DNA of 64,000 bases, from positions 62,501 through 126,500 of the forward strand of contig DBWM01000010.1 of assembly GCA_002309015.1 (NCBI GenBank). Reading direction: 5' to 3'. The translations under genes and the position numbers were made by a program. Under the pieces are notes generated by a model. The model saw only the letters and a list, made by a program, of their open reading frames with translations, searched no databases and was not told the DNA's origin. This document shows, piece after piece, positions 1-64,000 of the stretch. How positions within the stretch are numbered: position 1 is the first letter of the stretch; each line of letters starts with the position of its first letter. This DNA is from Myxococcales bacterium UBA1238. GTDB taxonomy: Bacteria > Myxococcota_A > Bradymonadia > UBA7976 > UBA1532.

Positions 1-492
1 CGACAGGCATTTGAAACTCCACAGGTTAAAGGTGAATGGACAACAGACTCAAAACGCATTATATGGATTCAAACCGCCTGAGCAAGCGATTTAATCCACA
101 AAAGGGAGCCTTTTTTAAATTTTTTGAACCCGCAGAATCGGACTCTGGATGGATCGCAGGCCAGACTACTCCTGATTTGTATGGAGATTACAAAAACCTG
201 GGGAGCCCCAATGGGTGATACCTTAACGGAGAAAGAAAATGGAGGAGCTGATGCGGAGGCGATTCGGGTGCGGGTTCAGGAAGGATTGGGGTGCGATCAC
301 TGGGAGCTTCTTTTGAGCGATCTGAAAGCCTCCTTTACGCTGCAAGCGAACCATTGCGGGCGCTCTGCAAGGGTTCCTTAACCACGATTTAAAACTTCCT
401 TTGAGCCGTAAGCGAGCATCCTTTGCCGCGATAAGGATCATCCCTTTCGGCCATTGAAATCTTTGAACTGCATCGATTGAATTTTAAACTGA

Positions 493-3027
493 ATGCGTAA
501 ACAAATGCTGCCATTGCTGTTTAAGAGCCTTCTTTCGGCCATCGGATCGGTTTTCATTCTGGCGTTTGTCGAATGGCTTTACGCTTACCGGTCCTGCGGT
601 TTCTGGAGTTTGTTCTCTTCCATCGCGCTCTGCAGTTACCTTTTGCCGCTGTTTTGCATCGTCTCTGTCGAGATCGCGCTCTTTTTCAAATGCCCGCTGA
701 TCAAAAAGGCGCTTGAGACTCCAAAACGCGCATATGCAGGGGCGATCGCGCTCTTTTGCGCTTTAAGTCTCTTTGCTTTCGCGGTTGCACCGCTTTATGA
801 ATGGGGCTCGAATCAGTTAAAACAGCAAACACTCCTGCCGCTGGTGCTCTCGCTCTTTCTGACAGGCCTCCTCTTTGCAATTTCGCTCTCTGTCATCGCC
901 CTCTGGCCCATTTTGGAGCGGATCGGTTCAAAGCGCGCTCTGGCGATTCCGGTAACTGTGCTCAGTTTCGTGCTGCTCCTCTTTGCGATCTTTAAACCTT
1001 TTATCGCGATCACGGCTAATCTGAACGATCTTCAGCGCTTATGCCTCATCCTGATCCCTTTGCTGCCGATCCTCTGTCTATGCGGTACAGCGCTCCTCAA
1101 ACCAAAGCCCATCGTGACCGCGATCGCTTCAGGGGCCTTTTTGATCGCAGCGGTCGTCGGATTCGGTATCGCCCATCGGCATGTAGAACATGTCGCTCAG
1201 TTTGAAACGCAGCATGCGGTGGCCGCTTTCGGTCTCTCGGCGATCCATCTTCTGGATGATCGCGACAGCGACGGCTATGGTCGCTTTGTGGGTCCCATCG
1301 ACTGCAATGATCAGGATCAGGAGATCAACCCCCTCGCCATCGATCTGCCGGATAACGGCATAGACGAGAACTGCGACGGTCAGGACAACCCCCTCGATAC
1401 GGGATCCAAACCGGTCATGGAGCAGTTTGCGCCGCTCCCTGAAGCGCTCAAAAAACGGTGGAATTTCCTCATCATCTCGATCGATGCGATCCGGGCCGAT
1501 CACTGCTCATACTTAGGCTATGAGCGAAACACGACGCCTCATATCGATGCGCTTTCAATGCATGGCCTGGTCTTTAAGCAGGCTTACACCGCCGCCAATT
1601 CCACGCAATACGCGATCCACAGCCTCTTTACCGGATGCCCCTACAGCGATCTTGAGATCGATCGAAACGGCCGCTTTGCCATTTTAAATGCCGATACGCC
1701 CACCCTGATGACGCGCTTAAAGCAGGCCGGATACCACACAGAGGCCCATCTGGCGGCACAGATGACGGGTGAGAGCTTCCTCGGACTGGCTGCTGGCTTC
1801 GATCTCTTTAAAGGTTACCCGGCCATCACTTTCAAGGGGCCTTCCGTGCCAACGCTGACACCCATTGTGCAGGACAGACTGCGGTTTTTGAGCAGGAAGA
1901 ATCTGCCTTTCGCCCTCTGGCTCCATTACATGGAACCCCACGAACGCTACGATGCGCATACAGAGTTCGATTTTGGTGATGAACCGATCGATTACTATGA
2001 CGGTGAGATTGCTGCCACCGACGCCGCCATCGGGCAACTGATGGCCGCATTAAAAGAAAATCATCTGAGCGAAAACACGGTGGTGGTGATCTTAGGCGAT
2101 CACGGCGAGGAGTTTAAAGAGCACGGTCGCAAATTTCACGGCAACCAGCTCTATGAAGAGAGCATCCGCGTCCCCATGATCATCCATATTCCAGGCTACG
2201 ATCGCATTGAGATCGATTCACCCGCCGTCACGATGGATCTGACGCCCACATTGGCCCATCTCGCAGGCCTCGAACCGATCGTTACATGCCCCTCGGTGAG
2301 CCATTTCAATCCGATCATCCAAGGCAAAAAGAAGCCCTCTGATCGCATCATTTACGTCGAGATGATCAGAAACAGCCTCAAACCCAAAGCGAGGCAGATG
2401 GCCCAAATTTCATGGCCTTACAAGCTCATCTACGATCCCCAGACCACATCCCGATGGCTCTTTAACTTAAAAGAAGATCCCAAGGAGCACCATAACCTGG
2501 CTTTCGAAGATCCCGACCGATGCTTCAAAATGGTGCAGCAGACCGAAACCCGCATGAACACGCAGCTTTACAGGCAGTCCAGCGCATTGATCGAGCGCTC
2601 GGTTCAAAAGCATGCAGCCGATCACATCCCCAAACCTTCAAAGCGCGCCGTCGAATTGACCCCCGGCCTTTGGTTAAACCACCACGAGATCTCGGACTAT
2701 GAGATGGCCGGCCGCAAATTCCCCATATTGAACCTGCAGTTGCTCGCAACCAAAGCCCCGCTGCCGAACATTCAGTTTAAACTCGAGGCCTTTGACGCCA
2801 AAGATCCCGCCGTTGCCATCAAACCTGTCCAAACCTGGACCCCGCTCTCCGGCTTCTATCCCACCGACCAATGGAATCCCGGCGATCTCGTCAGCGATCA
2901 CTTCTGGCTCAGCTTCCACACCCATAAAGGCCGCTTCCTGCTCAAGCTCTCCGTCTTAAAAGACGGCCAGGAGATCTATGGCCCGATCTCTTTAGGTGAA
3001 CTGGAATACAACAACCGCGCAAAGTGA
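493..3027 (+). CDS. Membrane-anchored sulfatase-family (alkaline-phosphatase superfamily, LtaS/arylsulfatase-like) protein. It has a polytopic N-terminal domain and a periplasmic catalytic domain.
   Basis: 844 aa. The N-terminal ~230 aa form several hydrophobic helices. A linker CNDQDQEINPLAIDLPDNGIDENCDGQD resembles the myxobacterial Cys/Asp metal-binding motif. Sulfatase-like motifs follow: ISIDAIRADHCSYLGYERNTTPHIDAL, then GDHGEEF. Confidence 0.65.
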   Translation: MRKQMLPLLFKSLLSAIGSVFILAFVEWLYAYRSCGFWSLFSSIALCSYLLPLFCIVSVEIALFFKCPLIKKALETPKRAYAGAIALFCALSLFAFAVAPLYEWGSNQLKQQTLLPLVLSLFLTGLLFAISLSVIALWPILERIGSKRALAIPVTVLSFVLLLFAIFKPFIAITANLNDLQRLCLILIPLLPILCLCGTALLKPKPIVTAIASGAFLIAAVVGFGIAHRHVEHVAQFETQHAVAAFGLSAIHLLDDRDSDGYGRFVGPIDCNDQDQEINPLAIDLPDNGIDENCDGQDNPLDTGSKPVMEQFAPLPEALKKRWNFLIISIDAIRADHCSYLGYERNTTPHIDALSMHGLVFKQAYTAANSTQYAIHSLFTGCPYSDLEIDRNGRFAILNADTPTLMTRLKQAGYHTEAHLAAQMTGESFLGLAAGFDLFKGYPAITFKGPSVPTLTPIVQDRLRFLSRKNLPFALWLHYMEPHERYDAHTEFDFGDEPIDYYDGEIAATDAAIGQLMAALKENHLSENTVVVILGDHGEEFKEHGRKFHGNQLYEESIRVPMIIHIPGYDRIEIDSPAVTMDLTPTLAHLAGLEPIVTCPSVSHFNPIIQGKKKPSDRIIYVEMIRNSLKPKARQMAQISWPYKLIYDPQTTSRWLFNLKEDPKEHHNLAFEDPDRCFKMVQQTETRMNTQLYRQSSALIERSVQKHAADHIPKPSKRAVELTPGLWLNHHEISDYEMAGRKFPILNLQLLATKAPLPNIQFKLEAFDAKDPAVAIKPVQTWTPLSGFYPTDQWNPGDLVSDHFWLSFHTHKGRFLLKLSVLKDGQEIYGPISLGELEYNNRAK

Positions 3028-3217
3028 TCAGGTAAGTGGGGCGCTGGATCCGATCGAAGCCGCGTCTGAATCCATTTCAGCCGAACAAAGCGATGCCTTC
3101 AAAGGCGCAATGAGAGCATCCAATAGCGGCTTTAAATGGAAACGGATGGGGGATTGAATGGGAACGGATGGGGGATTGAAAGGCAGGCTTTCAAGGAGGG
3201 CGAGGCTTTCTAACCTC

Positions 3218-5434
3218 TTACTTGAACAGGCTCATAGAGACGGTGACACCCGCCGTAACGATGGCGACCATGCTCATCAGCTTGATCAGGATGTTCAGAG
3301 AAGGACCAGAGGTATCCTTGAAGGGGTCGCCAACGGTATCGCCAACGACGGTCGCCTTGTGGCAGTCAGATCCTTTGCCACCAAAGTTGCCCTCTTCAAC
3401 ATATTTCTTGGCGTTGTCCCATGCACCACCGGAGTTCGCCATAAAGACGGCCAGAACGAAGCCGCAGGAGAGACCACCAATCAGCACGCCGAGCACGCCA
3501 GCCACGCCCAGGACCACACCGGTAATGACCGGAACCAGGATCGCGAGGATGGAAGGGAGCAACATTTCGCGCTGAGCGCCACGAGTGGAAATGCCTACGC
3601 AACGGGCGTAGTCGGGGGTACCCTTGCCTTCAAGGATGCCAGGGATCTCTTTGAACTGACGGCGGACTTCCTCCACCATCTTCTGTGCAGCACGGCCAAC
3701 CGCGTTCATGGTGAGTCCGCAGAACACGAATGCCATCATCGCGCCGACGAATACACCGACCAGCAACATCGGGTTCATCAGGTTGACGTTGTAGTTATTC
3801 ATGAAGTCGATAAGGGTCATGCTCTTGATCTGGGCGAGCGTAGCCTCAGCATTGCCCACCACGATCTTGGCCGCTTCACCCGCCTGCTCGGCCATACGCA
3901 CGAGGGCAATCTTAATCTCTTCAACGTAGGAAGCGAGCAATGCAAGGGCCGTAAGGGCGGCAGAGCCGATGGCAAAGCCTTTGCCCGTAGCGGCGGTAGT
4001 GTTGCCCAAAGCGTCCAATGCGTCGGTGCGCTTGCGGACTTCCGGTTCCAGACCGCTCATCTCAGCGTTGCCGCCTGCGTTGTCAGCGATCGGTCCGTAT
4101 GCGTCGGTCGCAAGGGTGATGCCCAGGGTAGAGAGCATGCCGACTGCGGCGATGCCGATGCCGTAAAGGCCGGTAGAGAGGTTTGCAGCCGTGAATTCAA
4201 CATGGAAGCCATTGGCGCAGAGATACGACAAAACGATCGCAATACCGACCGTAACGACCGGAATGGCGGTAGAAATCATGCCCAAACCGAGGCCCGAAAT
4301 GATGACTGTGGCGGGTCCGGTCAGTGAACTCTCAGCAACCTTTTGCGTGGGCTTGTAGGTCTGGGAAGTGTAAAACTCGGTCGCCTTACCGATGATGACA
4401 CCGGCTACGAGGCCCGAAATGACCGAGCAGGAGAGGCCAACGGCGTTCGGGATATCGAGCAGCTTAAAGATGCCAAAGGTGGCAAGGGCGATCAAAAACG
4501 CGGCGGTATTGGTTCCGCGTGCGAGGGCCTTGAGCAGTTCTTTCATGCCCGCGCCTTCTTTGGTGCGGACCAAAAAGATACCGATGAGCGAGAGGACGAC
4601 GCCCACAGAGGCGATCATCATCGGGGCTATGACCGCTTTCATTTGCAGCGCACTGTTGGCTGCAAAGGCCGAAGCGCCCAAAGCCATGGTGGCAAGGATG
4701 GATCCCGCATAGGACTCATAGAGATCAGCGCCCATGCCAGCCACGTCACCCACGTTGTCGCCGACGTTGTCTGCGATCGTTGCAGGGTTGCGGGGGTCAT
4801 CTTCGGGAATGTTGTATTCGGTCTTTCCAACGAGGTCAGCGCCCACGTCGGCCGCCTTGGTGTAAATGCCGCCGCCCACGCGTGCAAACAACGCCTGCGT
4901 CGAAGCGCCCATTCCGAAGGTCAGCATCGTGGTGGTGATGGCGACCAAATCCCAGTCGGTCACCTGCGTTAAGACCAGGTACCATACGGAGACATCGAGC
5001 AATGCAAGGCCGACAACGACCAGACCCATAACGGCGCCCGAACGGAAGGCCACCTGCAAACCGTTGTTTAATGACTTCTGAGCCGCAGCAGCGGTACGGG
5101 CGGAAGCGTAGGTTGCAGTCTTCATCCCAAAGAATCCGGCAAGACCTGAGAAAAAGCCGCCGGTGAGGAATGCGAACCACACAATCTTGTTTTGAAGCCC
5201 AAGGAGAGACATGACGAAAAAGAACGCGGCGAGCACAGCAAAGACGATCAGCACGATCTTGTACTGTTGCTTCAGGTAGGCCATTGCCCCCTTGCGGACG
5301 TGGGCGGCGATTTCTTTCATCAAATCGGTGCCTTCGTCCTTCTTTTTCATCGATTTATAGAAGTAGAAAGCGAGGCTTAGAGCCACAATGGAGGCTGCAG
5401 GTACAGCCCAGAAAGCAGGTATTATATCACGCAT
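3218..5434 (-). CDS. hppA: Membrane-bound proton/sodium-translocating pyrophosphatase (V-type H+-PPase)
   Basis: 738 aa polytopic protein carrying the signature motifs [17 protein letters not shown] and DNVGDNVGD(V)AGMGADL. Confidence 0.93.
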
Positions 5435-5667
5435 TGAGATTCTCCTGCGCCGGGCGGGCGCGTGAACAAAACGCGGCCATTTTTAAATGATTTATTGCAG
5501 TTGGCAAGACTTCGTTGCGTTCGGGCATATTTTTGCGGGCATTTCATTTGCATTGGCTCAAAAGGGCGGGCTGGAGTATGAAGCGTCACTTTTTTTTGAA
5601 GGGGCTGCAGCGCTTTTGGAGCGCTTTTTGGGGATTGCAGAACGAAAGCGTTTTTGAATAGGGGCTT

Positions 5668-8600
5668 TTGATGTCGCTGAAGGTGATCGGGAGCAATCAG
5701 GTTTTCCATCTGGTCGATCGTCTGGCCGAGGATCTCGCGCAGGATCCGCCGGACTGGCACGACGAGGCGTTCGTGGTGGTGGAGGGGATCGGTCAGGGCG
5801 AGATGGCGAGGCGCGGGCTGGTGACGAAGATGGGGCTTTGCGCGGGGGTGAGGTTTCCGCTGCTGCGCGTGGCGATGAATCGCATCTGCGAGGCGGTGCT
5901 GCAATCGAAGCCGCTCACGTTTCCCAAGATTGTGGACTACGATCCCTGGTGCAGGCAGGGGATCACCTTCGCGCTGATGGAGGCGCTGCTGGATCTGACG
6001 CGCGATCCCAGGTTTCAGAAGCTTCGGTATTATTTGAGATCGGACGATCTGAACGTTTTGATCGGCGATCAGGCGCGGCCGCTGGGCGATCGAAAGCTGA
6101 TGCGGCTTGCGATGGAGATGACGCGGCTCTTTCAAAATGCGTCGATCTACCGGCCCGGGCTTTTGGAGGAATGGTCGCAGGGTAAAAACATGGGGCCGAG
6201 CGATGCGGAGGGGCATCAGACGACGCTGAACTCCGAGTTGCAGCGGTTGCAGCCCATTTTATGGCGCATGCTCAATGATCTGATTCAGGGGACGAATCCC
6301 GCAAAGCGTTTTGAGGAGGCGATCGCGTGTTTGCAGCGGGGTCAGCATCAGTTGGGCATCGATCGGATCGCGTTTTTTGCAATCTCAAACCTTTCGCCGC
6401 TTTACGCGTCGCTCATTCAGGCGCTTTCAAGAACGATCGACACGCATCTTTATTTATGGCTGCCGAGTCAGGAATATTGGGGCGATCTCTCGATGAAGAC
6501 GCTGAAGGAGCAGCGGCGTCTGGACGATGCGCATGTCAACGGGCTGCTTGCGGGATTGGGGCAGGAGGCGCGGAATTTTCAGAACGTGCGCATGGAACAG
6601 CTTTCGGACGGGGATGAGGACGAAGCGTTCATCGAGCCCAAAGGATTTGGATTGCTGGCTCACCTGCAGAGATCGGTGCTCCATTGCGAGACGAGGGCGA
6701 TCCCTTACGAGAGCGAAGACGATTCGGTGCAGTTTTTGTCTTGCTACGGCGATTTGCGGCAGGTGGAGGCGCTTCGCGACAGCTTATACCGGCTGTTTTC
6801 GAAGGATCAGACGCTGCAGCCGCGCGATGTGCTGGTGCTGACGCCGGATCTCGACACGTTTGGTCCCTTGTGTCAGTCGGTGTTTTCGCAGCCGATGACT
6901 TTGAGCGACGGGCGGAAGCTGAATTCGATGCCGTTTCGGGTGATCGGTCGCAGGATGGCGGCGCAGAATCAGATCGCGGAGACCTTGATCCGGCTATTTT
7001 TGCTGGCTTCGGATCGCGTAAAGGCTTCGGACGTGCTGCAGCTGCTGACGCTGGAGCCCGTGCAGCAAAAGTTTCACATCGATCCCGAGCAGCTTTCGAA
7101 GATTCGCGAATGGGTGGAGGCGTCGGGGGCGCGGTTTGGCATCGATGCGGCGCACCGCGAGCAGCTTCAGGCGGGATCGCGCGATGAATTCACGTGGAAG
7201 TTTGGGCTTCAGCGGATGGCGCTCGGTCTTTTGATGGAGTCGCCGCAGGGGGGCGCAGGGTTCTGTCACCGGATGCCTTTGAACGGCCCGCAGGTGGATC
7301 GGCCGCTCGCGCTTCATTTTTTGGCGTTCTGCGATCAGCTGTTTTTTGTGCTCTCAAATCTTCAGACGCCGCGCCGCTGGCACGATTGGGCGGAGTTTTT
7401 GCTGGGGAAGCAGGATGCGGAGGCAGAGGAGGGGGATTCAAACGAAAAAGGCGTGCTTGCAAGGCTTTGCGAGGTGACTTCAAAGACGCGCGAGCAGCTG
7501 ACCGACGTGTACGATCTTCTGATGCCGCTTTATGCAGAGCCGGGCGATCTGCTGATCGACAAGGGCGCGGTCTGGGCCTGGCTTGAGGAGCGGTTTGGTC
7601 ACGCGCCGAGTTATCGTATCGCGTCGCAGGCGATGCTGATCTCGGATTTTCAATCGCTTCGGGGCGTGAGCCGCAGGGTGATCGCGCTGCTCGGGATGGA
7701 TGAGGGCCGCTTCCCCAGAAAAGATCGTGCCGTGCATTTCGATTTGATGGCCGCGTATCCGAAGGTGGGGGATCCTTCGCCGCGTTCGGAGGATCGGTTT
7801 TCGTTTTTGCAGGCGATCCTTTCGGCGGGCGATCACCTGATCGTGATCTATTCGGGGCATCACATCGTGGATCGCTCGGTGCTGTTTCCGGCGCAGCCCG
7901 TTCGCATGCTGTTTTCGGAGATCGATCGCGCGCTGCAATGCGATGAAACCGATGAGCCTCACCAGAAGCTGATTCAGGAGCAGAGGCTGCACGCGTTTTC
8001 GACGGGGCATTTTCTGGAGTCGGATCCCCAGAGACAAAGCTTTGATGCGCAGATGCTCAAGGGGGCAAAGGCGCTTTTGCAGAGCAAGCGGCAGCCGCAA
8101 AAGAAGCTCTTTCAAAATCCGCTGCCGCCATATCTTTCGGACGAGCAGCGGCATCTCGGGGCAAACGGTCTTTCGGTTCCGCTGTTGGTTGACGCCCTTT
8201 GCCATCCGCAGCGCCGGCTTTTGAGCGATCGGCTGGGGATAGAGCTTTTGAGCAGCAAGGAAGGGGCGCCGATCGCCGATGAAGATCGCTCGAAGCTGAA
8301 CAAACTCGAAGAATGGACGGTGGGGCAGGATTTGGTGCAGCAGATCTGGCAGGAGGCGGAGCGGGAATCTGAAGAGGAGAGGCGATCGCAGGCGGTGCGC
8401 GAAGAGCCGGAGCAGATCGATCTCTTTGGCATGATGGATGCGGGCGGATTCAACGAGGCCGACGAGAAAGACAAGGCCGAAGCAGGCCAGCTTCAGGAAG
8501 GAAAACGGGCGAAAAACATCGATCGCGCCTACGAGCGCAATCTGGGATCGGGTCGCGTGCCCGCAGGCATGCCCGGAAAAGTGATCGTAAGGGATCTCTA

Positions 8601-9354
8601 CGACTGCGCAGAGCAGATTTGCCTTCGCGGAAGGGCCCATGTGACTCAGGCGCTCTGCGATCTGAAAAAACTGAATCTCCAGAAAGAGCTGGGGCCCTGG
8701 AGGCTTTACGACGAGATCGATCGCGTCTCGTGCAGGCAGCTCAACGAAACGCTTTCTCGGGAGGAGCGATCCTGGGCGCGGTTTCATGCGAGCGATTTGG
8801 ACGACGAGGTGAGCGACAGTGCGGTGCGCGTCGATTATGGAAGCCTTCGGGGAAAGCGCCTGCTGCGGCCCTGGATTCAGTTGTTGATCTGGACGGCGCA
8901 GTCGGGCGGTCTCAGGCGCAAAATGAACGTCGTGGTGGGGCGGTTGCTGAGCGATCGATTCGGTGATTTTGAAGACATCGAGATCGCGGTGCCGGGTGAA
9001 ACGGTCGAGGATCGCTACCGCTTTGCGATGCAGGCGCTCGAAGATCTGTTGCAGGTTTACGAGGCGGCGATGCAGCGTCCGGTGATGCTCTTTGAAGGGG
9101 CGTCCTTTGCGTATGCTCAGGCTTTATTTTTAGGGAAGCCGGATCCTTTGAAGGAAGCAGAGAAGCAGTTTTCAGATACGACCTTTGGCCTGGCCGAAAG
9201 TCAGCTGCCCGAAATGGAATTATGCTTTGGCAAGCTCGAGGGGCTGAAGAGTGAAAACGGTTTGGGCGGGCAGGATGAATCGGAGTTTAAAGATCTGGCC
9301 GAAAAAGTCTGGCTGCCACTGCTACAGGCGATGCGATCGGGTGGTACAAACTGA
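5668..9354 (+). CDS. recC: Exodeoxyribonuclease V gamma subunit RecC
   Basis: 1228 aa with a RecC-like N-terminus (VVVEGIGQGEMARRGL, ...FPKI). It sits in the same cluster as clear recB and recD, and its size fits RecC. Confidence 0.7.
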   Translation: MMSLKVIGSNQVFHLVDRLAEDLAQDPPDWHDEAFVVVEGIGQGEMARRGLVTKMGLCAGVRFPLLRVAMNRICEAVLQSKPLTFPKIVDYDPWCRQGITFALMEALLDLTRDPRFQKLRYYLRSDDLNVLIGDQARPLGDRKLMRLAMEMTRLFQNASIYRPGLLEEWSQGKNMGPSDAEGHQTTLNSELQRLQPILWRMLNDLIQGTNPAKRFEEAIACLQRGQHQLGIDRIAFFAISNLSPLYASLIQALSRTIDTHLYLWLPSQEYWGDLSMKTLKEQRRLDDAHVNGLLAGLGQEARNFQNVRMEQLSDGDEDEAFIEPKGFGLLAHLQRSVLHCETRAIPYESEDDSVQFLSCYGDLRQVEALRDSLYRLFSKDQTLQPRDVLVLTPDLDTFGPLCQSVFSQPMTLSDGRKLNSMPFRVIGRRMAAQNQIAETLIRLFLLASDRVKASDVLQLLTLEPVQQKFHIDPEQLSKIREWVEASGARFGIDAAHREQLQAGSRDEFTWKFGLQRMALGLLMESPQGGAGFCHRMPLNGPQVDRPLALHFLAFCDQLFFVLSNLQTPRRWHDWAEFLLGKQDAEAEEGDSNEKGVLARLCEVTSKTREQLTDVYDLLMPLYAEPGDLLIDKGAVWAWLEERFGHAPSYRIASQAMLISDFQSLRGVSRRVIALLGMDEGRFPRKDRAVHFDLMAAYPKVGDPSPRSEDRFSFLQAILSAGDHLIVIYSGHHIVDRSVLFPAQPVRMLFSEIDRALQCDETDEPHQKLIQEQRLHAFSTGHFLESDPQRQSFDAQMLKGAKALLQSKRQPQKKLFQNPLPPYLSDEQRHLGANGLSVPLLVDALCHPQRRLLSDRLGIELLSSKEGAPIADEDRSKLNKLEEWTVGQDLVQQIWQEAERESEEERRSQAVREEPEQIDLFGMMDAGGFNEADEKDKAEAGQLQEGKRAKNIDRAYERNLGSGRVPAGMPGKVIVRDLYDCAEQICLRGRAHVTQALCDLKKLNLQKELGPWRLYDEIDRVSCRQLNETLSREERSWARFHASDLDDEVSDSAVRVDYGSLRGKRLLRPWIQLLIWTAQSGGLRRKMNVVVGRLLSDRFGDFEDIEIAVPGETVEDRYRFAMQALEDLLQVYEAAMQRPVMLFEGASFAYAQALFLGKPDPLKEAEKQFSDTTFGLAESQLPEMELCFGKLEGLKSENGLGGQDESEFKDLAEKVWLPLLQAMRSGGTN

Positions 9355-9434
9355 ACATTAAAATGGAGATTTTCTCTTTTAAAATCGATTTGAATCGATT
9401 ATGGGTGCTTTACCTTGTTTGAAGGAGACATGCG

Positions 9435-10280
9435 ATGAAGCAAAAGCGTGTGCTGACGATTCAAGATATTTCTTGCGTGGGCCAATGCTCGCTTACGGTC
9501 GCCTTACCCATTTTGTCAGCAATGGGTCACGAGACGGCGATCTTGCCTTCGGCTGTGCTTTCAACACATACCGGCGGCTTTAAAGGGTTCACGTTCCGCG
9601 ATTTAACGGACGACATCGATCCGATCATGGATCACTGGCAAAAAGAGAACCTGCAGTTCGATGCGCTCTATACCGGTTATCTGGGCAGTCCCCGGCAGAT
9701 CTCTCTGATTGTCAACCATTGGGATCGTTTGAAGGCGCCGGGTGCGGTCACGGTCATCGATCCGGTGCTGGGCGACAAGGGAAAGCTTTACCCGGGATTC
9801 TCTTCGGAATTCCCCGATCTGATGGCCAGGTTCTGCGCAAACGCCGATGTGATTTTGCCGAACCTGACTGAAGCGTCGTTCATGCTTCACGAGGAATATA
9901 TTGAGGATCACCATACGCCCGAATATATCGAGCGCATTTTGAAGAAGCTCGTCGGACTGGGTTGCAAGCACGCATTATTGACGGGCGTCTCTTTCGAAGA
10001 GGGCAAGCTCGGCGTCGCAACGCTGAACGGCGACAACCAAAAGGTGAGCTACTACTTCAGAGATTTTATCGGCGGTGCCTTCCACGGAACCGGCGACGTC
10101 TTTGCAAGTTCGTTCACCGGCGCTTACGTGAACGGCAAGTCGCTTGAGGATTCCGCAAAGATCGCCGTCGATTTCACGGTCAAATCCATCGAATGCACCG
10201 TCGACGACAAGAGCCACTGGTACGGCGTCAAGTTTGAACAGGCTTTACCTTACCTTTGCAAGCTCTGCGGAACGATTTGA
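9435..10280 (+). CDS. pdxK: Pyridoxal/pyridoxamine kinase (PdxK/PdxY family, ribokinase-like)
   Basis: 281 aa. VLTIQDISCVGQCSLTVALPIL...YTGYLGS...VIDPVLGD...ILPNLTEASFML...GTGDVFASSF align motif-for-motif with E. coli PdxY. Confidence 0.75.
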   Translation: MKQKRVLTIQDISCVGQCSLTVALPILSAMGHETAILPSAVLSTHTGGFKGFTFRDLTDDIDPIMDHWQKENLQFDALYTGYLGSPRQISLIVNHWDRLKAPGAVTVIDPVLGDKGKLYPGFSSEFPDLMARFCANADVILPNLTEASFMLHEEYIEDHHTPEYIERILKKLVGLGCKHALLTGVSFEEGKLGVATLNGDNQKVSYYFRDFIGGAFHGTGDVFASSFTGAYVNGKSLEDSAKIAVDFTVKSIECTVDDKSHWYGVKFEQALPYLCKLCGTI

Positions 10281-10389
10281 TCGATCATAAAATCCAAAAA
10301 GCCGCATCTTCCTTTTGATTTGATTCGGCTTTGATTTATACTCGCAAATGAGCTCTTTGAAATTTGAGAGACGACCGCAACGAAGGTCA

Positions 10390-10735
10390 GCGAGCAAAAT
10401 CGATTGGAAGCATGGGCTGCGCGCTTCAGCAGCCCGTTCAAATTCGTTTGAAGACCCACCTCATCTCCATTGCAACCGCTCAAAATCGTTTTGAAGTGCC
10501 GGATCACCTGAAAGCAATCCATTCAAAATCTTTTGAGCGGCGATCCATTGAAAATGGATCCTCCTTAAAATCGTTCCCGCTCGCTGGCTATTGACTGTGC
10601 CGGTGCATCAAATCGATTTGAAGAAGCGGCATTTTGTAGAGCTGGTTCATAAAATCGATTTGAACAGCCAGCTATTGACAAGGCTGGTTCATCAAAATGA
10701 TTTGAACAGCCAGCATCACCAGAAACAGCAGCTTG
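10390..10735. repeat. Phased array (~43 bp period, >=7 copies) of a palindromic motif. Consensus is T(T)CAAAATCGATTTTGAA-like. Perfect copy: TCAAATCGATTTGA. Putative multi-site operator or iteron-like array.
   Basis: Copies centred near 10400, 10445, 10488, 10530, 10614, 10657 and 10700. The last three units are near-identical 43-bp tandem repeats (ctggttcat[c/a]aaatcgatttgaacagccagc). An extra isolated copy, ttcaaattcttttgaa, lies at ~11707-11722, 60 bp upstream of recB. Confidence 0.6.
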
Positions 10736-10848
10736 AACGCCATTTTGAGCGTTTTTTTGGCTTGAAACTTGCGTGTTTAAGTCAATTTAACTCCAAACTC
10801 TGTGAATCACCGCGCGAATCTGCGCATTTTTTGCAAAGGAGCTCCACG

Positions 10849-11631
10849 ATGAGCAAGGTCTTGAGTGTTAAGGGATCGGGTTTACGCAACGATGAGTTGC
10901 GAGGGTACTTTAATCGCTTGATGGCGATCCTCATCGCCTTCAACGCTCTGCGCGGTTCGAGAGGACAAAAACTCAAGGCGGCGCACGACGCTTACGTTCA
11001 GGCCATCGATGGATCGAGCGCATCCAAGCTTTCGATCCGCGAATTTGATTCGCCCTGCGATTTGGCCTGGCGTTCACTCAAAGCACAAGTCCGTGCCGAC
11101 TTGTTGCATCACAGCGAAACACGGCGCAGAGCAGGCGAGCAGATCGATGGCTTGCTCTCCCCATTGGGCAATCCCACCAACCTGAACTACGATCAGGCCT
11201 ACGGCTTGATTCAAAGGGCGATCTCGACGCTGGACGGACTCGATCCACAGATTTTAGTGGATGCCCATATCGACGACATCTTCGCCCATTTGCATGCCTG
11301 CTACGACAAATTTGTTGCAGCCCAGGCCTCAGAGATGGCCCGTCGCGCCAATCGTCCGAAGGGGGCCGTTCGTGAAGCCCGACTCGCCCTGCTCAAGGCC
11401 TGGTCGGGTTATGTGCCCGCTTTGGAGATGATTGCTGAAGATGAGCCCGAGGCTCAAAAGGCGATCGACCAGATCAACGCATTGGTGGCTGAGTCCAATG
11501 CAAAGATCGCCCAGCGAAAAGCGAACGATGACGACGATGAAAACGAAAAGAAATCGAAGGCTGAAGGCAAGACCGAGTCTCCGAAAGCCGAAGATCCCGT
11601 AGTCGACGTCGAAGTGATCGAAGAAGACTGA
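10849..11631 (+). CDS. Hypothetical protein with a strongly acidic C-terminal tail (DDDDENEKK...EDPVVDVEVIEED)
   Basis: The ORF track reports 10591..11631 from a TTG. Its N-terminal 86 codons are the translated palindromic repeat array (HQIDLKK...LVHKIDLNSQ), so the likely real start is the in-frame ATG near 10849 (MSKVLSVKGSG). No recognisable domain. Confidence 0.45.
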   Translation: MSKVLSVKGSGLRNDELRGYFNRLMAILIAFNALRGSRGQKLKAAHDAYVQAIDGSSASKLSIREFDSPCDLAWRSLKAQVRADLLHHSETRRRAGEQIDGLLSPLGNPTNLNYDQAYGLIQRAISTLDGLDPQILVDAHIDDIFAHLHACYDKFVAAQASEMARRANRPKGAVREARLALLKAWSGYVPALEMIAEDEPEAQKAIDQINALVAESNAKIAQRKANDDDDENEKKSKAEGKTESPKAEDPVVDVEVIEED

Positions 11632-11782
11632 ATTTAAGGTTCAGCCGTTGCGGCCGCCCTCTCAGATTTTAAAACTGAGCGCAGAGTTCAAAGCTCAGGC
11701 GGCCGTTCAAATTCTTTTGAAGCCTTTAATGTCTTTCAGTCAGATGCTCCAAACACCGAACGTTTAAAGAGATGGCCCAACG

Positions 11783-14700
11783 ATGACCGATCGAGAGATG
11801 CAAAATTACAGCGGTCAGGAAGAGATCGTCGATCAAACCACCTTGATCGAGGCGAGCGCGGGCACGGGAAAGACCTATAACATTACGGAGCTCGTGCTTC
11901 GGCTGCTGCTGGAGCGCCATTTTAAACTGGAGAAGATGCTCGTGGTCACCTTTACCAGGGCGGCCACAGCGGAGCTTAAGGAACGCATCGACGCAAGGCT
12001 TCAAAAGAGTCTGATCCTGCTGCAACAGCACAAGCAAGGGATCAATCTGGAAGAGAACAAGGAGTTTCAGCAGCTGCAGGCGAGCATCCAAAAAGGGGAG
12101 CTTCAGATCGATGAGGCGATCACCTGTCTTCAGGATGCGCAGGACGCGCTCGATATGGGATCGATCTCTACCATTCACGGCTTCTGCCAGCGCATCCTGA
12201 CTTCGTTCGGTTTCGAGACCGATATAGAGTTTGAATCCGAGCTGCAAAACAATGTGGACGATCTGATGGACGAGATCATCCACGACTATACGCGCCAAAT
12301 CTATGAGACCGACGATCCCGAATGGTATCTCTTCCTTTCGTCGCTCAACATCTTCGAGCCGAGCGATCCCTATTCGCGTCAAACGCTAAAGGACGCCGTA
12401 AAACAGCTCGTGCGCGATCCTCAGCTGGTTTTGGATCCCAAGCCTTTATCATGGTCGGCCATCAAAGAGCATTTCGACCGGCTGATGGTGCAGAAGGAAG
12501 AGACCCAAAAACAATTGCGCGCCCTCCGCGATCTCTACCTCAGCGATCCTCCGGTTTTTGAAAAGTCAGCGCCCACAGAAGCGCAGAGTCAGTCGTTCAA
12601 AAACCTGCTGATGTGCGATCCGGTCTTCTCACTCGATGCGTTTTTATCGCTCATCACCATGGGACAGGTGATCGATCAGTATTCGGGAGAGACCCTGCCT
12701 TGCTCGCTTTCAAGCCTTCCGGGCTGGTCCGGATTGCCGCCTTTTCGCAAATACACCCGCTTCGCATTTCAGTATGATCGCTGCAAAACCCCAAAGCAGG
12801 TCGATCATTTGCCAAAGATTGTGGAGCTGTTCGAAGATCTGGTCGTTCAGCTCGCGCGAAAGACCGATCCACCGTATTTTCCTGAGCTCCAGGACTGCGC
12901 GATCGCTACGGCCACAAAAGAGGTGTACGACCGGCTGATTTTAAAGAAGCAGCAAAAGGGTGTGATGACCTTCGACGATCTTTTGACGCGCTTGTCTGCC
13001 GCATTGTCGTCCGATCAGGGGCCTGAGCTCTGCCGGATGATCCGCGAGCAATACGACGCCGCGCTCATCGATGAGTTTCAGGACACCGATGACACCCAAT
13101 GGAAAATCTTTAGCCAGATCTTTCAGGGCAAACCCCTCTATTTAATCGGCGATCCCAAGCAGTCGATCTACGCGTTCCGAGGCGCAAACATCCACACGTA
13201 TCTCGCTGCCAAGCAGTCTGCCGGATCAAGACAGTTTACGATGCAGACCAACTGGCGATCAGATAAACCGCTCATCTGTGGCATGAACCAGCTCTTTGCC
13301 AATCCAAAGGCTTTCGGCGCTGAGGGCATCGATTACGTGCAGGTGCAGGCGTCCGAAAAACATTTGGAGAGTGGCTACGCTCAGGAGATCGGGGTTCAGG
13401 AAAAGCCGATTCAGATCCGTTATTTTGATGACGCGATTCAAAACGGATCGAGCGGCGATCCGATCTCGGGATCGGGTCAGCAATTGCCGCAGATCCTCTC
13501 GAAGGTGGTCGCGCAGGACATCCTCAGATTTTTGGAGACCCGGCCTTATTTAAAGTCGGACGATCCGCAAAAGATCGAGCGCGTGCATCCGGGGCATCTG
13601 GCCGTTCTGGTCAGTACCAACAACGAAGCGCTCGAAATGCAAAAAGCTCTCTTTCAGGTCAACATCCCTGCTGTGCTTTCGGGCATGGGATCGGTTTACG
13701 ATTCACAGGCGGCCATCGATTTACTCTATTGGATCGACGCCTGTTTAACGACCAACAACAGCAAAAAGCTCTGCACCTTCGCCTCAACCCCTCTCTGCAA
13801 CCTCTTCGAGGCACGCGATCTCGCGCTTTTAAATCAGCCTGAAGATGTTGAAGACGCGGATCAAATACAGGTGGAAGAGCGCTTTGAAACCCTGCGCAAC
13901 CGCTTGATCGAATGGCGAAAGCTGATCGAATCCCACGGCTTCCTCTTCACCTTCCATCAGATGATCGAGCAAATGGAGCTGCTCGAACGTCTGCTCTCTT
14001 TGACCGACGGTGAGCGCTACGTGACCGATCTCTTTCAGCTGGGCGAGCTCCTGTTCTGCGCCGAGCACGAGCAACATCTCAATCTGGATCAGCTGCGCGA
14101 ACATCTGGCGGCCGAAATCGCCAAAAAAAAGGACGATCTCGAAGGCAAGCCCGACATTCGGCAGCTTGAGAGCGACGATCACGCCGTCCAGATCATGACC
14201 GTCCATAAAAGCAAGGGCCTGCAGTTCCCCTTTGTATGGATTCCCTTTTTACTGAAGGGCGCATCCTTTCAAAAATCGTTCAGCGTCACCGATTTGAAGG
14301 AAGGATCGAAAGAAAAGAAGCTCTGCCTTCACAAATTCGATACCGAGCATGGCCAGGAGGCCGCAGTTAAAGAGCAAACCGATCTCGAGCAGGAGATGAT
14401 GCGCAAGCTCTACGTCGCATTGACGCGCCCGCAGCACCGCGTGACCGTCTATTTGGGCCAGATGAAGTCCGAGCAGTCCGAGCGGGCACCGTTAAAACGC
14501 CTGCTGAACATCCAGCCTCAGGAAAAGCCGTCCAAAAAAACGCCGAAAGACGCAGAAGCATTGGCGAAATGCAAGAGCCTGTTCGATGCGCTGCAGGCGA
14601 TCTCTTCGGAGTTCATCGAGATTTCGGCCTGTCAGCCTCCGATCGAAGGCGCATTCTGGCAGGATCCGTTTTTGGAAGCGCCGGAACTCTGCGCAGCCGA

Positions 14701-15712
14701 GTATTCGCGTCAAAACTGGGACCGAAGGTTTGCTACGAGAAGCTATTCGAGACTCGCAGAAGGCTGCCCTGAATCGCCGGTCGCCCATCCAATCCCCATC
14801 GATGGCCCGCCTCTGATCGATGGCGATGAGTCCAATGCGACAGAGGATCCGGAACTCGATTCAGACATCGAACAAAATGGAGAAGATGAGCCGGATATCG
14901 CGGAAGAAAGCGGCCTCCTTTTCAACGGACTCCCAAGAAACCGGCAGTTCGGCTCCGCAATTCACTGCCTCTTTGAAAACATCGACTTCTGCAACTACGT
15001 CAAACCCGGTTTTTGCGACAGCCCCGAGATGCGCCAGATCTCGCAGCTCTGTTTAAGGCGCGAAGGCCTCGTGCTCTCGGCCGAGGATCACCAGTCGGTG
15101 CGCCACGACGTCAAAACGCTGCTCGAAGCGCCGCTTTTGATCCCCGAGTTTCCGCATCTCTCGCTCTCTCAAATTTCAAACGACCGCCGCCGCTGCGAAT
15201 TTGAATTCGATCTCAGCGTTTGCAAGGGCGCTCTCTGGCGCATGGGCAGGGCTTGCAAGATCGAACGCTTCGCAGACATCATGGCAGCCGATCATTTTTG
15301 GGAAGAAGACTACCTGCCCAAATTAAAAGGTGTGCTCGCCACATGGGATGAGATCGCCGGCTATCTGACAGGCAGCATCGATCTCGTCTTTACATGCCCC
15401 GGCCAGACCATCGATCGCTACGTGATCGTGGATTACAAGACCAACAGCCTTGCAAGCTACCAGCCCAAAGATTTAAGGGCCGCCATGGCCTCTCACCATT
15501 ACTTCCTTCAGGGCTATATTTATATGGTCGCCCTCCACCGCTTCTTAAAGCAACGGCTTTTAACGTACGACTACGATCGGAACATGGTGGGCATCGAAAA
15601 TTTGTTCCTGCGCGGCATGGGCAGGGCAGGCGAGGGTTGCTATTTTTATAAGCCGTCCAAAGCGGTGATCGAGCAGCTCGACGCCCTTTTAGAGGGAGAG
15701 GATGCGGCATGA
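11783..15712 (+). CDS. recB: Exodeoxyribonuclease V beta subunit RecB (UvrD-type SF1 helicase plus C-terminal PD-(D/E)xK nuclease)
   Basis: 1309 aa. Walker A TLIEASAGTGKTYNITE, the SF1 helicase motif series, and the C-terminal nuclease motif IDLVF...VIVDYKTNSL. Confidence 0.88.
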   Translation: MTDREMQNYSGQEEIVDQTTLIEASAGTGKTYNITELVLRLLLERHFKLEKMLVVTFTRAATAELKERIDARLQKSLILLQQHKQGINLEENKEFQQLQASIQKGELQIDEAITCLQDAQDALDMGSISTIHGFCQRILTSFGFETDIEFESELQNNVDDLMDEIIHDYTRQIYETDDPEWYLFLSSLNIFEPSDPYSRQTLKDAVKQLVRDPQLVLDPKPLSWSAIKEHFDRLMVQKEETQKQLRALRDLYLSDPPVFEKSAPTEAQSQSFKNLLMCDPVFSLDAFLSLITMGQVIDQYSGETLPCSLSSLPGWSGLPPFRKYTRFAFQYDRCKTPKQVDHLPKIVELFEDLVVQLARKTDPPYFPELQDCAIATATKEVYDRLILKKQQKGVMTFDDLLTRLSAALSSDQGPELCRMIREQYDAALIDEFQDTDDTQWKIFSQIFQGKPLYLIGDPKQSIYAFRGANIHTYLAAKQSAGSRQFTMQTNWRSDKPLICGMNQLFANPKAFGAEGIDYVQVQASEKHLESGYAQEIGVQEKPIQIRYFDDAIQNGSSGDPISGSGQQLPQILSKVVAQDILRFLETRPYLKSDDPQKIERVHPGHLAVLVSTNNEALEMQKALFQVNIPAVLSGMGSVYDSQAAIDLLYWIDACLTTNNSKKLCTFASTPLCNLFEARDLALLNQPEDVEDADQIQVEERFETLRNRLIEWRKLIESHGFLFTFHQMIEQMELLERLLSLTDGERYVTDLFQLGELLFCAEHEQHLNLDQLREHLAAEIAKKKDDLEGKPDIRQLESDDHAVQIMTVHKSKGLQFPFVWIPFLLKGASFQKSFSVTDLKEGSKEKKLCLHKFDTEHGQEAAVKEQTDLEQEMMRKLYVALTRPQHRVTVYLGQMKSEQSERAPLKRLLNIQPQEKPSKKTPKDAEALAKCKSLFDALQAISSEFIEISACQPPIEGAFWQDPFLEAPELCAAEYSRQNWDRRFATRSYSRLAEGCPESPVAHPIPIDGPPLIDGDESNATEDPELDSDIEQNGEDEPDIAEESGLLFNGLPRNRQFGSAIHCLFENIDFCNYVKPGFCDSPEMRQISQLCLRREGLVLSAEDHQSVRHDVKTLLEAPLLIPEFPHLSLSQISNDRRRCEFEFDLSVCKGALWRMGRACKIERFADIMAADHFWEEDYLPKLKGVLATWDEIAGYLTGSIDLVFTCPGQTIDRYVIVDYKTNSLASYQPKDLRAAMASHHYFLQGYIYMVALHRFLKQRLLTYDYDRNMVGIENLFLRGMGRAGEGCYFYKPSKAVIEQLDALLEGEDAA

Positions 15713-17751
15713 AGCCCTCATTTGGAAATTCACCCGCAAGCCAGGAGCTCGACCGGCGCGCCGAACCCTTTTTAAAGGCCGGCGTCGTTCAGGATGGGCA
15801 TCTCTCGGCGATTAAACTCTTAAGCGATCTCTCCGGCGAGCAGCGCTACGAAACTTTATTGCTTTGCCTGCTCACGCTGGCTGCCCTCGATCGCGGCGAC
15901 GTCTGCTTCGATCTTTTGCAACCCGAGTCTCCGCTTCAGATTGAGTTGAAGAACGGCGTCACGTTTGAAGCGTTAAAAGCCTTTTTGCCCACGCATGCCT
16001 TTAAAGATCGCTCGCCCTTTTTGATGAGCCCCCTGATCGAGCGCTATGGTGAGCGATCACATTCAGATGAACGGCTGACAGCAGGCGAGGGGAGCGGGCC
16101 AAAAACGTTGGGTGCACCTGCATATCACATCGATCGCCCCTTCGTTCTGGATGGCCATCGCCTCTACCGGCAGAGATCGTACATCGAAGAGCGCCAGGTC
16201 TGCGATCGCTTAAACCAGCTGGCCCTTCAGACGCGCGAGACGGGCAGCCGCCTGATCGATGCCACCGCTTTAAACCGGGGACTCGACGCGATCTTCGGCA
16301 AAGCGAGCGATCAACCCGGAAGAAAAGCGGTCTTAGGCAGCTTTGACAGCGCCTTAACCGTCATTACCGGCGGCCCTGGCACCGGCAAGACCTGGACCGT
16401 CCGCAATTTGATCACCCTGCATTACATTCAGCGCGAGCTCGAACGCCTGAAGGATCCGCAGCTGCCCGAACTTTCGGTCGCCCTAGCGGCCCCCACCGGC
16501 AAAGCGGCCATGCGGATGGTCGAATCTCTGCAAAAGGATCTCGATCGCTTCATTGCGGAAACCGTTCCCAGACTTTTGGAGGGCCTGCCCTTAAAACCGG
16601 AAGGTCTTCAATTCTTTTTGGAGCATCTGCAGGCCTCCACACTGCACCGCCTTCTGGGCGTCCGCCGCTTCGATCCCGGATCCTTCGTCCATCACGCCCA
16701 AAACCCCCTCTGCCTCGATCTTCTGGTGGTCGATGAAGCCTCGATGATCGATCTCGCCCTCATGCGATCGCTGCTCCTCGCGGTTTCGGATCGCTCGCGC
16801 CTGATCCTGCTCGGCGATCCCAATCAGCTGGCCTCGGTGGAAGCGGGCAATGTTCTGGGCGATATCGTTTCAACAGAGCTCGATGCCTGCGCGGTCGGCC
16901 GTCAAATCTTCAGACTCACGGTGAACCACCGCGCAAAAGATGCTCCAAAACTCGCCGAATTCTCGGCCTTATGCTGCAACATCGACGCTGAGCAGGATGA
17001 ACAGGCGGCTGTAGAAAAAGTCGTCGGCTGCCTTCAAAACGAAGGTCAGATCCGCCTCTTAAGCTGGCCCTCCGAAACCTGCGCGATCCCCGACTCGATT
17101 CTAAGCGAGATCGTCGAACAATATTCGAGCTACATCGACTGCCTCTGCAAAGGCCCCGATCCCGATGAAAGCGAAGAGGATCATTTAAGCCGCGCCTTCA
17201 AACTGTTTTTAAGGTTCCGCGTCCTCTGCGCCCACCGCGACGGCCCCTTTGGGGTCTCCGGCTTAAACGCCGCCATCCTCTCCAAACTGCGTTTAAGATA
17301 CGGCATCCCCTTCAACCGCGAGCTCATCGGCCGTCCGATCCTCATCCTGCAAAACGATCCCCAAACGGGCCTCTTTAACGGCGACATCGGTCTCTGCGTC
17401 CAGCACGCCCAAAGCTTAAGGGTCGCCTTCCAAAGCCCCAGCCCGTCGCGCCCCTTCATGTGGTTCAGTCCCGCTCAGCTTCCCGATCACCAGACAGCCT
17501 TTGCGATGACGATCCATAAGAGCCAGGGATCCGAATTCGACCACAGCTTCGTCATCCTCCCGCCGAAGAAGAGCCCCATTCTGACGCGGGAACTCGTCTA
17601 CACCGCCGCCACCCGCGCCAAAACGCAATTAACCGTGGTCAGCGACAAAAACATCCTGACCGAAGCCTTAAAACAACGCGTCCTCCGCGCCTCAGGCCTC
17701 TCGGAACGCCTGATGATCTGCAAACAGCAGAAGGGGAGCCTGAACAAATGA
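15709..17751 (+). CDS. recD: Exodeoxyribonuclease V alpha subunit RecD
   Basis: 680 aa. Walker A TVITGGPGTGKTWTV and the C-terminal motif MTIHKSQGSEFDHSFVIL. Its start overlaps the recB stop (ATGA). Confidence 0.88.
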   Translation: MKPSFGNSPASQELDRRAEPFLKAGVVQDGHLSAIKLLSDLSGEQRYETLLLCLLTLAALDRGDVCFDLLQPESPLQIELKNGVTFEALKAFLPTHAFKDRSPFLMSPLIERYGERSHSDERLTAGEGSGPKTLGAPAYHIDRPFVLDGHRLYRQRSYIEERQVCDRLNQLALQTRETGSRLIDATALNRGLDAIFGKASDQPGRKAVLGSFDSALTVITGGPGTGKTWTVRNLITLHYIQRELERLKDPQLPELSVALAAPTGKAAMRMVESLQKDLDRFIAETVPRLLEGLPLKPEGLQFFLEHLQASTLHRLLGVRRFDPGSFVHHAQNPLCLDLLVVDEASMIDLALMRSLLLAVSDRSRLILLGDPNQLASVEAGNVLGDIVSTELDACAVGRQIFRLTVNHRAKDAPKLAEFSALCCNIDAEQDEQAAVEKVVGCLQNEGQIRLLSWPSETCAIPDSILSEIVEQYSSYIDCLCKGPDPDESEEDHLSRAFKLFLRFRVLCAHRDGPFGVSGLNAAILSKLRLRYGIPFNRELIGRPILILQNDPQTGLFNGDIGLCVQHAQSLRVAFQSPSPSRPFMWFSPAQLPDHQTAFAMTIHKSQGSEFDHSFVILPPKKSPILTRELVYTAATRAKTQLTVVSDKNILTEALKQRVLRASGLSERLMICKQQKGSLNK

Positions 17752-17822
17752 CGCTGATGCCTGAAACGCTGCGGTTGCTGGCGCTTCGATTCCGTTTAGA
17801 CCGCTGATCTGAGGAAGAGACG

Positions 17823-19373
17823 ATGGCTCATTCTCAAAAGATGGTGCGATGGGGACTCACTGCAGGGATCCTCATCGTTCTGGCGCTCACGTTCTGGGTG
17901 AAGCTCTCGATCGAAAAGAAAAAGAACGCCCAACAGCTCGAGCGGGAAGAGGATCCCGAACACCAGGCCGCCCTTGCGATCTCGAAAGCCGATGAAGCGC
18001 TGCTTCAAAATCACCCCGATCTGGCGCTGGCCGAGTTTCAAAATGCGATCGATCTCTGGGAAAAGATGGAAGGCGAGACGCCCAAATGGAATGCGCTCGC
18101 AACCCGCGATCGCGCATTGCAGCTGCTCAAAACTTTAGGCCGCAACTCCGAGGCGCGCCAATGGGCCGAAACCGTTTTCACTCAAAGCCGCGCGCTGTTT
18201 CAGGCAGCTCCCACGGAATCGAGAAGGCAGAAAGCGTATCTCTCGGCTGCAAAAAACGTTTCGAATCTGGAAGATCCCCTGCATCGCCGCCACCAGCCCG
18301 CAACCGCAGAGGCTGCATTGGCAGTAGATGCCACTGCAAACATCGCTCCTTTGGAAGCGATCGTTCTGGGTGAGCTCTCCAATTGCTTTCTCGATGCGGC
18401 CAAACGCTATGCCGAAGCTTCTGCAACCGAAGACGCGATCGCTCTGCTCGAGAAAGCGACTTCAAACGCCAAAAAAGCGGCGCCACTTCGCGAGGATCCC
18501 TCTGAAGCCCTGATGGCTCAGGAACGCATCGCCACTGAAGCCATGCAAATCGCCGAAATGCTGGCCGATCGACAGCGAAGCAGGGAAGGGAAAACGGGAT
18601 CCGGTGCGAAAGCGAACGCGGAGACGGCGGATCCAAAAGATGCGGATGTGGGATCGCTGAAGCCGCTGGCTGATCTCAATGCGCTTGCGGATCGCTATGG
18701 CCGCATGGCCCTCGATGCCCTCGATTTGGAGCTCGAGTTTGCCCCGGAGGCGCGCCTTTTAAAACAACGCCAGGCTGCGCTCTACCTGCGGCTGGCCGAT
18801 CGCGGCGCAAAAAACGGCGGAATCCTGGATGCGGTGACGGCTGACTACGCTGCGGCTGTGCGCCTTCGCCGAGCGCTCCGCGATGCCGGTGATGTGAAGG
18901 AACAGCGAAACCTGGTGCGCGCCCTCGAAGCCTTTGGCATCTGGAAATCACGCCAGGGGCAGGGCATTGAAATCTTAAAGGAGGCCGCAACGGAAGCCCA
19001 AGCGCTGGATAAAAAGGATTTGGACATCGCAGCATCGGTTTACGGGCAGCTTGCAAAAGCGCTGAGCGATCAAAAAAAGTTTGTGGAAGCGCGTTCATTT
19101 GCAAAAGAGGCCTACGATGCGGCAACGGAGTTTGCTCAAAAACAAGGAAAGACCGGTGAAAAGGAATGGGCGATCGCTGCCCTGCGTTACGCCCGCCTGC
19201 TCCGCATGAAGCCGAATCCTCAAAGAGCGCAGGCTCTGGAGATCGCGCAAAAAGCGAAGGAGCGCCTCAAAAATGAAGGATCTGCGCCTGTAAAGGGAGG
19301 AACATCGAAGGAAATGGAACCGCTGATCCGCGCTCTGGATGCGCTCATCGATGAATTAAAATCTGTAAAATAG
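17823..19373 (+). CDS. Hypothetical membrane-anchored alpha-helical/TPR-like protein
   Basis: 516 aa. A good SD (aggaag) precedes the ATG. One N-terminal TM helix (LTAGILIVLALTFWV), then an Ala/Glu/Arg-rich helical region with TPR-like repeats. Confidence 0.5.
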   Translation: MAHSQKMVRWGLTAGILIVLALTFWVKLSIEKKKNAQQLEREEDPEHQAALAISKADEALLQNHPDLALAEFQNAIDLWEKMEGETPKWNALATRDRALQLLKTLGRNSEARQWAETVFTQSRALFQAAPTESRRQKAYLSAAKNVSNLEDPLHRRHQPATAEAALAVDATANIAPLEAIVLGELSNCFLDAAKRYAEASATEDAIALLEKATSNAKKAAPLREDPSEALMAQERIATEAMQIAEMLADRQRSREGKTGSGAKANAETADPKDADVGSLKPLADLNALADRYGRMALDALDLELEFAPEARLLKQRQAALYLRLADRGAKNGGILDAVTADYAAAVRLRRALRDAGDVKEQRNLVRALEAFGIWKSRQGQGIEILKEAATEAQALDKKDLDIAASVYGQLAKALSDQKKFVEARSFAKEAYDAATEFAQKQGKTGEKEWAIAALRYARLLRMKPNPQRAQALEIAQKAKERLKNEGSAPVKGGTSKEMEPLIRALDALIDELKSVK

Positions 19374-19782
19374 ATGCAAGCGGGCGGTTCAACGGAAGAG
19401 CGCGCGATGGTTTTGGCGTATGGTCGTGGTGGTTGTAGGGATATGCGGAAGGCTGATGCGAGCGGTGGTGGGGAAAAAAGCTTTGAGGAAGAGAAAGACC
19501 GGGCAGCTGGGCGATGAAAATGATTTGGATGGTGTGCTGGTTTTGATGCCTATGCGTTAAATATTTATGATGCGCTGGCTTTTAAAAACGGCGTATGGAC
19601 GGGCCTGGAGGGCGTTTTGAGGCGGACATGGCATCGGGCAGCTGATGGGCTTCAGAATGGGGTAAAAGAAAAGGCCGGGAGCATGTGTGGTTTGGGGGCA
19701 ACTATGGGTAAAAAAACAACTTTTTGAATGAGTCGCGTTTTCTCTACTCGACATCCGGTTTGGTTTTCGGTAAATTTATAAG

Positions 19783-22700
19783 TTGAAAATGCGGAACTTA
19801 AACTTGACACAGGAGTCAATTTTGAAAGCTAAAATTCAATACTTCTTGCTAACGATTGTTGGAGGGCTGCTGTGGTCAGGTGGAGCCTTTGCCCAGGAGA
19901 AGGTGGGGACACCGGTCGCCGGGCCGCAGGCAGTGGGTGAGGAACCGGCGGTTTCTTTCATGCCTATGGACAAGGCTGAGTTTTATAAGGCCTATAAAAG
20001 CTCTGGGTATAAAGCAGCAGATGATGAAACAACTTTTTCACTCCAAACGCCAGGTTCATGTCCTGCTCAGGTAGGTTATGTGGATTTGATTGTGGGGCGT
20101 ACAGGGGCTTACGGTTCTCACACAGAGGGGGCGTTAACAAAATATGCGCCTCCAGAACAGGAAAAGAAAAGCGCTGTTTACGATGGAATGGCTTTTTTAT
20201 GTACTAAGCAAGATAACAAAACTCGCGGACGCTGGCTGTCAGAAAGCCTGGCGAATTTAGAGTATTACAATGGCTCGTTGGATTTTGCATTTGACGACGA
20301 TTCAGTGAAAAAAGACGGGAATGGGATTGCGGTAGAGTTTGATGTTCGGGCATGTGATTGCAATATAGTAATAACAGATCAAACGTATTGTGCAAGCGGT
20401 TATTATGATTGGTGGGGTAACTTGGTCTGTGAGAGGACTAGGAATTATCGTAACTGGAAGTGTAACCACTGCAAACCCCATGTGCATGTGAAATCATCAT
20501 ATAAGTTAGAGTGTAATGTATTGAAACATTGCTATGAAGTTACCAATGACTCAGGTGAGCGCATTGATACGGTAGCCGTGACTCCTTATATTGATGGTGA
20601 TTTGTATTTTAGAGGTGAATACAGCAATGACTACGCTGCGACTTCTAAAGGATCGCCAAAACTGCTTTGGGAATTTGATGAGGGTGATAATGCTTATAAT
20701 CCAACTACTTATGTAGGTTTGGTTGCATCTAATGATCCGAAAGATGAGCATTTGAATTCGTGGGAGATCAATCAATATCCCAATACTTTAAATAAGCTCA
20801 TGGCTTCTCCCACGAAGGGTTGCGTTGTCCTGGAAGACTCTATTCTGAAAAGGAAAAAAACAAATTATTCCTTGGGCCCGTCTTATGCTTCGGATGCAAC
20901 GTTGGCATCAGATCTCGACCAAAATTTAGTAACAGATGATGGTTATGATGTCACTCTTGCCATCCGTTATGACTTAGGACCTCTGAATGCAGGTGCTTCA
21001 GGTCAAATCTGTTATGAGACCCGCTTTGGTGTAGGTTTGCCTTGCTCTGATGAAGATGGTGATAATTTATGTGCAGAGGATGATAACTGCCCTACTGAAA
21101 ACAACCCCGATCAAACGGATAGCGATGGCGACGGTGTTGGCGACGCCTGCGATAACTGCCCCAATGATTTTAATGTCGATCAGGCGGATGGTGACGAAGA
21201 TGGCATCGGCGACATTTGCGACCCTGTATCTCTGCCCGTTGCGAAGTTTACCCAGGCCACCAATCCTGCGCACATCAATCGGGAGTCAGGCTTTGCGAGC
21301 GTGAACCTCGATGCTTCCGGAAGCTATGCGACGACTCCCGGTGCGACGATTACGGGCTATGAGTGGGATTTCTCTGGTGATTGCACCAACTTTAGAGACG
21401 GAAGCGATGTTACGGTCACATATGATTATACGTTTAACCCAATCCCTGACGTGAATAGCGACAGGGAACGCATCGTTTGTTTGCGCGTGACCGATTCCAA
21501 TCGGCTACAGAATACAACCAAGCACGCGGTGCGATTCAGGGCAAGCGATACGATTCCGCCGTCTGCAGACGCAGGTTCGGGCTATCACATTGTGGTGAAT
21601 TCCACTCAGGGCGTAACCTTTGACGGATCGGCGAGCTATGATCCCCAGCAGCCTGATGACTGCCCAAAGATCTTTGAATGGGATATCAATTATCGCCCAG
21701 CGGCTGGATTTGTGCGCGATAATAATCTTGCTGCTTCAACGCGAAGGTCTTGTGACCCGAATTCTCAAGGTTATCAGGCTGCTGCAAAATTTACGGTCAC
21801 CTGGGATCAATTGGTGAGCATGAATGCTCACTATGTTGGAACCTACGATGTCGTTTTGCATGTGACCGATGGTGAAGGCAATGTCAGCGAAGCGTTTACA
21901 ACTTTGACCGTTCACGAGGCGAAGCCTATGGCGGTGTTGGAGGTGAGCGGGCAAATCTGCGGTGAAAACACTTTGCTGGATGGGCGGAAATCGGATCATC
22001 CGGATCCCAATATCACGATTCAGAAATGGGAGTGGGATCTCGATAACAGCGGCAATTATGTTGAACTGCCGACCCGCGATACTGCGAATGTCGTTTATGA
22101 TCACTTCTCCATTGATCCCGATGAAAAGGTGACCGTAGGTCTCAAGGTGACCGATTCTCAGGGTAAAGAAGCTGAGACGCATGTCTCCTTTAAGGTCACC
22201 GGGAATCACGAGCCTGTGGCTGAAGCCAACGGCGATTATTCTATCATTACCAGCCTCAATTCGGCCGAAGCGTTGAATGAAACGATCACTTTGTCGGCCC
22301 TGAATTCGCATCCGGGTGTGGGTGCAGCGCGCTCTGATGCCGACTGCGGCGACGAGATCGTTTCTGCGGTGTGGACTTACAATGGGCTGGAGCTTACAGG
22401 AACGTCGGTTTCTGCCTCTGGTGAGCCCGAGTGGTTATCGACCGAAGTCACCTGGCAGACCTTAAAGGCTGCGGGCATTGAAGCAGAAGGGGAGTATACC
22501 CTCACGCTGACCGTTACGGATAAGTTCGGACAGACTGCGACCGATACTGCAGTGCTGAACGTGATCGATGCTCAGCCCAAGGCGGTGATTGCGCTTGCAC
22601 AGACCGCCCTTGATTGTGGTGAAACGATTCAGCTGAATGGTCTTCAGAGCCGTCCCGGTGTCCAAAATGATCCAAATTATGAGATCGTTAGCTATCACTG

Positions 22701-25700
22701 GGTGATTAAAGCTGGGAATGTGGAGCTTTTGACAAGCGATGAGTCTATGTTTGATTATCAGGCCAATCTGCTCCATGACGCGGCGCCCGATGTTTCACTC
22801 ACGATTGAACTGACGGTCACCGATAAGCAGAATCGCACAGATAAAGCGACCAAAGAGTTGCGTTTGGAATATAACACAACCTCTAATACTCCACCGACGC
22901 CAGTTCCTGGTGGCGATTATCACACCGCGTTTAAGACTACAGGCGGTCTATTCTCTGCAATCATAGATGGCAGTCGGTCTTTCGAATCTGATCCTTGTGA
23001 TGAGATTATCTCATATGAATGGACGATTAAGAAGACGGATGGAGCAGAAAATGCTCAGGTCATTTCGACCGCAAAGTCATTTGATATTGCAGAAAAAGCA
23101 TCGTTTATTTCCTTTGAAGGCGAAAAAGCGACATATGAGCTCATTCTGAAGGTTTGCGATACCTTTGGTGACTGTGATTCGGGTTCTGCCATTTTGACGG
23201 TCGATGATAAAGCGCCGCCCGTCATCGTTGTCGATGATGCCTATATCAATCTGGAAGGCAGCAATGGTTGCTTTGGCGCTCAAATAGAGGGTGAAGCGAC
23301 CAAAGAAACAGTGAGCATCAAATTCCAGGCAGCGGATCCCAACGCTTCTGTACTGACCATTACACCGCGTTTGGAGAGTGCTTCTCAAAATTACGTTTTA
23401 ACGACGATTGAGACTGCATTGTCCACTCCTACTGATGGCTCTATGACAGAATGGCAGTTTGCGACTGTGAATTTAACGAAGGATGCAGGTGGCAATGATG
23501 TTAAGGATGGCGTTTACTCGCTTATTCTTTCGGCTGCAACCAATGCTGCGACGCCTGTCACTGCGAATTCCAGTCCTGTGGGACCGATTACAATCGATCG
23601 TACGGCACCTGTGATTACGATTTCGAGCAGATCTAATATTTGCTACGTGAATGAGGACATCGCGCCTTCATATGTAGTTACCGATAACATCGACAACAAT
23701 CCTTATCGTGCGGTCTCTATGGCAACAGGTGAGAGCTGTCTGCGGACGCTGACGATCACTGCGCGCGATGCCTGCGGTAATACTGCAGCTCAGGACTGGG
23801 GCTTCAGGTTGGCTCAGCCTGTTTCGTTTACCCTGGATGCTCCCGAAGAAAATGCATTGGTGCCCAGCGCGACGATTAAGTGGACTTTAGACATGCACGA
23901 GGGTTGCTTTGACGACGGGTTTGAAGCCAAGTATCAACGAAACGATGGGGCAGAGCTCGATTATGTTCCAGAGAGTGTGCTGAGCATTCCCGGCAATTAC
24001 ACGGTAAGGGTTTCTGCAAGTAACTGTGCTCAGCAAGGCACTTATACGGTGATCCGGCATTTCAGAGTGAATGAGAAGCCGACAGCGGTCGCCATGCCCG
24101 AGCTTCACGGTCAGGTGGTTGATGGACATTATCAAATTCAACAAGGTGGAACGCTGATCTTGAACGGCAGCAGCTCCAGGCCTCCTGAACTTGATGATGA
24201 AATTAAAACCTATGAATGGACTTTAACTTCGTCTGATGACACCGTGATCGGTACGTATACAGGCGTCGAACCCTCCGTCACACTTCCTGACAGCGGAACC
24301 GTTAAGGGTCAGTTGAAGGTGACCGATTCCTTTGGACTTGAAGGCGTCACCGATTTTGAAATTGAAGTCACCGATGTGGATCCCATTCCGAACCCCGGCG
24401 GTCCTTACATTGTGCATCGGGGGGATGTCGCGACTTTCGACGGTTCGCTGAGCACTCCGGGAAGTGCAAATGAACCGATTGTCAAGTATTTATGGGTCTT
24501 TGGCGAAACTCCCGCTACTGTGACAACACCGATTTTAGATGCACTGGGCGCTTCGCCAGCAATCTCTTCGCCTGACGAGATTTACGAGACCCATGTTTTT
24601 GATGAAGAGGGCACTTATTATGCGACATTGTTCGTTTGCGACAAGGATTCTTGTGCATCGGCATCCGTGAAAGTGACCGTTCTGGATTGTTCTCCGCGGA
24701 TTGGCCAGGCGACTCTGCCTGAGCATCCGCATGAAATTGTGCCCTTTGATTTGACGTTTGATATTTCAGCTTGTTCAGATTCCGATCCCCTCAAATCTGT
24801 TGAGTGGGAATTTGATGACCATGCAGTTGCGTGGGATTTTGATAACGCTGATGACGAGAGGAAGAAAACCGTCGACTGTGATTCGCGTTCGGATTGCAAC
24901 CGGAAGACCTTCCAGTTCCGTACTGCTGGTCAGTACGCGGTGCGTGTGACGGCATATGATACGAATTCTTCTACGACCCAGTTGCTGATGGTGAACGTGG
25001 AAGAAATCACGCTGCCTCAATTGATCGATTACCTTGGAGACAGGCTGCGTGCGCATCTTAGGAAAGTGGAAGCCGGTGTCGCTAATTTGGTCGGTGGCGT
25101 GCTCAATATGACGTATAACTCGTCGGGGGCGGGTCGAGAGGGCCTCATCAAAGCAGTGCTGACGTACAATGACAAGGCCGCCTGGGGTGAGCGTCATGGT
25201 TTCCGTGGAAATACGTTGGAAGCGCTCGATAAAGTCGGGGTCACGTTGAATGACCTGATGGAAGATTTGACGAAAGCGAATCCCAGTTCCAGGAAGTATG
25301 TGCTGGAGCTTTGGGCTTTAGCGCGTCAGCTTGAACGCGAAGTGACCCGGCTTGAGGCGAAACGTTTGGCTGATGGTGTTGAAGCAGATCACCCCAGCAT
25401 GCTGGCGGCGCGCGAATCGATCAATGCGGTGGTTTCACGCTTCACGAATGATGGAAGTGATGCATCGGGTGACAGTTTTGAAGCCGTGCTGCAGAGCAAG
25501 CCGTTGGTTATCGATCAGCTTTGGCATGATACCTATAACGCTTATTACTGGCTGATGGATGCGGTCGACGCCTGCAATCAGTACGATGACTTCATGATGG
25601 ATGAGGTTACTTATGCGGATCCTTTGGCTCGCGTAGAAAACTCGGGATCTGTGGTCAACGAGGATCTGATCGAAGCGCTGGAGGATTTGGCGGCTGAAAT

Positions 25701-26259
25701 CGATGCCTATGCGAAAGCGGGTGCAGATACGGATGATTACGGCCCTGCCCACGAAGATGCAGAGGAAGCGTTGGCGATTCTGAACAACATTCGCCAGTAT
25801 CAGTCTCTGCCCATTCCTCTCGTTTGCCCCGAAGGTCAGACCTGCATTACAGACCGCGAGGCTTTGGAACTGGAGTTGAATCTCATTAAGCTGGCAAGCC
25901 TGCTGCAGTCGATGTCTTCGGCCTATGTTTACACGCGCAACTGGCAGAATTGTCTGGTTCTGGCCACCCAATTCCGTATCGAGGTTTCGATCCTTCGCGT
26001 CGGTTACGTTTGCGGTGAAAACATGGGTGACTACTTGCGTGCTCGCGCAGCTCAACGCGCAGGCCTTGCGAAGCTGAAGGACGGTGATTTTAATGCCAAC
26101 CTCGATGCTTTGAAGTACTACAGTATGATTGATCAGCAATGCCTGATGATCGATATTTACAATAAGTGTCTGTGCTCCAATGTGATGGGCCTGAACGAAA
26201 TCAATACACCTTATGAGGTGCCTGCGGCATGCATCCATGATGACCTCTCGGATGAGTAA
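19783..26259 (+). CDS. Giant secreted adhesin-like protein. Signal peptide, thrombospondin type-3 Ca-binding repeats, ~10 PKD/Ig-like domains, and a non-repetitive ~430-aa C-terminal domain.
   Basis: 2158 aa. Signal peptide [21 protein letters not shown]3 repeats [58 protein letters not shown]. Recurrent PKD signatures ([42 protein letters not shown]). GC is visibly lower than the flanking genes. Confidence 0.75.
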
Positions 26260-26611
26260 ACTTCCTGTCCGCTTCTCCCCGCCTTAAACGCCCTCTCTTT
26301 TGATGCTCCATTTCAATCCAAGCTTTGATTTCAATCCAACCTTGGCCGCTGGCTGGTGACGCTTCCATCGATTGCAATTCCATCTTGCGAGTGATGCAGT
26401 CTCATGCCAGGGAATGGGGAGAGCGCATCTTTAATTCAGCTCACCCGCAGCTTGCAGGGGGAGAAGTCCTGCCTTCACTCCAGACATCTTTTACCTTTAC
26501 GCCACAGCACCTGAAACCTGATGCCTCGTTATCGTTGAGTTGAGGGCATAAAGGCCCCACCTGCCGGGCGTGCAGTGCGCCATTGGAAGGTTTGCAGGTT
26601 GCAATTGGAGG

Positions 26612-27211
26612 CTATCTCGAGGGTTGCGGGGAGGCGAGGAAGGCGGTGACGGTGCGATCTTCGATGGAGACGAGTTTGATCCCCGGGAGGGTGAGATCGC
26701 TGGGATGCTCGATCACGAGGCATTCTGCGAAGGGCGTGGTCTGCCAGATCGAGAGGATCCGATCGAGTTTGCGGGAGTGGTAGGGTGGATCGGCGAAGGC
26801 GTAGTCATAGGCGTGGGCGGAGAGGGCGGCGGAGAAGGGGATCGCGTCGCGCTTGAACAACCGGGCCGCCTGGTGTTTACCGGAGGGTCGTGTGCCTTTG
26901 GCGAGCGGTGCGAGTCTGCGGGCCGCGATGTTCGCCTTGAGGGCATGGAGTGCGGGGGGACCATCTTCGACAAAGTCGCAGCAGGCAGCCCCACGTGACA
27001 GCGCCTCGAGTCCCAGGGATCCGGTCCCTGCAAAGAGATCGAGGACTTTTGCATCCGTAAGGGGCGGCCATGGATCGCGCGCATTGCGAAGGGGTGAGTC
27101 GCTTGTGAGGGCTGCAAAGAGCGCTTCACGGAGATCTTCTCTCGATGGGCGGACGGGGCCTCCCGGTGATACGAGGGGCGCTCCACGCCATTTTCCACCT
27201 ACAATTCGCAT
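26612..27211 (-). CDS. rsmD: 16S rRNA (guanine966-N2)-methyltransferase RsmD
   Basis: 199 aa. MRIVGGKWRG..., SAM-binding motif VLDLFAGTGSLGLEALSRGA, DPPY-like motif FADPPY. Confidence 0.8.
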   Translation of the reverse strand: MRIVGGKWRGAPLVSPGGPVRPSREDLREALFAALTSDSPLRNARDPWPPLTDAKVLDLFAGTGSLGLEALSRGAACCDFVEDGPPALHALKANIAARRLAPLAKGTRPSGKHQAARLFKRDAIPFSAALSAHAYDYAFADPPYHSRKLDRILSIWQTTPFAECLVIEHPSDLTLPGIKLVSIEDRTVTAFLASPQPSR

Positions 27212-27402
27212 CGGTCGTCTTTATGCTCCAATGAAGAGGGAAGGAAACTGCGCGAGATGCGCATAAGGGGGACGATCAGGTGAAGATGAATCTCAGCCTG
27301 CATCGACGTGATGCGGCGAGATATGGTTGTTGGACTTGCCATTTCGGAATCTGTTCAATATATTTGCAATATTAAAGATATGATTTCAAGTAATTAATAA
27401 AA

Positions 27403-27882
27403 ATGAAACAAGACATCATTGAAGTGATTAATTTACTAGCAAACGAATCAGATGATTTCTTTGCAAAAGGTGAAGTTGAATCTTCAAAAATCGCTCAAGC
27501 GGAAGAAACTTTAGGAGTCCATTTTTCTAAAGACTTTTGGGAATATACTCAGAAATTTGGATACATAGAAGCTGATGGAATGGAATTATGCGGAGTGGTG
27601 GATTCTCGACATGTATCTACCGTTATCCGAACGCAGTATATGCGTGACAATTTTTCAGATTTCCCGAAGGATTGCTATGTGATTGAGTCCGTTGGAATTG
27701 ACAACGCAGTAATCATGCAGAAATCCGATGGAAAAGTCTATCAATTTTTGCATAATCATAAATTGATGCTTTTTGCAAATTCCTTGAATGAATATCTGCT
27801 TGGCAAAAAAATGAAGCCCGAGACAAACGCAGTGAATATTGGAAGTCACGAGCGAATGATTGATAACCAAGGATATCAGTAG
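27403..27882 (+). CDS. SMI1/KNR4 (SUKH-1) family protein, a putative orphan polymorphic-toxin immunity protein
   Basis: 159 aa, strongly AT-rich (~37% GC) in a ~60% GC background. N-terminal pattern IAQAEETLGVHFSKDFWEYTQKFGYIE matches the SUKH-1 signature 'i..aE..LG..fP.dY..F...yNG'. Confidence 0.55.
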   Translation: MKQDIIEVINLLANESDDFFAKGEVESSKIAQAEETLGVHFSKDFWEYTQKFGYIEADGMELCGVVDSRHVSTVIRTQYMRDNFSDFPKDCYVIESVGIDNAVIMQKSDGKVYQFLHNHKLMLFANSLNEYLLGKKMKPETNAVNIGSHERMIDNQGYQ

Positions 27883-28344
27883 AGGCGAAATTTTTCCACC
27901 CTTATATCATATATAAAGTCATCATCAAGCTCCGCCGCCTTTTGGTTTCTTCCAATGTGGGGCTGCCTTCAGCAAGAAGGCTTTATATGTTCTCCAGTAG
28001 CCACAACATCAGCGCGCAATCCGGCAGATGCCCCCAAGAGGATCGATCATGGACTGCAAGCCTGCCGTATATTCTGTGCGGGATGTATCCCAACGATACA
28101 GGGAAACAGGTTCAGAATCTACAGCTGAATGGATGATCTTCTACATGCGCGTTGTAGATCATGATCGACATCGACGATGATCAGATCCGATGAGCACGCC
28201 AGAGCGCTTCGCTTCGATCGATCCATGATATCACGTGCATGAATTTCATGATCCACACGCACGCCTTTGATCTCCGTATGCGGTGTACCTTAAAGGCGTA
28301 CGTGATGGGGATTGTGGAAGATCGATCCGCCGAATGGCTACAGC

Positions 28345-30159
28345 TTAGGCGTCCCGGTTCTCGGGTTCGGGGGGCTGGATCAGCGCGATGTTCGCCTCGA
28401 TGAGCTGCTGGGGGTTGGCCACCGAGGGGGCACCGGTCATGAGGCAGGACGCAGAGGTCGTCTTGGGGAAGGCGATCACGTCGCGGATGTTGTCGGTTCC
28501 GGTGAGGAGCATCATCAAGCGATCCATACCGATGGCCAGGCCGCCGTGCGGAGGTGTGCCGTAGGTGAGGGCATCGAGGAGGAACCCAAAGCGGGTACGG
28601 GACTCCTCTTCGGTGAGGCCCAGGAGCTTAAAGACGCGCTTCTGCACCGATTGATCGTGGATACGGATCGACCCACCACCGAGTTCATAGCCGTTGAGGA
28701 CGACGTCGTAGGCCTGTGCGAGCACAGATCCAGGGTCACTTTCGAGGCGATCCAGGTCGTCGGGACGGGGTGAGGTGAACGGGTGGTGCATAGCGAACCA
28801 TCGACCGGCTTCCTGATCATATTCGAACATGGGGAAGTCGGTGACCCACAGGAACGCATACTTGCTGTTGTCGATCAGCCCCAGATCGCGACCGAGTTGA
28901 AGACGGAGGGCGCCCAGTGCGGCACAGGTGGTCGTGAAGTTGTCGGCCACAATAAAGGCAACGGAACCCGGTTTGACGCCCAGCTTGGCGGTGAGGGTCG
29001 CATGCTCCGCATCCGAGATGAACTTGCCGAAGGGTGCCTGCCAGCTGCCATCGTCCTTGACCTTCAACCAGGCCATACCCTTGGCGCCATACAGCTTGCA
29101 AAGGCTGGTGAGCTTGTCGAGGCGGCCACGCCCAAAGTCGCCCTTGGAGGCTTCCTCGGGGGAGAGAACGATCGCCTTGATGACGCCTCCATTGTTCGCC
29201 GTATCGTGGAAGACCGAGAACCCGGACGACTTGCCTTCTTCTGTGAGGTCAACAAATTCCAGGCCGAAGCGAACATCGGGTTTGTCGGAGCCGTACCTGT
29301 TCATCGCGTCGTGCCAGGTGATATGCGGGAACTTGGCGGGGATATCTACGCCCTTGGCTTCCTTGAACACCGCACCGAGCATATGCTCGACCACATCCTG
29401 GATGATCTCGGGTGTGGTGAACGACATCTCCATGTCTATCTGGGTGAACTCGGGTTGGCGATCGGCGCGGAGATCTTCGTCGCGGAAGCAGTGACAGATC
29501 TGGAAGTAACGGTCGAAGCCAGACACCATGAGCAGCTGCTTGAACAGCTGGGGGCTTTGTGGGAGGGCGTAGAAGCAGCCGGGGTGGATCCGGCTGGGCA
29601 CCAGGTAATCGCGGGCACCTTCGGGGCTGGTGTTGGCGAGCACGGGGGTCTCGATCTCGAGGAACCCACGTTCACTGAGGGAGCGGCGGACGATCTGGTT
29701 GACCTGGGAGCGGAGGATCAGCTTTTGCTGCAAGGGGGCACGCCGCAGATCCAGGAAGCGATAGCGCAGCTTGAGCTCTTCTGCGGTGTCGATGTCGTCT
29801 CTGATGTGGAAGGGCGGCAACTGTGCGGCATTGAAGATTTGAATCTGTTTGACGAGCACCTCGATCTCGCCCGTCGGCATGTTCGGGTTCCGGTTCTCAC
29901 CCCGGTCCTCCACCACGCCGCGAACCGCGACCACATACTCGTTGCGCACCTGGGATCCGATCCCGAAGGCCTCGGGTTCGGCATTCTGGTCGAACTTGAG
30001 CTGGGTCAGGCCGTAGCGGTCACGCAGTACGACAAAGATGCAGGCGCCCATATCGCGGCGGTTCTGCACCCATCCCATCAACACGACTTCCTGGCCGATG
30101 TGAGCGGCCCGCAGTTCCCCACAGTTGTGGGTCCTCTGTAACTCGCGTAGAAATTCCAT
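28345..30159 (-). CDS. aspS: Aspartate--tRNA ligase (class II)
   Basis: 604 aa. N-terminal OB fold (ELRAAHIGQEVVLMGWVQNRRDMG), class-II motifs FRDEDLRADRQPEFTQIDMEMSF and GGGSIRIHD. Confidence 0.93.
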   Translation of the reverse strand: MEFLRELQRTHNCGELRAAHIGQEVVLMGWVQNRRDMGACIFVVLRDRYGLTQLKFDQNAEPEAFGIGSQVRNEYVVAVRGVVEDRGENRNPNMPTGEIEVLVKQIQIFNAAQLPPFHIRDDIDTAEELKLRYRFLDLRRAPLQQKLILRSQVNQIVRRSLSERGFLEIETPVLANTSPEGARDYLVPSRIHPGCFYALPQSPQLFKQLLMVSGFDRYFQICHCFRDEDLRADRQPEFTQIDMEMSFTTPEIIQDVVEHMLGAVFKEAKGVDIPAKFPHITWHDAMNRYGSDKPDVRFGLEFVDLTEEGKSSGFSVFHDTANNGGVIKAIVLSPEEASKGDFGRGRLDKLTSLCKLYGAKGMAWLKVKDDGSWQAPFGKFISDAEHATLTAKLGVKPGSVAFIVADNFTTTCAALGALRLQLGRDLGLIDNSKYAFLWVTDFPMFEYDQEAGRWFAMHHPFTSPRPDDLDRLESDPGSVLAQAYDVVLNGYELGGGSIRIHDQSVQKRVFKLLGLTEEESRTRFGFLLDALTYGTPPHGGLAIGMDRLMMLLTGTDNIRDVIAFPKTTSASCLMTGAPSVANPQQLIEANIALIQPPEPENRDA

Positions 30160-30296
30160 GGCGACTCCTGTGCAAAAAGCGCGTCATGTTATGGATCCTG
30201 CGTTGCGATGGCAAGGGCCTCGTGAGCTCATGATACCCTTGCGAATCATGGCGGGTTTTGGTAGGCCATGCCGTTTTACTCAAGGGAGATCAGCGA

Positions 30297-33040
30297 TGAA
30301 GCTGGAAGAAGTAGCCGCAAAGTTGGCGACAGAAGATCGCGCGCAGGACCGCATGATGCCGGCGTTGCGCGCAGCGATGGCGGTGGTTCGGGAGCGGACG
30401 GCAGCGAAGGCCGATGTGGCCGAGGACGATTTGCTGTTTGCATTGTCGGAGAAGGGGGCGGATTGCCTCGCGGGTGGCGACCCTCAGGTGCTCGAGGATG
30501 CGCTCTATCAGGCGAAGCCCGATTCCCCGCTGGCCGAGGAGACCCTGCGTTTTGCCTGGCTGGCACTGGTCGATGATCTGGCGCGATCGGGTGGAAAGCC
30601 CCCGTTCGGCGGATCCGGTGCAGCTGAGACCTGGGCCTTTACGGCGCGATCAAGGCATTGGCCCTTCGTCGATATGGCCGGACAGGTACGCCAGGTGGCG
30701 AGTCTGTTTGGCGATGGATTGAAGGTGGTGGTCGTTCGGGGGCCTGGTACCTCCAGCTTCCTCGCAGCCGTTCGTCGTGCGTTGCTGGGTGCACATCCGG
30801 ATGCGATCATTCCGCCCGTCGTGAGCGCGGCCTGTGACTCCGTGGGTGGCGTACTTAAACCCTACGTGAAGCGGGGTGAATTGCCGGATGAGTTGAAGAA
30901 TGCCCTCGATCGCCTCGGCTATGGTGAAGACATGGTGGGCCTCTTGGGGCGCATCGGCGATAAGCAGCCCATCGCGTTCATCGTAGATGATGCTCACCTG
31001 GAAGCGCGATCGATGTTGCTGGGATCGGCGTTGTTCCTCGAGCCTGCCCCGGAGCGTAAGGCCCTGTTGGTGCTCGGTGGTCCGGATGATGCGGCTCAGG
31101 ATGGCTCCATGGGCGAGATCCTTGAGGATGCCAGGGGCAGAGGTTGTTTGACCGAGATTCGTTTGCCGGCGTTTACCCCGGAGTTTGCCGGCGCCTTGTT
31201 GCTGGCGCGCTTCGGTGAGGTGCCTAAGGGGTTGGCGGCAGCGTTGTATGATGCAGTCGATCATGTGGGCGAGCGGACCGAGGTGGAGCGCCTTCGGATC
31301 GCGCAGGCATGGCTCAGCGACATCGCGACTGGCGACGAAGTGAAGGCGGATGCAGCGGAGATCCTGGCCGCAGGTTACGACGTCAATGCTCGCCTGCCGG
31401 AACATCAGGGTGCGGTGCGGGTGCTCTCGATCGCCGCATTGGAGGGTGAACGGTTCCATGCCCTGGCGGTAGGGAAGCTGCTCGGTGAGGATGAGGACTA
31501 CGTTGAGGACTTGTTGCATGACGACGAGTTCGAACTCGATGGTCGCCTGGTGGGCACCTGTGACAAGGCCATACCGCCTGCAAGGACCGTGTGGGCCAAG
31601 ATGGCAGATGACGTGCACCCGGCCTATGACTTCGCCGATCCGCGCATCTCGTCCGATCTCCGCAGGCGTCTGACCGATGAAGAGCGCAAGAACCATGCGA
31701 ACGGGCTGATGAACCAGCTCCTTGAAGGCTACCAGATGGAAGGCTTCTGGCAGGTTGCACCTTCGCTGTACGCGCTCTCCCAGATCGCCGATCGCAAGAT
31801 CGAGATCCCCCAGCGTCTGCTTGCGAGCAACGATCCCCCGAGGATCGAGGCCGGGTTCCGTCGACTCCTGCCTGTGCTGATGTCGAAGGCGCCCTTCCGT
31901 CTGGCCCTCTCCCGCCTGTTCGGTGCATCGATGGAGATCGGCGCCCTGGCCAGCGCGATGGGTAAGATCCCACTGGCCGATCAGGCGTTCCAGGCGGCGG
32001 CAGCCTCCGCAGATCGCCTGGGTCGTCCTGGAGCTGCGGGCGAAGCATTGGCGAGGTTAGGGGAGATCCGCCTCGCTCTGGCCTTACCTGAACCCGCCCA
32101 GCAGGCCCTCATGTTGTCGGGTCAGTTGCTTGAGAAGGCCGGTCACATCCAGAGTGCACTCCGCGTGATGCTGCTCCTGGCCGAGGTGGATGTGCTCCAG
32201 GGGGACCTCGATGCCGCCATCAAACGTCTCCGTGAGACTCTCAAGGCCCTGCGCGAGTCGGGGGATCACGGCCATACCGCCCTGGGTCAGGTACGGCTTG
32301 GTCGTATCTTGTATGAGCGCGGGGACTATGAGACCGCGATCCTGTCGCTGGACGATGCCATGAGGGAGGCCGAGCAGAGCCACGATCCTCGACCTGTATC
32401 TGCGGCCTGCATGGCCCGTGCCTTCGTTCATGCCGAGAAGGGTGAGCTCCAGCCGGCGTTCCAGTTGTTGCAGAAGGCGGCTGTAGCCTTCCAGGCAGCC
32501 CATATGCCACCTCACATCCTCGAGGTCTCTGCTGCGGGTCTGCAGCGTCGCGATGGCAACCCCGCCGCCTCCCTGGATCGCTTAAAGCCCATCGAAGAGG
32601 CGTACAAGAAGGCGGGCGCCACCGTGCAATGGGCCGAGGTTCAGCAGGAGATGGGCCGATGCTACCTGGGCATGAAGCAGTACACCGACGCGGTCAACGT
32701 ACTGAACGAGTCGCTCAAGGTGCGCAAGCAGGCCCACGATCGCTTCGCCCTGATCCGTCTCTATGAGGATCTGGGGGACGCCCAGCTCGGACAAGGGGAT
32801 CGCCCCGGGGCTGCAGGATCCATCGCCCGCGCGCTCAACATCGCCGAGCGCCTCAAGCTGCAGGGCCATATGGATCGCCTGAACAAGAAGATGAGCGAGA
32901 TGATCATCGCCCTCGACGGGACCAACACCGACGTTCCGGCGTTAAAGGAAGCCGCCGTAGCCGACATCGATGCCCTCGAAGCGCTGTGGAAGGCCCCGCC
33001 CCAACCGCCTCAGGCCCCCGAAGAGCAGAAGATCCAGTAA
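30297..33040 (+). CDS. Large TPR-repeat protein with an N-terminal degenerate NTPase-like region (STAND-like architecture?)
   Basis: The ORF track starts at 30125, which overlaps the aspS 5' end on the opposite strand. The in-frame ATG at 30297 (MKLEEVAAKL) is more plausible. The C-terminal half has clear TPR repeats (ALRVMLLLAEVDVLQGDLDAAIKRL...). KVVVVRGPGTSSF is P-loop-like but lacks the Lys. Confidence 0.5.
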
Positions 33041-33091
33041 CCCCCTCCCTGAACCCCACCTCCGAATCTCCCGTCCTTAAACTGTCCCTTT

Positions 33092-33287
33092 AGCGAGATC
33101 GAAAGCCGTCCCCCCCGGGGAAGTTGTCGCCGCATGCGCCGGAAGGGGAGCTGTAAATCAAAGTCAGTCTTCGATCGGAGCGAAATCAAAAGCCGTCCCC
33201 CCCGGGGAAGGTGGCCGCGTAGCGGCCGGAAGGGGACGAGTAAATCAAAGTCAGTCTGGGATCGGAGCGAGATCAAAGACCGATCCA
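33092..33287. repeat. Tandem ~87-bp structured repeat (2.2 copies) with nested hairpins, in a convergent intergenic region. REP-like element, bidirectional terminator or small RNA candidate.
   Basis: Unit: agcga[g/a]atca[a]aagccgtcccccccggggaag-[inner hairpin]-ccggaagggga-gtaaatcaaagtcagtct-gatcgg. The inner hairpin is GCGCATGCGC in copy 1 and GGCCGCgtaGCGGCC in copy 2, so sequence differs while pairing is kept. Outer stem: cccccccgggg/ggaagggga. Confidence 0.6.
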
Positions 33288-33366
33288 TCCGAAGATGATG
33301 ATCGCGCAGGTTGCCAGCAGGGTAGGGTGGTGTCGATGTCGTTTGTAAGGCGGGATTGCGGGCAGA

Positions 33367-33855
33367 TCAGGCTTCTTCTTTGTCGTCTTCAGCCACTTCT
33401 TTGTTGCTGTGGCGTGAGGACTTGGCCATGAAGTCGACGACGGGTTTCATGCGGACAGCCAGATTCGGATCGCTTTGGGCCATGGCATTGAGGACGCGGT
33501 AGTAGCTCAAAAAGCCGTTCCAATATTCGCTGCCGGCGGTGAGCAGGGTATCGCTGGCGAGCTGATGGAGAGAATCAAGGCGGTGGATAATCGCGGGCAG
33601 CTGGTTGCGCAGCTTTTGATCCACCTCGATCTGGTTGGCGCTATAGGAGGGCAGACGAATGCCGTTCTCGCGCGCAATGTTCATGGTGAGCGACACGAAA
33701 TGCTCGCATCCCTTGCGCGGTTTGAGCGCCTCCAGGCGTTCCTGGGTCTGCAAAGGCGTGCCGATGGTGCGGAAAATCTGCTCCATTTGATTGAGCGCGT
33801 CCTCTAATTGCACCAGCTTGGCATCATCGATGGTCTGATCGGCTTTGTCTTCCAT
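33367..33855 (-). CDS. Conserved hypothetical protein (paralog A of the 60644..61144 gene)
   Basis: 162 aa. Shares PRKG...LP.Y...QIE...QL...SDTLL...W.GFL.YYRVL.AMAQ...KP...FMA with the 60644..61144 ORF. Acidic C-terminus. Confidence 0.55.
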   Translation of the reverse strand: MEDKADQTIDDAKLVQLEDALNQMEQIFRTIGTPLQTQERLEALKPRKGCEHFVSLTMNIARENGIRLPSYSANQIEVDQKLRNQLPAIIHRLDSLHQLASDTLLTAGSEYWNGFLSYYRVLNAMAQSDPNLAVRMKPVVDFMAKSSRHSNKEVAEDDKEEA

Positions 33856-33970
33856 GGGATCCTCGCTTCTGCGTAAAAGCTTCTAATGTTAAACGAAACA
33901 ACCGACAATCAGGACTTTAACAGCCCATTGAGAATTTTCAAGGACAAAACTTCTTTTTTTTAAAGAGAGT

Positions 33971-35614
33971 TTACTGAATGGCGCCAAAGAGCATTCCGAG
34001 CAGCACAACCACGACCAGAACGGGGGCAATATAGCGCACCAGAACCCTGAAGAGCGGGAATGGGAACCATTTACAATGCGCCTCAGGCAGTTCTTCCCGC
34101 TGGTCTTTTTTGGTGAAGACGAATCCAACGAACAGGGAAAGCATCAACCCGCCGATGGGCATGAACCAGTTGCTGCAGAGGAAGTCGGCAAAATCGATCC
34201 ATGTTTTGCCCATAATGGTCACGTTTGACATCAGGTTATAACTGAGGGCAGCCGGGATTCCGAGTACAAAAGTCACCGCTGAGATGATGTAAACGGCCTT
34301 CTTACGGGACCATTTGAACTCATCAACAAAGGTGGCCACCACCGCTTCGAGCATCGAAATGGCCGAGGTCAGCGCTGCGAAGATGACGAGTATATAGAAC
34401 GCAGCACATAATAAGATACCTCCTGGCAGCTTCATAAAGATGACGGGCATGGCGGTAAACAGGTTGCCTGTGCCGCCGTCCTTCATAACCAGGTTGTAAG
34501 AAAAGATGGCCGAGAAGATGATAACCGATGCGATAAGTGCAATCAGGGTATCCATAATCACCACTGAATAGGAGGATGAGACCAGGTTATCCTCCTTCTT
34601 CATGTAACTTCCGTAAGTGATTAACACACCCATACCGAGCGATAAGCTGAAGAAAGCCTGACCCATGGCATTCAATACAGTGCTTGCAGTCACCATCTCG
34701 AAGCTTGGCCGGAACAAAAACGAGAGCGCCTTTCCTGCACCATCGAGCATCAACATGCGCCCAAGGAGCACGATCAGCAGCACAAACAGCGCAGGCATCA
34801 GGATCTTGGACCACCGCTCGATCCCTTTTGAGACCCCTCCAATCACAACACCCACGGTCATCGCCAAAAACACGAAGGCCCACAACACCTGCTTCCATGG
34901 GTGCGCGATGAACTCCGAAAATAGCTTTTGCGGATATAGAGTCTTCTTTAATTCCGACAGCTTCGCTTGTCCCTCTTCATTTTGTTGCAGGCGTTTCCAT
35001 TCCTGATCGGTCACTACCTGCTTCAATGTATTGAGTTTGGGATCCGTCAAAGCCTTGCTTAACGACTCAGGCTTCTGTCCAAGTTCAATGATGAGGGCTG
35101 CTTCACCTTCACTGGAATACACAAAGTCGTGCCATAGCTGCTCGCGAACCATCTCTTCGGAGACGGCCTGATCATAATTTGAAAACTCCGAGGTAACCGA
35201 TTTAACCGTATATTCTACCGTCCATCCAGCGATTACGCTGTAATAACTGAGCAGCAAGAACCCTGTTATCACGCATAAAGTGCCCACATGCTTCCATAAA
35301 GAATGCGGCCTGACCGATTCAAATGCACCAATAGGGGTGGTTTGAGTCCGCTTTCCAAGCATCATTTCTGCGATCATGATGGGGAGACCCAGCACCAAAA
35401 CCGCCAGCAAGTAGATCAATACGAAGCCCCCAGCACCCTGCTGATCCCCTGCACCTCCGCCATTGGAATAGGCCAGATACGGAAACTTCCACAGATTGCC
35501 CAAACCAACCGCACTTCCACCCGCCGCCAGTATAAATCCCAGTTTGCTTCCCCAATTGCCGCGCGAAGAAGCTGCGCTGCTACAGGGATCCTTCGATGAG
35601 CTCATTTGCTGCAT
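33971..35614 (-). CDS. Sodium-dependent transporter, neurotransmitter:sodium symporter (NSS/SNF) family
   Basis: 547 aa. N-terminus GFILAAGGSAVGLGNLWKFPYLAYSNGGGA is the NSS signature. Polytopic, with a large extracellular insertion. Confidence 0.88.
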   Translation of the reverse strand: MQQMSSSKDPCSSAASSRGNWGSKLGFILAAGGSAVGLGNLWKFPYLAYSNGGGAGDQQGAGGFVLIYLLAVLVLGLPIMIAEMMLGKRTQTTPIGAFESVRPHSLWKHVGTLCVITGFLLLSYYSVIAGWTVEYTVKSVTSEFSNYDQAVSEEMVREQLWHDFVYSSEGEAALIIELGQKPESLSKALTDPKLNTLKQVVTDQEWKRLQQNEEGQAKLSELKKTLYPQKLFSEFIAHPWKQVLWAFVFLAMTVGVVIGGVSKGIERWSKILMPALFVLLIVLLGRMLMLDGAGKALSFLFRPSFEMVTASTVLNAMGQAFFSLSLGMGVLITYGSYMKKEDNLVSSSYSVVIMDTLIALIASVIIFSAIFSYNLVMKDGGTGNLFTAMPVIFMKLPGGILLCAAFYILVIFAALTSAISMLEAVVATFVDEFKWSRKKAVYIISAVTFVLGIPAALSYNLMSNVTIMGKTWIDFADFLCSNWFMPIGGLMLSLFVGFVFTKKDQREELPEAHCKWFPFPLFRVLVRYIAPVLVVVVLLGMLFGAIQ

Positions 35615-36181
35615 CCTCCAAGCCGCAAAATCGACAACAAAGTACCCTTATAATGCATCCTTCAGCAGAAAGCGAGATTTAAACGGAGGATCATTGCATT
35701 AAACTGCAGATGCTTTTGAATGAGGCTTGAATGCTGCTTACAGGCATCAGGACAAGAGGCCGATTGAACTATCATCCTTGCAGGTTGATCCTGCAACCGT
35801 TGCAAGTGCAACCAAGCATCTTTCAAGGAAACGACTCGAAAAACTCCAGTGCGAAACTGCAAGCTTTACAATCTAAAGTCTGAAAGCGCGCAAGATTGTT
35901 CTATATGCCTCATAGCCTGCATCTTGAATGGCTGCATATGATTACAGCTGGCTTCTGAAGATCCTCTTCTATGGGCTGCTGTCCCCATCTATATATGAGG
36001 TCACATTTAAAAATCAGCTTTAAAGATGAAGGCTTGAACCGATATTGGATGTTGCAGAAAAGCTTTTAAAATGAATTGCGGTTTGGTGGGTATAAAATTT
36101 TTTTAAGCATGGGTTTTTTCTTGGCTTTTTGCAGATCCCAATGTGATAGGATAAGCCGGTTTTTGCGATCTGGGGAGATCA

Positions 36182-39100
36182 ATGTCCAACATCAAGCGAA
36201 TTTTATGGCCCATGCTCCTTTTGGTGGGCGCGTTGGGTTGCGATGACGACGATAACAACGATCCTTTAGATATGGGATCCTCTGATGGGACTGTAGAAGG
36301 GGATTCGGGCCAACAAGGCGGCTGGCATGCCTCGACAGACGGCTCCACAAGCGACGGCTCTTTGGACGACGGCTCTTTGGACGACGGCTCTCAAAGTGAT
36401 GGTTCTCCGGAAGACGGCTCCACAAGCGATGGTTCCCCGGAAGATGGCTCTCAAAGCGATGGTTCCCCGGAAGATGGCTCCACAAGCGATGGCTCCCAAA
36501 GCGATGGTTCCACAAGCGATGGCTCCCCGGAAGACGGCTCGATTCACGTGCCCAGATGCGGCGACGGCATCATCGACGACGGCGATGACTCCCAACCGAA
36601 TCACAGCAGCAAGGATCTTGGGGAAGAATGTGATGACGGCAATCGCATCAATGGCGACGGCTGCAACTATACATGCAAACTGGAACCCGAAGATCCGCTC
36701 ATTTATGTGAAACCTGCTCAGGATAACTGCCAGGGTGCTTTTGATCTGCCTTTCGATCGCACAAAGAAGAATGTGTCGGTCTTATATGGCAACGAAGAAG
36801 GTGAGTCTCACTGGTTTAAGTTTAAACTTGAAGAACCCGCCACCGTCATGATTCACACCACTGCGCCTGAAGTGGTCGATCTGACCGCGCCTTCAGCTTC
36901 TGATGCGGCGGATGCCGGTTCTGTGGATGATTTGCTCTTTTGCTACGGTGATACGCTCTTACAACTCTATTCGGGCGCCTATTGCACCACAGTGGAAGCT
37001 GAAAACGATGACCGCGGGATGACGGGCGACGTTGAAAACAAATGCTCCGCAATTTACAAAAGCCTCAATAAGGGGGTTTGGCATATTAAAGCCTCTGCTC
37101 ACGGAGCGACCACCGATGCTGCGGGCAATCCTCAGAAGAACCTGCTGATGGTTCAAATCATCGATCCTGTGGAAGAGGGCGGTGATTGCAGCGCAGACCG
37201 GCCTTTCCCCATCCCCTGCGCTTTCAACGCTTATTGCGACAAAGCGACCAAACAATGTAAAAACAATAAATGCGGCGATTTCGTGATTGCGGGCGATGAG
37301 CAATGCGATGACGGTTCAGAGCAGGGTATTTTGGATGCAGATACAGGCAGCTATTATGGTTGCCATGGTTGCCGCATCAACCCCATTCCGGAAGGCAAGC
37401 CCTGCAAAGATCTGGATTATTCCTGCGGGGTGACTCCTGATGGAGTGAACCTGGTTTGCGATGCAGCGAAGGATAAATGCATACGAAAAAGCTGCGGCGA
37501 CCGAATGGTTTCTGCAGGGGAACAATGCGACGACGGCAATCAGATTGCGACCGATGGCTGCCATGAATGTCAGTTTACGCCTTATAATGGCACAGAGACG
37601 GGCTCTGCTCATCCATTCCAATTGAATTTGTCGGCAGATGGACATGCGGAAGTCGTTTTTTCGCTCGATTGGCCGAACGAAGAAGACTGGTTTAAGTTCG
37701 AAGTCCCTGAAACCGGTCTGTATACGATTTACACTATGTCTTTAAATGAGAAAGACTGTGCGGGTGATACCGAGCTGTTTCTCTATAATGCAGGCAAAGG
37801 ACAGATCTCTTACAACGATAACGGCGGCAACCACGGTAAATGCTCCGAGATCAAGTCTGTGCTCTTAACGCCCGGCCTGTATTATGTCAGCGTGCGCGAC
37901 TATTTTGGAAAGCTGATCCTCGAAGGCGACTGGCTGGTGATTCAAAAAGACAAGGCCCTGGAAAAGGGAGACAGCTGCTCGACCGACCCCCGCAGTCCTG
38001 CCTGCAATTACAATTTATGGTGCAGCGAAACGACCCATAAATGTGTTGAAAACACGTGCGGTGACTTTCACGTGGCTGGCGATGAAGAATGCGATGACGG
38101 CGCTCAGGATGAAGATCCCGAGGATGGTTGCAACGCCTGCAAGATGACCGGCATCCCTGTTGGCAAGAGTTGCATCGTCAATGGTCCGATTGAATGTGTA
38201 TTCAATGCCTATTGCGGCGAAAGTGGCATCTGCGTTGAACATGGTTGCGGCGATGACCGTTTGGGGCCTCTTGAAGATTGCGATTTCAGCATCAGCGGCA
38301 CTGTCAGATGCAATGAGCAATGTGTGACCGACGATGTGACCGCACGCTTTAATGCGACTGTTCGACCCGATGGCCGTATCGATGCCCTCTATCCGCGCGG
38401 TGGCCACAATGACTTTGAAATGACGCTCGATCAGGATGCCTATGTTACGCTCGATACGGGTGATCCCTCTTGCTCAGCTGATACGGTGATGACCCTGTCG
38501 AAGATCGATCAAGGCCGCATTTTAATTGCAGAAAATGATGATAAACCGGGCAGTACCTGTTCGCGCATCGAGGTCTTTCTGGAAGCAGGGGTGTACCGCA
38601 TTTGGGTGCGTAACTATTCGGAATATCTATCAAATCCGGGCTATGAATTCGTGTATCACGCGAAAACTCTGGCGGCTGCGGGCGCTTCCTGCACGAGCAA
38701 TGACAACTGCCTTTCGGCCGATAACGCTTGTTGCGAATCGGGTTATTACTGCAGGAATCTGGTTTGCAGACAACATACCTGCGGTGACGGTGTGATTTCA
38801 TCTGTTCCCAATGACGAAAGAAAGATCGAGGAATGCGATGACGGTCAGAGTGAAGCACATGATGTTGAGACCGATGGCTGCTATCACTGCAAGCTGAGAC
38901 CCATTCCCGATGATTATCCCTGCGTGGCTGACAGTATTTATTCCTGTGAAGCTGAATCCTATTGCGATGAAGGCGCTGGGAAATGCAAACCCCATGTTTG
39001 TGGCGATGGCATTGTGGGAGGAGTGAGTGAACAATGTGACAATGGGCAGAATACGGCGGACGATGATCTGAGCGATGGCTGTGCGAGCTGTGTCTTCCAG

Positions 39101-41458
39101 CCTTACAAAGGAGATCAGGTTTCATCCACAGCTTATGCGCTTACGTTCGACGAAAATGACTTCGCGCGCGTGGTTTTCACGACCGATATTCCCGGTGAGG
39201 TCGATCATTTTTCGTTTGAGATCACTGAAACGACGAATGTGCTCATTTACACAGAAGGTCTCTATAAGAATGTGGAAGGGAGCCGTTATCGTCAGAGTCC
39301 TTACAGCAAGGATAACGGCAATTGCAGCGGTGATACAGTCCTCGAGCTCTATCGGGACGGTGATTTTGATTACCTGGGCAGCAACGACAACGTCAGCCTC
39401 TTTAGGGAGACCTTAAATTACTGTTCTCGCCTGGGCGAAGATAATTTCCTGCCGATGGCCAAGTTGCCGGCGGGTAAATACCGCATTGATGTGTATCAGG
39501 CTGACACCGATATCGTGGAACGGATGGGAAACTGGCTGGTTGTGCGTAAGATTCACAAACTGGAGCCAGGAGATTTATGCATGCGCGACGATGAAGATCA
39601 GCCTTGCCCTTATGGCTATGCCTGTAATGGCTCTTGTATGGCAGTGAGATGCGGCGATGGCGTGGTGAGCCAAGAACTAGGAGAAGAATGCGAGCCTCCA
39701 AACAGCGCGACTTGTTCGGATACCTGCCACATCAAACCCCGGGCGACCATCAAACATACGTCCTCTGAAGATGTAGACAGCATCACCCTGATTCCTGGGA
39801 CCGATACATATGTCACATCGGGAAGTGTCAGTAGCATAGTATCCATCGAAGGTGGTCATAAAGTGTTCATCAATGCCATCTCGGGCGCAGCTGATGATGA
39901 TCAGATCTATTACAATCTGTCGCTGGCAGAGGAGCGCTATGTGGTCATCAAATTGGGACGCAAGGATCCGAGCAATAGTGAGCAACCCACATGTGCATTT
40001 AATAGTGAGATCGATGGCAGCTTTATCATTTCTCAATTGAAAGGCGAACCACCGGCTCAGGGTTACTTTGAATACCAGGAAGTCGATGTTTATGTAGATG
40101 CTTGCGAGACGTTTAGGGGTCATTTGCCGGCAGGAGAATGGCGCATTAATGTCCGAAATGTGGCAAACGATGAATTACCCGCGTTCAGCGATTTCACGCT
40201 GCTGGTGGTGATTGGGCAGGAGTTGACGCCTGATCAATCTTGTGAAGATAAAGATGCGAGCGATAAAATCATCGATACCGAGGCGATCCCTTGCGCCGTA
40301 ACCGAAGGTAAGAGCTATTTCTGTGGCAGTAACTCTCACAAATGCGTAGTAGACTGGTGCGGTAGTGGTTATCAGGGCTTGGCAGAAGAATGCGATTATG
40401 GAGACGCGAATGGTAAAGAAGGCAGCAGCTGTTCTTCCACTTGTACATACCGCTATTCCGGGAACGTCTTTACGGCGTCCGGAGTTTCATCACAGACAGG
40501 GAATGTAGAGGCGAAGGGCGTTTATGAGTATTGGAAGCTGTCATTGACGGGGCCTGCGCTCGTTTCCATGGAAACAGTCACAAACGATTGTTCTGCATAT
40601 GCAGTGGGTGACACCTACATGCATCTCTATAGTGCGGCTCTGGGGCAGATCGACGACAAGGAAAGTCAGCCAACGTTTGATGATATCATATATAATGTAA
40701 ATTTCTGCTCCCGCCTGGATAATCTTTTGCTCGATGCGGGAGACTACGCGGTTGCTGTATCAGGTTATAAGACGGGCAGTTATCTCTTAAAGATAAAAAT
40801 ACATTACTTTATTGACAATGATGTGGCATGTGATCGCAAATTCTTCCATGATGTTTACACGGGCGATATCTGTAATCCAAATCAACATCTCATTTGCTGG
40901 ATGCAGACTAACGAAAGTGCAGGGATTTGTTCGCAGTATGGCAGCGATCAACTTTATGATGAGGTCGATACCAGCGAGCAGGACAATGATTCACTGGCAG
41001 CGCTCGAATCGAGTACGCAGACCGTTGCTTCGGTCAATTCAGGCTTTAAGGCTTACATGAACGGTGCTGCCGATACGGATGTCTTTAAGCTCGAATTGGC
41101 GGATTCGACCGAACTTTGGGTTTACACCAGCGATGGTGGGCAGGGTTGTCCCGGCGATACGATCTTAAGGCATAATGGCTCCGGGGCTCAAAATGACGAT
41201 GTGCCCGGTACCAGCAATCGATGCAGCCAGTTTGTGGAGACCTTTGGTGCGGGCACCCATGCCTTTACAGTCACCAACGGTGCCGATCGCGCGCTCAATG
41301 CCAAGTTTGATTACGTGATCCGCTTTAAAGAGACGCTGCCTGAGAACGCTCCCTGCGATCCCGATATGGTCTCAGCCTTCCCGCAAAACCGGTGCCAGAG
41401 TGGGACGACCTGTATCGACAGCGACAAAGACGGTAACGGTATCTGCGTAGCGAACTGA
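36182..41458 (+). CDS. Giant lipoprotein. It has a DGS-hexapeptide repeat region and ~7 modules of Myxococcales-type Cys-rich repeats (TIGR02232-like) alternating with PPC-like (pre-peptidase C-terminal) beta-sandwich domains.
   Basis: 1758 aa. Lipobox LLLVGALGCDDD. The DGSxxD hexapeptide is repeated ~11x (nt 36338..36541). Repeated CGDGxxxxxEECDDGNxxxGDGCxxxC units. Repeated PPC-like units (DWFKFEV...YTIYTMS...DTELFLYNAGKGQISYNDNGG...LTPGLYYVSVRDY). Confidence 0.7.
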   Translation: MSNIKRILWPMLLLVGALGCDDDDNNDPLDMGSSDGTVEGDSGQQGGWHASTDGSTSDGSLDDGSLDDGSQSDGSPEDGSTSDGSPEDGSQSDGSPEDGSTSDGSQSDGSTSDGSPEDGSIHVPRCGDGIIDDGDDSQPNHSSKDLGEECDDGNRINGDGCNYTCKLEPEDPLIYVKPAQDNCQGAFDLPFDRTKKNVSVLYGNEEGESHWFKFKLEEPATVMIHTTAPEVVDLTAPSASDAADAGSVDDLLFCYGDTLLQLYSGAYCTTVEAENDDRGMTGDVENKCSAIYKSLNKGVWHIKASAHGATTDAAGNPQKNLLMVQIIDPVEEGGDCSADRPFPIPCAFNAYCDKATKQCKNNKCGDFVIAGDEQCDDGSEQGILDADTGSYYGCHGCRINPIPEGKPCKDLDYSCGVTPDGVNLVCDAAKDKCIRKSCGDRMVSAGEQCDDGNQIATDGCHECQFTPYNGTETGSAHPFQLNLSADGHAEVVFSLDWPNEEDWFKFEVPETGLYTIYTMSLNEKDCAGDTELFLYNAGKGQISYNDNGGNHGKCSEIKSVLLTPGLYYVSVRDYFGKLILEGDWLVIQKDKALEKGDSCSTDPRSPACNYNLWCSETTHKCVENTCGDFHVAGDEECDDGAQDEDPEDGCNACKMTGIPVGKSCIVNGPIECVFNAYCGESGICVEHGCGDDRLGPLEDCDFSISGTVRCNEQCVTDDVTARFNATVRPDGRIDALYPRGGHNDFEMTLDQDAYVTLDTGDPSCSADTVMTLSKIDQGRILIAENDDKPGSTCSRIEVFLEAGVYRIWVRNYSEYLSNPGYEFVYHAKTLAAAGASCTSNDNCLSADNACCESGYYCRNLVCRQHTCGDGVISSVPNDERKIEECDDGQSEAHDVETDGCYHCKLRPIPDDYPCVADSIYSCEAESYCDEGAGKCKPHVCGDGIVGGVSEQCDNGQNTADDDLSDGCASCVFQPYKGDQVSSTAYALTFDENDFARVVFTTDIPGEVDHFSFEITETTNVLIYTEGLYKNVEGSRYRQSPYSKDNGNCSGDTVLELYRDGDFDYLGSNDNVSLFRETLNYCSRLGEDNFLPMAKLPAGKYRIDVYQADTDIVERMGNWLVVRKIHKLEPGDLCMRDDEDQPCPYGYACNGSCMAVRCGDGVVSQELGEECEPPNSATCSDTCHIKPRATIKHTSSEDVDSITLIPGTDTYVTSGSVSSIVSIEGGHKVFINAISGAADDDQIYYNLSLAEERYVVIKLGRKDPSNSEQPTCAFNSEIDGSFIISQLKGEPPAQGYFEYQEVDVYVDACETFRGHLPAGEWRINVRNVANDELPAFSDFTLLVVIGQELTPDQSCEDKDASDKIIDTEAIPCAVTEGKSYFCGSNSHKCVVDWCGSGYQGLAEECDYGDANGKEGSSCSSTCTYRYSGNVFTASGVSSQTGNVEAKGVYEYWKLSLTGPALVSMETVTNDCSAYAVGDTYMHLYSAALGQIDDKESQPTFDDIIYNVNFCSRLDNLLLDAGDYAVAVSGYKTGSYLLKIKIHYFIDNDVACDRKFFHDVYTGDICNPNQHLICWMQTNESAGICSQYGSDQLYDEVDTSEQDNDSLAALESSTQTVASVNSGFKAYMNGAADTDVFKLELADSTELWVYTSDGGQGCPGDTILRHNGSGAQNDDVPGTSNRCSQFVETFGAGTHAFTVTNGADRALNAKFDYVIRFKETLPENAPCDPDMVSAFPQNRCQSGTTCIDSDKDGNGICVAN

Positions 41459-41559
41459 TCCCGCCAGAGCTTTCCTTTCCTCCATCCTCTCCATACATTT
41501 TCACTCTTTTTTTAAATCATCCTTTGCGGTAACACGCGCCTCTCTTTTTTGGGGAGGGC

Positions 41560-42111
41560 GTGTTGAGTTATTGGACGAAAATAAAGGCCGCAGTTCAGCA
41601 GGCCTGGCATTCGCTGGTGCATCTGGATGACACTCCGCATCGGATCGCCTGGGGATCTGCACTGGGCATGTTTGTGGCTTTTTTGCCCATTGTGGGCATC
41701 CAGATGGCCACTTCTGCTTTGCTGGCCAAGATTTTTCGTGGAAATGTGACCGCCAGTTTGCCCTGGGCCTGGATCACCAATCCGATCACCATTCCACCGA
41801 TTTACTATGGCACTTTTAAGTTGGGTGCTTTGTTTACGGGTGATGAAATCACTTTTGACGCCATTTCAACCAAATTCACCACCATCGGCGATATGGGGTT
41901 TTGGCGCAGTATTTATGAAGGCTATCGCGTCATTCTCGACATCTTCGGACCGATGGTGATCGGCGGCGTGATCGCGGGTGCTTTCTTTGGAGCCATTACC
42001 TATTTTTCGGTCAAAACGGTGGTCATTCGCCTGCGCAGGGACTCTTCTGCTAAACAAGCCGGCATCACATCTCCCTCCGAAGATCCTTCGATCTCTACTT
42101 CCTCTCATTGA
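41560..42111 (+). CDS. DUF2062-family membrane protein
   Basis: 183 aa with a GTG start. HRIAWGSALGMFVAFLPIVGIQMATSALLAKIFRGN...PWAWITNPITIPPIYY is typical of DUF2062. Confidence 0.65.
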   Translation: MLSYWTKIKAAVQQAWHSLVHLDDTPHRIAWGSALGMFVAFLPIVGIQMATSALLAKIFRGNVTASLPWAWITNPITIPPIYYGTFKLGALFTGDEITFDAISTKFTTIGDMGFWRSIYEGYRVILDIFGPMVIGGVIAGAFFGAITYFSVKTVVIRLRRDSSAKQAGITSPSEDPSISTSSH

Positions 42112-42276
42112 TGAGCTGAGCCTTTGAACTCATTTTCCGGTATTCCTTGAATCGGGAACCGGGAAACGGGAAATCCATTGAACTTACAATGGAAGATCAT
42201 TGTTTAAGGTTTCGGGATCCTTTCCCGGGTCTGTGGGTTATTCATCTGCTGCGGGCCGTGATCCAATCCTTGTTCA

Positions 42277-42423
42277 GGCAACATTGAATCACGGCGCGGG
42301 CAACATTGAATCACGGCGCAGGCAACATTGAATCACGGCGCGGGCAACAATGTATCACGGCGCGGGCAACATTGGATCACGGCGCAGGCAACAATGGATC
42401 ACGGCGCGGGCAACAATGGATCC
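42277..42423. repeat. Perfect-phase 22-bp tandem repeat, 6.7 copies (ggcaacattgaatcacggcgcg)
   Basis: Units at 42277, 42299, 42321, 42343, 42365, 42387 and a partial at 42409, with point variants (attgaa/aatgta/attgga/aatgga; gcg/gca). No spacers. Convergent intergenic region. Confidence 0.85.
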
Positions 42424-42504
42424 TGCTTTGAGGAAGAATTTATCCTGAAAGAGGGATCATCAGAAGAAGGGAAGGCGGGCTTTTAAAGATCCTGAAGGCG
42501 GGAT

Positions 42505-42963
42505 TTAATGGGCTTCAATGTGAATGGCTGCGTCTTTGTCTTCGGTGGAGCTGTCTTCAGTTTGTTCGGTGCTTTCTGCATCCTGGTCGGGTACGGAGGC
42601 GTCGCCTGAGGCTTGTTGTGAGTCGTCGCGTTTATTGGATTTTTGGCCCACGAAACAAGCAGCGCCCTTCCATTTGGTGTGGTAAAGCTCGCAGGCGGCA
42701 TTGCAGCTGTCCTTGGCTGAAATGCATCTGCCTACGCTTTCACATTCACCGTCCTCGCCGCATACAAGCTCACAATGTCCATAGCGTACAGTTTGTCCGT
42801 CTGCGCAATCGCATTCCATGTCGCATTCGATATTGGAAACACAGGTGAGTTTGGCGGGTTCCTGTCCGTCGCATTTATCTTCTTCGCAACCCCAGAATCC
42901 GAAGCCCAGGGCGAGGAGCGCCAGGGCGGCAAAGGGGGATCGTGAGTTCAATCGGGTCAGCAT
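42505..42963 (-). CDS. Small Cys-rich secreted lipoprotein with an acidic C-terminal tail
   Basis: The ORF track runs to 43083, but the plausible start is the Met at 42963 (MLTRLNSRSPFAALALLALGFGFWGCEEDKC), giving a signal peptide plus lipobox. 14 Cys in ~80 aa. Confidence 0.5.
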   Translation of the reverse strand: MLTRLNSRSPFAALALLALGFGFWGCEEDKCDGQEPAKLTCVSNIECDMECDCADGQTVRYGHCELVCGEDGECESVGRCISAKDSCNAACELYHTKWKGAACFVGQKSNKRDDSQQASGDASVPDQDAESTEQTEDSSTEDKDAAIHIEAH

Positions 42964-43068
42964 CGTTTCAAATGGGCCTCCATCTTGAGTCAATTGATTT
43001 TTCTTATACCAGTCGCGCGCGGTATCGCCTATAGAGCGGCAGCATTTTCTTTCAGAAAAGAGGGCTCG

Positions 43069-43365
43069 ATGTTTCATTGGCAAGGGATTCTGGTGGGGTT
43101 AGGCTGCTTTTTGATGATCGGCCTGCTGCATCCGGTGGTGATTTGGGGCGAATATTACTTTGGAAAGCGCATCTGGCCGATTTTTTTGCTGCTGGGCATC
43201 GGCTGCGTGATCTTCTCCGGCTTGACTTCAAGCCTCGTCGCGTCGAGTCTGATTGCGGTCTTGGGCTTTTGCTTTTTTTGGTGCATTCTAGAGCTCTTTC
43301 ATCAGGAACGGCGTGTGCAGAAGGGCTGGTTTCCCAAAAATCCGAAGCGAACGTACAAAGAGTGA
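43069..43365 (+). CDS. Small 3-TM membrane protein (DUF4491-like)
   Basis: MFHWQGILVGLGCFLMIGLLHPVVIWGEYYFGKRIWPIFLLLGIGCVIF... The internal Met is chosen over the ORF-track start at 42985. Confidence 0.45.
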   Translation: MFHWQGILVGLGCFLMIGLLHPVVIWGEYYFGKRIWPIFLLLGIGCVIFSGLTSSLVASSLIAVLGFCFFWCILELFHQERRVQKGWFPKNPKRTYKE

Positions 43366-43388
43366 CGCGCGATCCGAAGGAGTTTTAA

Positions 43389-44933
43389 GTGAAAAAGGCG
43401 TTTTATCTTGCAGGACTTGCGGCTTTGGCTTTGGGCTGCTCGACTCATGAAGATGCGGCAAAGCCTTTAAAATCACATACGCAAGCGATCTATCACGGTT
43501 CGCGCACGCCGACGGTGGTCTCGATGACGGACGGACAACTGCTGGCTCTGGGGTGGCTGCACAGCCTGTCGCGACCTGTCAGCTCCTATTGTTCGGGCAC
43601 CATCATTGCGCCCCGCCTGGTGGCGACTGCAAAGCATTGCTTTGACGAAAACTCCCGCGCGGTGAGCATCGGATTCAGCGTGGGCCAATTGCGCGAGGAA
43701 CCCGTACATACCTTTACGCTCAATACTTTTTTGCTTCACGAAACCCGCGATGTGGCGCTTTTGGTGCTCGCGGAAGATGCGACCGAGGTTGTGCCCGGGC
43801 TTACGCCGATCCCGTTTAACCGAACCGCGATGACGAGGGCCGATGAAGGGCGCATGGTGCAGGCTGCAGGTTATGGCCGGACCGACAACGGCGCTACGGG
43901 TCGATTCTTTGCCGAGGTCAAGCTCACCGGGGTGACGGACGAGATGATCATCGTAGACGGCATGGGGCGTCAGGGCATCTGCAGCGGCGATTCCGGGGGA
44001 CCTGCGCTCCTCATGCAGTCGGGAGAATTGGCGGTTGTGGCTGTCGAGACCGAGGGCAGCAGCACCTGCGTGGGTCAGGACAGCATGACGCGCCTAGATC
44101 AGGTGGCCGAATGGATCGACTCCGTGGATCCCGAAAATGTGATACTGACCGACTGCGAGGCGATCGGTCCCAAAGGCCGTTGCGTGGGCAATGTGGCTTT
44201 ATGGTGCGAAACCACTGGCGTGATGCCCTATCGTTGCGCCGACTGGGGACAAATCTGCGGCTACGACGAGCGAAAGGATCGCTATTACTGCATCGATAAA
44301 CCCAACAACTGCGGCGATGTGCCCGAAGAAGGCCGTTGCAGCGAGACGGGCGTCGAATGGTGCGAAGATGGCGAGGTGATGACCGAAAACTGCGCGGAGA
44401 GCGAGCTGGTCTGCCATTTCGACGAGCAACTGGGCTATTACTGCGCCATGCCTTGCAGCGAAGAAGAATCCGTTTGTGAAGATCTGATTTGGCGCAGCTG
44501 CAAAGAGGGCTTTTGGACTTCGCAGGATTGCGCCGCGAGCGAAAAACTCTGCCTGGCCGACATGGGTTGCGTCACAGAAGAAGAATATGAAGATGCGGCT
44601 CTTGCGGACGCCCTGGTGCCGGATGCGGAGTTGGAGGACGCCGATTCAGAGGACGCCGATTCAGAAGACGCCGAGTTGCTGGATGCAGATTTGGAAGACG
44701 CGGAACCTGTGGAAGATGCTGAGCTTTTGCAGGATGCGGCGAAGCAGGATGCAGCGGTTGTCCCCGATGCGGCGAAACAGGATGCAGCGGTTGTCCCCGA
44801 TGCGTCAACGGATTCGGATTCCGGCGGATCCGATGGATGCAGCGCTTTACCGCAATCTGGCGGCCCTGCATGGCTTTGGGCTGGTTTAGGTCTTTTGGCG
44901 ATCGCTCCAGGAAGGCGTTTGCGAAAAAAATGA
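43389..44933 (+). CDS. Lipoprotein trypsin-like serine protease (S1 family) with C-terminal 6-Cys repeat modules, an acidic repeat region and a MYXO-CTERM-like tail
   Basis: 514 aa. Lipobox LALGCSTHED. Catalytic triad motifs TAKHC / DVALLVL / GICSGDSGGPAL. Four ~40-aa modules (C..G.C.GNVALWCETTG...CADWGQICGYDE..DRYYC). C-terminus GCSALPQSGGPAWLWAGLGLLAIAPGRRLRKK. Confidence 0.8.
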   Translation: MKKAFYLAGLAALALGCSTHEDAAKPLKSHTQAIYHGSRTPTVVSMTDGQLLALGWLHSLSRPVSSYCSGTIIAPRLVATAKHCFDENSRAVSIGFSVGQLREEPVHTFTLNTFLLHETRDVALLVLAEDATEVVPGLTPIPFNRTAMTRADEGRMVQAAGYGRTDNGATGRFFAEVKLTGVTDEMIIVDGMGRQGICSGDSGGPALLMQSGELAVVAVETEGSSTCVGQDSMTRLDQVAEWIDSVDPENVILTDCEAIGPKGRCVGNVALWCETTGVMPYRCADWGQICGYDERKDRYYCIDKPNNCGDVPEEGRCSETGVEWCEDGEVMTENCAESELVCHFDEQLGYYCAMPCSEEESVCEDLIWRSCKEGFWTSQDCAASEKLCLADMGCVTEEEYEDAALADALVPDAELEDADSEDADSEDAELLDADLEDAEPVEDAELLQDAAKQDAAVVPDAAKQDAAVVPDASTDSDSGGSDGCSALPQSGGPAWLWAGLGLLAIAPGRRLRKK

Positions 44934-44951
44934 TGCAGGAGAAGATCTGAA

Positions 44952-46049
44952 ATGTTGCGCAATGCCTTGGTTTTATGGAGTGCGTTTTCACTTGTGGCCT
45001 GCCAGGCACCGGAAGATGCGCCGCAAGTGGCGACTGTAAATCGAGCGATCGTCAATGGATCCCGAACGCATCACAGCGAGATTGTGCCGTTGAGCGAGGG
45101 GCAGCTGAAAGCCTTTGGATATCTTCACAAATCGGGCCAGGAAACGCGCATGTTTTGTACGGGTACCCTCATCGGACCGCGTCTGGTGGTGACCGCCCGG
45201 CATTGCGTGCATGACGATGAGCATTGTGTGGACAAAGAGGAGAGGGTCACCTGTACCGATGGTGATTTAAAGCCGCAGCAGGTTCAGTTTTCGATCGGTC
45301 AATTGAACGCAGAACCGGATCACACGTTTCCGGTATCAAAGATTCACTACCGTACAGATGCAGATCTCGCGGTCTTAATCCTTTCGCAGGACGCCACAGT
45401 GGTGGTGCCCGGACTGACGCCGCTCTCCTGGAATCGCAACGCTTCGCTTTCGGAGTTTGTGGAGCAGAAGATCGAGGTGGTGGGTTATGGCAATAACGCG
45501 CCCAACGGCGGCAAGGATTATTTTAATGGCCGCTTTTTTGCGGATTTAAAGTTTGCCAAACTCGACGATCGCTATGTCTGGGTGGACGGTGAGGGTGAGA
45601 AGGGGCTTTGCGATGGCGATTCCGGAGGGCCCGCATTGCTGACGATCGATGGGGAAGCGGTTGTGGTCGCGGTGGAATCTTTGGGCGAGGAAACCTGCCT
45701 GGGACTGGATAAGATGACTCGCCTCGACGGGTTTGCCGAATGGATTGAAGACCTCGATTCCGACGTTGAGACTTCGGATTGCGGGGGGGTGGATTACGCG
45801 GGCTATTGCGAAGACAGCAGGGTCATTTGGTGTGAAGACGGTCAGCTTTGGCATTACGACTGCGACAGTGATGGCCTGAGATGCGGCTACGATGGGGAGG
45901 GATACAACTGCCTCGATGAGGGGAGTGAATGGCTTTGGGGTGAAGGTGAGGATGGCTGCGGAATGATGCCGCATCGCGGTGGGATCAGTCTGTTTTGGCT
46001 TTGTGTCTTGGGCGTTTCCGCCGTAAGAATCCATCGTCGCAAACGGTGA
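44952..46049 (+). CDS. Lipoprotein trypsin-like serine protease (S1), paralog 2, with Cys modules and a MYXO-CTERM-like tail
   Basis: 365 aa. Lipobox SLVACQAPED. TARHCVHDDEHC / DADLAVLIL / CDGDSGGPALL. C-terminus DGCGMMPHRGGISLFWLCVLGVSAVRIHRRKR. Confidence 0.8.
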   Translation: MLRNALVLWSAFSLVACQAPEDAPQVATVNRAIVNGSRTHHSEIVPLSEGQLKAFGYLHKSGQETRMFCTGTLIGPRLVVTARHCVHDDEHCVDKEERVTCTDGDLKPQQVQFSIGQLNAEPDHTFPVSKIHYRTDADLAVLILSQDATVVVPGLTPLSWNRNASLSEFVEQKIEVVGYGNNAPNGGKDYFNGRFFADLKFAKLDDRYVWVDGEGEKGLCDGDSGGPALLTIDGEAVVVAVESLGEETCLGLDKMTRLDGFAEWIEDLDSDVETSDCGGVDYAGYCEDSRVIWCEDGQLWHYDCDSDGLRCGYDGEGYNCLDEGSEWLWGEGEDGCGMMPHRGGISLFWLCVLGVSAVRIHRRKR

Positions 46050-46283
46050 TTCGACGCGCTCTTCGGATTCATCGGGGCAATCTTTCGCCCTTTGACGGTC
46101 TTCACCGCATTTTTTTGAAATCCACCCGATTTATCTCTTCTTTCACCCTCAAAACGGTTGTACGTTAACGGCGTTTGGTGCCTAACGGGCGATCGTGTTT
46201 CACTTTTGGGTCGCCAGTTTGACTTGAGAAGCCGATCTTTCATTGGGCAATGACCTTTGGCTTTACCTTCATAAGGAGATGAC

Positions 46284-47474
46284 ATGCGAATTTCTCACGT
46301 GGCTGCAGCGCTCGCCTGCGTTTCGCTTTGTGCCTGCACCGAAGAGGAGAGGGAACAAATCCGTTCTTCCGACGAATCTTTCGAGTGGGTCCAAAGCCCC
46401 ATCGTCAACGGATCCCGCACACATGACTCCAGCATCGTCGATTTAACCGACGGGCAATTGAAGGCTTTCGGGTATCTTCACCGCTACGGCTCCAATCGAA
46501 CCATGTTCTGTTCGGGGACCATCATCGCTCCGCGCGTTGTGGCGACCGCCCGTCACTGCGTGCACGACGAGGATTCACCGTCCAGCGATACACGCCCGGG
46601 TGACATCCAGTTCTCCATCGGCATGTTCAATTCCAGCCCGGAATACACCTTTAACGTCTCTGAAATTCACTACAACCAGAATGTGGACGCCGCCATCCTG
46701 GTGTTGTCCGAGGATGCCACGGCGGCAGTGGACGGTCTGACGCCCATTCCCATGAACCGATCCGGGGCGCTTTCGGGCTTCGTAGGCAAGAAGGTGCAGG
46801 TTGCAGGGTATGGGAACACCGTGGGCAACGGTGGATCGGGTTATTACAAGGGGCGTTATTTCGCCGAAGTGCGTTTGGCTTCGGTCGATAACACCATGAT
46901 CAATGTTGACGGTGAAGGGCTTGAAGGCATTTGCGACGGGGATTCCGGCGGTCCCGCACTTTTGACCGTCAATGACCAGGTGGTGGTGGTCGCGGTCGAA
47001 TCGAACGGCGCCATGTCCTGCGTCGACGTGGATCATATGACGCGCCTCGATCGAATTGCCTCCTGGATCGACAGCTTCGATCCCGACGCGGATTCGAATG
47101 AGAACCCCTGTGGTAATGTGTCGTACGTCGGTTACTGCGATGGAAACGTTGCCGTGTGGTGCAACACCGAAGATGGCGTTTCCGCGATCGCACGCCGTGA
47201 CTGCGCTGCTGAAAACAAAGTTTGCGGCTATAGCACCTCGTATGGCTACTATTGCATCGATGGTAACGGGGGATCTACCGGCGGTAACGGTGGCTCTGGC
47301 AGCGGTGGATCGGGTGGATCCTCCGGAGTGACAGGCACCAACGGATCGGGTGGAAGCTCTGTCCCCACCAATACTACGCGCGGTTGCTCTTCGATGCCCG
47401 GTCAGTCCCAGGGTATCTGGGGCTTCTTGCCGGTGATTGGCCTCCTGGCCCTCCGTCGTCGTCGCAACGCGTAA
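46284..47474 (+). CDS. Lipoprotein trypsin-like serine protease (S1), paralog 3, with Cys modules, a Gly/Ser linker and a MYXO-CTERM-like tail
   Basis: 396 aa. VSLCACTEEE. TARHCVHDED / VDAAILVL / CDGDSGGPALL. C-terminus RGCSSMPGQSQGIWGFLPVIGLLALRRRRNA. Confidence 0.8.
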   Translation: MRISHVAAALACVSLCACTEEEREQIRSSDESFEWVQSPIVNGSRTHDSSIVDLTDGQLKAFGYLHRYGSNRTMFCSGTIIAPRVVATARHCVHDEDSPSSDTRPGDIQFSIGMFNSSPEYTFNVSEIHYNQNVDAAILVLSEDATAAVDGLTPIPMNRSGALSGFVGKKVQVAGYGNTVGNGGSGYYKGRYFAEVRLASVDNTMINVDGEGLEGICDGDSGGPALLTVNDQVVVVAVESNGAMSCVDVDHMTRLDRIASWIDSFDPDADSNENPCGNVSYVGYCDGNVAVWCNTEDGVSAIARRDCAAENKVCGYSTSYGYYCIDGNGGSTGGNGGSGSGGSGGSSGVTGTNGSGGSSVPTNTTRGCSSMPGQSQGIWGFLPVIGLLALRRRRNA

Positions 47475-47680
47475 CGCTTTCTCCATCTATCCCCCCGGTA
47501 TCACCCTCCTTCCCTTTCGCTCAACACCGATCACCCCCTGTAAGCAACGCGTTGCCCGGAATGTTTGGGGCATGTTCCCGGCCAGTAGTCCCTTTTTGCG
47601 GTGCAAATCAATGCCCTTTTTCTGGGTGTATTTTACTGTAACCTCTTTGTATTTTTTTTTGAATCACAAGTGAGAGCATC

Positions 47681-49660
47681 ATGCGTAAAGCTGTTTTTCT
47701 GTTTGCCGCCCTGTGTCTGGCCGCCTGCCAGGATGAAGAAATCGTCGATCGAGGGGGGATGACGTCGCAAGCCGACTTCAATCTCTCAATGTCCGAGAGG
47801 CTGTCCGTCGATGTAAGCCGTAAAAGCGCCATCAACCCGGGGGATGCGGAGCTTTTGCGCAAGAGCACCCACCGCACCAAGGCGTCCTGTGGCGACGTCA
47901 CGACTGAAGGTCGATGCAATGGCACCACGGCAGAATGGTGCTCGGATGGTGAACTCAAATCATTCGACTGCGGCAACGTCGATATGGGTTGCGGCTACGT
48001 CAACAATGACCTGGGGTATTACTGCACCTGCGACGTATCGACTTACAATGCGGGGTGCATCGGCAGTTTCGCCGTTTGGTGCGAGACGCCTTCTTCGGGG
48101 GGAAACCCAACGCTTGCAATGTATAACTGCTCTGACAATGACCTCACCTGCGGAATCAGTGATGGCTCATTAACCTGCGTAGAATCCTCGGGAGAAGGTT
48201 GCGGCAACGTCACCTACGAGGGGTATTGCGACGGTGATGTGGCTTATTGGTGCAAATATGCGGGGACCGCATCGGAAACCATTGCGCATTACGACTGCTC
48301 CCAGGAGGGTAAAACCTGCGGGCTCACTTCAGATGGCGATTATTACTGCGTAGAACCCTCGGGAGGTGGTTGCGGCAGCGTCACCTACGAGGGGTATTGC
48401 GACGGTAATGTTTTGTATTGGTGCGATAACCCGGGGACCGCATCGGAAACCATTGCGCGTCAGGATTGCTCCGCGAGTGATAAAGTCTGCGGAGATGATG
48501 GTGATGGCAATTATTACTGCAAAGAATCCTCGGGTGGCAATTGCGGCAACATCACATCCCAGGGGACATGCGACGGCGACGTATTGACGTATTGCAATGA
48601 CGGCGAATTAAAGACGATCAACTGCCGTTCTGCCTATGCTGTCGCGGGGAGGCAGACGGAATACACCTGTGATTGGTCCAGCAACTACAACAGTTACTCT
48701 TGCGTCATCGATGATGATACCGGAGCCTCCTGCGGTACAGTCAGTTCTGCTGGACGCTGTGCTGGCAATAACCTCGAATATTGTTACCAGAATACTCTGC
48801 ATCGCCTTTATTGCGCCGAGTTCGGCTACGTTTGCGGCGAGGATGAGGTCAATGGCGGCTATAACTGCATCGAATCCAGCTCTGTAACCGATGGTGGTAC
48901 CGATGGTGGATCTGCGGATTCAGGATTGATCGATAGCGGTACCGACGGTGGATCTACAGATTCAGGCGTAAACGACAGCGGTACCGACGGAGGATCTGCG
49001 GATTCAGGATTGATCGATAGCGGTACCGACGGTGGATCTGCGGATTCAGGCGTCAATCAGGACAGCTCCATCGGTGAGGACAGCGGAAGCAGTGATGGAG
49101 GCAGCGTGGTCACCGATGGTGGAACGTCGGATTCCGGTGGTGGCGACCCTTGTAACGGGGTGTCTTATGAAGGTAAATGCAGTGAAGATGGTCGATCCTA
49201 CAGTTATTGCGAGAATGGTCACCTTTACACCAATCCTTGCCCGGAGGGTAAGATCTGCGGCTTCGTGCAGACCAGCGGCATGTACACCTGTGTAAAGGCT
49301 CAAACCACAGATGCAGGCGAGCCTCAGGACAGTGGAACTGTAACGGATGCAAGTGGTGAAACCACCGATTCCGGCAGTACAACTGTGGATGCAAGCGATG
49401 ATGCAAGCTCATCCCAGGGGGATGCCAGCGAATCCAACGATTCAGGCAACGTAAGCACCCAGGATGCAGCTTCTTCCGATGCCTCCAATGGAAACAATCA
49501 CGGCGGTAATGGCGGATCCAATCAGGGCAGATTGCGCGATGCCGACGTAGATGACTCCTCTACAGTTTCTGCAGCGGGCTGTCACTCCCTGCCTGGGCAT
49601 TCATCCACGCCGTTTTGGGCGCTCATACCCCTGTTGGCATTCTTGCGCCGCCGCCGTTAA
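47681..49660 (+). CDS. Protease-less paralog. Lipoprotein with ~9 tandem 6-Cys modules (CGNVTYEGYCDG.V.YWC...GTASETIA..DCS...K.CG...DG.YYC), Gly/Ser/Asp repeats and a MYXO-CTERM-like tail.
   Basis: 659 aa. Lipobox LCLAACQDEE. The module is the same one found at the C-termini of the three proteases. A 60-nt near-perfect coding tandem repeat lies at ~48893..49062. C-terminus AAGCHSLPGHSSTPFWALIPLLAFLRRRR. Confidence 0.7.
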   Translation: MRKAVFLFAALCLAACQDEEIVDRGGMTSQADFNLSMSERLSVDVSRKSAINPGDAELLRKSTHRTKASCGDVTTEGRCNGTTAEWCSDGELKSFDCGNVDMGCGYVNNDLGYYCTCDVSTYNAGCIGSFAVWCETPSSGGNPTLAMYNCSDNDLTCGISDGSLTCVESSGEGCGNVTYEGYCDGDVAYWCKYAGTASETIAHYDCSQEGKTCGLTSDGDYYCVEPSGGGCGSVTYEGYCDGNVLYWCDNPGTASETIARQDCSASDKVCGDDGDGNYYCKESSGGNCGNITSQGTCDGDVLTYCNDGELKTINCRSAYAVAGRQTEYTCDWSSNYNSYSCVIDDDTGASCGTVSSAGRCAGNNLEYCYQNTLHRLYCAEFGYVCGEDEVNGGYNCIESSSVTDGGTDGGSADSGLIDSGTDGGSTDSGVNDSGTDGGSADSGLIDSGTDGGSADSGVNQDSSIGEDSGSSDGGSVVTDGGTSDSGGGDPCNGVSYEGKCSEDGRSYSYCENGHLYTNPCPEGKICGFVQTSGMYTCVKAQTTDAGEPQDSGTVTDASGETTDSGSTTVDASDDASSSQGDASESNDSGNVSTQDAASSDASNGNNHGGNGGSNQGRLRDADVDDSSTVSAAGCHSLPGHSSTPFWALIPLLAFLRRRR

Positions 49661-49776
49661 TTCCTCTCTCACATCTTTCTCGCCTTCATCCCTCGTTGTC
49701 ATTGCCGCTCATGCCCTGATTTGATACAAGGCGCCGTTTTTTTGATGACCCAGATTCCGCAGGGGTTGAAAAAGCG

Positions 49777-50853
49777 ATGTCGCGTAAAAAGAAGAACGCC
49801 GATCGGTCAGAGAATCGCGGACGTTCTGCAAAGCTGCCTCCGGAGGCACCGAGCGATGATCTTTTTTGGGTGGAAGAGGATGAGCAGGAGGAGGAGACCC
49901 GGCCTCCCAAAGAGGAGCCGCCTCTGTTTGACGCGATCCCCTGGAACGACGATCACGCGGGACCTCTGTGCATCGCCATCGCGGGTGGAAAAGGGGGATC
50001 GGGGCGCAGTCTCCTGACGGCCAACATCGGGCTCTATCTTTCGAGGCTCGGTCGCGACGTGGTGGTGGCCGATTTGGATCCCGGCGGTGCCAATCTCCAC
50101 ACGTATCTGGGGCTTCAGCCGCTTTTGCCGAGCGCCGGTGCCCTGTTGCGCGATCCCGGGCCGCCTTTGGTGGAATCGATCCCCGGGATGACGCTGCGCC
50201 TTTGCCGATCGCCGATGCCGGGTTGTTCGGGGGCCAATGATCCGCTGCGCCTGGCCACGATGGAGACCGCCAAGGGGTTAGGGGCCGACGTGCTTTTGAT
50301 GGATTTGGGCACCCAGCTCGATCCTCTCACGCTGGAGGCGTTTTTGCAGGCCGATGCGGGGGTTGTGGTGGTGGTGCCCGAACCTGCGAGCTTTGAGCGC
50401 GCCTATGTGTTTTTGCGGGCGGCGCTCTATCGAAGGCTGCATCAGGGGGATGACGAACCTGCGGTTGTGGCGCGGGCGCTGCTTGCGGCGGATCAGATGG
50501 GTCAGCTCGATTCTCCGGCGGATCTGATCGCGACGCTGTCGGGCGTTCACGCCAATGCGGCCGAAGCTTTAAGGGCGCGGGTGCTCGCGTTTAACCCCAA
50601 GATTCTGATGAACCGCTGCCGTTCGAGAACCGAACGCGAGATGGAGGCGGGCATGGTGTCGGCGTTAAAACGGCGTTTTGGCATGCTGGCCGAGGGGTTA
50701 GGCGGCGTGGCTCTGGACGATACGGCGATGGAAGCGGCGCGCAGAAGGCGGAATGTGATGCTTGAATATCCGGGATCGAGCCTGGGCAGCGACATTGAGC
50801 GCGTGGCCAGGCGTCTGCTCGCTTCAACCTTTGTGAGGGACGCGCGCGTATGA
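49777..50853 (+). CDS. ParA/MinD-family P-loop ATPase with a charged N-terminal extension and an atypical Walker A (Lys->Arg)
   Basis: 358 aa. CIAIAGGKGGSGRSLLTANIGLYLSRLGRDVVVADLDPGG. The deviant Walker A 'KGG..GK[ST]' reads KGGSGRS here, so the signature Lys is kept and the P-loop Lys is replaced by Arg. Confidence 0.65.
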   Translation: MSRKKKNADRSENRGRSAKLPPEAPSDDLFWVEEDEQEEETRPPKEEPPLFDAIPWNDDHAGPLCIAIAGGKGGSGRSLLTANIGLYLSRLGRDVVVADLDPGGANLHTYLGLQPLLPSAGALLRDPGPPLVESIPGMTLRLCRSPMPGCSGANDPLRLATMETAKGLGADVLLMDLGTQLDPLTLEAFLQADAGVVVVVPEPASFERAYVFLRAALYRRLHQGDDEPAVVARALLAADQMGQLDSPADLIATLSGVHANAAEALRARVLAFNPKILMNRCRSRTEREMEAGMVSALKRRFGMLAEGLGGVALDDTAMEAARRRRNVMLEYPGSSLGSDIERVARRLLASTFVRDARV

Positions 50854-51476
50854 CCGATCCCAAACAGATGAACCTCTATGCGGTCCTCGAAGTCGAACCC
50901 GGGGCCACCGACGACGAGATCCGCCGCGCGCACAAGCGCCTGATACAACTCTTCGATCCCGCAGGGATGGTGGTTTACGGGCTCTATCGTGAAAGCGATG
51001 CCAAACGGTTGCTGGAGCGATTAAAAGAAGCCTACGAGACGCTGATGGATCCCGAGAAGCGGCGCCTTTACGATTTAAACCTCTTCCCCAAGGGACATCC
51101 CAGCCTGCGGCGTGCGGACGAGCGCGTGGCGATGACACCTCCGAGGCGGATGGAGATCGTGGGCGATCCCTTTAAAGCCCTGAATCTTGGGGCTGAAGAC
51201 CTGTTGTCGGGGGATGCCTTAAGGCAACTGCGGGAACTCTGTGGGATCTCCCTGCAAGAGATAGCGGATCGCACCAAGATCAGCCTGTTTGCTCTGCGCA
51301 GCATCGAGAATGAGCAGTTCAGCGACCTGCCTGCGCCCGTCTACCTGACCGGGTTCTTAAAGCAAATCGCGCAGTTTCTGCATATCGATCCCGCGAGGCT
51401 GGTGCACGACTATATGGCGAGGCTCAGCGCCTGGCGCGCATCGGCGCTCCCCGAAGATGAACAGACGAAGGCTTGA
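50850..51476 (+). CDS. J-domain-like plus helix-turn-helix (RodZ/XRE-like) protein, translationally coupled to the upstream ParA-like gene
   Basis: 208 aa. Its start overlaps the upstream stop (ATGA). The N-terminus LYAVLEVEPGATDDEIRRAHKRLIQLFDP...LKEAYETLMDPEKRRLYD aligns to the DnaJ J-domain, but HPD is replaced by FDP. The C-terminus LRQLRELCGISLQEIADRTKISLFALRSIE is an HTH. Confidence 0.6.
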   Translation: MTDPKQMNLYAVLEVEPGATDDEIRRAHKRLIQLFDPAGMVVYGLYRESDAKRLLERLKEAYETLMDPEKRRLYDLNLFPKGHPSLRRADERVAMTPPRRMEIVGDPFKALNLGAEDLLSGDALRQLRELCGISLQEIADRTKISLFALRSIENEQFSDLPAPVYLTGFLKQIAQFLHIDPARLVHDYMARLSAWRASALPEDEQTKA

Positions 51477-51537
51477 CGCATGTAGGATAGTGTTTTAGCG
51501 TGCGTACAGATTTGGCAACAGAGAGGGAGAGCTGCCC

Positions 51538-51807
51538 ATGCCCGTCGACATTAAAACCCCGCAGAAAGCGCAAAGGTTAGCCCGCGTCATCGCCTCCGAT
51601 ATCCTGGGTTACAACGCCAAAGACATCGCAGAGGGCTTAAAGAACGACGATCTCTTCGAACGTCTGGAGCAGGAGATCGTTGAAGCGCGCAAGCAGTATA
51701 ACGAGCGCGTGGACGAATCGATCCGCAATCAATACAACTTCCTCGAAAGAGCTCTGGTCGACGTGCTGATCAACAAGTCGGCCCATTTGCCCACCCGCAT
51801 CTGGTAA
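51538..51807 (+). CDS. Small hypothetical protein (89 aa)
   Basis: A strong SD (gagagggagag) lies 7 nt upstream of the ATG. No recognisable domain. Confidence 0.45.
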   Translation: MPVDIKTPQKAQRLARVIASDILGYNAKDIAEGLKNDDLFERLEQEIVEARKQYNERVDESIRNQYNFLERALVDVLINKSAHLPTRIW

Positions 51808-51817
51808 AGCGTCCGCG

Positions 51818-52837
51818 TTGCGCCTTTTTGTCGTCTCAGAAGATTCCGCAGGGGGCCGTCTGGATCGCTTTTTAGCGACCATGGCCGCCGAAGAAGGCGC
51901 ATCCGCATGGAGCCGAAGCCGCATTGCATCCTGGATTCGGGAAGGTCGGGTCTGCGTTGAAGGGCGTCAGGTATGCAAGCCGAGCGCAGTTGTACTTGAA
52001 GGCCAGCGCATCGAGCTCGACGTCCCACCGCCGCCTCCCATCGATCTCATCCCCGAAGATCTTCAGTTTCAGGTCCTTTATGTGGACGATCATCTGGTGG
52101 TGGTCGACAAGCCGGCCGGTCTGGTGGTTCATCCAGGGGCTGGGCACAGTTCGGGGACGTTGGTGAATGGGTTGCTTGCACGCGTCTCTCTTTCGCCCAT
52201 CGGGCTACCCTTAAGGCCGGGGATCGTGCATCGCATCGACCGTGGAACCTCGGGGATCCTTACGGTAGCGCGGAGTGAGCAGGCGCATCTGGGGCTGGTG
52301 AAGCTGTTTGCAGCGCATGATCTCGACCGCAGATACAGAGCTCTGGTTTGGGATCATCGACTCCCGGATTCGGGTACAGCGAAGACTCCCTACGGCAGGC
52401 ACCCCACGGATCGCGTTAAATTCACGGGACGACTCAAGCTCACCGAAGCAGAAGGCCGCATCGCCGTCACCCACTGGCACGTGATGCAGAGATGTTCTCC
52501 GTTCGCATTGGTGGAGTTCCGCCTTGAGACCGGCAGGACACATCAGATTCGCGTGCATATGAGCGAGCTCGGAAGCCCTTTGGTGGGCGATCCCCTCTAT
52601 GGACAAAAGCGACGGATGGAGGGGCCCCTGCGGCCGTTGGGGTTCGAGCTGGGCCTTGAGCGTCAGGCGCTCCATGCGGGCTACCTGAGTTTCAGGCACC
52701 CGGTGACCGGCGATCTTCTGCGGTTTTCGTCGCCCTGGCCGGAGGATTTAATGAAGGCTTACCGCGCGGTGGGCTTTTCGCCCTTTCAGGATTGGCCTGC
52801 AGCCTGTGCGGAGCTGGCGGAGCCGCAAATCGCGTGA
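51818..52837 (+). CDS. rluD: RluA-family 23S rRNA pseudouridine synthase (RluD-like) with an N-terminal S4 domain
   Basis: 339 aa. S4-like N-terminus (GRLDRFLA...). Catalytic motif VHRIDRGTSGILTVARS (HRLD..TSG). Confidence 0.8.
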   Translation: MRLFVVSEDSAGGRLDRFLATMAAEEGASAWSRSRIASWIREGRVCVEGRQVCKPSAVVLEGQRIELDVPPPPPIDLIPEDLQFQVLYVDDHLVVVDKPAGLVVHPGAGHSSGTLVNGLLARVSLSPIGLPLRPGIVHRIDRGTSGILTVARSEQAHLGLVKLFAAHDLDRRYRALVWDHRLPDSGTAKTPYGRHPTDRVKFTGRLKLTEAEGRIAVTHWHVMQRCSPFALVEFRLETGRTHQIRVHMSELGSPLVGDPLYGQKRRMEGPLRPLGFELGLERQALHAGYLSFRHPVTGDLLRFSSPWPEDLMKAYRAVGFSPFQDWPAACAELAEPQIA

Positions 52838-52975
52838 TGGTGGGCTTTCATCCGACCTCGGTTTGCAGCAAAAACCATTGGGAGGACAACCAGGTTCAGG
52901 TTCTTCACGAGAGCACTTTCATCTTTTCAAAACTGTGATACATTTACGGCGACTTTCATTTTTTGAGCGCGCCAC

Positions 52976-54850
52976 ATGAGCAGCGATTTTCAGTACAAGA
53001 TTAAGCGTCCAGAGCGGGAATATCCGGTCCCCGATGTGGAGCATCTTCGCGAATGGGCTCGTCGGGGCAACGTGGGGCCCAATGACATCATTTATGTGAC
53101 GAGCCTTCAGGCTTATTATCGGGCGATCCAGCTTCAGGAACTGAAGGACATCTTTGCCTCGCAGCCCGTAGCAGAGCCGCAATATCGTTCGATCCATGCG
53201 CCGTTCTACATCAACCAGGCAGGCAAGCAGTCCCCGGTGGAACGCCTCGAAGACCTGCAGGAGATGGCGGCGGCCGGGCGGTTGACCCCCGACGACAGCG
53301 TCTACCATCCGAGCTTTGGGCGATGGCGCAGGGCGCGGGATGTGGCGCAGCTGGCCCCTTATTTTGCACCGCGTTCGGGCGCGCATTCGATCACTCTGCC
53401 GCAGCAGGGGGCACCCCGAAGCAGCATCGACCAGATCAATGCGAACTTGCAGTCGAGGGACTTCAATCGCCCGCCGGGTGCTCACACCAATGGCGCAGCA
53501 CCGGTTCGATCGGCAGAATTCGCAAGGCCGGTAGAGGCGTCTTTGGGGGACGGTGCAGTCGAGAGTGCGGATTCCACGGCGCGAACCGTGATGGACTTCC
53601 AGGCGGCCGATGTGGCGCGCGCATTGCGTCGCTTGCAGGAATCGGGGCAGAAGCCCTCCGGAATGGACGAGGTTCCCCGCGCTTCCATCGACCGGTTGAA
53701 CGACCTGATGCTGAACAAGCTGCGCGATGTATCCGGATCGCCCATCCGCACGCATCAGGGTCCCGATCTGACCATGAAGACCCCACCGCCCACCGGAACG
53801 GCTGCGGGAGCCAAACTGATGGCTGCACCGAAGCTTGGGGGTCAGGGTGCACCTGCGGGGGCAGCGGCCCTGCGTCAGGGTAAACCGCTCCCCACAGTCC
53901 GCAGGCCCACAGCAGAGTTCCTGCAGGCGGGACTCGTTAAGCCGCCCATGAGTGCGTTGGGGTTGACCAATCGCGTCAGTTCCAATGGACCCAGTCGACC
54001 CAGTGTGGTGAGTTCAAGGCCTCAGAACCCCGCTGTGCCCAGCAGTCCGGCCTTTAACCCGGGACTTCCACCTTTGAGCAATGCGAAGAAGTCCCCCTCC
54101 AATGGGCCGGTTATGGTCGAGGCCCCGCAGGAAGCATCTGCGGATGCCCTGGAGACCAGGGTCGATATGAACGCCATGCCCATGCTCATGGGCGAGATGG
54201 TGGCAGCCAAGGCGCGGAACCAGGAGCACGTCCCGGGGGATTCCTCCATCAACTGGGCCGCAGTAGAGACTTCATCCAAGCGACCCTCCCTGCAGGAACG
54301 CATAGCGGCGGCCATCCCCTCACAGGCACCTGCACCTCAACCGAAGTCAACCCCTCCTTTGGTGGAGTTGTCGGAAGTGCAGGTCGAAGCGGATGAGCCC
54401 CTCGATGAGGACGCCCATTTTACCGATACCAACGGCATCTTCAGGCTCTTCTACGACATCGCACGTACGTTCATGGTGACCAAGGAGCTCCGTCCGGGCG
54501 AACAACTGGAGACCGAATGTCGACTCCAGTCTACGGGTGACAGCTTCAAGGGGGTCGATAAGCGCGTCATCTACAAGACCATCGCGCAGAGGATCGACGA
54601 GCATCTGAACGGTCCCTTGTTCGCAGCACCCGTATCACCAGAGAACCAGGCGGGCTTCCGCTTGCTGGTGCATCGAACCCGCGAGTTGCTCGACATCATC
54701 CGTAAGGCCGATGAGGTCATCGGACTGATGCCCCCTGAGCGGGTAGTGATCGGCAATGTGGGGCGTCCCAAGATGCATCCCGACGAAGAGAAGGCCATGT
54801 TGCGCATCGATGCGGCATTGCGCGGGTTGATTGCTGTTCGCGCGCGTTAG
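52976..54850 (+). CDS. Hypothetical protein with two N-terminal GYF-like (DUF4339-type) domains, a long Pro-rich disordered region and a conserved C-terminal domain
   Basis: 624 aa. Two repeats of the pattern '...W..G..GP...e.L..l...G.l..d..V......W...' (YKIKRPEREYPVPDVEHLREWARRGNVGPNDIIYV / YINQAGKQSPVERLEDLQEMAAAGRLTPDDSVYH). Confidence 0.45.
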   Translation: MSSDFQYKIKRPEREYPVPDVEHLREWARRGNVGPNDIIYVTSLQAYYRAIQLQELKDIFASQPVAEPQYRSIHAPFYINQAGKQSPVERLEDLQEMAAAGRLTPDDSVYHPSFGRWRRARDVAQLAPYFAPRSGAHSITLPQQGAPRSSIDQINANLQSRDFNRPPGAHTNGAAPVRSAEFARPVEASLGDGAVESADSTARTVMDFQAADVARALRRLQESGQKPSGMDEVPRASIDRLNDLMLNKLRDVSGSPIRTHQGPDLTMKTPPPTGTAAGAKLMAAPKLGGQGAPAGAAALRQGKPLPTVRRPTAEFLQAGLVKPPMSALGLTNRVSSNGPSRPSVVSSRPQNPAVPSSPAFNPGLPPLSNAKKSPSNGPVMVEAPQEASADALETRVDMNAMPMLMGEMVAAKARNQEHVPGDSSINWAAVETSSKRPSLQERIAAAIPSQAPAPQPKSTPPLVELSEVQVEADEPLDEDAHFTDTNGIFRLFYDIARTFMVTKELRPGEQLETECRLQSTGDSFKGVDKRVIYKTIAQRIDEHLNGPLFAAPVSPENQAGFRLLVHRTRELLDIIRKADEVIGLMPPERVVIGNVGRPKMHPDEEKAMLRIDAALRGLIAVRAR

Positions 54851-54910
54851 GCAGAGCTTTTACAGTTCCCTCCAACCACGCTTTCGTAGGTCGCGCCCAA
54901 CATAGTCGTC

Positions 54911-56122
54911 ATGATCGAATCCTCACCGCCCTCCAACCGAACCTCATCTCCGTACGATCAGCTGCACAGTTCGTTCTTAACGCTCAGGCCGCTGCTGTTA
55001 GCGCAGTTGCAGGCCAATGCGGCCGCACGAGCTCTGGGGCCCATGGTGTATGACTTGTTCGCAGAATGGGCCATGCAGGGCGAGGGGACCGTAGGACTTC
55101 TGCAGGTACAGCGGGTTGCCGAGCGGTATCACCTGCAGGCAGAGTTGAGTGAGCCCTTATTGCCGGTTGGGTTTGCGGGCCAGGATCATTTGCCTCATCT
55201 GCTGGAGATCCTCCTCAGTAAGAAGCCTGCATGGATGGGGTTGTTCCTGGTCGAGGCGCTCTATGCGCAGGGGTTGCTCCAGAGGCTCAGATCCCTTCAT
55301 GAACCCGAGCGGGGGCCCGAGTTGATCAGGGCGGCTCAGACCGTCGTGGCTTGCGAACGTTTGGGGTCCTATGCGCTCTATCGCTTTATGGATGTGGTGT
55401 GTGCGCCCCGCGAGGCGATCGCCTTCTGGAGGGCGTGGCGTGAGGCCTGGGGGTCGCAGGATCCGCCCCGAAGGGACGTTTCGTTCTGTAAACTCCTGTC
55501 GCGCGAACTGAAGAACTTAATCGAGCTCTGGGGATTTGATGAGCCTGTAAGGCAGACTTCAGAGGCGGGACCAGGGGAGAGCATCGTCGGGATGAGCGGC
55601 CTGCTGGGGAGCATGGAGGTCAGCCAGGCATCGATCCCCGTGACCGAGACCGGCATCTTCAGGGCCTTTTGCAGCGCACCGACCACAGAAACGGGATCCT
55701 TTGCAGGGATCACCGATGCCATCAGGGCGCAGATGGCAAAGAAAGAATCGGAGTCCGACTTCGCGTCCGTTGTAGTGACACCGCCACCGCCGCCACAACC
55801 ATTTACCCCCGCGATGGAGGCCGCCTTAAAGCAAACGGCGAGAGAGAGAGAGCGGATCGATGCCCAGGCTCGCGAGCATCAGCGACCGAGGCCGGTTTCA
55901 CAAAAGAAGGCTTCAGCCAAACCGCAGAGGATCCCCGTCAAAAAGGACTGGCGGATCCCCGGTGCCCGTGGACTTTCGTGGTTGGTGTGGGGATTCTGTG
56001 CCCTCTGGGCGGGGTACGGCATCTTCAAGGGGATCAGCGGGCAGGCCGACATCTGGACGGGCGTCGGCCTTTTCGCGGCCGGTGGAGCCCTTTGGGCGAT
56101 CTTCGAGTCGTCGGCAAGATAG
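54911..56122 (+). CDS. Hypothetical protein with a C-terminal 2-TM anchor
   Basis: 403 aa. C-terminus GLSWLVWGFCALWAGYGIFKGISGQADIWTGVGLFAAGGALWAIF. No recognised domain. Confidence 0.4.
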   Translation: MIESSPPSNRTSSPYDQLHSSFLTLRPLLLAQLQANAAARALGPMVYDLFAEWAMQGEGTVGLLQVQRVAERYHLQAELSEPLLPVGFAGQDHLPHLLEILLSKKPAWMGLFLVEALYAQGLLQRLRSLHEPERGPELIRAAQTVVACERLGSYALYRFMDVVCAPREAIAFWRAWREAWGSQDPPRRDVSFCKLLSRELKNLIELWGFDEPVRQTSEAGPGESIVGMSGLLGSMEVSQASIPVTETGIFRAFCSAPTTETGSFAGITDAIRAQMAKKESESDFASVVVTPPPPPQPFTPAMEAALKQTARERERIDAQAREHQRPRPVSQKKASAKPQRIPVKKDWRIPGARGLSWLVWGFCALWAGYGIFKGISGQADIWTGVGLFAAGGALWAIFESSAR

Positions 56123-56300
56123 ATCGGGTTCGCTTGCAGGGCGGATCGGGTTCGCTGTCAGGGTAGCTCAGGCTCGCTTGCAGGGCGGATCAGGTTCGCT
56201 GTCAGGGCAGCTCAGATTCGCTGGCAGTGTAGAGCGGGTTCGCTGGAGGGGCAGATGAGGTTCGCTGGCGGGGCAGAGGATCGTCGGCAGGCAGGCTGAT
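56121..56300. repeat. Degenerate ~22-bp tandem repeat, ~8 copies (ggttcgctg.cagggcag..ca), starting at the stop codon of the upstream gene
   Basis: Units: atcgggttcgcttgcagggcgg / atcgggttcgctgtcagggtagctc / aggctcgcttgcagggcgg / atcaggttcgctgtcagggcagctc / agattcgctggcagtgtagagc / gggttcgctggaggggcagatg / aggttcgctggcggggcagagg. Confidence 0.7.
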
Positions 56301-56355
56301 CGGAGGCGTAAGGAGGGGAGATGAGAGTCGCTGGCGTTGGCGGGCATCTACGCCG

Positions 56356-57852
56356 TTACCATTGCCATTCGATCTCGCCTACGAGTTTGGGGAGCGGTCT
56401 TTTGCCATAGGTCTCCGTGATCGCGGATCCCGGGAGCAGGATGCCCGTCTGGATGCCCGCTGTGAACTGACCTGCGGTGGAGAGGCTCCAGCTGTGGTGG
56501 ATCGAGGCCATGTACTCGGTACCATAAAAGCGGTCGGCCTTTAAGCCGAGATGGTTGCGGGGGCTGCCCCCTGCAAAGAAGGTCTCGGTGGGATCGGTGA
56601 GGGGTGTATCGGCCCAGGCGACGAGGGCAGCGAGCGTGAGCTTCCAGTTGCCGGGTCGCCAGGTGACCCCAGGGAAGAAGTAGATGGCGTTCTGCACAGC
56701 CCCGTCTGTCGGGAGTTCTTCAAGGCCTGCGGGGGGTACAGCGTTGAGGGTGGTGTCGGCCTGGCGCTCGGCACTGCGGAGGGAGATCAACCGGAGCGCA
56801 TCGGAGAAGAGGATGAAGCCTACCCGATGGTCGGGATCAAAGCGGAACTGGCGCATCTGACTGTCGTCGGGATCCCCGTCACCGGAGGCGTACCCCATCT
56901 CGATCCCCAAATGGATGCGAGGGCATCGCCAGGCGATCTCGGCACGGGCGACCCCGCCAATCCCCAAAAGGTCGACCTCCTCCGGGTGGGACGCATTGCG
57001 CCATCGATCACTGTGACCCAGCACTAAGGCCGCCTCGCCCTCAAGGTGCAAATCAGCGCCGATGGTATACAGAGGGCGGTCCCATCGGGCATAGAGATCG
57101 GTGGTCCAGCTGTCGAGGAAGTCGCCATCGCGATCCGTCTGGGTCCTGTAGGTGAATTGACCCCCAAGGCTCAGTTCTTCGCCCCGGTAGTTCACGGCCC
57201 CGTAGAGGCGCCAGGCACTGTCGTTATCGAACCAGGTGGCAAGGTCGTCCTGGTAAATATGATCGCCGCCGATGGCGATCTCCAGATCCGCCAAAGCGCC
57301 CAGGCTGTTCATGCGGAACGGACGTAAGGCCAGCTCAAAGCGCTGAAGGAGGTCGCCAGCACGGCGTCGGTTGAACCGTTCAAATAGGCGATCATCGTCC
57401 TCGGGGCGATCAAAGCCGTCGGCATCGACGAGGCCCAAACCGAACTGAGCGCCCACCTGACCCGCAGTGATCGCGATCCAATCGAAGTCGAGCTCAGCCC
57501 AGCCCAGGCGGGGTTCGACGGTGGTCCACCCGATGGTCGAGTTCTCAGGGTCACCATATCGACGTTCCACGTAGTCGGCACCGATGCTGTTGGTCTGTCC
57601 AAAGATCTGTCCGGTCAGTACGTCGATCTGGACTTCGACCTTGAGGCGGCCCGCTTCAAAAATGGGATCGATGCGCAGGCGGTGCATGCCGTAGAAGTTC
57701 TGCCCGGTTTCGGTGTCGTCGGAGTCCAGCCGAAGATCGCCTAAGGCGACGGTTTGGAGGCGGTAGCTCCCCGGGGTGACCCAGCGGACGCGGGCCTGAG
57801 CGGTTTGAAGGCTGCAAAGGGCAAGTAAAGTGATCAAAGAGGCGCGCAACAT
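56356..57852 (-). CDS. Putative outer-membrane beta-barrel protein
   Basis: The ORF track extends to 58191, but the likely start is the Met at 57852 (MLRASLITLLALCSLQTAQA, a signal peptide). The body has alternating amphipathic beta-strand character. The C-terminus ends ...GEIEWQW, an aromatic terminal residue typical of OMPs. Confidence 0.5.
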   Translation of the reverse strand: MLRASLITLLALCSLQTAQARVRWVTPGSYRLQTVALGDLRLDSDDTETGQNFYGMHRLRIDPIFEAGRLKVEVQIDVLTGQIFGQTNSIGADYVERRYGDPENSTIGWTTVEPRLGWAELDFDWIAITAGQVGAQFGLGLVDADGFDRPEDDDRLFERFNRRRAGDLLQRFELALRPFRMNSLGALADLEIAIGGDHIYQDDLATWFDNDSAWRLYGAVNYRGEELSLGGQFTYRTQTDRDGDFLDSWTTDLYARWDRPLYTIGADLHLEGEAALVLGHSDRWRNASHPEEVDLLGIGGVARAEIAWRCPRIHLGIEMGYASGDGDPDDSQMRQFRFDPDHRVGFILFSDALRLISLRSAERQADTTLNAVPPAGLEELPTDGAVQNAIYFFPGVTWRPGNWKLTLAALVAWADTPLTDPTETFFAGGSPRNHLGLKADRFYGTEYMASIHHSWSLSTAGQFTAGIQTGILLPGSAITETYGKRPLPKLVGEIEWQW

Positions 57853-58100
57853 CGTCAACTTCCAGAACGCGTGAGGCTGTGCAATATAGCAAAGCTCAGC
57901 GCGTGAGGCTTGTATTTGTTTTCGCAGATACAAAAGAATGCATCGGCTGGGTCGAAAGGGGCGTCTGGGGCGCCCGATGCGGTTTGTCGCAAGTCTTGTG
58001 CGTAAAATAAGGGCTTTTTTGGGGCAAATGGCGTTATATTGGCGCATTCTTTTCGCTGCGGACGCGGTGTCAAAAAGAAGAGAAGGCAGGAGGCTATCCC

Positions 58101-60365
58101 TTGATTTGTTTTCGTTGTGGCGCAGAAGTGGATGAGGGGCAGGCGGCATGCCCCAACTGTGGTCAGGCATTGGGGCCTTTGAAGAAGTCATTTACGGCCA
58201 CCAGCTCCCAACTGAAGGCATTGGAACGTCGACGTAAGCGGGCACAAGAGGCGTCGAGTGGGCTGGCCTATGCCGTAGGAGACGTCGTTGCAGGGCGTTA
58301 TCAGCTGCAGGATTTGTTGGGCATTGGGGCCTTTGGAGCCACGTTCCGCGCATATGATCAGGAGATCGATCAGTCTTTAGCTTTCAAGGTGGTGCACGAT
58401 CACCTGCTCCAAACGGACGAGGAACGCGACCGGTTCGTGGATGTAGCCCGCAACCTGCGGAAATTGTCGCAGCAGAACATCGTGCGTTACTACGATGCCG
58501 ACGTCCATGATGGGCATGCTTACTTTACAGAGCAGCTGCTCGATGGGTTGTCGCTCCGCAAGGTGATCGCACTCCGTCTCGATCGCGATGGCCGGTTTTC
58601 TCCGAGCGAGGTGGAGCCCATCTTCAGTCAGCTCGCACTGGCGCTTTCATATGTGCATAAAACATCGGTGCACGGATCGATCAAGCTGAACAACATCATC
58701 CTGATGCCCGATCAACTGAAGCTGACCGACTTTGCGTGGCACGAGCTGATCCCCTTCGATCGCTATGCTGAGATTCTTCGGGCTTATCGGGATGCAGGTG
58801 CGCCAGAGTTGTGGGAGGAGGACAGCTCCATCAGAGATCTGACGCCTCAGTCCGATATTTACAGTCTGGGGGTTATCCTCTACCAACTTTGCACAGGTCG
58901 ACCCTACGATGCGGATTCACCGCTGGTCAGCGACTTTTTAGGGAACGATGAATACGCTCAGGTCGGCAATCTGGACGAGATCATCCGCAGAGCAACTTCG
59001 CCGGATCCGAAGGAGCGCTACGAGAATGCGATGGAGTTCTCCGAAGCGTTGTCGATCATGGTCGACTCCGACGAACTGATGGTGGCAGAGGTTCAGGAAG
59101 AAGGTCCGTGGCCATCGGATGTCACGCGCCAGATTCAGGCCCCTGACGAGCTGCTCGATGAACCATCGGATCAGGAGGAGGGCAGTGAGGAGACGGTCGA
59201 AACGGATGGGACGCGCGTCGAAAAGGTCTATAGCCTCGATCCAGACATCACACCGTTGCCTGAGTTAGATAACATGGTGCCGGCAGAAGCGGCCTCACAG
59301 GGCGAGCTGAACGGCGATCAGGATCACGATTTGCAACAGGATGGATCGGTGGAGTTTGCGGAATCTGCCGACATCATCCCCGATGATGAGCTGCTCGAGG
59401 CACAAGGTGCGGCGAGTCAGCAAAGTCATTTGCCGCACCAACCGGGGCTCAGGGGCATTCCCATCAATCAAACGCCCGCTAATGTGAAGGTCAATCCTCG
59501 CCTCACGGGTGAACTGCCTGTCCTGAATGTGCAGAAGCCCTACGATCCCCTCGACGATATGCCCACAACCCGGCCGCAGTCGATCCCCTATGCCAGCGAT
59601 GCCTATGATCCCTGGCAGCAGGAAGACATGTCGACCAATGCGTTGCCTTCCGTCGCCGAGCGGTTAGGCGATAAGCGCCCTGAAGAGGATGAGATCCCCA
59701 CATCGGCCATGCCGGTGGTCGCTCATGATGACGATATTGTACGCTTAAGCGTACAGTCGACACGCCTTCCCGACAAACAGGGTTTGCTTGCATCGCAGCA
59801 TAACCGCCCTGCTGCTCAGGTGAGATCTCCAGAACCGCGCAGTACAGAGGAAGCGCGGCCGCAGAATATGAACGTTCGGGCCGTAGAACCTGCGCATCAA
59901 GTCACCGAGGCTATGCCCAAGGTGGTGATCCCCGCAGCCGTGCATCGGAAGAGGAAGGGCATTTTAAGCTCGAACCTGGGCTTTGCCCTCTGCATCATCC
60001 TGTCGGTGAGCGTGGTGATCGGTATCACGTTGTTCCTCTTTAGTCGTGAAAAGCAGCGCAGGAGGGAGGCCGAGATCGAGAGGCTGAATGCCGCTGCGAT
60101 CGCAGATGCACAAAAGAATCGGCCAGCAGCTGATCCGGTCAGGCCGAACGTGAATCCCCCAGATGCCGGACTCGTTCCCCTGCCAATAGCAGCGCCTGTA
60201 CCGGCAGTCCCGCCTTCGGCAGACGCATCGATCGTTGAGCCACAGCCCATCAAGGTTGAAGCTTTACCGATCCCCGCGCAGCCTAAGAACGATCCACCGT
60301 CCCAGGAGCCCGCCAAAGAGCAACCCAAGCCCGATCAGCCCGTACCTGCTGATGCGCCTAAGTGA
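58101..60365 (+). CDS. Zinc-ribbon / Ser-Thr protein kinase-like (predicted pseudokinase) membrane protein with Pro-rich tails
   Basis: 754 aa. N-terminal CxxC...CxxC (MICFRCGAEVDEGQAACPNCGQ). Kinase fold with a Gly loop LGIGAFGATF, the VAIK Lys (LAFKVV) and APE (GAPELW). The catalytic loop reads HGSIKLNN where HRDxKxxN is expected, and DFA replaces DFG. One TM helix (LGFALCIILSVSVVIGITLFLF) is followed by a Pro-rich C-terminus. Confidence 0.65.
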   Translation: MICFRCGAEVDEGQAACPNCGQALGPLKKSFTATSSQLKALERRRKRAQEASSGLAYAVGDVVAGRYQLQDLLGIGAFGATFRAYDQEIDQSLAFKVVHDHLLQTDEERDRFVDVARNLRKLSQQNIVRYYDADVHDGHAYFTEQLLDGLSLRKVIALRLDRDGRFSPSEVEPIFSQLALALSYVHKTSVHGSIKLNNIILMPDQLKLTDFAWHELIPFDRYAEILRAYRDAGAPELWEEDSSIRDLTPQSDIYSLGVILYQLCTGRPYDADSPLVSDFLGNDEYAQVGNLDEIIRRATSPDPKERYENAMEFSEALSIMVDSDELMVAEVQEEGPWPSDVTRQIQAPDELLDEPSDQEEGSEETVETDGTRVEKVYSLDPDITPLPELDNMVPAEAASQGELNGDQDHDLQQDGSVEFAESADIIPDDELLEAQGAASQQSHLPHQPGLRGIPINQTPANVKVNPRLTGELPVLNVQKPYDPLDDMPTTRPQSIPYASDAYDPWQQEDMSTNALPSVAERLGDKRPEEDEIPTSAMPVVAHDDDIVRLSVQSTRLPDKQGLLASQHNRPAAQVRSPEPRSTEEARPQNMNVRAVEPAHQVTEAMPKVVIPAAVHRKRKGILSSNLGFALCIILSVSVVIGITLFLFSREKQRRREAEIERLNAAAIADAQKNRPAADPVRPNVNPPDAGLVPLPIAAPVPAVPPSADASIVEPQPIKVEALPIPAQPKNDPPSQEPAKEQPKPDQPVPADAPK

Positions 60366-60643
60366 TCCCATTCTCCCTTCCTCTCGTATCTGATCATCGC
60401 CTCTCTCTTTAAAAAGAACGTATCTGTCGAAGTCATTCATCGATGGGAGCGGAGCTTAAGACCGTTCTCGTCGGTGCGGGTGATCGCGCAGCTGTGGTGA
60501 AGGGGACGCATCCCTCGATATAGATCTGCGATAGAGGCGAACCTTAAAGGCGTTCTTATAGAGGGAGGCTGGCGCTGTATGCGACGGAGGGAGGCAGGTG
60601 AGGGGCGGTGAATGCGCGATCTGCGCGCCTTCAATCTCCGCGA

Positions 60644-61144
60644 TCAGTTGTTATCGTCGTTGTCAGAAGCGTTCGAGGAACTGTCGTTCTTGGCAGACTT
60701 CTTCGAGCCGACCGCCATGAATTCCTTGAAGGGCTTTAACTTGATGTCGATCTCGGCGCGGCCCTGGGCCATGGCGCTCAGCACGCGGTAGTAGTTGAGG
60801 AAGCCATCCCAGGCGATGCCGTTGACCACCAGCAGCGTGTCGCTCAGGATCTTTTCGGTGGCGCGCAGGCGAGCGGTCAGATCCTGCAGCTGGGAGACCA
60901 GCGCCTGTGCCCGCTCGATTTGGTCCAGATCGTAACCTGGCAGGGCGAAGTTCATGGATCGGGCCATCGAGATCATCTTCTTCTGGATCTGCTCGCTGCC
61001 CTTGCGGGGACGCAGGGGTTCGTTGCGGTCGGTGGCCTTCAGGGGCATGGAGATGCCTTTGAGGTTGTTCTCGAGCGTTTCGAGCGCGTTCTTGTTTTGA
61101 TCGAGCTGTTCTTCACTCAAGAGGGGGATGTTGATGTCGGGCAT
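60644..61144 (-). CDS. Conserved hypothetical protein (paralog B of the 33367..33855 gene)
   Basis: 166 aa. Shares the ...PRKGSE...LPGYDLDQIE...SDTLLVVNGIAWDGFLNYYRVLSAMAQ...KPFKEFMA core with paralog A. Ser/Asp/Asn-rich C-terminus. Confidence 0.55.
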   Translation of the reverse strand: MPDINIPLLSEEQLDQNKNALETLENNLKGISMPLKATDRNEPLRPRKGSEQIQKKMISMARSMNFALPGYDLDQIERAQALVSQLQDLTARLRATEKILSDTLLVVNGIAWDGFLNYYRVLSAMAQGRAEIDIKLKPFKEFMAVGSKKSAKNDSSSNASDNDDNN

Positions 61145-61486
61145 CGGGATCGACTCCTATAGATCGATGGGTTGAGGAACAATGTCAGGATTTGCAGTAT
61201 GCCGGAAGCCCTTGATCGGAGTCTAGAGAAAAATGCACCGAACCCCAAAAAAGATCGAGCGAACCTCTGATCCCCTCCGATCGCAGGATCGATTCGGGCA
61301 GAGGGCGATGCCTGGCCCAGCGATTCGACCCTGACATTGACCGGTATGGACGGAGGACTGCGATTCGATCGAAGGGATGGAAAGGCAGAGAGGGCAGTGG
61401 GATTCGGCGAAGGCGAAGATGCGTCAGGGGCAGAGGGAATCTGTTGCATCCGGTTGGGGGCTTGCCTGGGCCAAAGGAACAGGGGA

Positions 61487-63937
61487 TCAGAACGTGCCGC
61501 TTGCAGAAAGGCCCTGCTGGTGCAGCTCGCGCTCTACGGTTGAAAGGGCGGCGATCAGGTCACGGGTGACCACTGCATTTTGAGTGGACTGCTCTGCTGC
61601 TTTGTCACCCGCTAAGGCATGCCACACAACCCCCGCCCAGGCTGCACGCTCAGCCTGAACACCTCGTGCCAGCAATGCGGCGATGATCCCCGCTAAAACG
61701 TCTCCCATACCCGCTGTAGCCATACCTGGATTCCCAAAGGGACAAACCCGGATCCCGCTTGGTCCGCAAATCAGGGTGTTTGCGCCCTTCAGCACCACGA
61801 CTGCATTGGTGGTTTGGTACAGCTTATAGGCCGCAAGGGTTCGATGGGTTTGAATGTCGGAAGGGGAGCAACCGAGAAGTCGGGCCGCTTCACCGGGGTG
61901 AGGAGTCAGCACGCGCGGACCTCCCCGGCCCAAAAGCCCAAGCACCGCATAGCCTTCATCGGGGATCCGTTCGGCTACAGCGTTCAATGCCTCAGCATCG
62001 ATGACCGCAGGTGCCAGAATATTGGGCAGAATGGCGCGCAACAGAGGAGCATAACGGTGGTCGAACCCGGGGCCAATGGCCAGTGCTGTGAACTGATTGA
62101 GATGCCGAATGAGCAGATTCTTGTCGGTGGCCTCGTTTAAGATGGGCTCACTCATCAACTCATAGAGCTGAGCCGATAAAGGTCCAAAGGCCTCAAAAGT
62201 GGTCCCTAAGGTCGCAAGGCCCGCACCTGCTTTGAGCGCTGCATGGCCACAGAGCCTGATGCAACCGGTGCGCCCCTGCGATCCGCCCAGCACATAGACG
62301 TGACCCTGGCTGCCTTTATGGGCGTTCATGTTGCGATCCTTAAACGCGATCAACGCGTCCTCTTCGGTCAGGATGCGCCTCGATTGCCAGAGGGGCAGCA
62401 GATCACAGTTGATGGCCCTGGGGGGATCGGACGGGAGGAGCTGATGCTCTTCCTGATCAATGGGATAAGAGAAGGCGTCGATCGCGCTGGCGCTTACGTT
62501 CATCTGGATGATCGGGTGCGGATCCTCCGACTTGGGCTCCGGCTTTTTGGGCTCCTCGGCCGGTTGGGAGCGCGCTTTCTCCAGGAACTCCTTGCTGGTG
62601 GGGCCCATCTTATCGAACCGGTTCGGCAGGGATCGCTTCCTCATCTGGCGCGATCGGGGCATCCGCTTCTTCGGCTTTTTGCCGGTATCCTGCGCCGCCT
62701 TCGCATGGGCTTCTTCAATGGCTAGAAGCAAGGGGAGCTCTTCACCGTCTGCCTGGTCGCCAGAAGCGTCCTCATGATCCGCTTTTTCGGATTCTTTGGA
62801 CGCATCGCCTGAGGCGTCCTGCGCTTTCATCTGGGATTCAGATGCAGCCGCATCGGCCTCATTCGTCGCCTGGCTCGGAGACAAAGCGCCCTCTTCCTGA
62901 ACCTGAGATCCGGCGTCATCGCCCTTCATCTGCGCATCGTTTGCCTCTTTTTGACCCTCGCTTTGCAGATCTGCCTGCCCATCGGTGACATCTCTGACCG
63001 GCATGGGCGCCAGGCTAAACAGATTGAACTGCCGATCATCATCGAAGAGATCGACGGACTCCTCCGGCTTGACTGGCGCCTTATGCGCCTTGGAGGGGGT
63101 TTTCGCTGCAGGCTTTTCGGCCACGGTCTTCGCAGGGGCGGCCTTAGGCTTCGCAGGGGCCGTCTTGGGCTTCGCAGGGGCCGTCTTGGGCTTCGCGGGT
63201 GTGGTCTTAGGCTTTGCGGTCTTCTCGGCGATGGGCTTCGCGGGTGCGGTCCTGGGCTTCGCGGGTGCGGTCCTGGGCTTCGCGGGCGCGGTCCTGGGCT
63301 TCGCAGTCTTCGGTGAAATGGGTTCCGGTTTGGGCTCCGGCTCTGCGATTGGAGGCTCCGGCCTGGCCACAGCTTCGACGGAGGGCTCCGTTACCTGCGC
63401 CAAAAGGGGATCGGAAGCAGGCGCATCGGATTCGCTCTCATCGACCTGGGGGAACGCCTGAACCGCCATGCTGTTCTCTGTGGTAAAGAAGTTCCAGACG
63501 GGCTTCGTAGGTTCCTTCTTCGGCTTCGCGGGCGCAGGCTCCGGTTGAACGGTCTCCCGCTTCGGATGCGCCGTCTTTCGCCTGGGCTCTGAGGTCGGTT
63601 TCACCTTGATCTCAGGGGCAGGCTCAGCCGCTTTTTGGGCAGGGGCAGGTTCCTTTGAAGGGACCTTCTCTTCGATCGATTCGGACTGCTTCTGCGCTTT
63701 GGGGGCAGGCTCAGCCGCTTTGGGGGCAGGGGCTGGCGCAGGCTTCGCAGATTTCTTTTGCTTTGAACGTTTCGGCCTGGCCTCGGTATCGGCCTCTTTT
63801 GCCGTTGCAGCGGTGTCTTTTGCCGTTGCAACGGTGCCTTTGGCTGTTTCAGCTGTGCCTTTGGCCGTTTCGGCGGTTTCAGTGGTCGAAGGCTTGGGCT
63901 CTGCAAACAGATCGATTTGAGGTTCCGGTTCGCTCAT
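61487..63937 (-). CDS. nnrD: ADP-dependent NAD(P)H-hydrate dehydratase (YjeF C-terminal/Nnr domain) fused to a long disordered Lys/Pro/Ala-rich N-terminal region with AKP(K/R)TAP repeats
   Basis: 816 aa. C-terminal ~300 aa: HKGSQGHVYVLGGSQGRTGCIRLCGHAALKAGAG...AIGPGFD...VVVLKGANTLICGPSG...GNPGMATAGMGDVLAGIIAAL (YjeF_C). N-terminal region: PAKPRTAPAKPRTAPAKPRTAPAKP...AKPKTAPAKPKTAPAKPKAAPAK, encoded by a 21-nt tandem repeat at ~63100..63320. Confidence 0.7.
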   Translation of the reverse strand: MSEPEPQIDLFAEPKPSTTETAETAKGTAETAKGTVATAKDTAATAKEADTEARPKRSKQKKSAKPAPAPAPKAAEPAPKAQKQSESIEEKVPSKEPAPAQKAAEPAPEIKVKPTSEPRRKTAHPKRETVQPEPAPAKPKKEPTKPVWNFFTTENSMAVQAFPQVDESESDAPASDPLLAQVTEPSVEAVARPEPPIAEPEPKPEPISPKTAKPRTAPAKPRTAPAKPRTAPAKPIAEKTAKPKTTPAKPKTAPAKPKTAPAKPKAAPAKTVAEKPAAKTPSKAHKAPVKPEESVDLFDDDRQFNLFSLAPMPVRDVTDGQADLQSEGQKEANDAQMKGDDAGSQVQEEGALSPSQATNEADAAASESQMKAQDASGDASKESEKADHEDASGDQADGEELPLLLAIEEAHAKAAQDTGKKPKKRMPRSRQMRKRSLPNRFDKMGPTSKEFLEKARSQPAEEPKKPEPKSEDPHPIIQMNVSASAIDAFSYPIDQEEHQLLPSDPPRAINCDLLPLWQSRRILTEEDALIAFKDRNMNAHKGSQGHVYVLGGSQGRTGCIRLCGHAALKAGAGLATLGTTFEAFGPLSAQLYELMSEPILNEATDKNLLIRHLNQFTALAIGPGFDHRYAPLLRAILPNILAPAVIDAEALNAVAERIPDEGYAVLGLLGRGGPRVLTPHPGEAARLLGCSPSDIQTHRTLAAYKLYQTTNAVVVLKGANTLICGPSGIRVCPFGNPGMATAGMGDVLAGIIAALLARGVQAERAAWAGVVWHALAGDKAAEQSTQNAVVTRDLIAALSTVERELHQQGLSASGTF

Positions 63938-64000
63938 TGGGGATTCCGGAGGCAGCAGTGCGAATTCAAGATTCGCCTGATCGGGCTCATTTGACGCAGG

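Follow-up and report, generated by a model that had tools for sequence, protein, structure and literature searches.

We analysed a window of 64,000 nucleotides from Myxococcales bacterium UBA1238 (the window being this whole stretch of DNA) and found, on its forward strand, a conserved gene cluster that begins with two overlapping genes. ORF1 (49777..50853, +; 358 aa) encodes a MinD/FlhG/FleN-like P-loop protein, and ORF2 (50850..51476, +; 208 aa) encodes a J-like domain, a basic linker helix and a RodZ-type HTH_25 domain, with an ATGA start/stop overlap between the two genes (50850..50853, +). The third gene of the cluster (51538..51807, +) encodes a protein of 89 aa recognisable from its sequence as a RomX orthologue, and it is followed by an RluD-type pseudouridine synthase with S4 and PseudoU_synth_2 domains (51818..52837, +; gene callers place the start at 51881) and, further downstream, by a GYF_2-domain protein (52976..54850, +), which is conserved in Myxococcota loci of the split type and may or may not be part of the module. 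Both ORFs, the KGGSGRS Walker A motif of the first and the absence of an HPD tripeptide from the second are as the original prediction had described them. The 116-bp region upstream of ORF1 contains no operator-like or inverted repeats, and promoter and terminator scans performed no better than chance level. A partition system of plasmid or phage origin was rejected because the window holds housekeeping genes of a chromosome (RecBCD, AspRS and H+-PPase), and a defence-system reading was dropped because the matches to PADLOC defence models were negligible.

ORF1 consists of an acidic N-terminal extension (residues 1-60), predicted to be disordered (AF2 pLDDT near 50), and an ATPase core (residues 61-357). 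The Pfam families CbiA (PF01656; 43.8 bits, cut-off 25.4) and ParA (PF10609; 34.4 bits, cut-off 27.1) both match above their cut-offs, and in HMMER searches against the PDB, MinD, Soj and FlhG match at about 1e-11. Upon searching the PDB by Foldseek with the AF2 model (pLDDT 86), we find FleN 5j1j at 1.5e-13, with FlhG 4rz3, MinD, Soj and BcsQ among the other matches. Together, the Pfam matches and the predicted structure give ORF1 the alpha/beta P-loop fold of the ParA/MinD proteins that had been proposed for it, with FleN, FlhG, MinD and Soj as the best structural matches.

The deviant Walker A motif KGGSGRS occupies residues 72-78 of ORF1 (49990..50010, +). The trans-acting signature Lys72 is present and is kept in most of the clade, and the cis-acting P-loop lysine (GK[ST]) is absent, with Arg77 (codon CGC; 50005-50007, +) in its place. 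Switch I, VADLD (50065..50079, +), is retained, its D99 and D101 aligning with MinD D38 and D40 and being invariant in the clade, as is Walker B, LMDLG (D176; 50296..50310, +), which is conserved in relatives. The P-loop Lys is fixed as Arg in this lineage, and the signature Lys, both switch-I Asp and the Walker-B Asp are kept: KGGxGR[ST] is conserved in about 30 of 33 orthologues (50-74% identity), and across 25 loci all four CGN codons (CGC, CGG, CGA and CGT) are in use for the Arg, each at least two substitutions away from Lys AAR. A reading of the Lys to Arg change and the missing HPD as artefacts of sequencing or assembly, or as marks of decaying pseudogenes, has practically no probability. 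We found no point in its support; the identical protein is present in three independent assemblies, the Arg persists under synonymous CGN variation, both ORFs are intact and align with their orthologues over the full length, and their AF2 models are of high confidence. Conservation of both changes in orthologues, which the original prediction had named as a check, also disposes of a strain-specific error.

The substitution is not common to the whole family. The scan of the genome collection worked from the split-clade alignment with patterns demanding GR[ST], which placed canonical relatives outside its reach; among the RomX-linked metagenomic relatives, 24 of 24 ATPases carry the canonical KGGxGKS, so that Lys to Arg is a change derived within this lineage. 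A rough NJ tree places the Lys to Arg sequences in one large block, which holds the split forms of Myxococcota and the fused forms of Acidobacteriota. Elsewhere in the family the Walker A motif has degenerated repeatedly, with Lys replaced by Arg, Thr, Ala, Val or Ser, and even to RPGVGHS. A full-text literature search for the 'KGGVGR' motif returned nothing relevant.

In ORF2, the DnaJ family (PF00226) matches residues 8-75 (50871..51074, +) at 46.9 bits (cut-off 27.8). The AF2 model (pLDDT 88.7) matches J domains, with target-normalised Foldseek TM-scores up to 0.89, as well as YmfM/RodZ, and a J-domain fold is predicted on both counts. HMMER aligns 'QYHPD' of T. thermophilus DnaJ2 over 'LFDPA', making D36-P37-A38 (50955-50963, +) the equivalent tripeptide, followed by the six-residue insert GMVVYG. 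The original prediction had read the change as HPD to FDP; the loss of HPD stands, and the register was one residue out, which leaves its point unchanged. '[FY]DP' is conserved in all ORF2 orthologues, and of the 313 J-like domains in the family only 3 have the His of HPD. This His, part of a tripeptide that lies between helices II and III of J domains, is needed for the stimulation of the Hsp70 ATPase by J-domain proteins.

Between the J-like domain and the HTH lies the motif FPKGHPSLRRADERVAMT (51084..51137, +), which, in the alignment of split-type orthologues, is nearly invariant and which is absent from fused relatives. Its residues conserved at 90% or above are G82, H83, P84, S85, L86, R88, A89, D90 and R92, and AF2 models a short helix (84-93) within a low-confidence linker. 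This basic helix and the acidic tail of ORF1 are both found only in split forms, and we regard the linker as a candidate for the peptide that docks onto ORF1. ORF2 has no transmembrane segment (maximum Kyte-Doolittle 19-residue hydropathy 0.74), there was no Pfam match to a ParB/Srx or RHH domain, and no centromere repeats were seen upstream.

The C-terminal domain of ORF2 (residues 124-183; 51219..51398, +) matches HTH_25 (PF13413) at 69.5 bits (cut-off 24.6). Its RodZ-like character, as originally proposed, is borne out by the best PDB sequence matches, the RodZ homologues Ct009 4gqm, YmfM 3fym and T. maritima RodZ 2wus, and by Foldseek, the modelled domain lying within an rmsd of 1.7-1.9 A of YmfM and T. 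maritima RodZ. In the alignment to RodZ homologues, Y165 (51342-51344, +) and F169 (51354-51356, +) fall on the aromatic pair that contacts MreB (E. coli RodZ F60/Y64, Ct009 Y66/F70), and mutating this pair abolishes MreB binding (PMC4047632). Y165/F169 are invariant in the clade, and the pair is YF in 272 of 313 family members; the aromatic pair is, however, a general HTH_25 hallmark, and its conservation is no proof of MreB binding. K36 of T. maritima RodZ, which we take to have a part in MreB binding, aligns to Ala148 of ORF2 and counts against it. ORF2 ends 25 residues past the HTH and has no RodZ-like transmembrane helix or periplasmic domain.

Upon examining relatives, we observe that most of them (about 500-600 aa) are a single chain with the same domain order: a MinD/FlhG-like P-loop domain, a J-like domain lacking HPD and a RodZ-type HTH_25. 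ORF1 and ORF2 are the fission product of this widespread, uncharacterised single-chain protein, and a start/stop overlap ([AG]TGA or TGATG) is found in 16 of 16 split loci. Both observations support the suggestion that the two products work together. The 'FlhG' labels that JGI attaches to family members are automatic names, and a literature search combining ParA-like, J-domain and Myxococcus found no paper on this architecture.

The fusion bears directly on the spatial organiser with a DNA- or membrane-bound partner that the original prediction had suggested. In such a ParA-type system, ORF1 would cycle on the nucleoid or membrane, and ORF2, bound to DNA through its HTH, would act as a ParB- or MinE-like adaptor that places cargo by stimulating ORF1 or following it. 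The ParA/MinD fold with its signature Lys, switch I and Walker B fits this, as does the membership of the HTH in the XRE superfamily; the Arg-rich linker helix of ORF2 could act like the ATPase-stimulating N-terminal peptides of ParB/MinE, and the canonical KGGxGKS of RomX-linked relatives suggests an ancestral active ATPase. However, the ATPase and its supposed adaptor are one polypeptide in most relatives, and a covalent fusion is hard to reconcile with a diffusion-ratchet or a ParA/ParB-type chase, in which the two must separate. Furthermore, the Walker A motif has been degraded many times in the family, the engineered K20R mutant of Caulobacter ParA, the same change as here, is inactive and dominant-negative (PMC4523614), the locus is chromosomal and without repeats or palindromes upstream, and neither a ParB domain, nor a C-terminal amphipathic membrane helix, nor a transmembrane segment was found. 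We therefore consider this account doubtful.

The gene neighbourhood, which is informative, had escaped the original prediction. With phmmer, the 89-aa gene matches the three-helix bundle RomX of M. xanthus (PDB 8zna) over its full length at 1.4e-18, residues 9-89 against 7-87 without gaps, and with a profile at 3.5e-34, identifying it as a RomX orthologue. In Myxococcus xanthus, RomX is the partner of RomR in the control of MglA polarity. The order ParA-like, J-HTH, RomX, RluD recurs in at least 11 Myxococcota genomes, and RomX lies downstream in split loci and beside fused canonical members alike. Of the 61 metagenomic loci that have 700 bp or more of sequence before romX, 44 carry the J-HTH gene immediately upstream of it, as do 26 of the 32 that reach 2 kb or more; under strict criteria, RluD was detected directly downstream of romX in only 8 of 51 metagenomic loci, so that the rluD linkage is weaker than that of J-HTH with romX, or intervening genes are common. 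Gene neighbourhood by itself is no proof of a shared pathway, and the family is also found without RomX, in Acidobacteriota inside a prkA-yeaH-spoVR-(fusion)-gcs2-ftcD cluster and in Polyangia beside a PMT_2 glycosyltransferase, so that its core function cannot be RomX-specific. Literature searches on YeaG/YeaH/YcgB and PrkA/SpoVR turned up no mention of a ParA-like gene in that operon.

The M. xanthus genes MXAN_3349, MXAN_3350 (RomX) and MXAN_3352 (a pseudouridine synthase annotated as RluA family) follow the order of the window, and sequence comparison makes the ORF1/ORF2 pair the split counterpart of MXAN_3349, clustered with romX and rluD. The length of MXAN_3349, its annotation, its J-like similarity and the synteny suggest that it has the fused architecture. 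No function has been assigned to its family in the literature searched, where we found only interaction and heat-shock data: MXAN_3349 was co-immunoprecipitated with MxDnaK1 and MxDnaK2, as confirmed by split NanoLuc, and is down-regulated by heat shock, as is MxDnaK2 (PMC11019930).

These data, together with the genuine J fold predicted here, would suit a specialised co-factor of Hsp70 (DnaK). In this account, the HTH and the dimeric ATPase would set the place to which the J-like domain brings a DnaK paralogue or at which it keeps one, and the adjacency to romX would be incidental. A non-stimulating J-like regulator of this kind has a parallel in Pam16 and its action towards Pam18. We give the co-factor account little probability: 310 of the 313 family members lack the His of HPD, the co-immunoprecipitation could reflect a client rather than a co-chaperone, and the strong linkage to RomX is left unexplained.

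Similarly improbable, in our view, is a nucleotide-switched transcription regulator, in which an ATP-bound dimer of ORF1 would pair the HTHs of ORF2 on an operator and control romX-rluD, or the prkA operon in Acidobacteriota. Such a model has analogues in the type Ia ParA/SopA autorepressors and in FleN acting on FleQ. The HTH belongs to the XRE/lambda-repressor superfamily, the closest solved structures to ORF1 are those of FleN, including complexes with the transcription factor FleQ, and in each of three distinct neighbourhoods the gene is part of an operon. Yet the HTH is of the RodZ subfamily, whose characterised members bind MreB through the aromatic pair conserved here, the upstream region offers no inverted repeat, the module is mostly upstream of or inside its operon and not beside a divergent promoter, and the J-like domain is left without a role.

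As a whole, the best explanation of the locus is a split scaffold of MinD-like, J-like and RodZ-HTH parts with a role in the RomX pathway in Myxococcota, a reading to which we give about an even chance. By analogy with MinD/ParA, ORF1 would bind ATP, as earlier mutants lead us to assume for a P-loop with Arg, and form the typical nucleotide-sandwich dimer. Its turnover may be slow or occur only when triggered, and ORF1 would then serve, like BcsQ, as a long-lived nucleotide-dependent dimerisation scaffold and not as a positioning ATPase that cycles fast, an idea for which BcsQ and the dominant-negative K20R mutant of Caulobacter ParA are the precedents; we infer that hydrolysis may be impaired, as originally suggested, and the retained D99, D101 and D176 could equally mean that it still occurs. 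Translational coupling would supply ORF2 at a 1:1 ratio and ORF2 would stay bound to ORF1, a docking that may use the basic 'HPSLRRAD' helix and the acidic N-terminal tail of ORF1. Dimerisation would thus present two J-like/HTH arms. The J-like domain, which without the His of HPD cannot stimulate Hsp70, may bind a DnaK-type Hsp70 all the same, and HTH_25 may bind MreB as RodZ does or, with lower probability, DNA. We consider such a BcsQ-like scaffold, which would tie DnaK to MreB or DNA, more probable than a positioning cycle of the ParA/ParB type.

In Myxococcota, the likely place of the scaffold would be the RomX/RomR-MglA pathway of front-rear polarity and motility, in which MglA-GTP connects to MreB. 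We put forward only tentatively, as something rather unlikely, that the module is an unrecognised component of the MglA-RomR/RomX polarity system, perhaps coupling it to MreB and the DnaK paralogues, with Lys to Arg as a naturally 'locked' ATP-state variant; if true, the variant of this lineage would show that ATP turnover is dispensable for the polarity role. The front-rear polarity of M. xanthus (MglA, MglB, RomR/RomX, MglC and RomY) is a leading model for bacterial cell polarity, and the connection of MglA-GTP to MreB at gliding complexes is still incompletely explained. A family that combines a MinD-like switch with J-like and RodZ-type domains, and accompanies romX at about 70-80% of the loci examined, can be put to the test as a candidate factor in the polarity and motility of myxobacteria. 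It is also a natural experiment on Walker A, since orthologues carry canonical motifs, Lys to Arg, Lys to Thr, Ala or Val, and fully eroded motifs; this variation could reveal where hydrolysis is required of MinD/ParA proteins and where dimerisation on ATP alone suffices, extending the BcsQ precedent. The association of the family with prkA-yeaH-spoVR in Acidobacteriota is of interest for a second conserved stress module that is likewise poorly understood.

Among known systems, MinD, FlhG and FleN resemble ORF1 in fold (Foldseek 1e-13 to 1e-10) and have, as it does, the signature Lys, two switch-I Asp and Walker B, but sequence similarity extends over only about the first 150 core residues and the P-loop Lys is Arg. 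The C-terminal amphipathic membrane-targeting helix of MinD is not evident in ORF1, whose final helix (335-357) belongs to the core and, in fused relatives, joins the J-like domain directly. FleN is structurally closest, but the N-terminus of ORF1 is acidic and disordered; no DQAxxLR activator motif of the FlhG type was seen by eye in residues 1-60, and no Pfam match to MinC, MinE or other min or flagellar families was found among the ORFs scanned. BcsQ, an assembly scaffold with the small partner BcsR, has the cis Lys replaced by Thr and the trans Lys by Arg (RGGVGTT), and forms a stable ATP sandwich dimer with weak ATPase activity (PMC7840130). It is the best NCBIfam match of ORF1, over the N-terminal region only (TIGR03371, 47.5 bits against a cut-off of 157.85, which leaves ORF1 outside the family; Foldseek 7e-8). 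BcsQ has lost the switch-I Asp (Cys39), whereas ORF1 keeps both Asp and has Arg instead of Thr, and no bcs genes were found. The annotation-level families NF047398 ('KGGVGR-motif variant AAA ATPase') and NF040564 ('SCO2523 family variant P-loop protein') have the same kind of Lys to Arg Walker A; like all NCBIfam scores of ORF1, those to these families (22.6 bits, cut-off 90, and 13.7 bits, cut-off 200) are far under the cut-offs, and ORF1 is a member of neither.

For ORF2, RodZ, YmfM and Ct009 share the HTH_25 with its conserved MreB-contact aromatic pair, but in ORF2 the HTH is C-terminal, after the J-like domain, and is followed by no transmembrane helix or periplasmic domain. DnaJ/Hsp40 and Pam16 share the four-helix J fold, above the Pfam gathering cut-off; unlike DnaJ/Hsp40, ORF2 has DPA for HPD, a six-residue loop insert and no G/F, zinc-finger or client-binding domains. 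RodZ-MinJ (PMC5778138) and the orphan ParAs of Bdellovibrio (PMC7186360) are not demonstrably related to the MXAN_3349 family, and the effect of ParA2 on gliding reversals is a loose parallel only. MXAN_3349 itself (WP_011553383.1, UniProt Q1D726), annotated as 'helix-turn-helix domain-containing' and listed under SCOP a.35, is one chain of 579 aa, whereas the window has two genes, and the Walker A motif of the window reads KGGSGRS against KGGxGKS in the RomX-linked metagenomic relatives. The J-like sequence of MXAN_3349 (LYAPDSIAVYAL against LFDPAGMVVYGL) is of the same J-like family, being 40-46% identical to family J-like domains, and like the pair in the window, MXAN_3349 is directly upstream of romX with the pseudouridine synthase beyond. 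The features of its family that recur in the window are the order of ATPase, J-like domain and HTH_25, the overlap at the split and romX immediately downstream.

We found that the two overlapping genes are a lineage-specific split variant, with the cis-acting P-loop Lys of Walker A replaced by Arg (K->R), of an uncharacterised protein family. The upstream gene, ORF1 (49777-50853, + strand, 358 aa), matches CbiA and ParA above the Pfam cut-offs, and the downstream gene, ORF2 (50850-51476, + strand, 208 aa), does so for DnaJ over residues 8-75 and for HTH_25 over residues 124-183. Both genes lie where the original prediction had placed them and overlap, with the ORF2 start sitting within the ORF1 stop codon (...CGT ATG A...). 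Walker A of ORF1 was likewise read as predicted, as KGGSGRS at 49990-50010 (+ strand), with Arg77 encoded by CGC and the trans-acting signature Lys72 intact; switch-I VADLD (D99, D101) and Walker-B LMDLG (D176) are also retained. The AF2 model of ORF1 has a pLDDT of 86, with residues 1-60 disordered, and its nearest structural neighbours in Foldseek are FleN, FlhG, MinD and Soj, with BcsQ also found; by sequence, alignment to solved MinD, Soj or FlhG is limited to approximately the first 150 core residues. We also observe a conserved RRRR patch ('DDxAxxxAxRRRRP') at residues 322-325 (window 50740-50751), which occupies the place of the 'xxxGxP' partner-facing loop of MinD/ParA proteins and could serve to bind DNA, lipid or an acidic partner.

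In ORF2 (model pLDDT 88.7) the J fold is genuine, with a target-normalised TM-score of up to 0.89. Since the HMMER alignment places 'QYHPD' of T. thermophilus DnaJ2 over 'LFDPA', followed by a 6-residue insert, the HPD equivalent is D36-P37-A38; the predicted loss of HPD holds, with both its His and its Asp gone, and 'FDP', the tripeptide originally named, is shifted by one residue. The predicted RodZ-like HTH is supported by structure, with YmfM, a RodZ homologue (rmsd 1.7 A), and T. maritima RodZ from the MreB complex coming nearest, and by sequence matches to Ct009 (chlamydial RodZ), YmfM and T. maritima RodZ. Furthermore, 'PVYLTGF' (Y165, F169) aligns with 'PVYAQGF' of Ct009 (Y66, F70), where mutation of Y66/F70 abolishes MreB binding and the E. 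coli RodZ equivalents are F60 and Y64 (PMC4047632). The Y165/F169 pair is invariant within the clade, and YF is found in 272/313 family members. No transmembrane segment was found in ORF2, which is therefore not RodZ. A nucleotide-switched transcription regulator, suggested by analogies with FleN and type Ia ParA, is possible at a low probability, the HTH being of the RodZ type and no operator having been seen.

Next, we examined the conservation of both changes, and found that K->R and the HPD loss are kept across orthologues. KGGxGR[ST] is present in approximately 30 of the 33 full-length orthologues (50-74% identity), with NGGAGRT, SGGVGRS and KGGAGSS as exceptions. Across 25 loci the Arg codons are CGC (14), CGG (5), CGA (4) and CGT (2), and CGN codons are at least two substitutions away from Lys AAR; this variation is synonymous drift, with purifying selection acting. 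All ORF2 orthologues carry [FY]DP and none HPD, while in the wider family a His at the HPD position occurs in only 3 of 313 J-like domains. This conservation, together with an identical protein in three independent assemblies, refutes both a sequencing error and a pseudogene.

ORF1 and ORF2 are halves of one protein. More distant ORF1 homologues, 480-640 aa in length, combine MinD-like, J-like and HTH_25 domains in the gene order of the window. Searching 1.84 billion representative proteins with a profile gave 2118 matches at E<=1e-30, which may include generic MinD/ParA relatives, and most of the best 150 of these are fused. A fused relative occurs in Pendulispora brunnea, a cultured myxobacterium. 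The ORF1 stop overlaps the ORF2 start (ATGA, GTGA or TGATG) in each of the 16 split loci, an arrangement to be expected of gene fission that keeps 1:1 coupled translation. Two conserved elements are exclusive to the split forms, namely a disordered acidic N-terminal extension on ORF1, with the motifs 'TxDVE' and 'GEIPW', and, in the linker of ORF2, a basic helix ('GHPSLRRADxRVA') that hardly varies; we infer that these elements substitute for the lost covalent link.

Walker A is labile over the family. In an alignment of 200 members we observed canonical KGGVGK[ST], KGGxGR[ST], KGGVG[T/A/V][ST] and RGGxGTS, as well as RGGVGK[ST] in Polyangiaceae, where the Walker-B Asp is often lost too, and fully eroded examples such as RPGVGHS and GAALSAE. 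On a rough NJ tree (176 tips, no support values), K->R makes up a single large block of approximately 50 tips, which holds all of the Myxococcota split forms together with the Acidobacteriota fused forms and contains only three tips without Arg; approximately six further occurrences are scattered outside it. KGGxGR[ST] is also present in MinD-like genes of Halobacteriales (L045-L053), whose match to ORF1 is confined to the P-loop region, indicating an independent origin of K->R among archaeal MinD homologues. A classical ParA positioning system, in line with the original reading of a ParA-type spatial organiser with a DNA- or membrane-bound partner, is weakened by the fusions in relatives, by the labile Walker A and by the lack of ParB, of a membrane-targeting helix and of repeats, and we consider it unlikely. 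Overall, the original observation was confirmed and its interpretation supported in part only.

Downstream of the pair, 62 bp 3' of ORF2 and before rluD, lies an 89-aa gene (51538-51807, + strand) with no Pfam match, which aligns full length and gapless with RomX of PDB 8zna (phmmer 1.4e-18; profile 3.5e-34) and is its orthologue. In the front-rear polarity of M. xanthus, RomX (MXAN_3350) acts together with RomR, their target being the small GTPase MglA. The order ParA-like, J-HTH, RomX, RluD is found in 11 Myxococcota genomes with the split form, and fused canonical members are also followed by RomX (39-40% identical to that of the window) and RluD. The M. xanthus layout matches the window, with MXAN_3349, MXAN_3350 and MXAN_3352 (a RluA-family pseudouridine synthase); the J sequence of MXAN_3349 (…ELYAPDSIAVYALVD…) is 40-46% identical to family J-like domains, and this 579-aa protein is the M. 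xanthus representative of the family. A metagenome scan with the RomX profile yielded 80 loci (38-55% identity). Of the 61 with at least 700 bp of upstream sequence, 44 carry a J-HTH gene on the same strand no more than 600 bp upstream; with at least 2 kb upstream the proportion is 26/32, fused and split forms both being represented. Walker A is canonical KGG[VI]GKS in 24/24 readable RomX-linked loci, so the RomX-linked module normally has a canonical deviant Walker A, and K->R, as seen in the window, is derived and has become fixed in its lineage. Because the family is linked to romX, and because Treuner-Lange and colleagues reportedly connected MglA-GTP with MreB in 2015, a polarity and motility role is the most attractive cellular function, though one of fairly low probability. 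We found no use of the conserved romX adjacency of the MXAN_3349 family in the literature searched. Further 3', a gene conserved after rluD in Myxococcota split-type loci encodes a 624-aa protein (52976-54850, + strand) that has a GYF_2 domain and a long middle part of low complexity, rich in Pro, Ala and Ser; in the window it is followed by a 403-aa protein without family match (54911-56122, + strand).

The window also carries other gene sets. An apparent set of RecC, RecB-like (UvrD-helicase) and RecD-like genes (5668-9354, 11783-15712 and 15709-17751, + strand) is broken up by a DUF6261 gene and a gene resembling pyridoxal or HMP kinases; being ordinary chromosomal genes, they indicate that the window is chromosomal. 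At 43389-49660 (+ strand), a 659-aa Cys-rich repeat protein and three secreted trypsin-like proteases encoded in tandem share the C-terminal tail 'GC..P....W, hydrophobic stretch, RRRR', a candidate sorting signal of the MYXO-CTERM kind.

Other contexts of the family exist, indicating that its core molecular activity is broader than RomX biology. Every acidobacterial-type locus with enough flanks (L018-L043, L048, L059-L061) reads prkA-DUF444(yeaH/yhbH)-spoVR(ycgB)-[fused KGGVGRS]-GCS2-FTCD, and in L059:5291-14040 the start of the fused gene overlaps the spoVR stop; in the literature searched we found no report of a fused ParA-like/J-like/HTH gene with this prkA-DUF444-spoVR cluster. A fused paralogue, often RGGVGKT and devoid of the Walker-B Asp, has a PMT_2 glycosyltransferase directly after it, in place of romX, in Polyangiaceae, in Pendulispora and in a single Myxococcaceae MAG (L056-L058, L062, L065), and there may be two paralogous lineages in Myxococcota. 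Finally, at L016:9473-12876 a K->R (KGGAGRS) ParA-like gene with a long Pro/Glu-rich N-terminal extension overlaps the next gene downstream, a Ser/Thr kinase gene (652 aa) in place of J-HTH, which suggests partner swapping by the ATPase half.

MXAN_3349 co-immunoprecipitates with both DnaK paralogues, split NanoLuc confirming the interaction, and heat shock lowers its expression, as for MxDnaK2 (PMC11019930); in the literature searched it is mentioned only in that study and its preprint. A dedicated DnaK co-factor would overlap the favoured scaffold model and leaves the RomX linkage unexplained, and we regard it as improbable. Under the favoured model, the retained trans-acting Lys, switch I and Walker B argue that ORF1 would bind ATP and form a sandwich dimer, and Arg at the cis-Lys position that hydrolysis would be slowed or conditional; an engineered K20R in Caulobacter ParA is dominant-negative (PMC4523614). 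That ATPase and partner are covalently fused in most relatives speaks for a stable complex of the two and against a ParA/ParB chase. On dimerisation, two J-like/HTH arms would be brought together, of which the J-like domain may bind DnaK without the catalytic His and the HTH may bind MreB in the fashion of RodZ, or DNA.

The pair belongs strictly to none of MinD, FlhG, BcsQ, RodZ or the DnaJ co-chaperones, since at least one defining feature fails for each. For the proposed scaffold role of ORF1, BcsQ is a precedent, being a MinD/ParA protein that works as a stable ATP-bound dimeric scaffold with a degenerate Walker A (PMC7840130).
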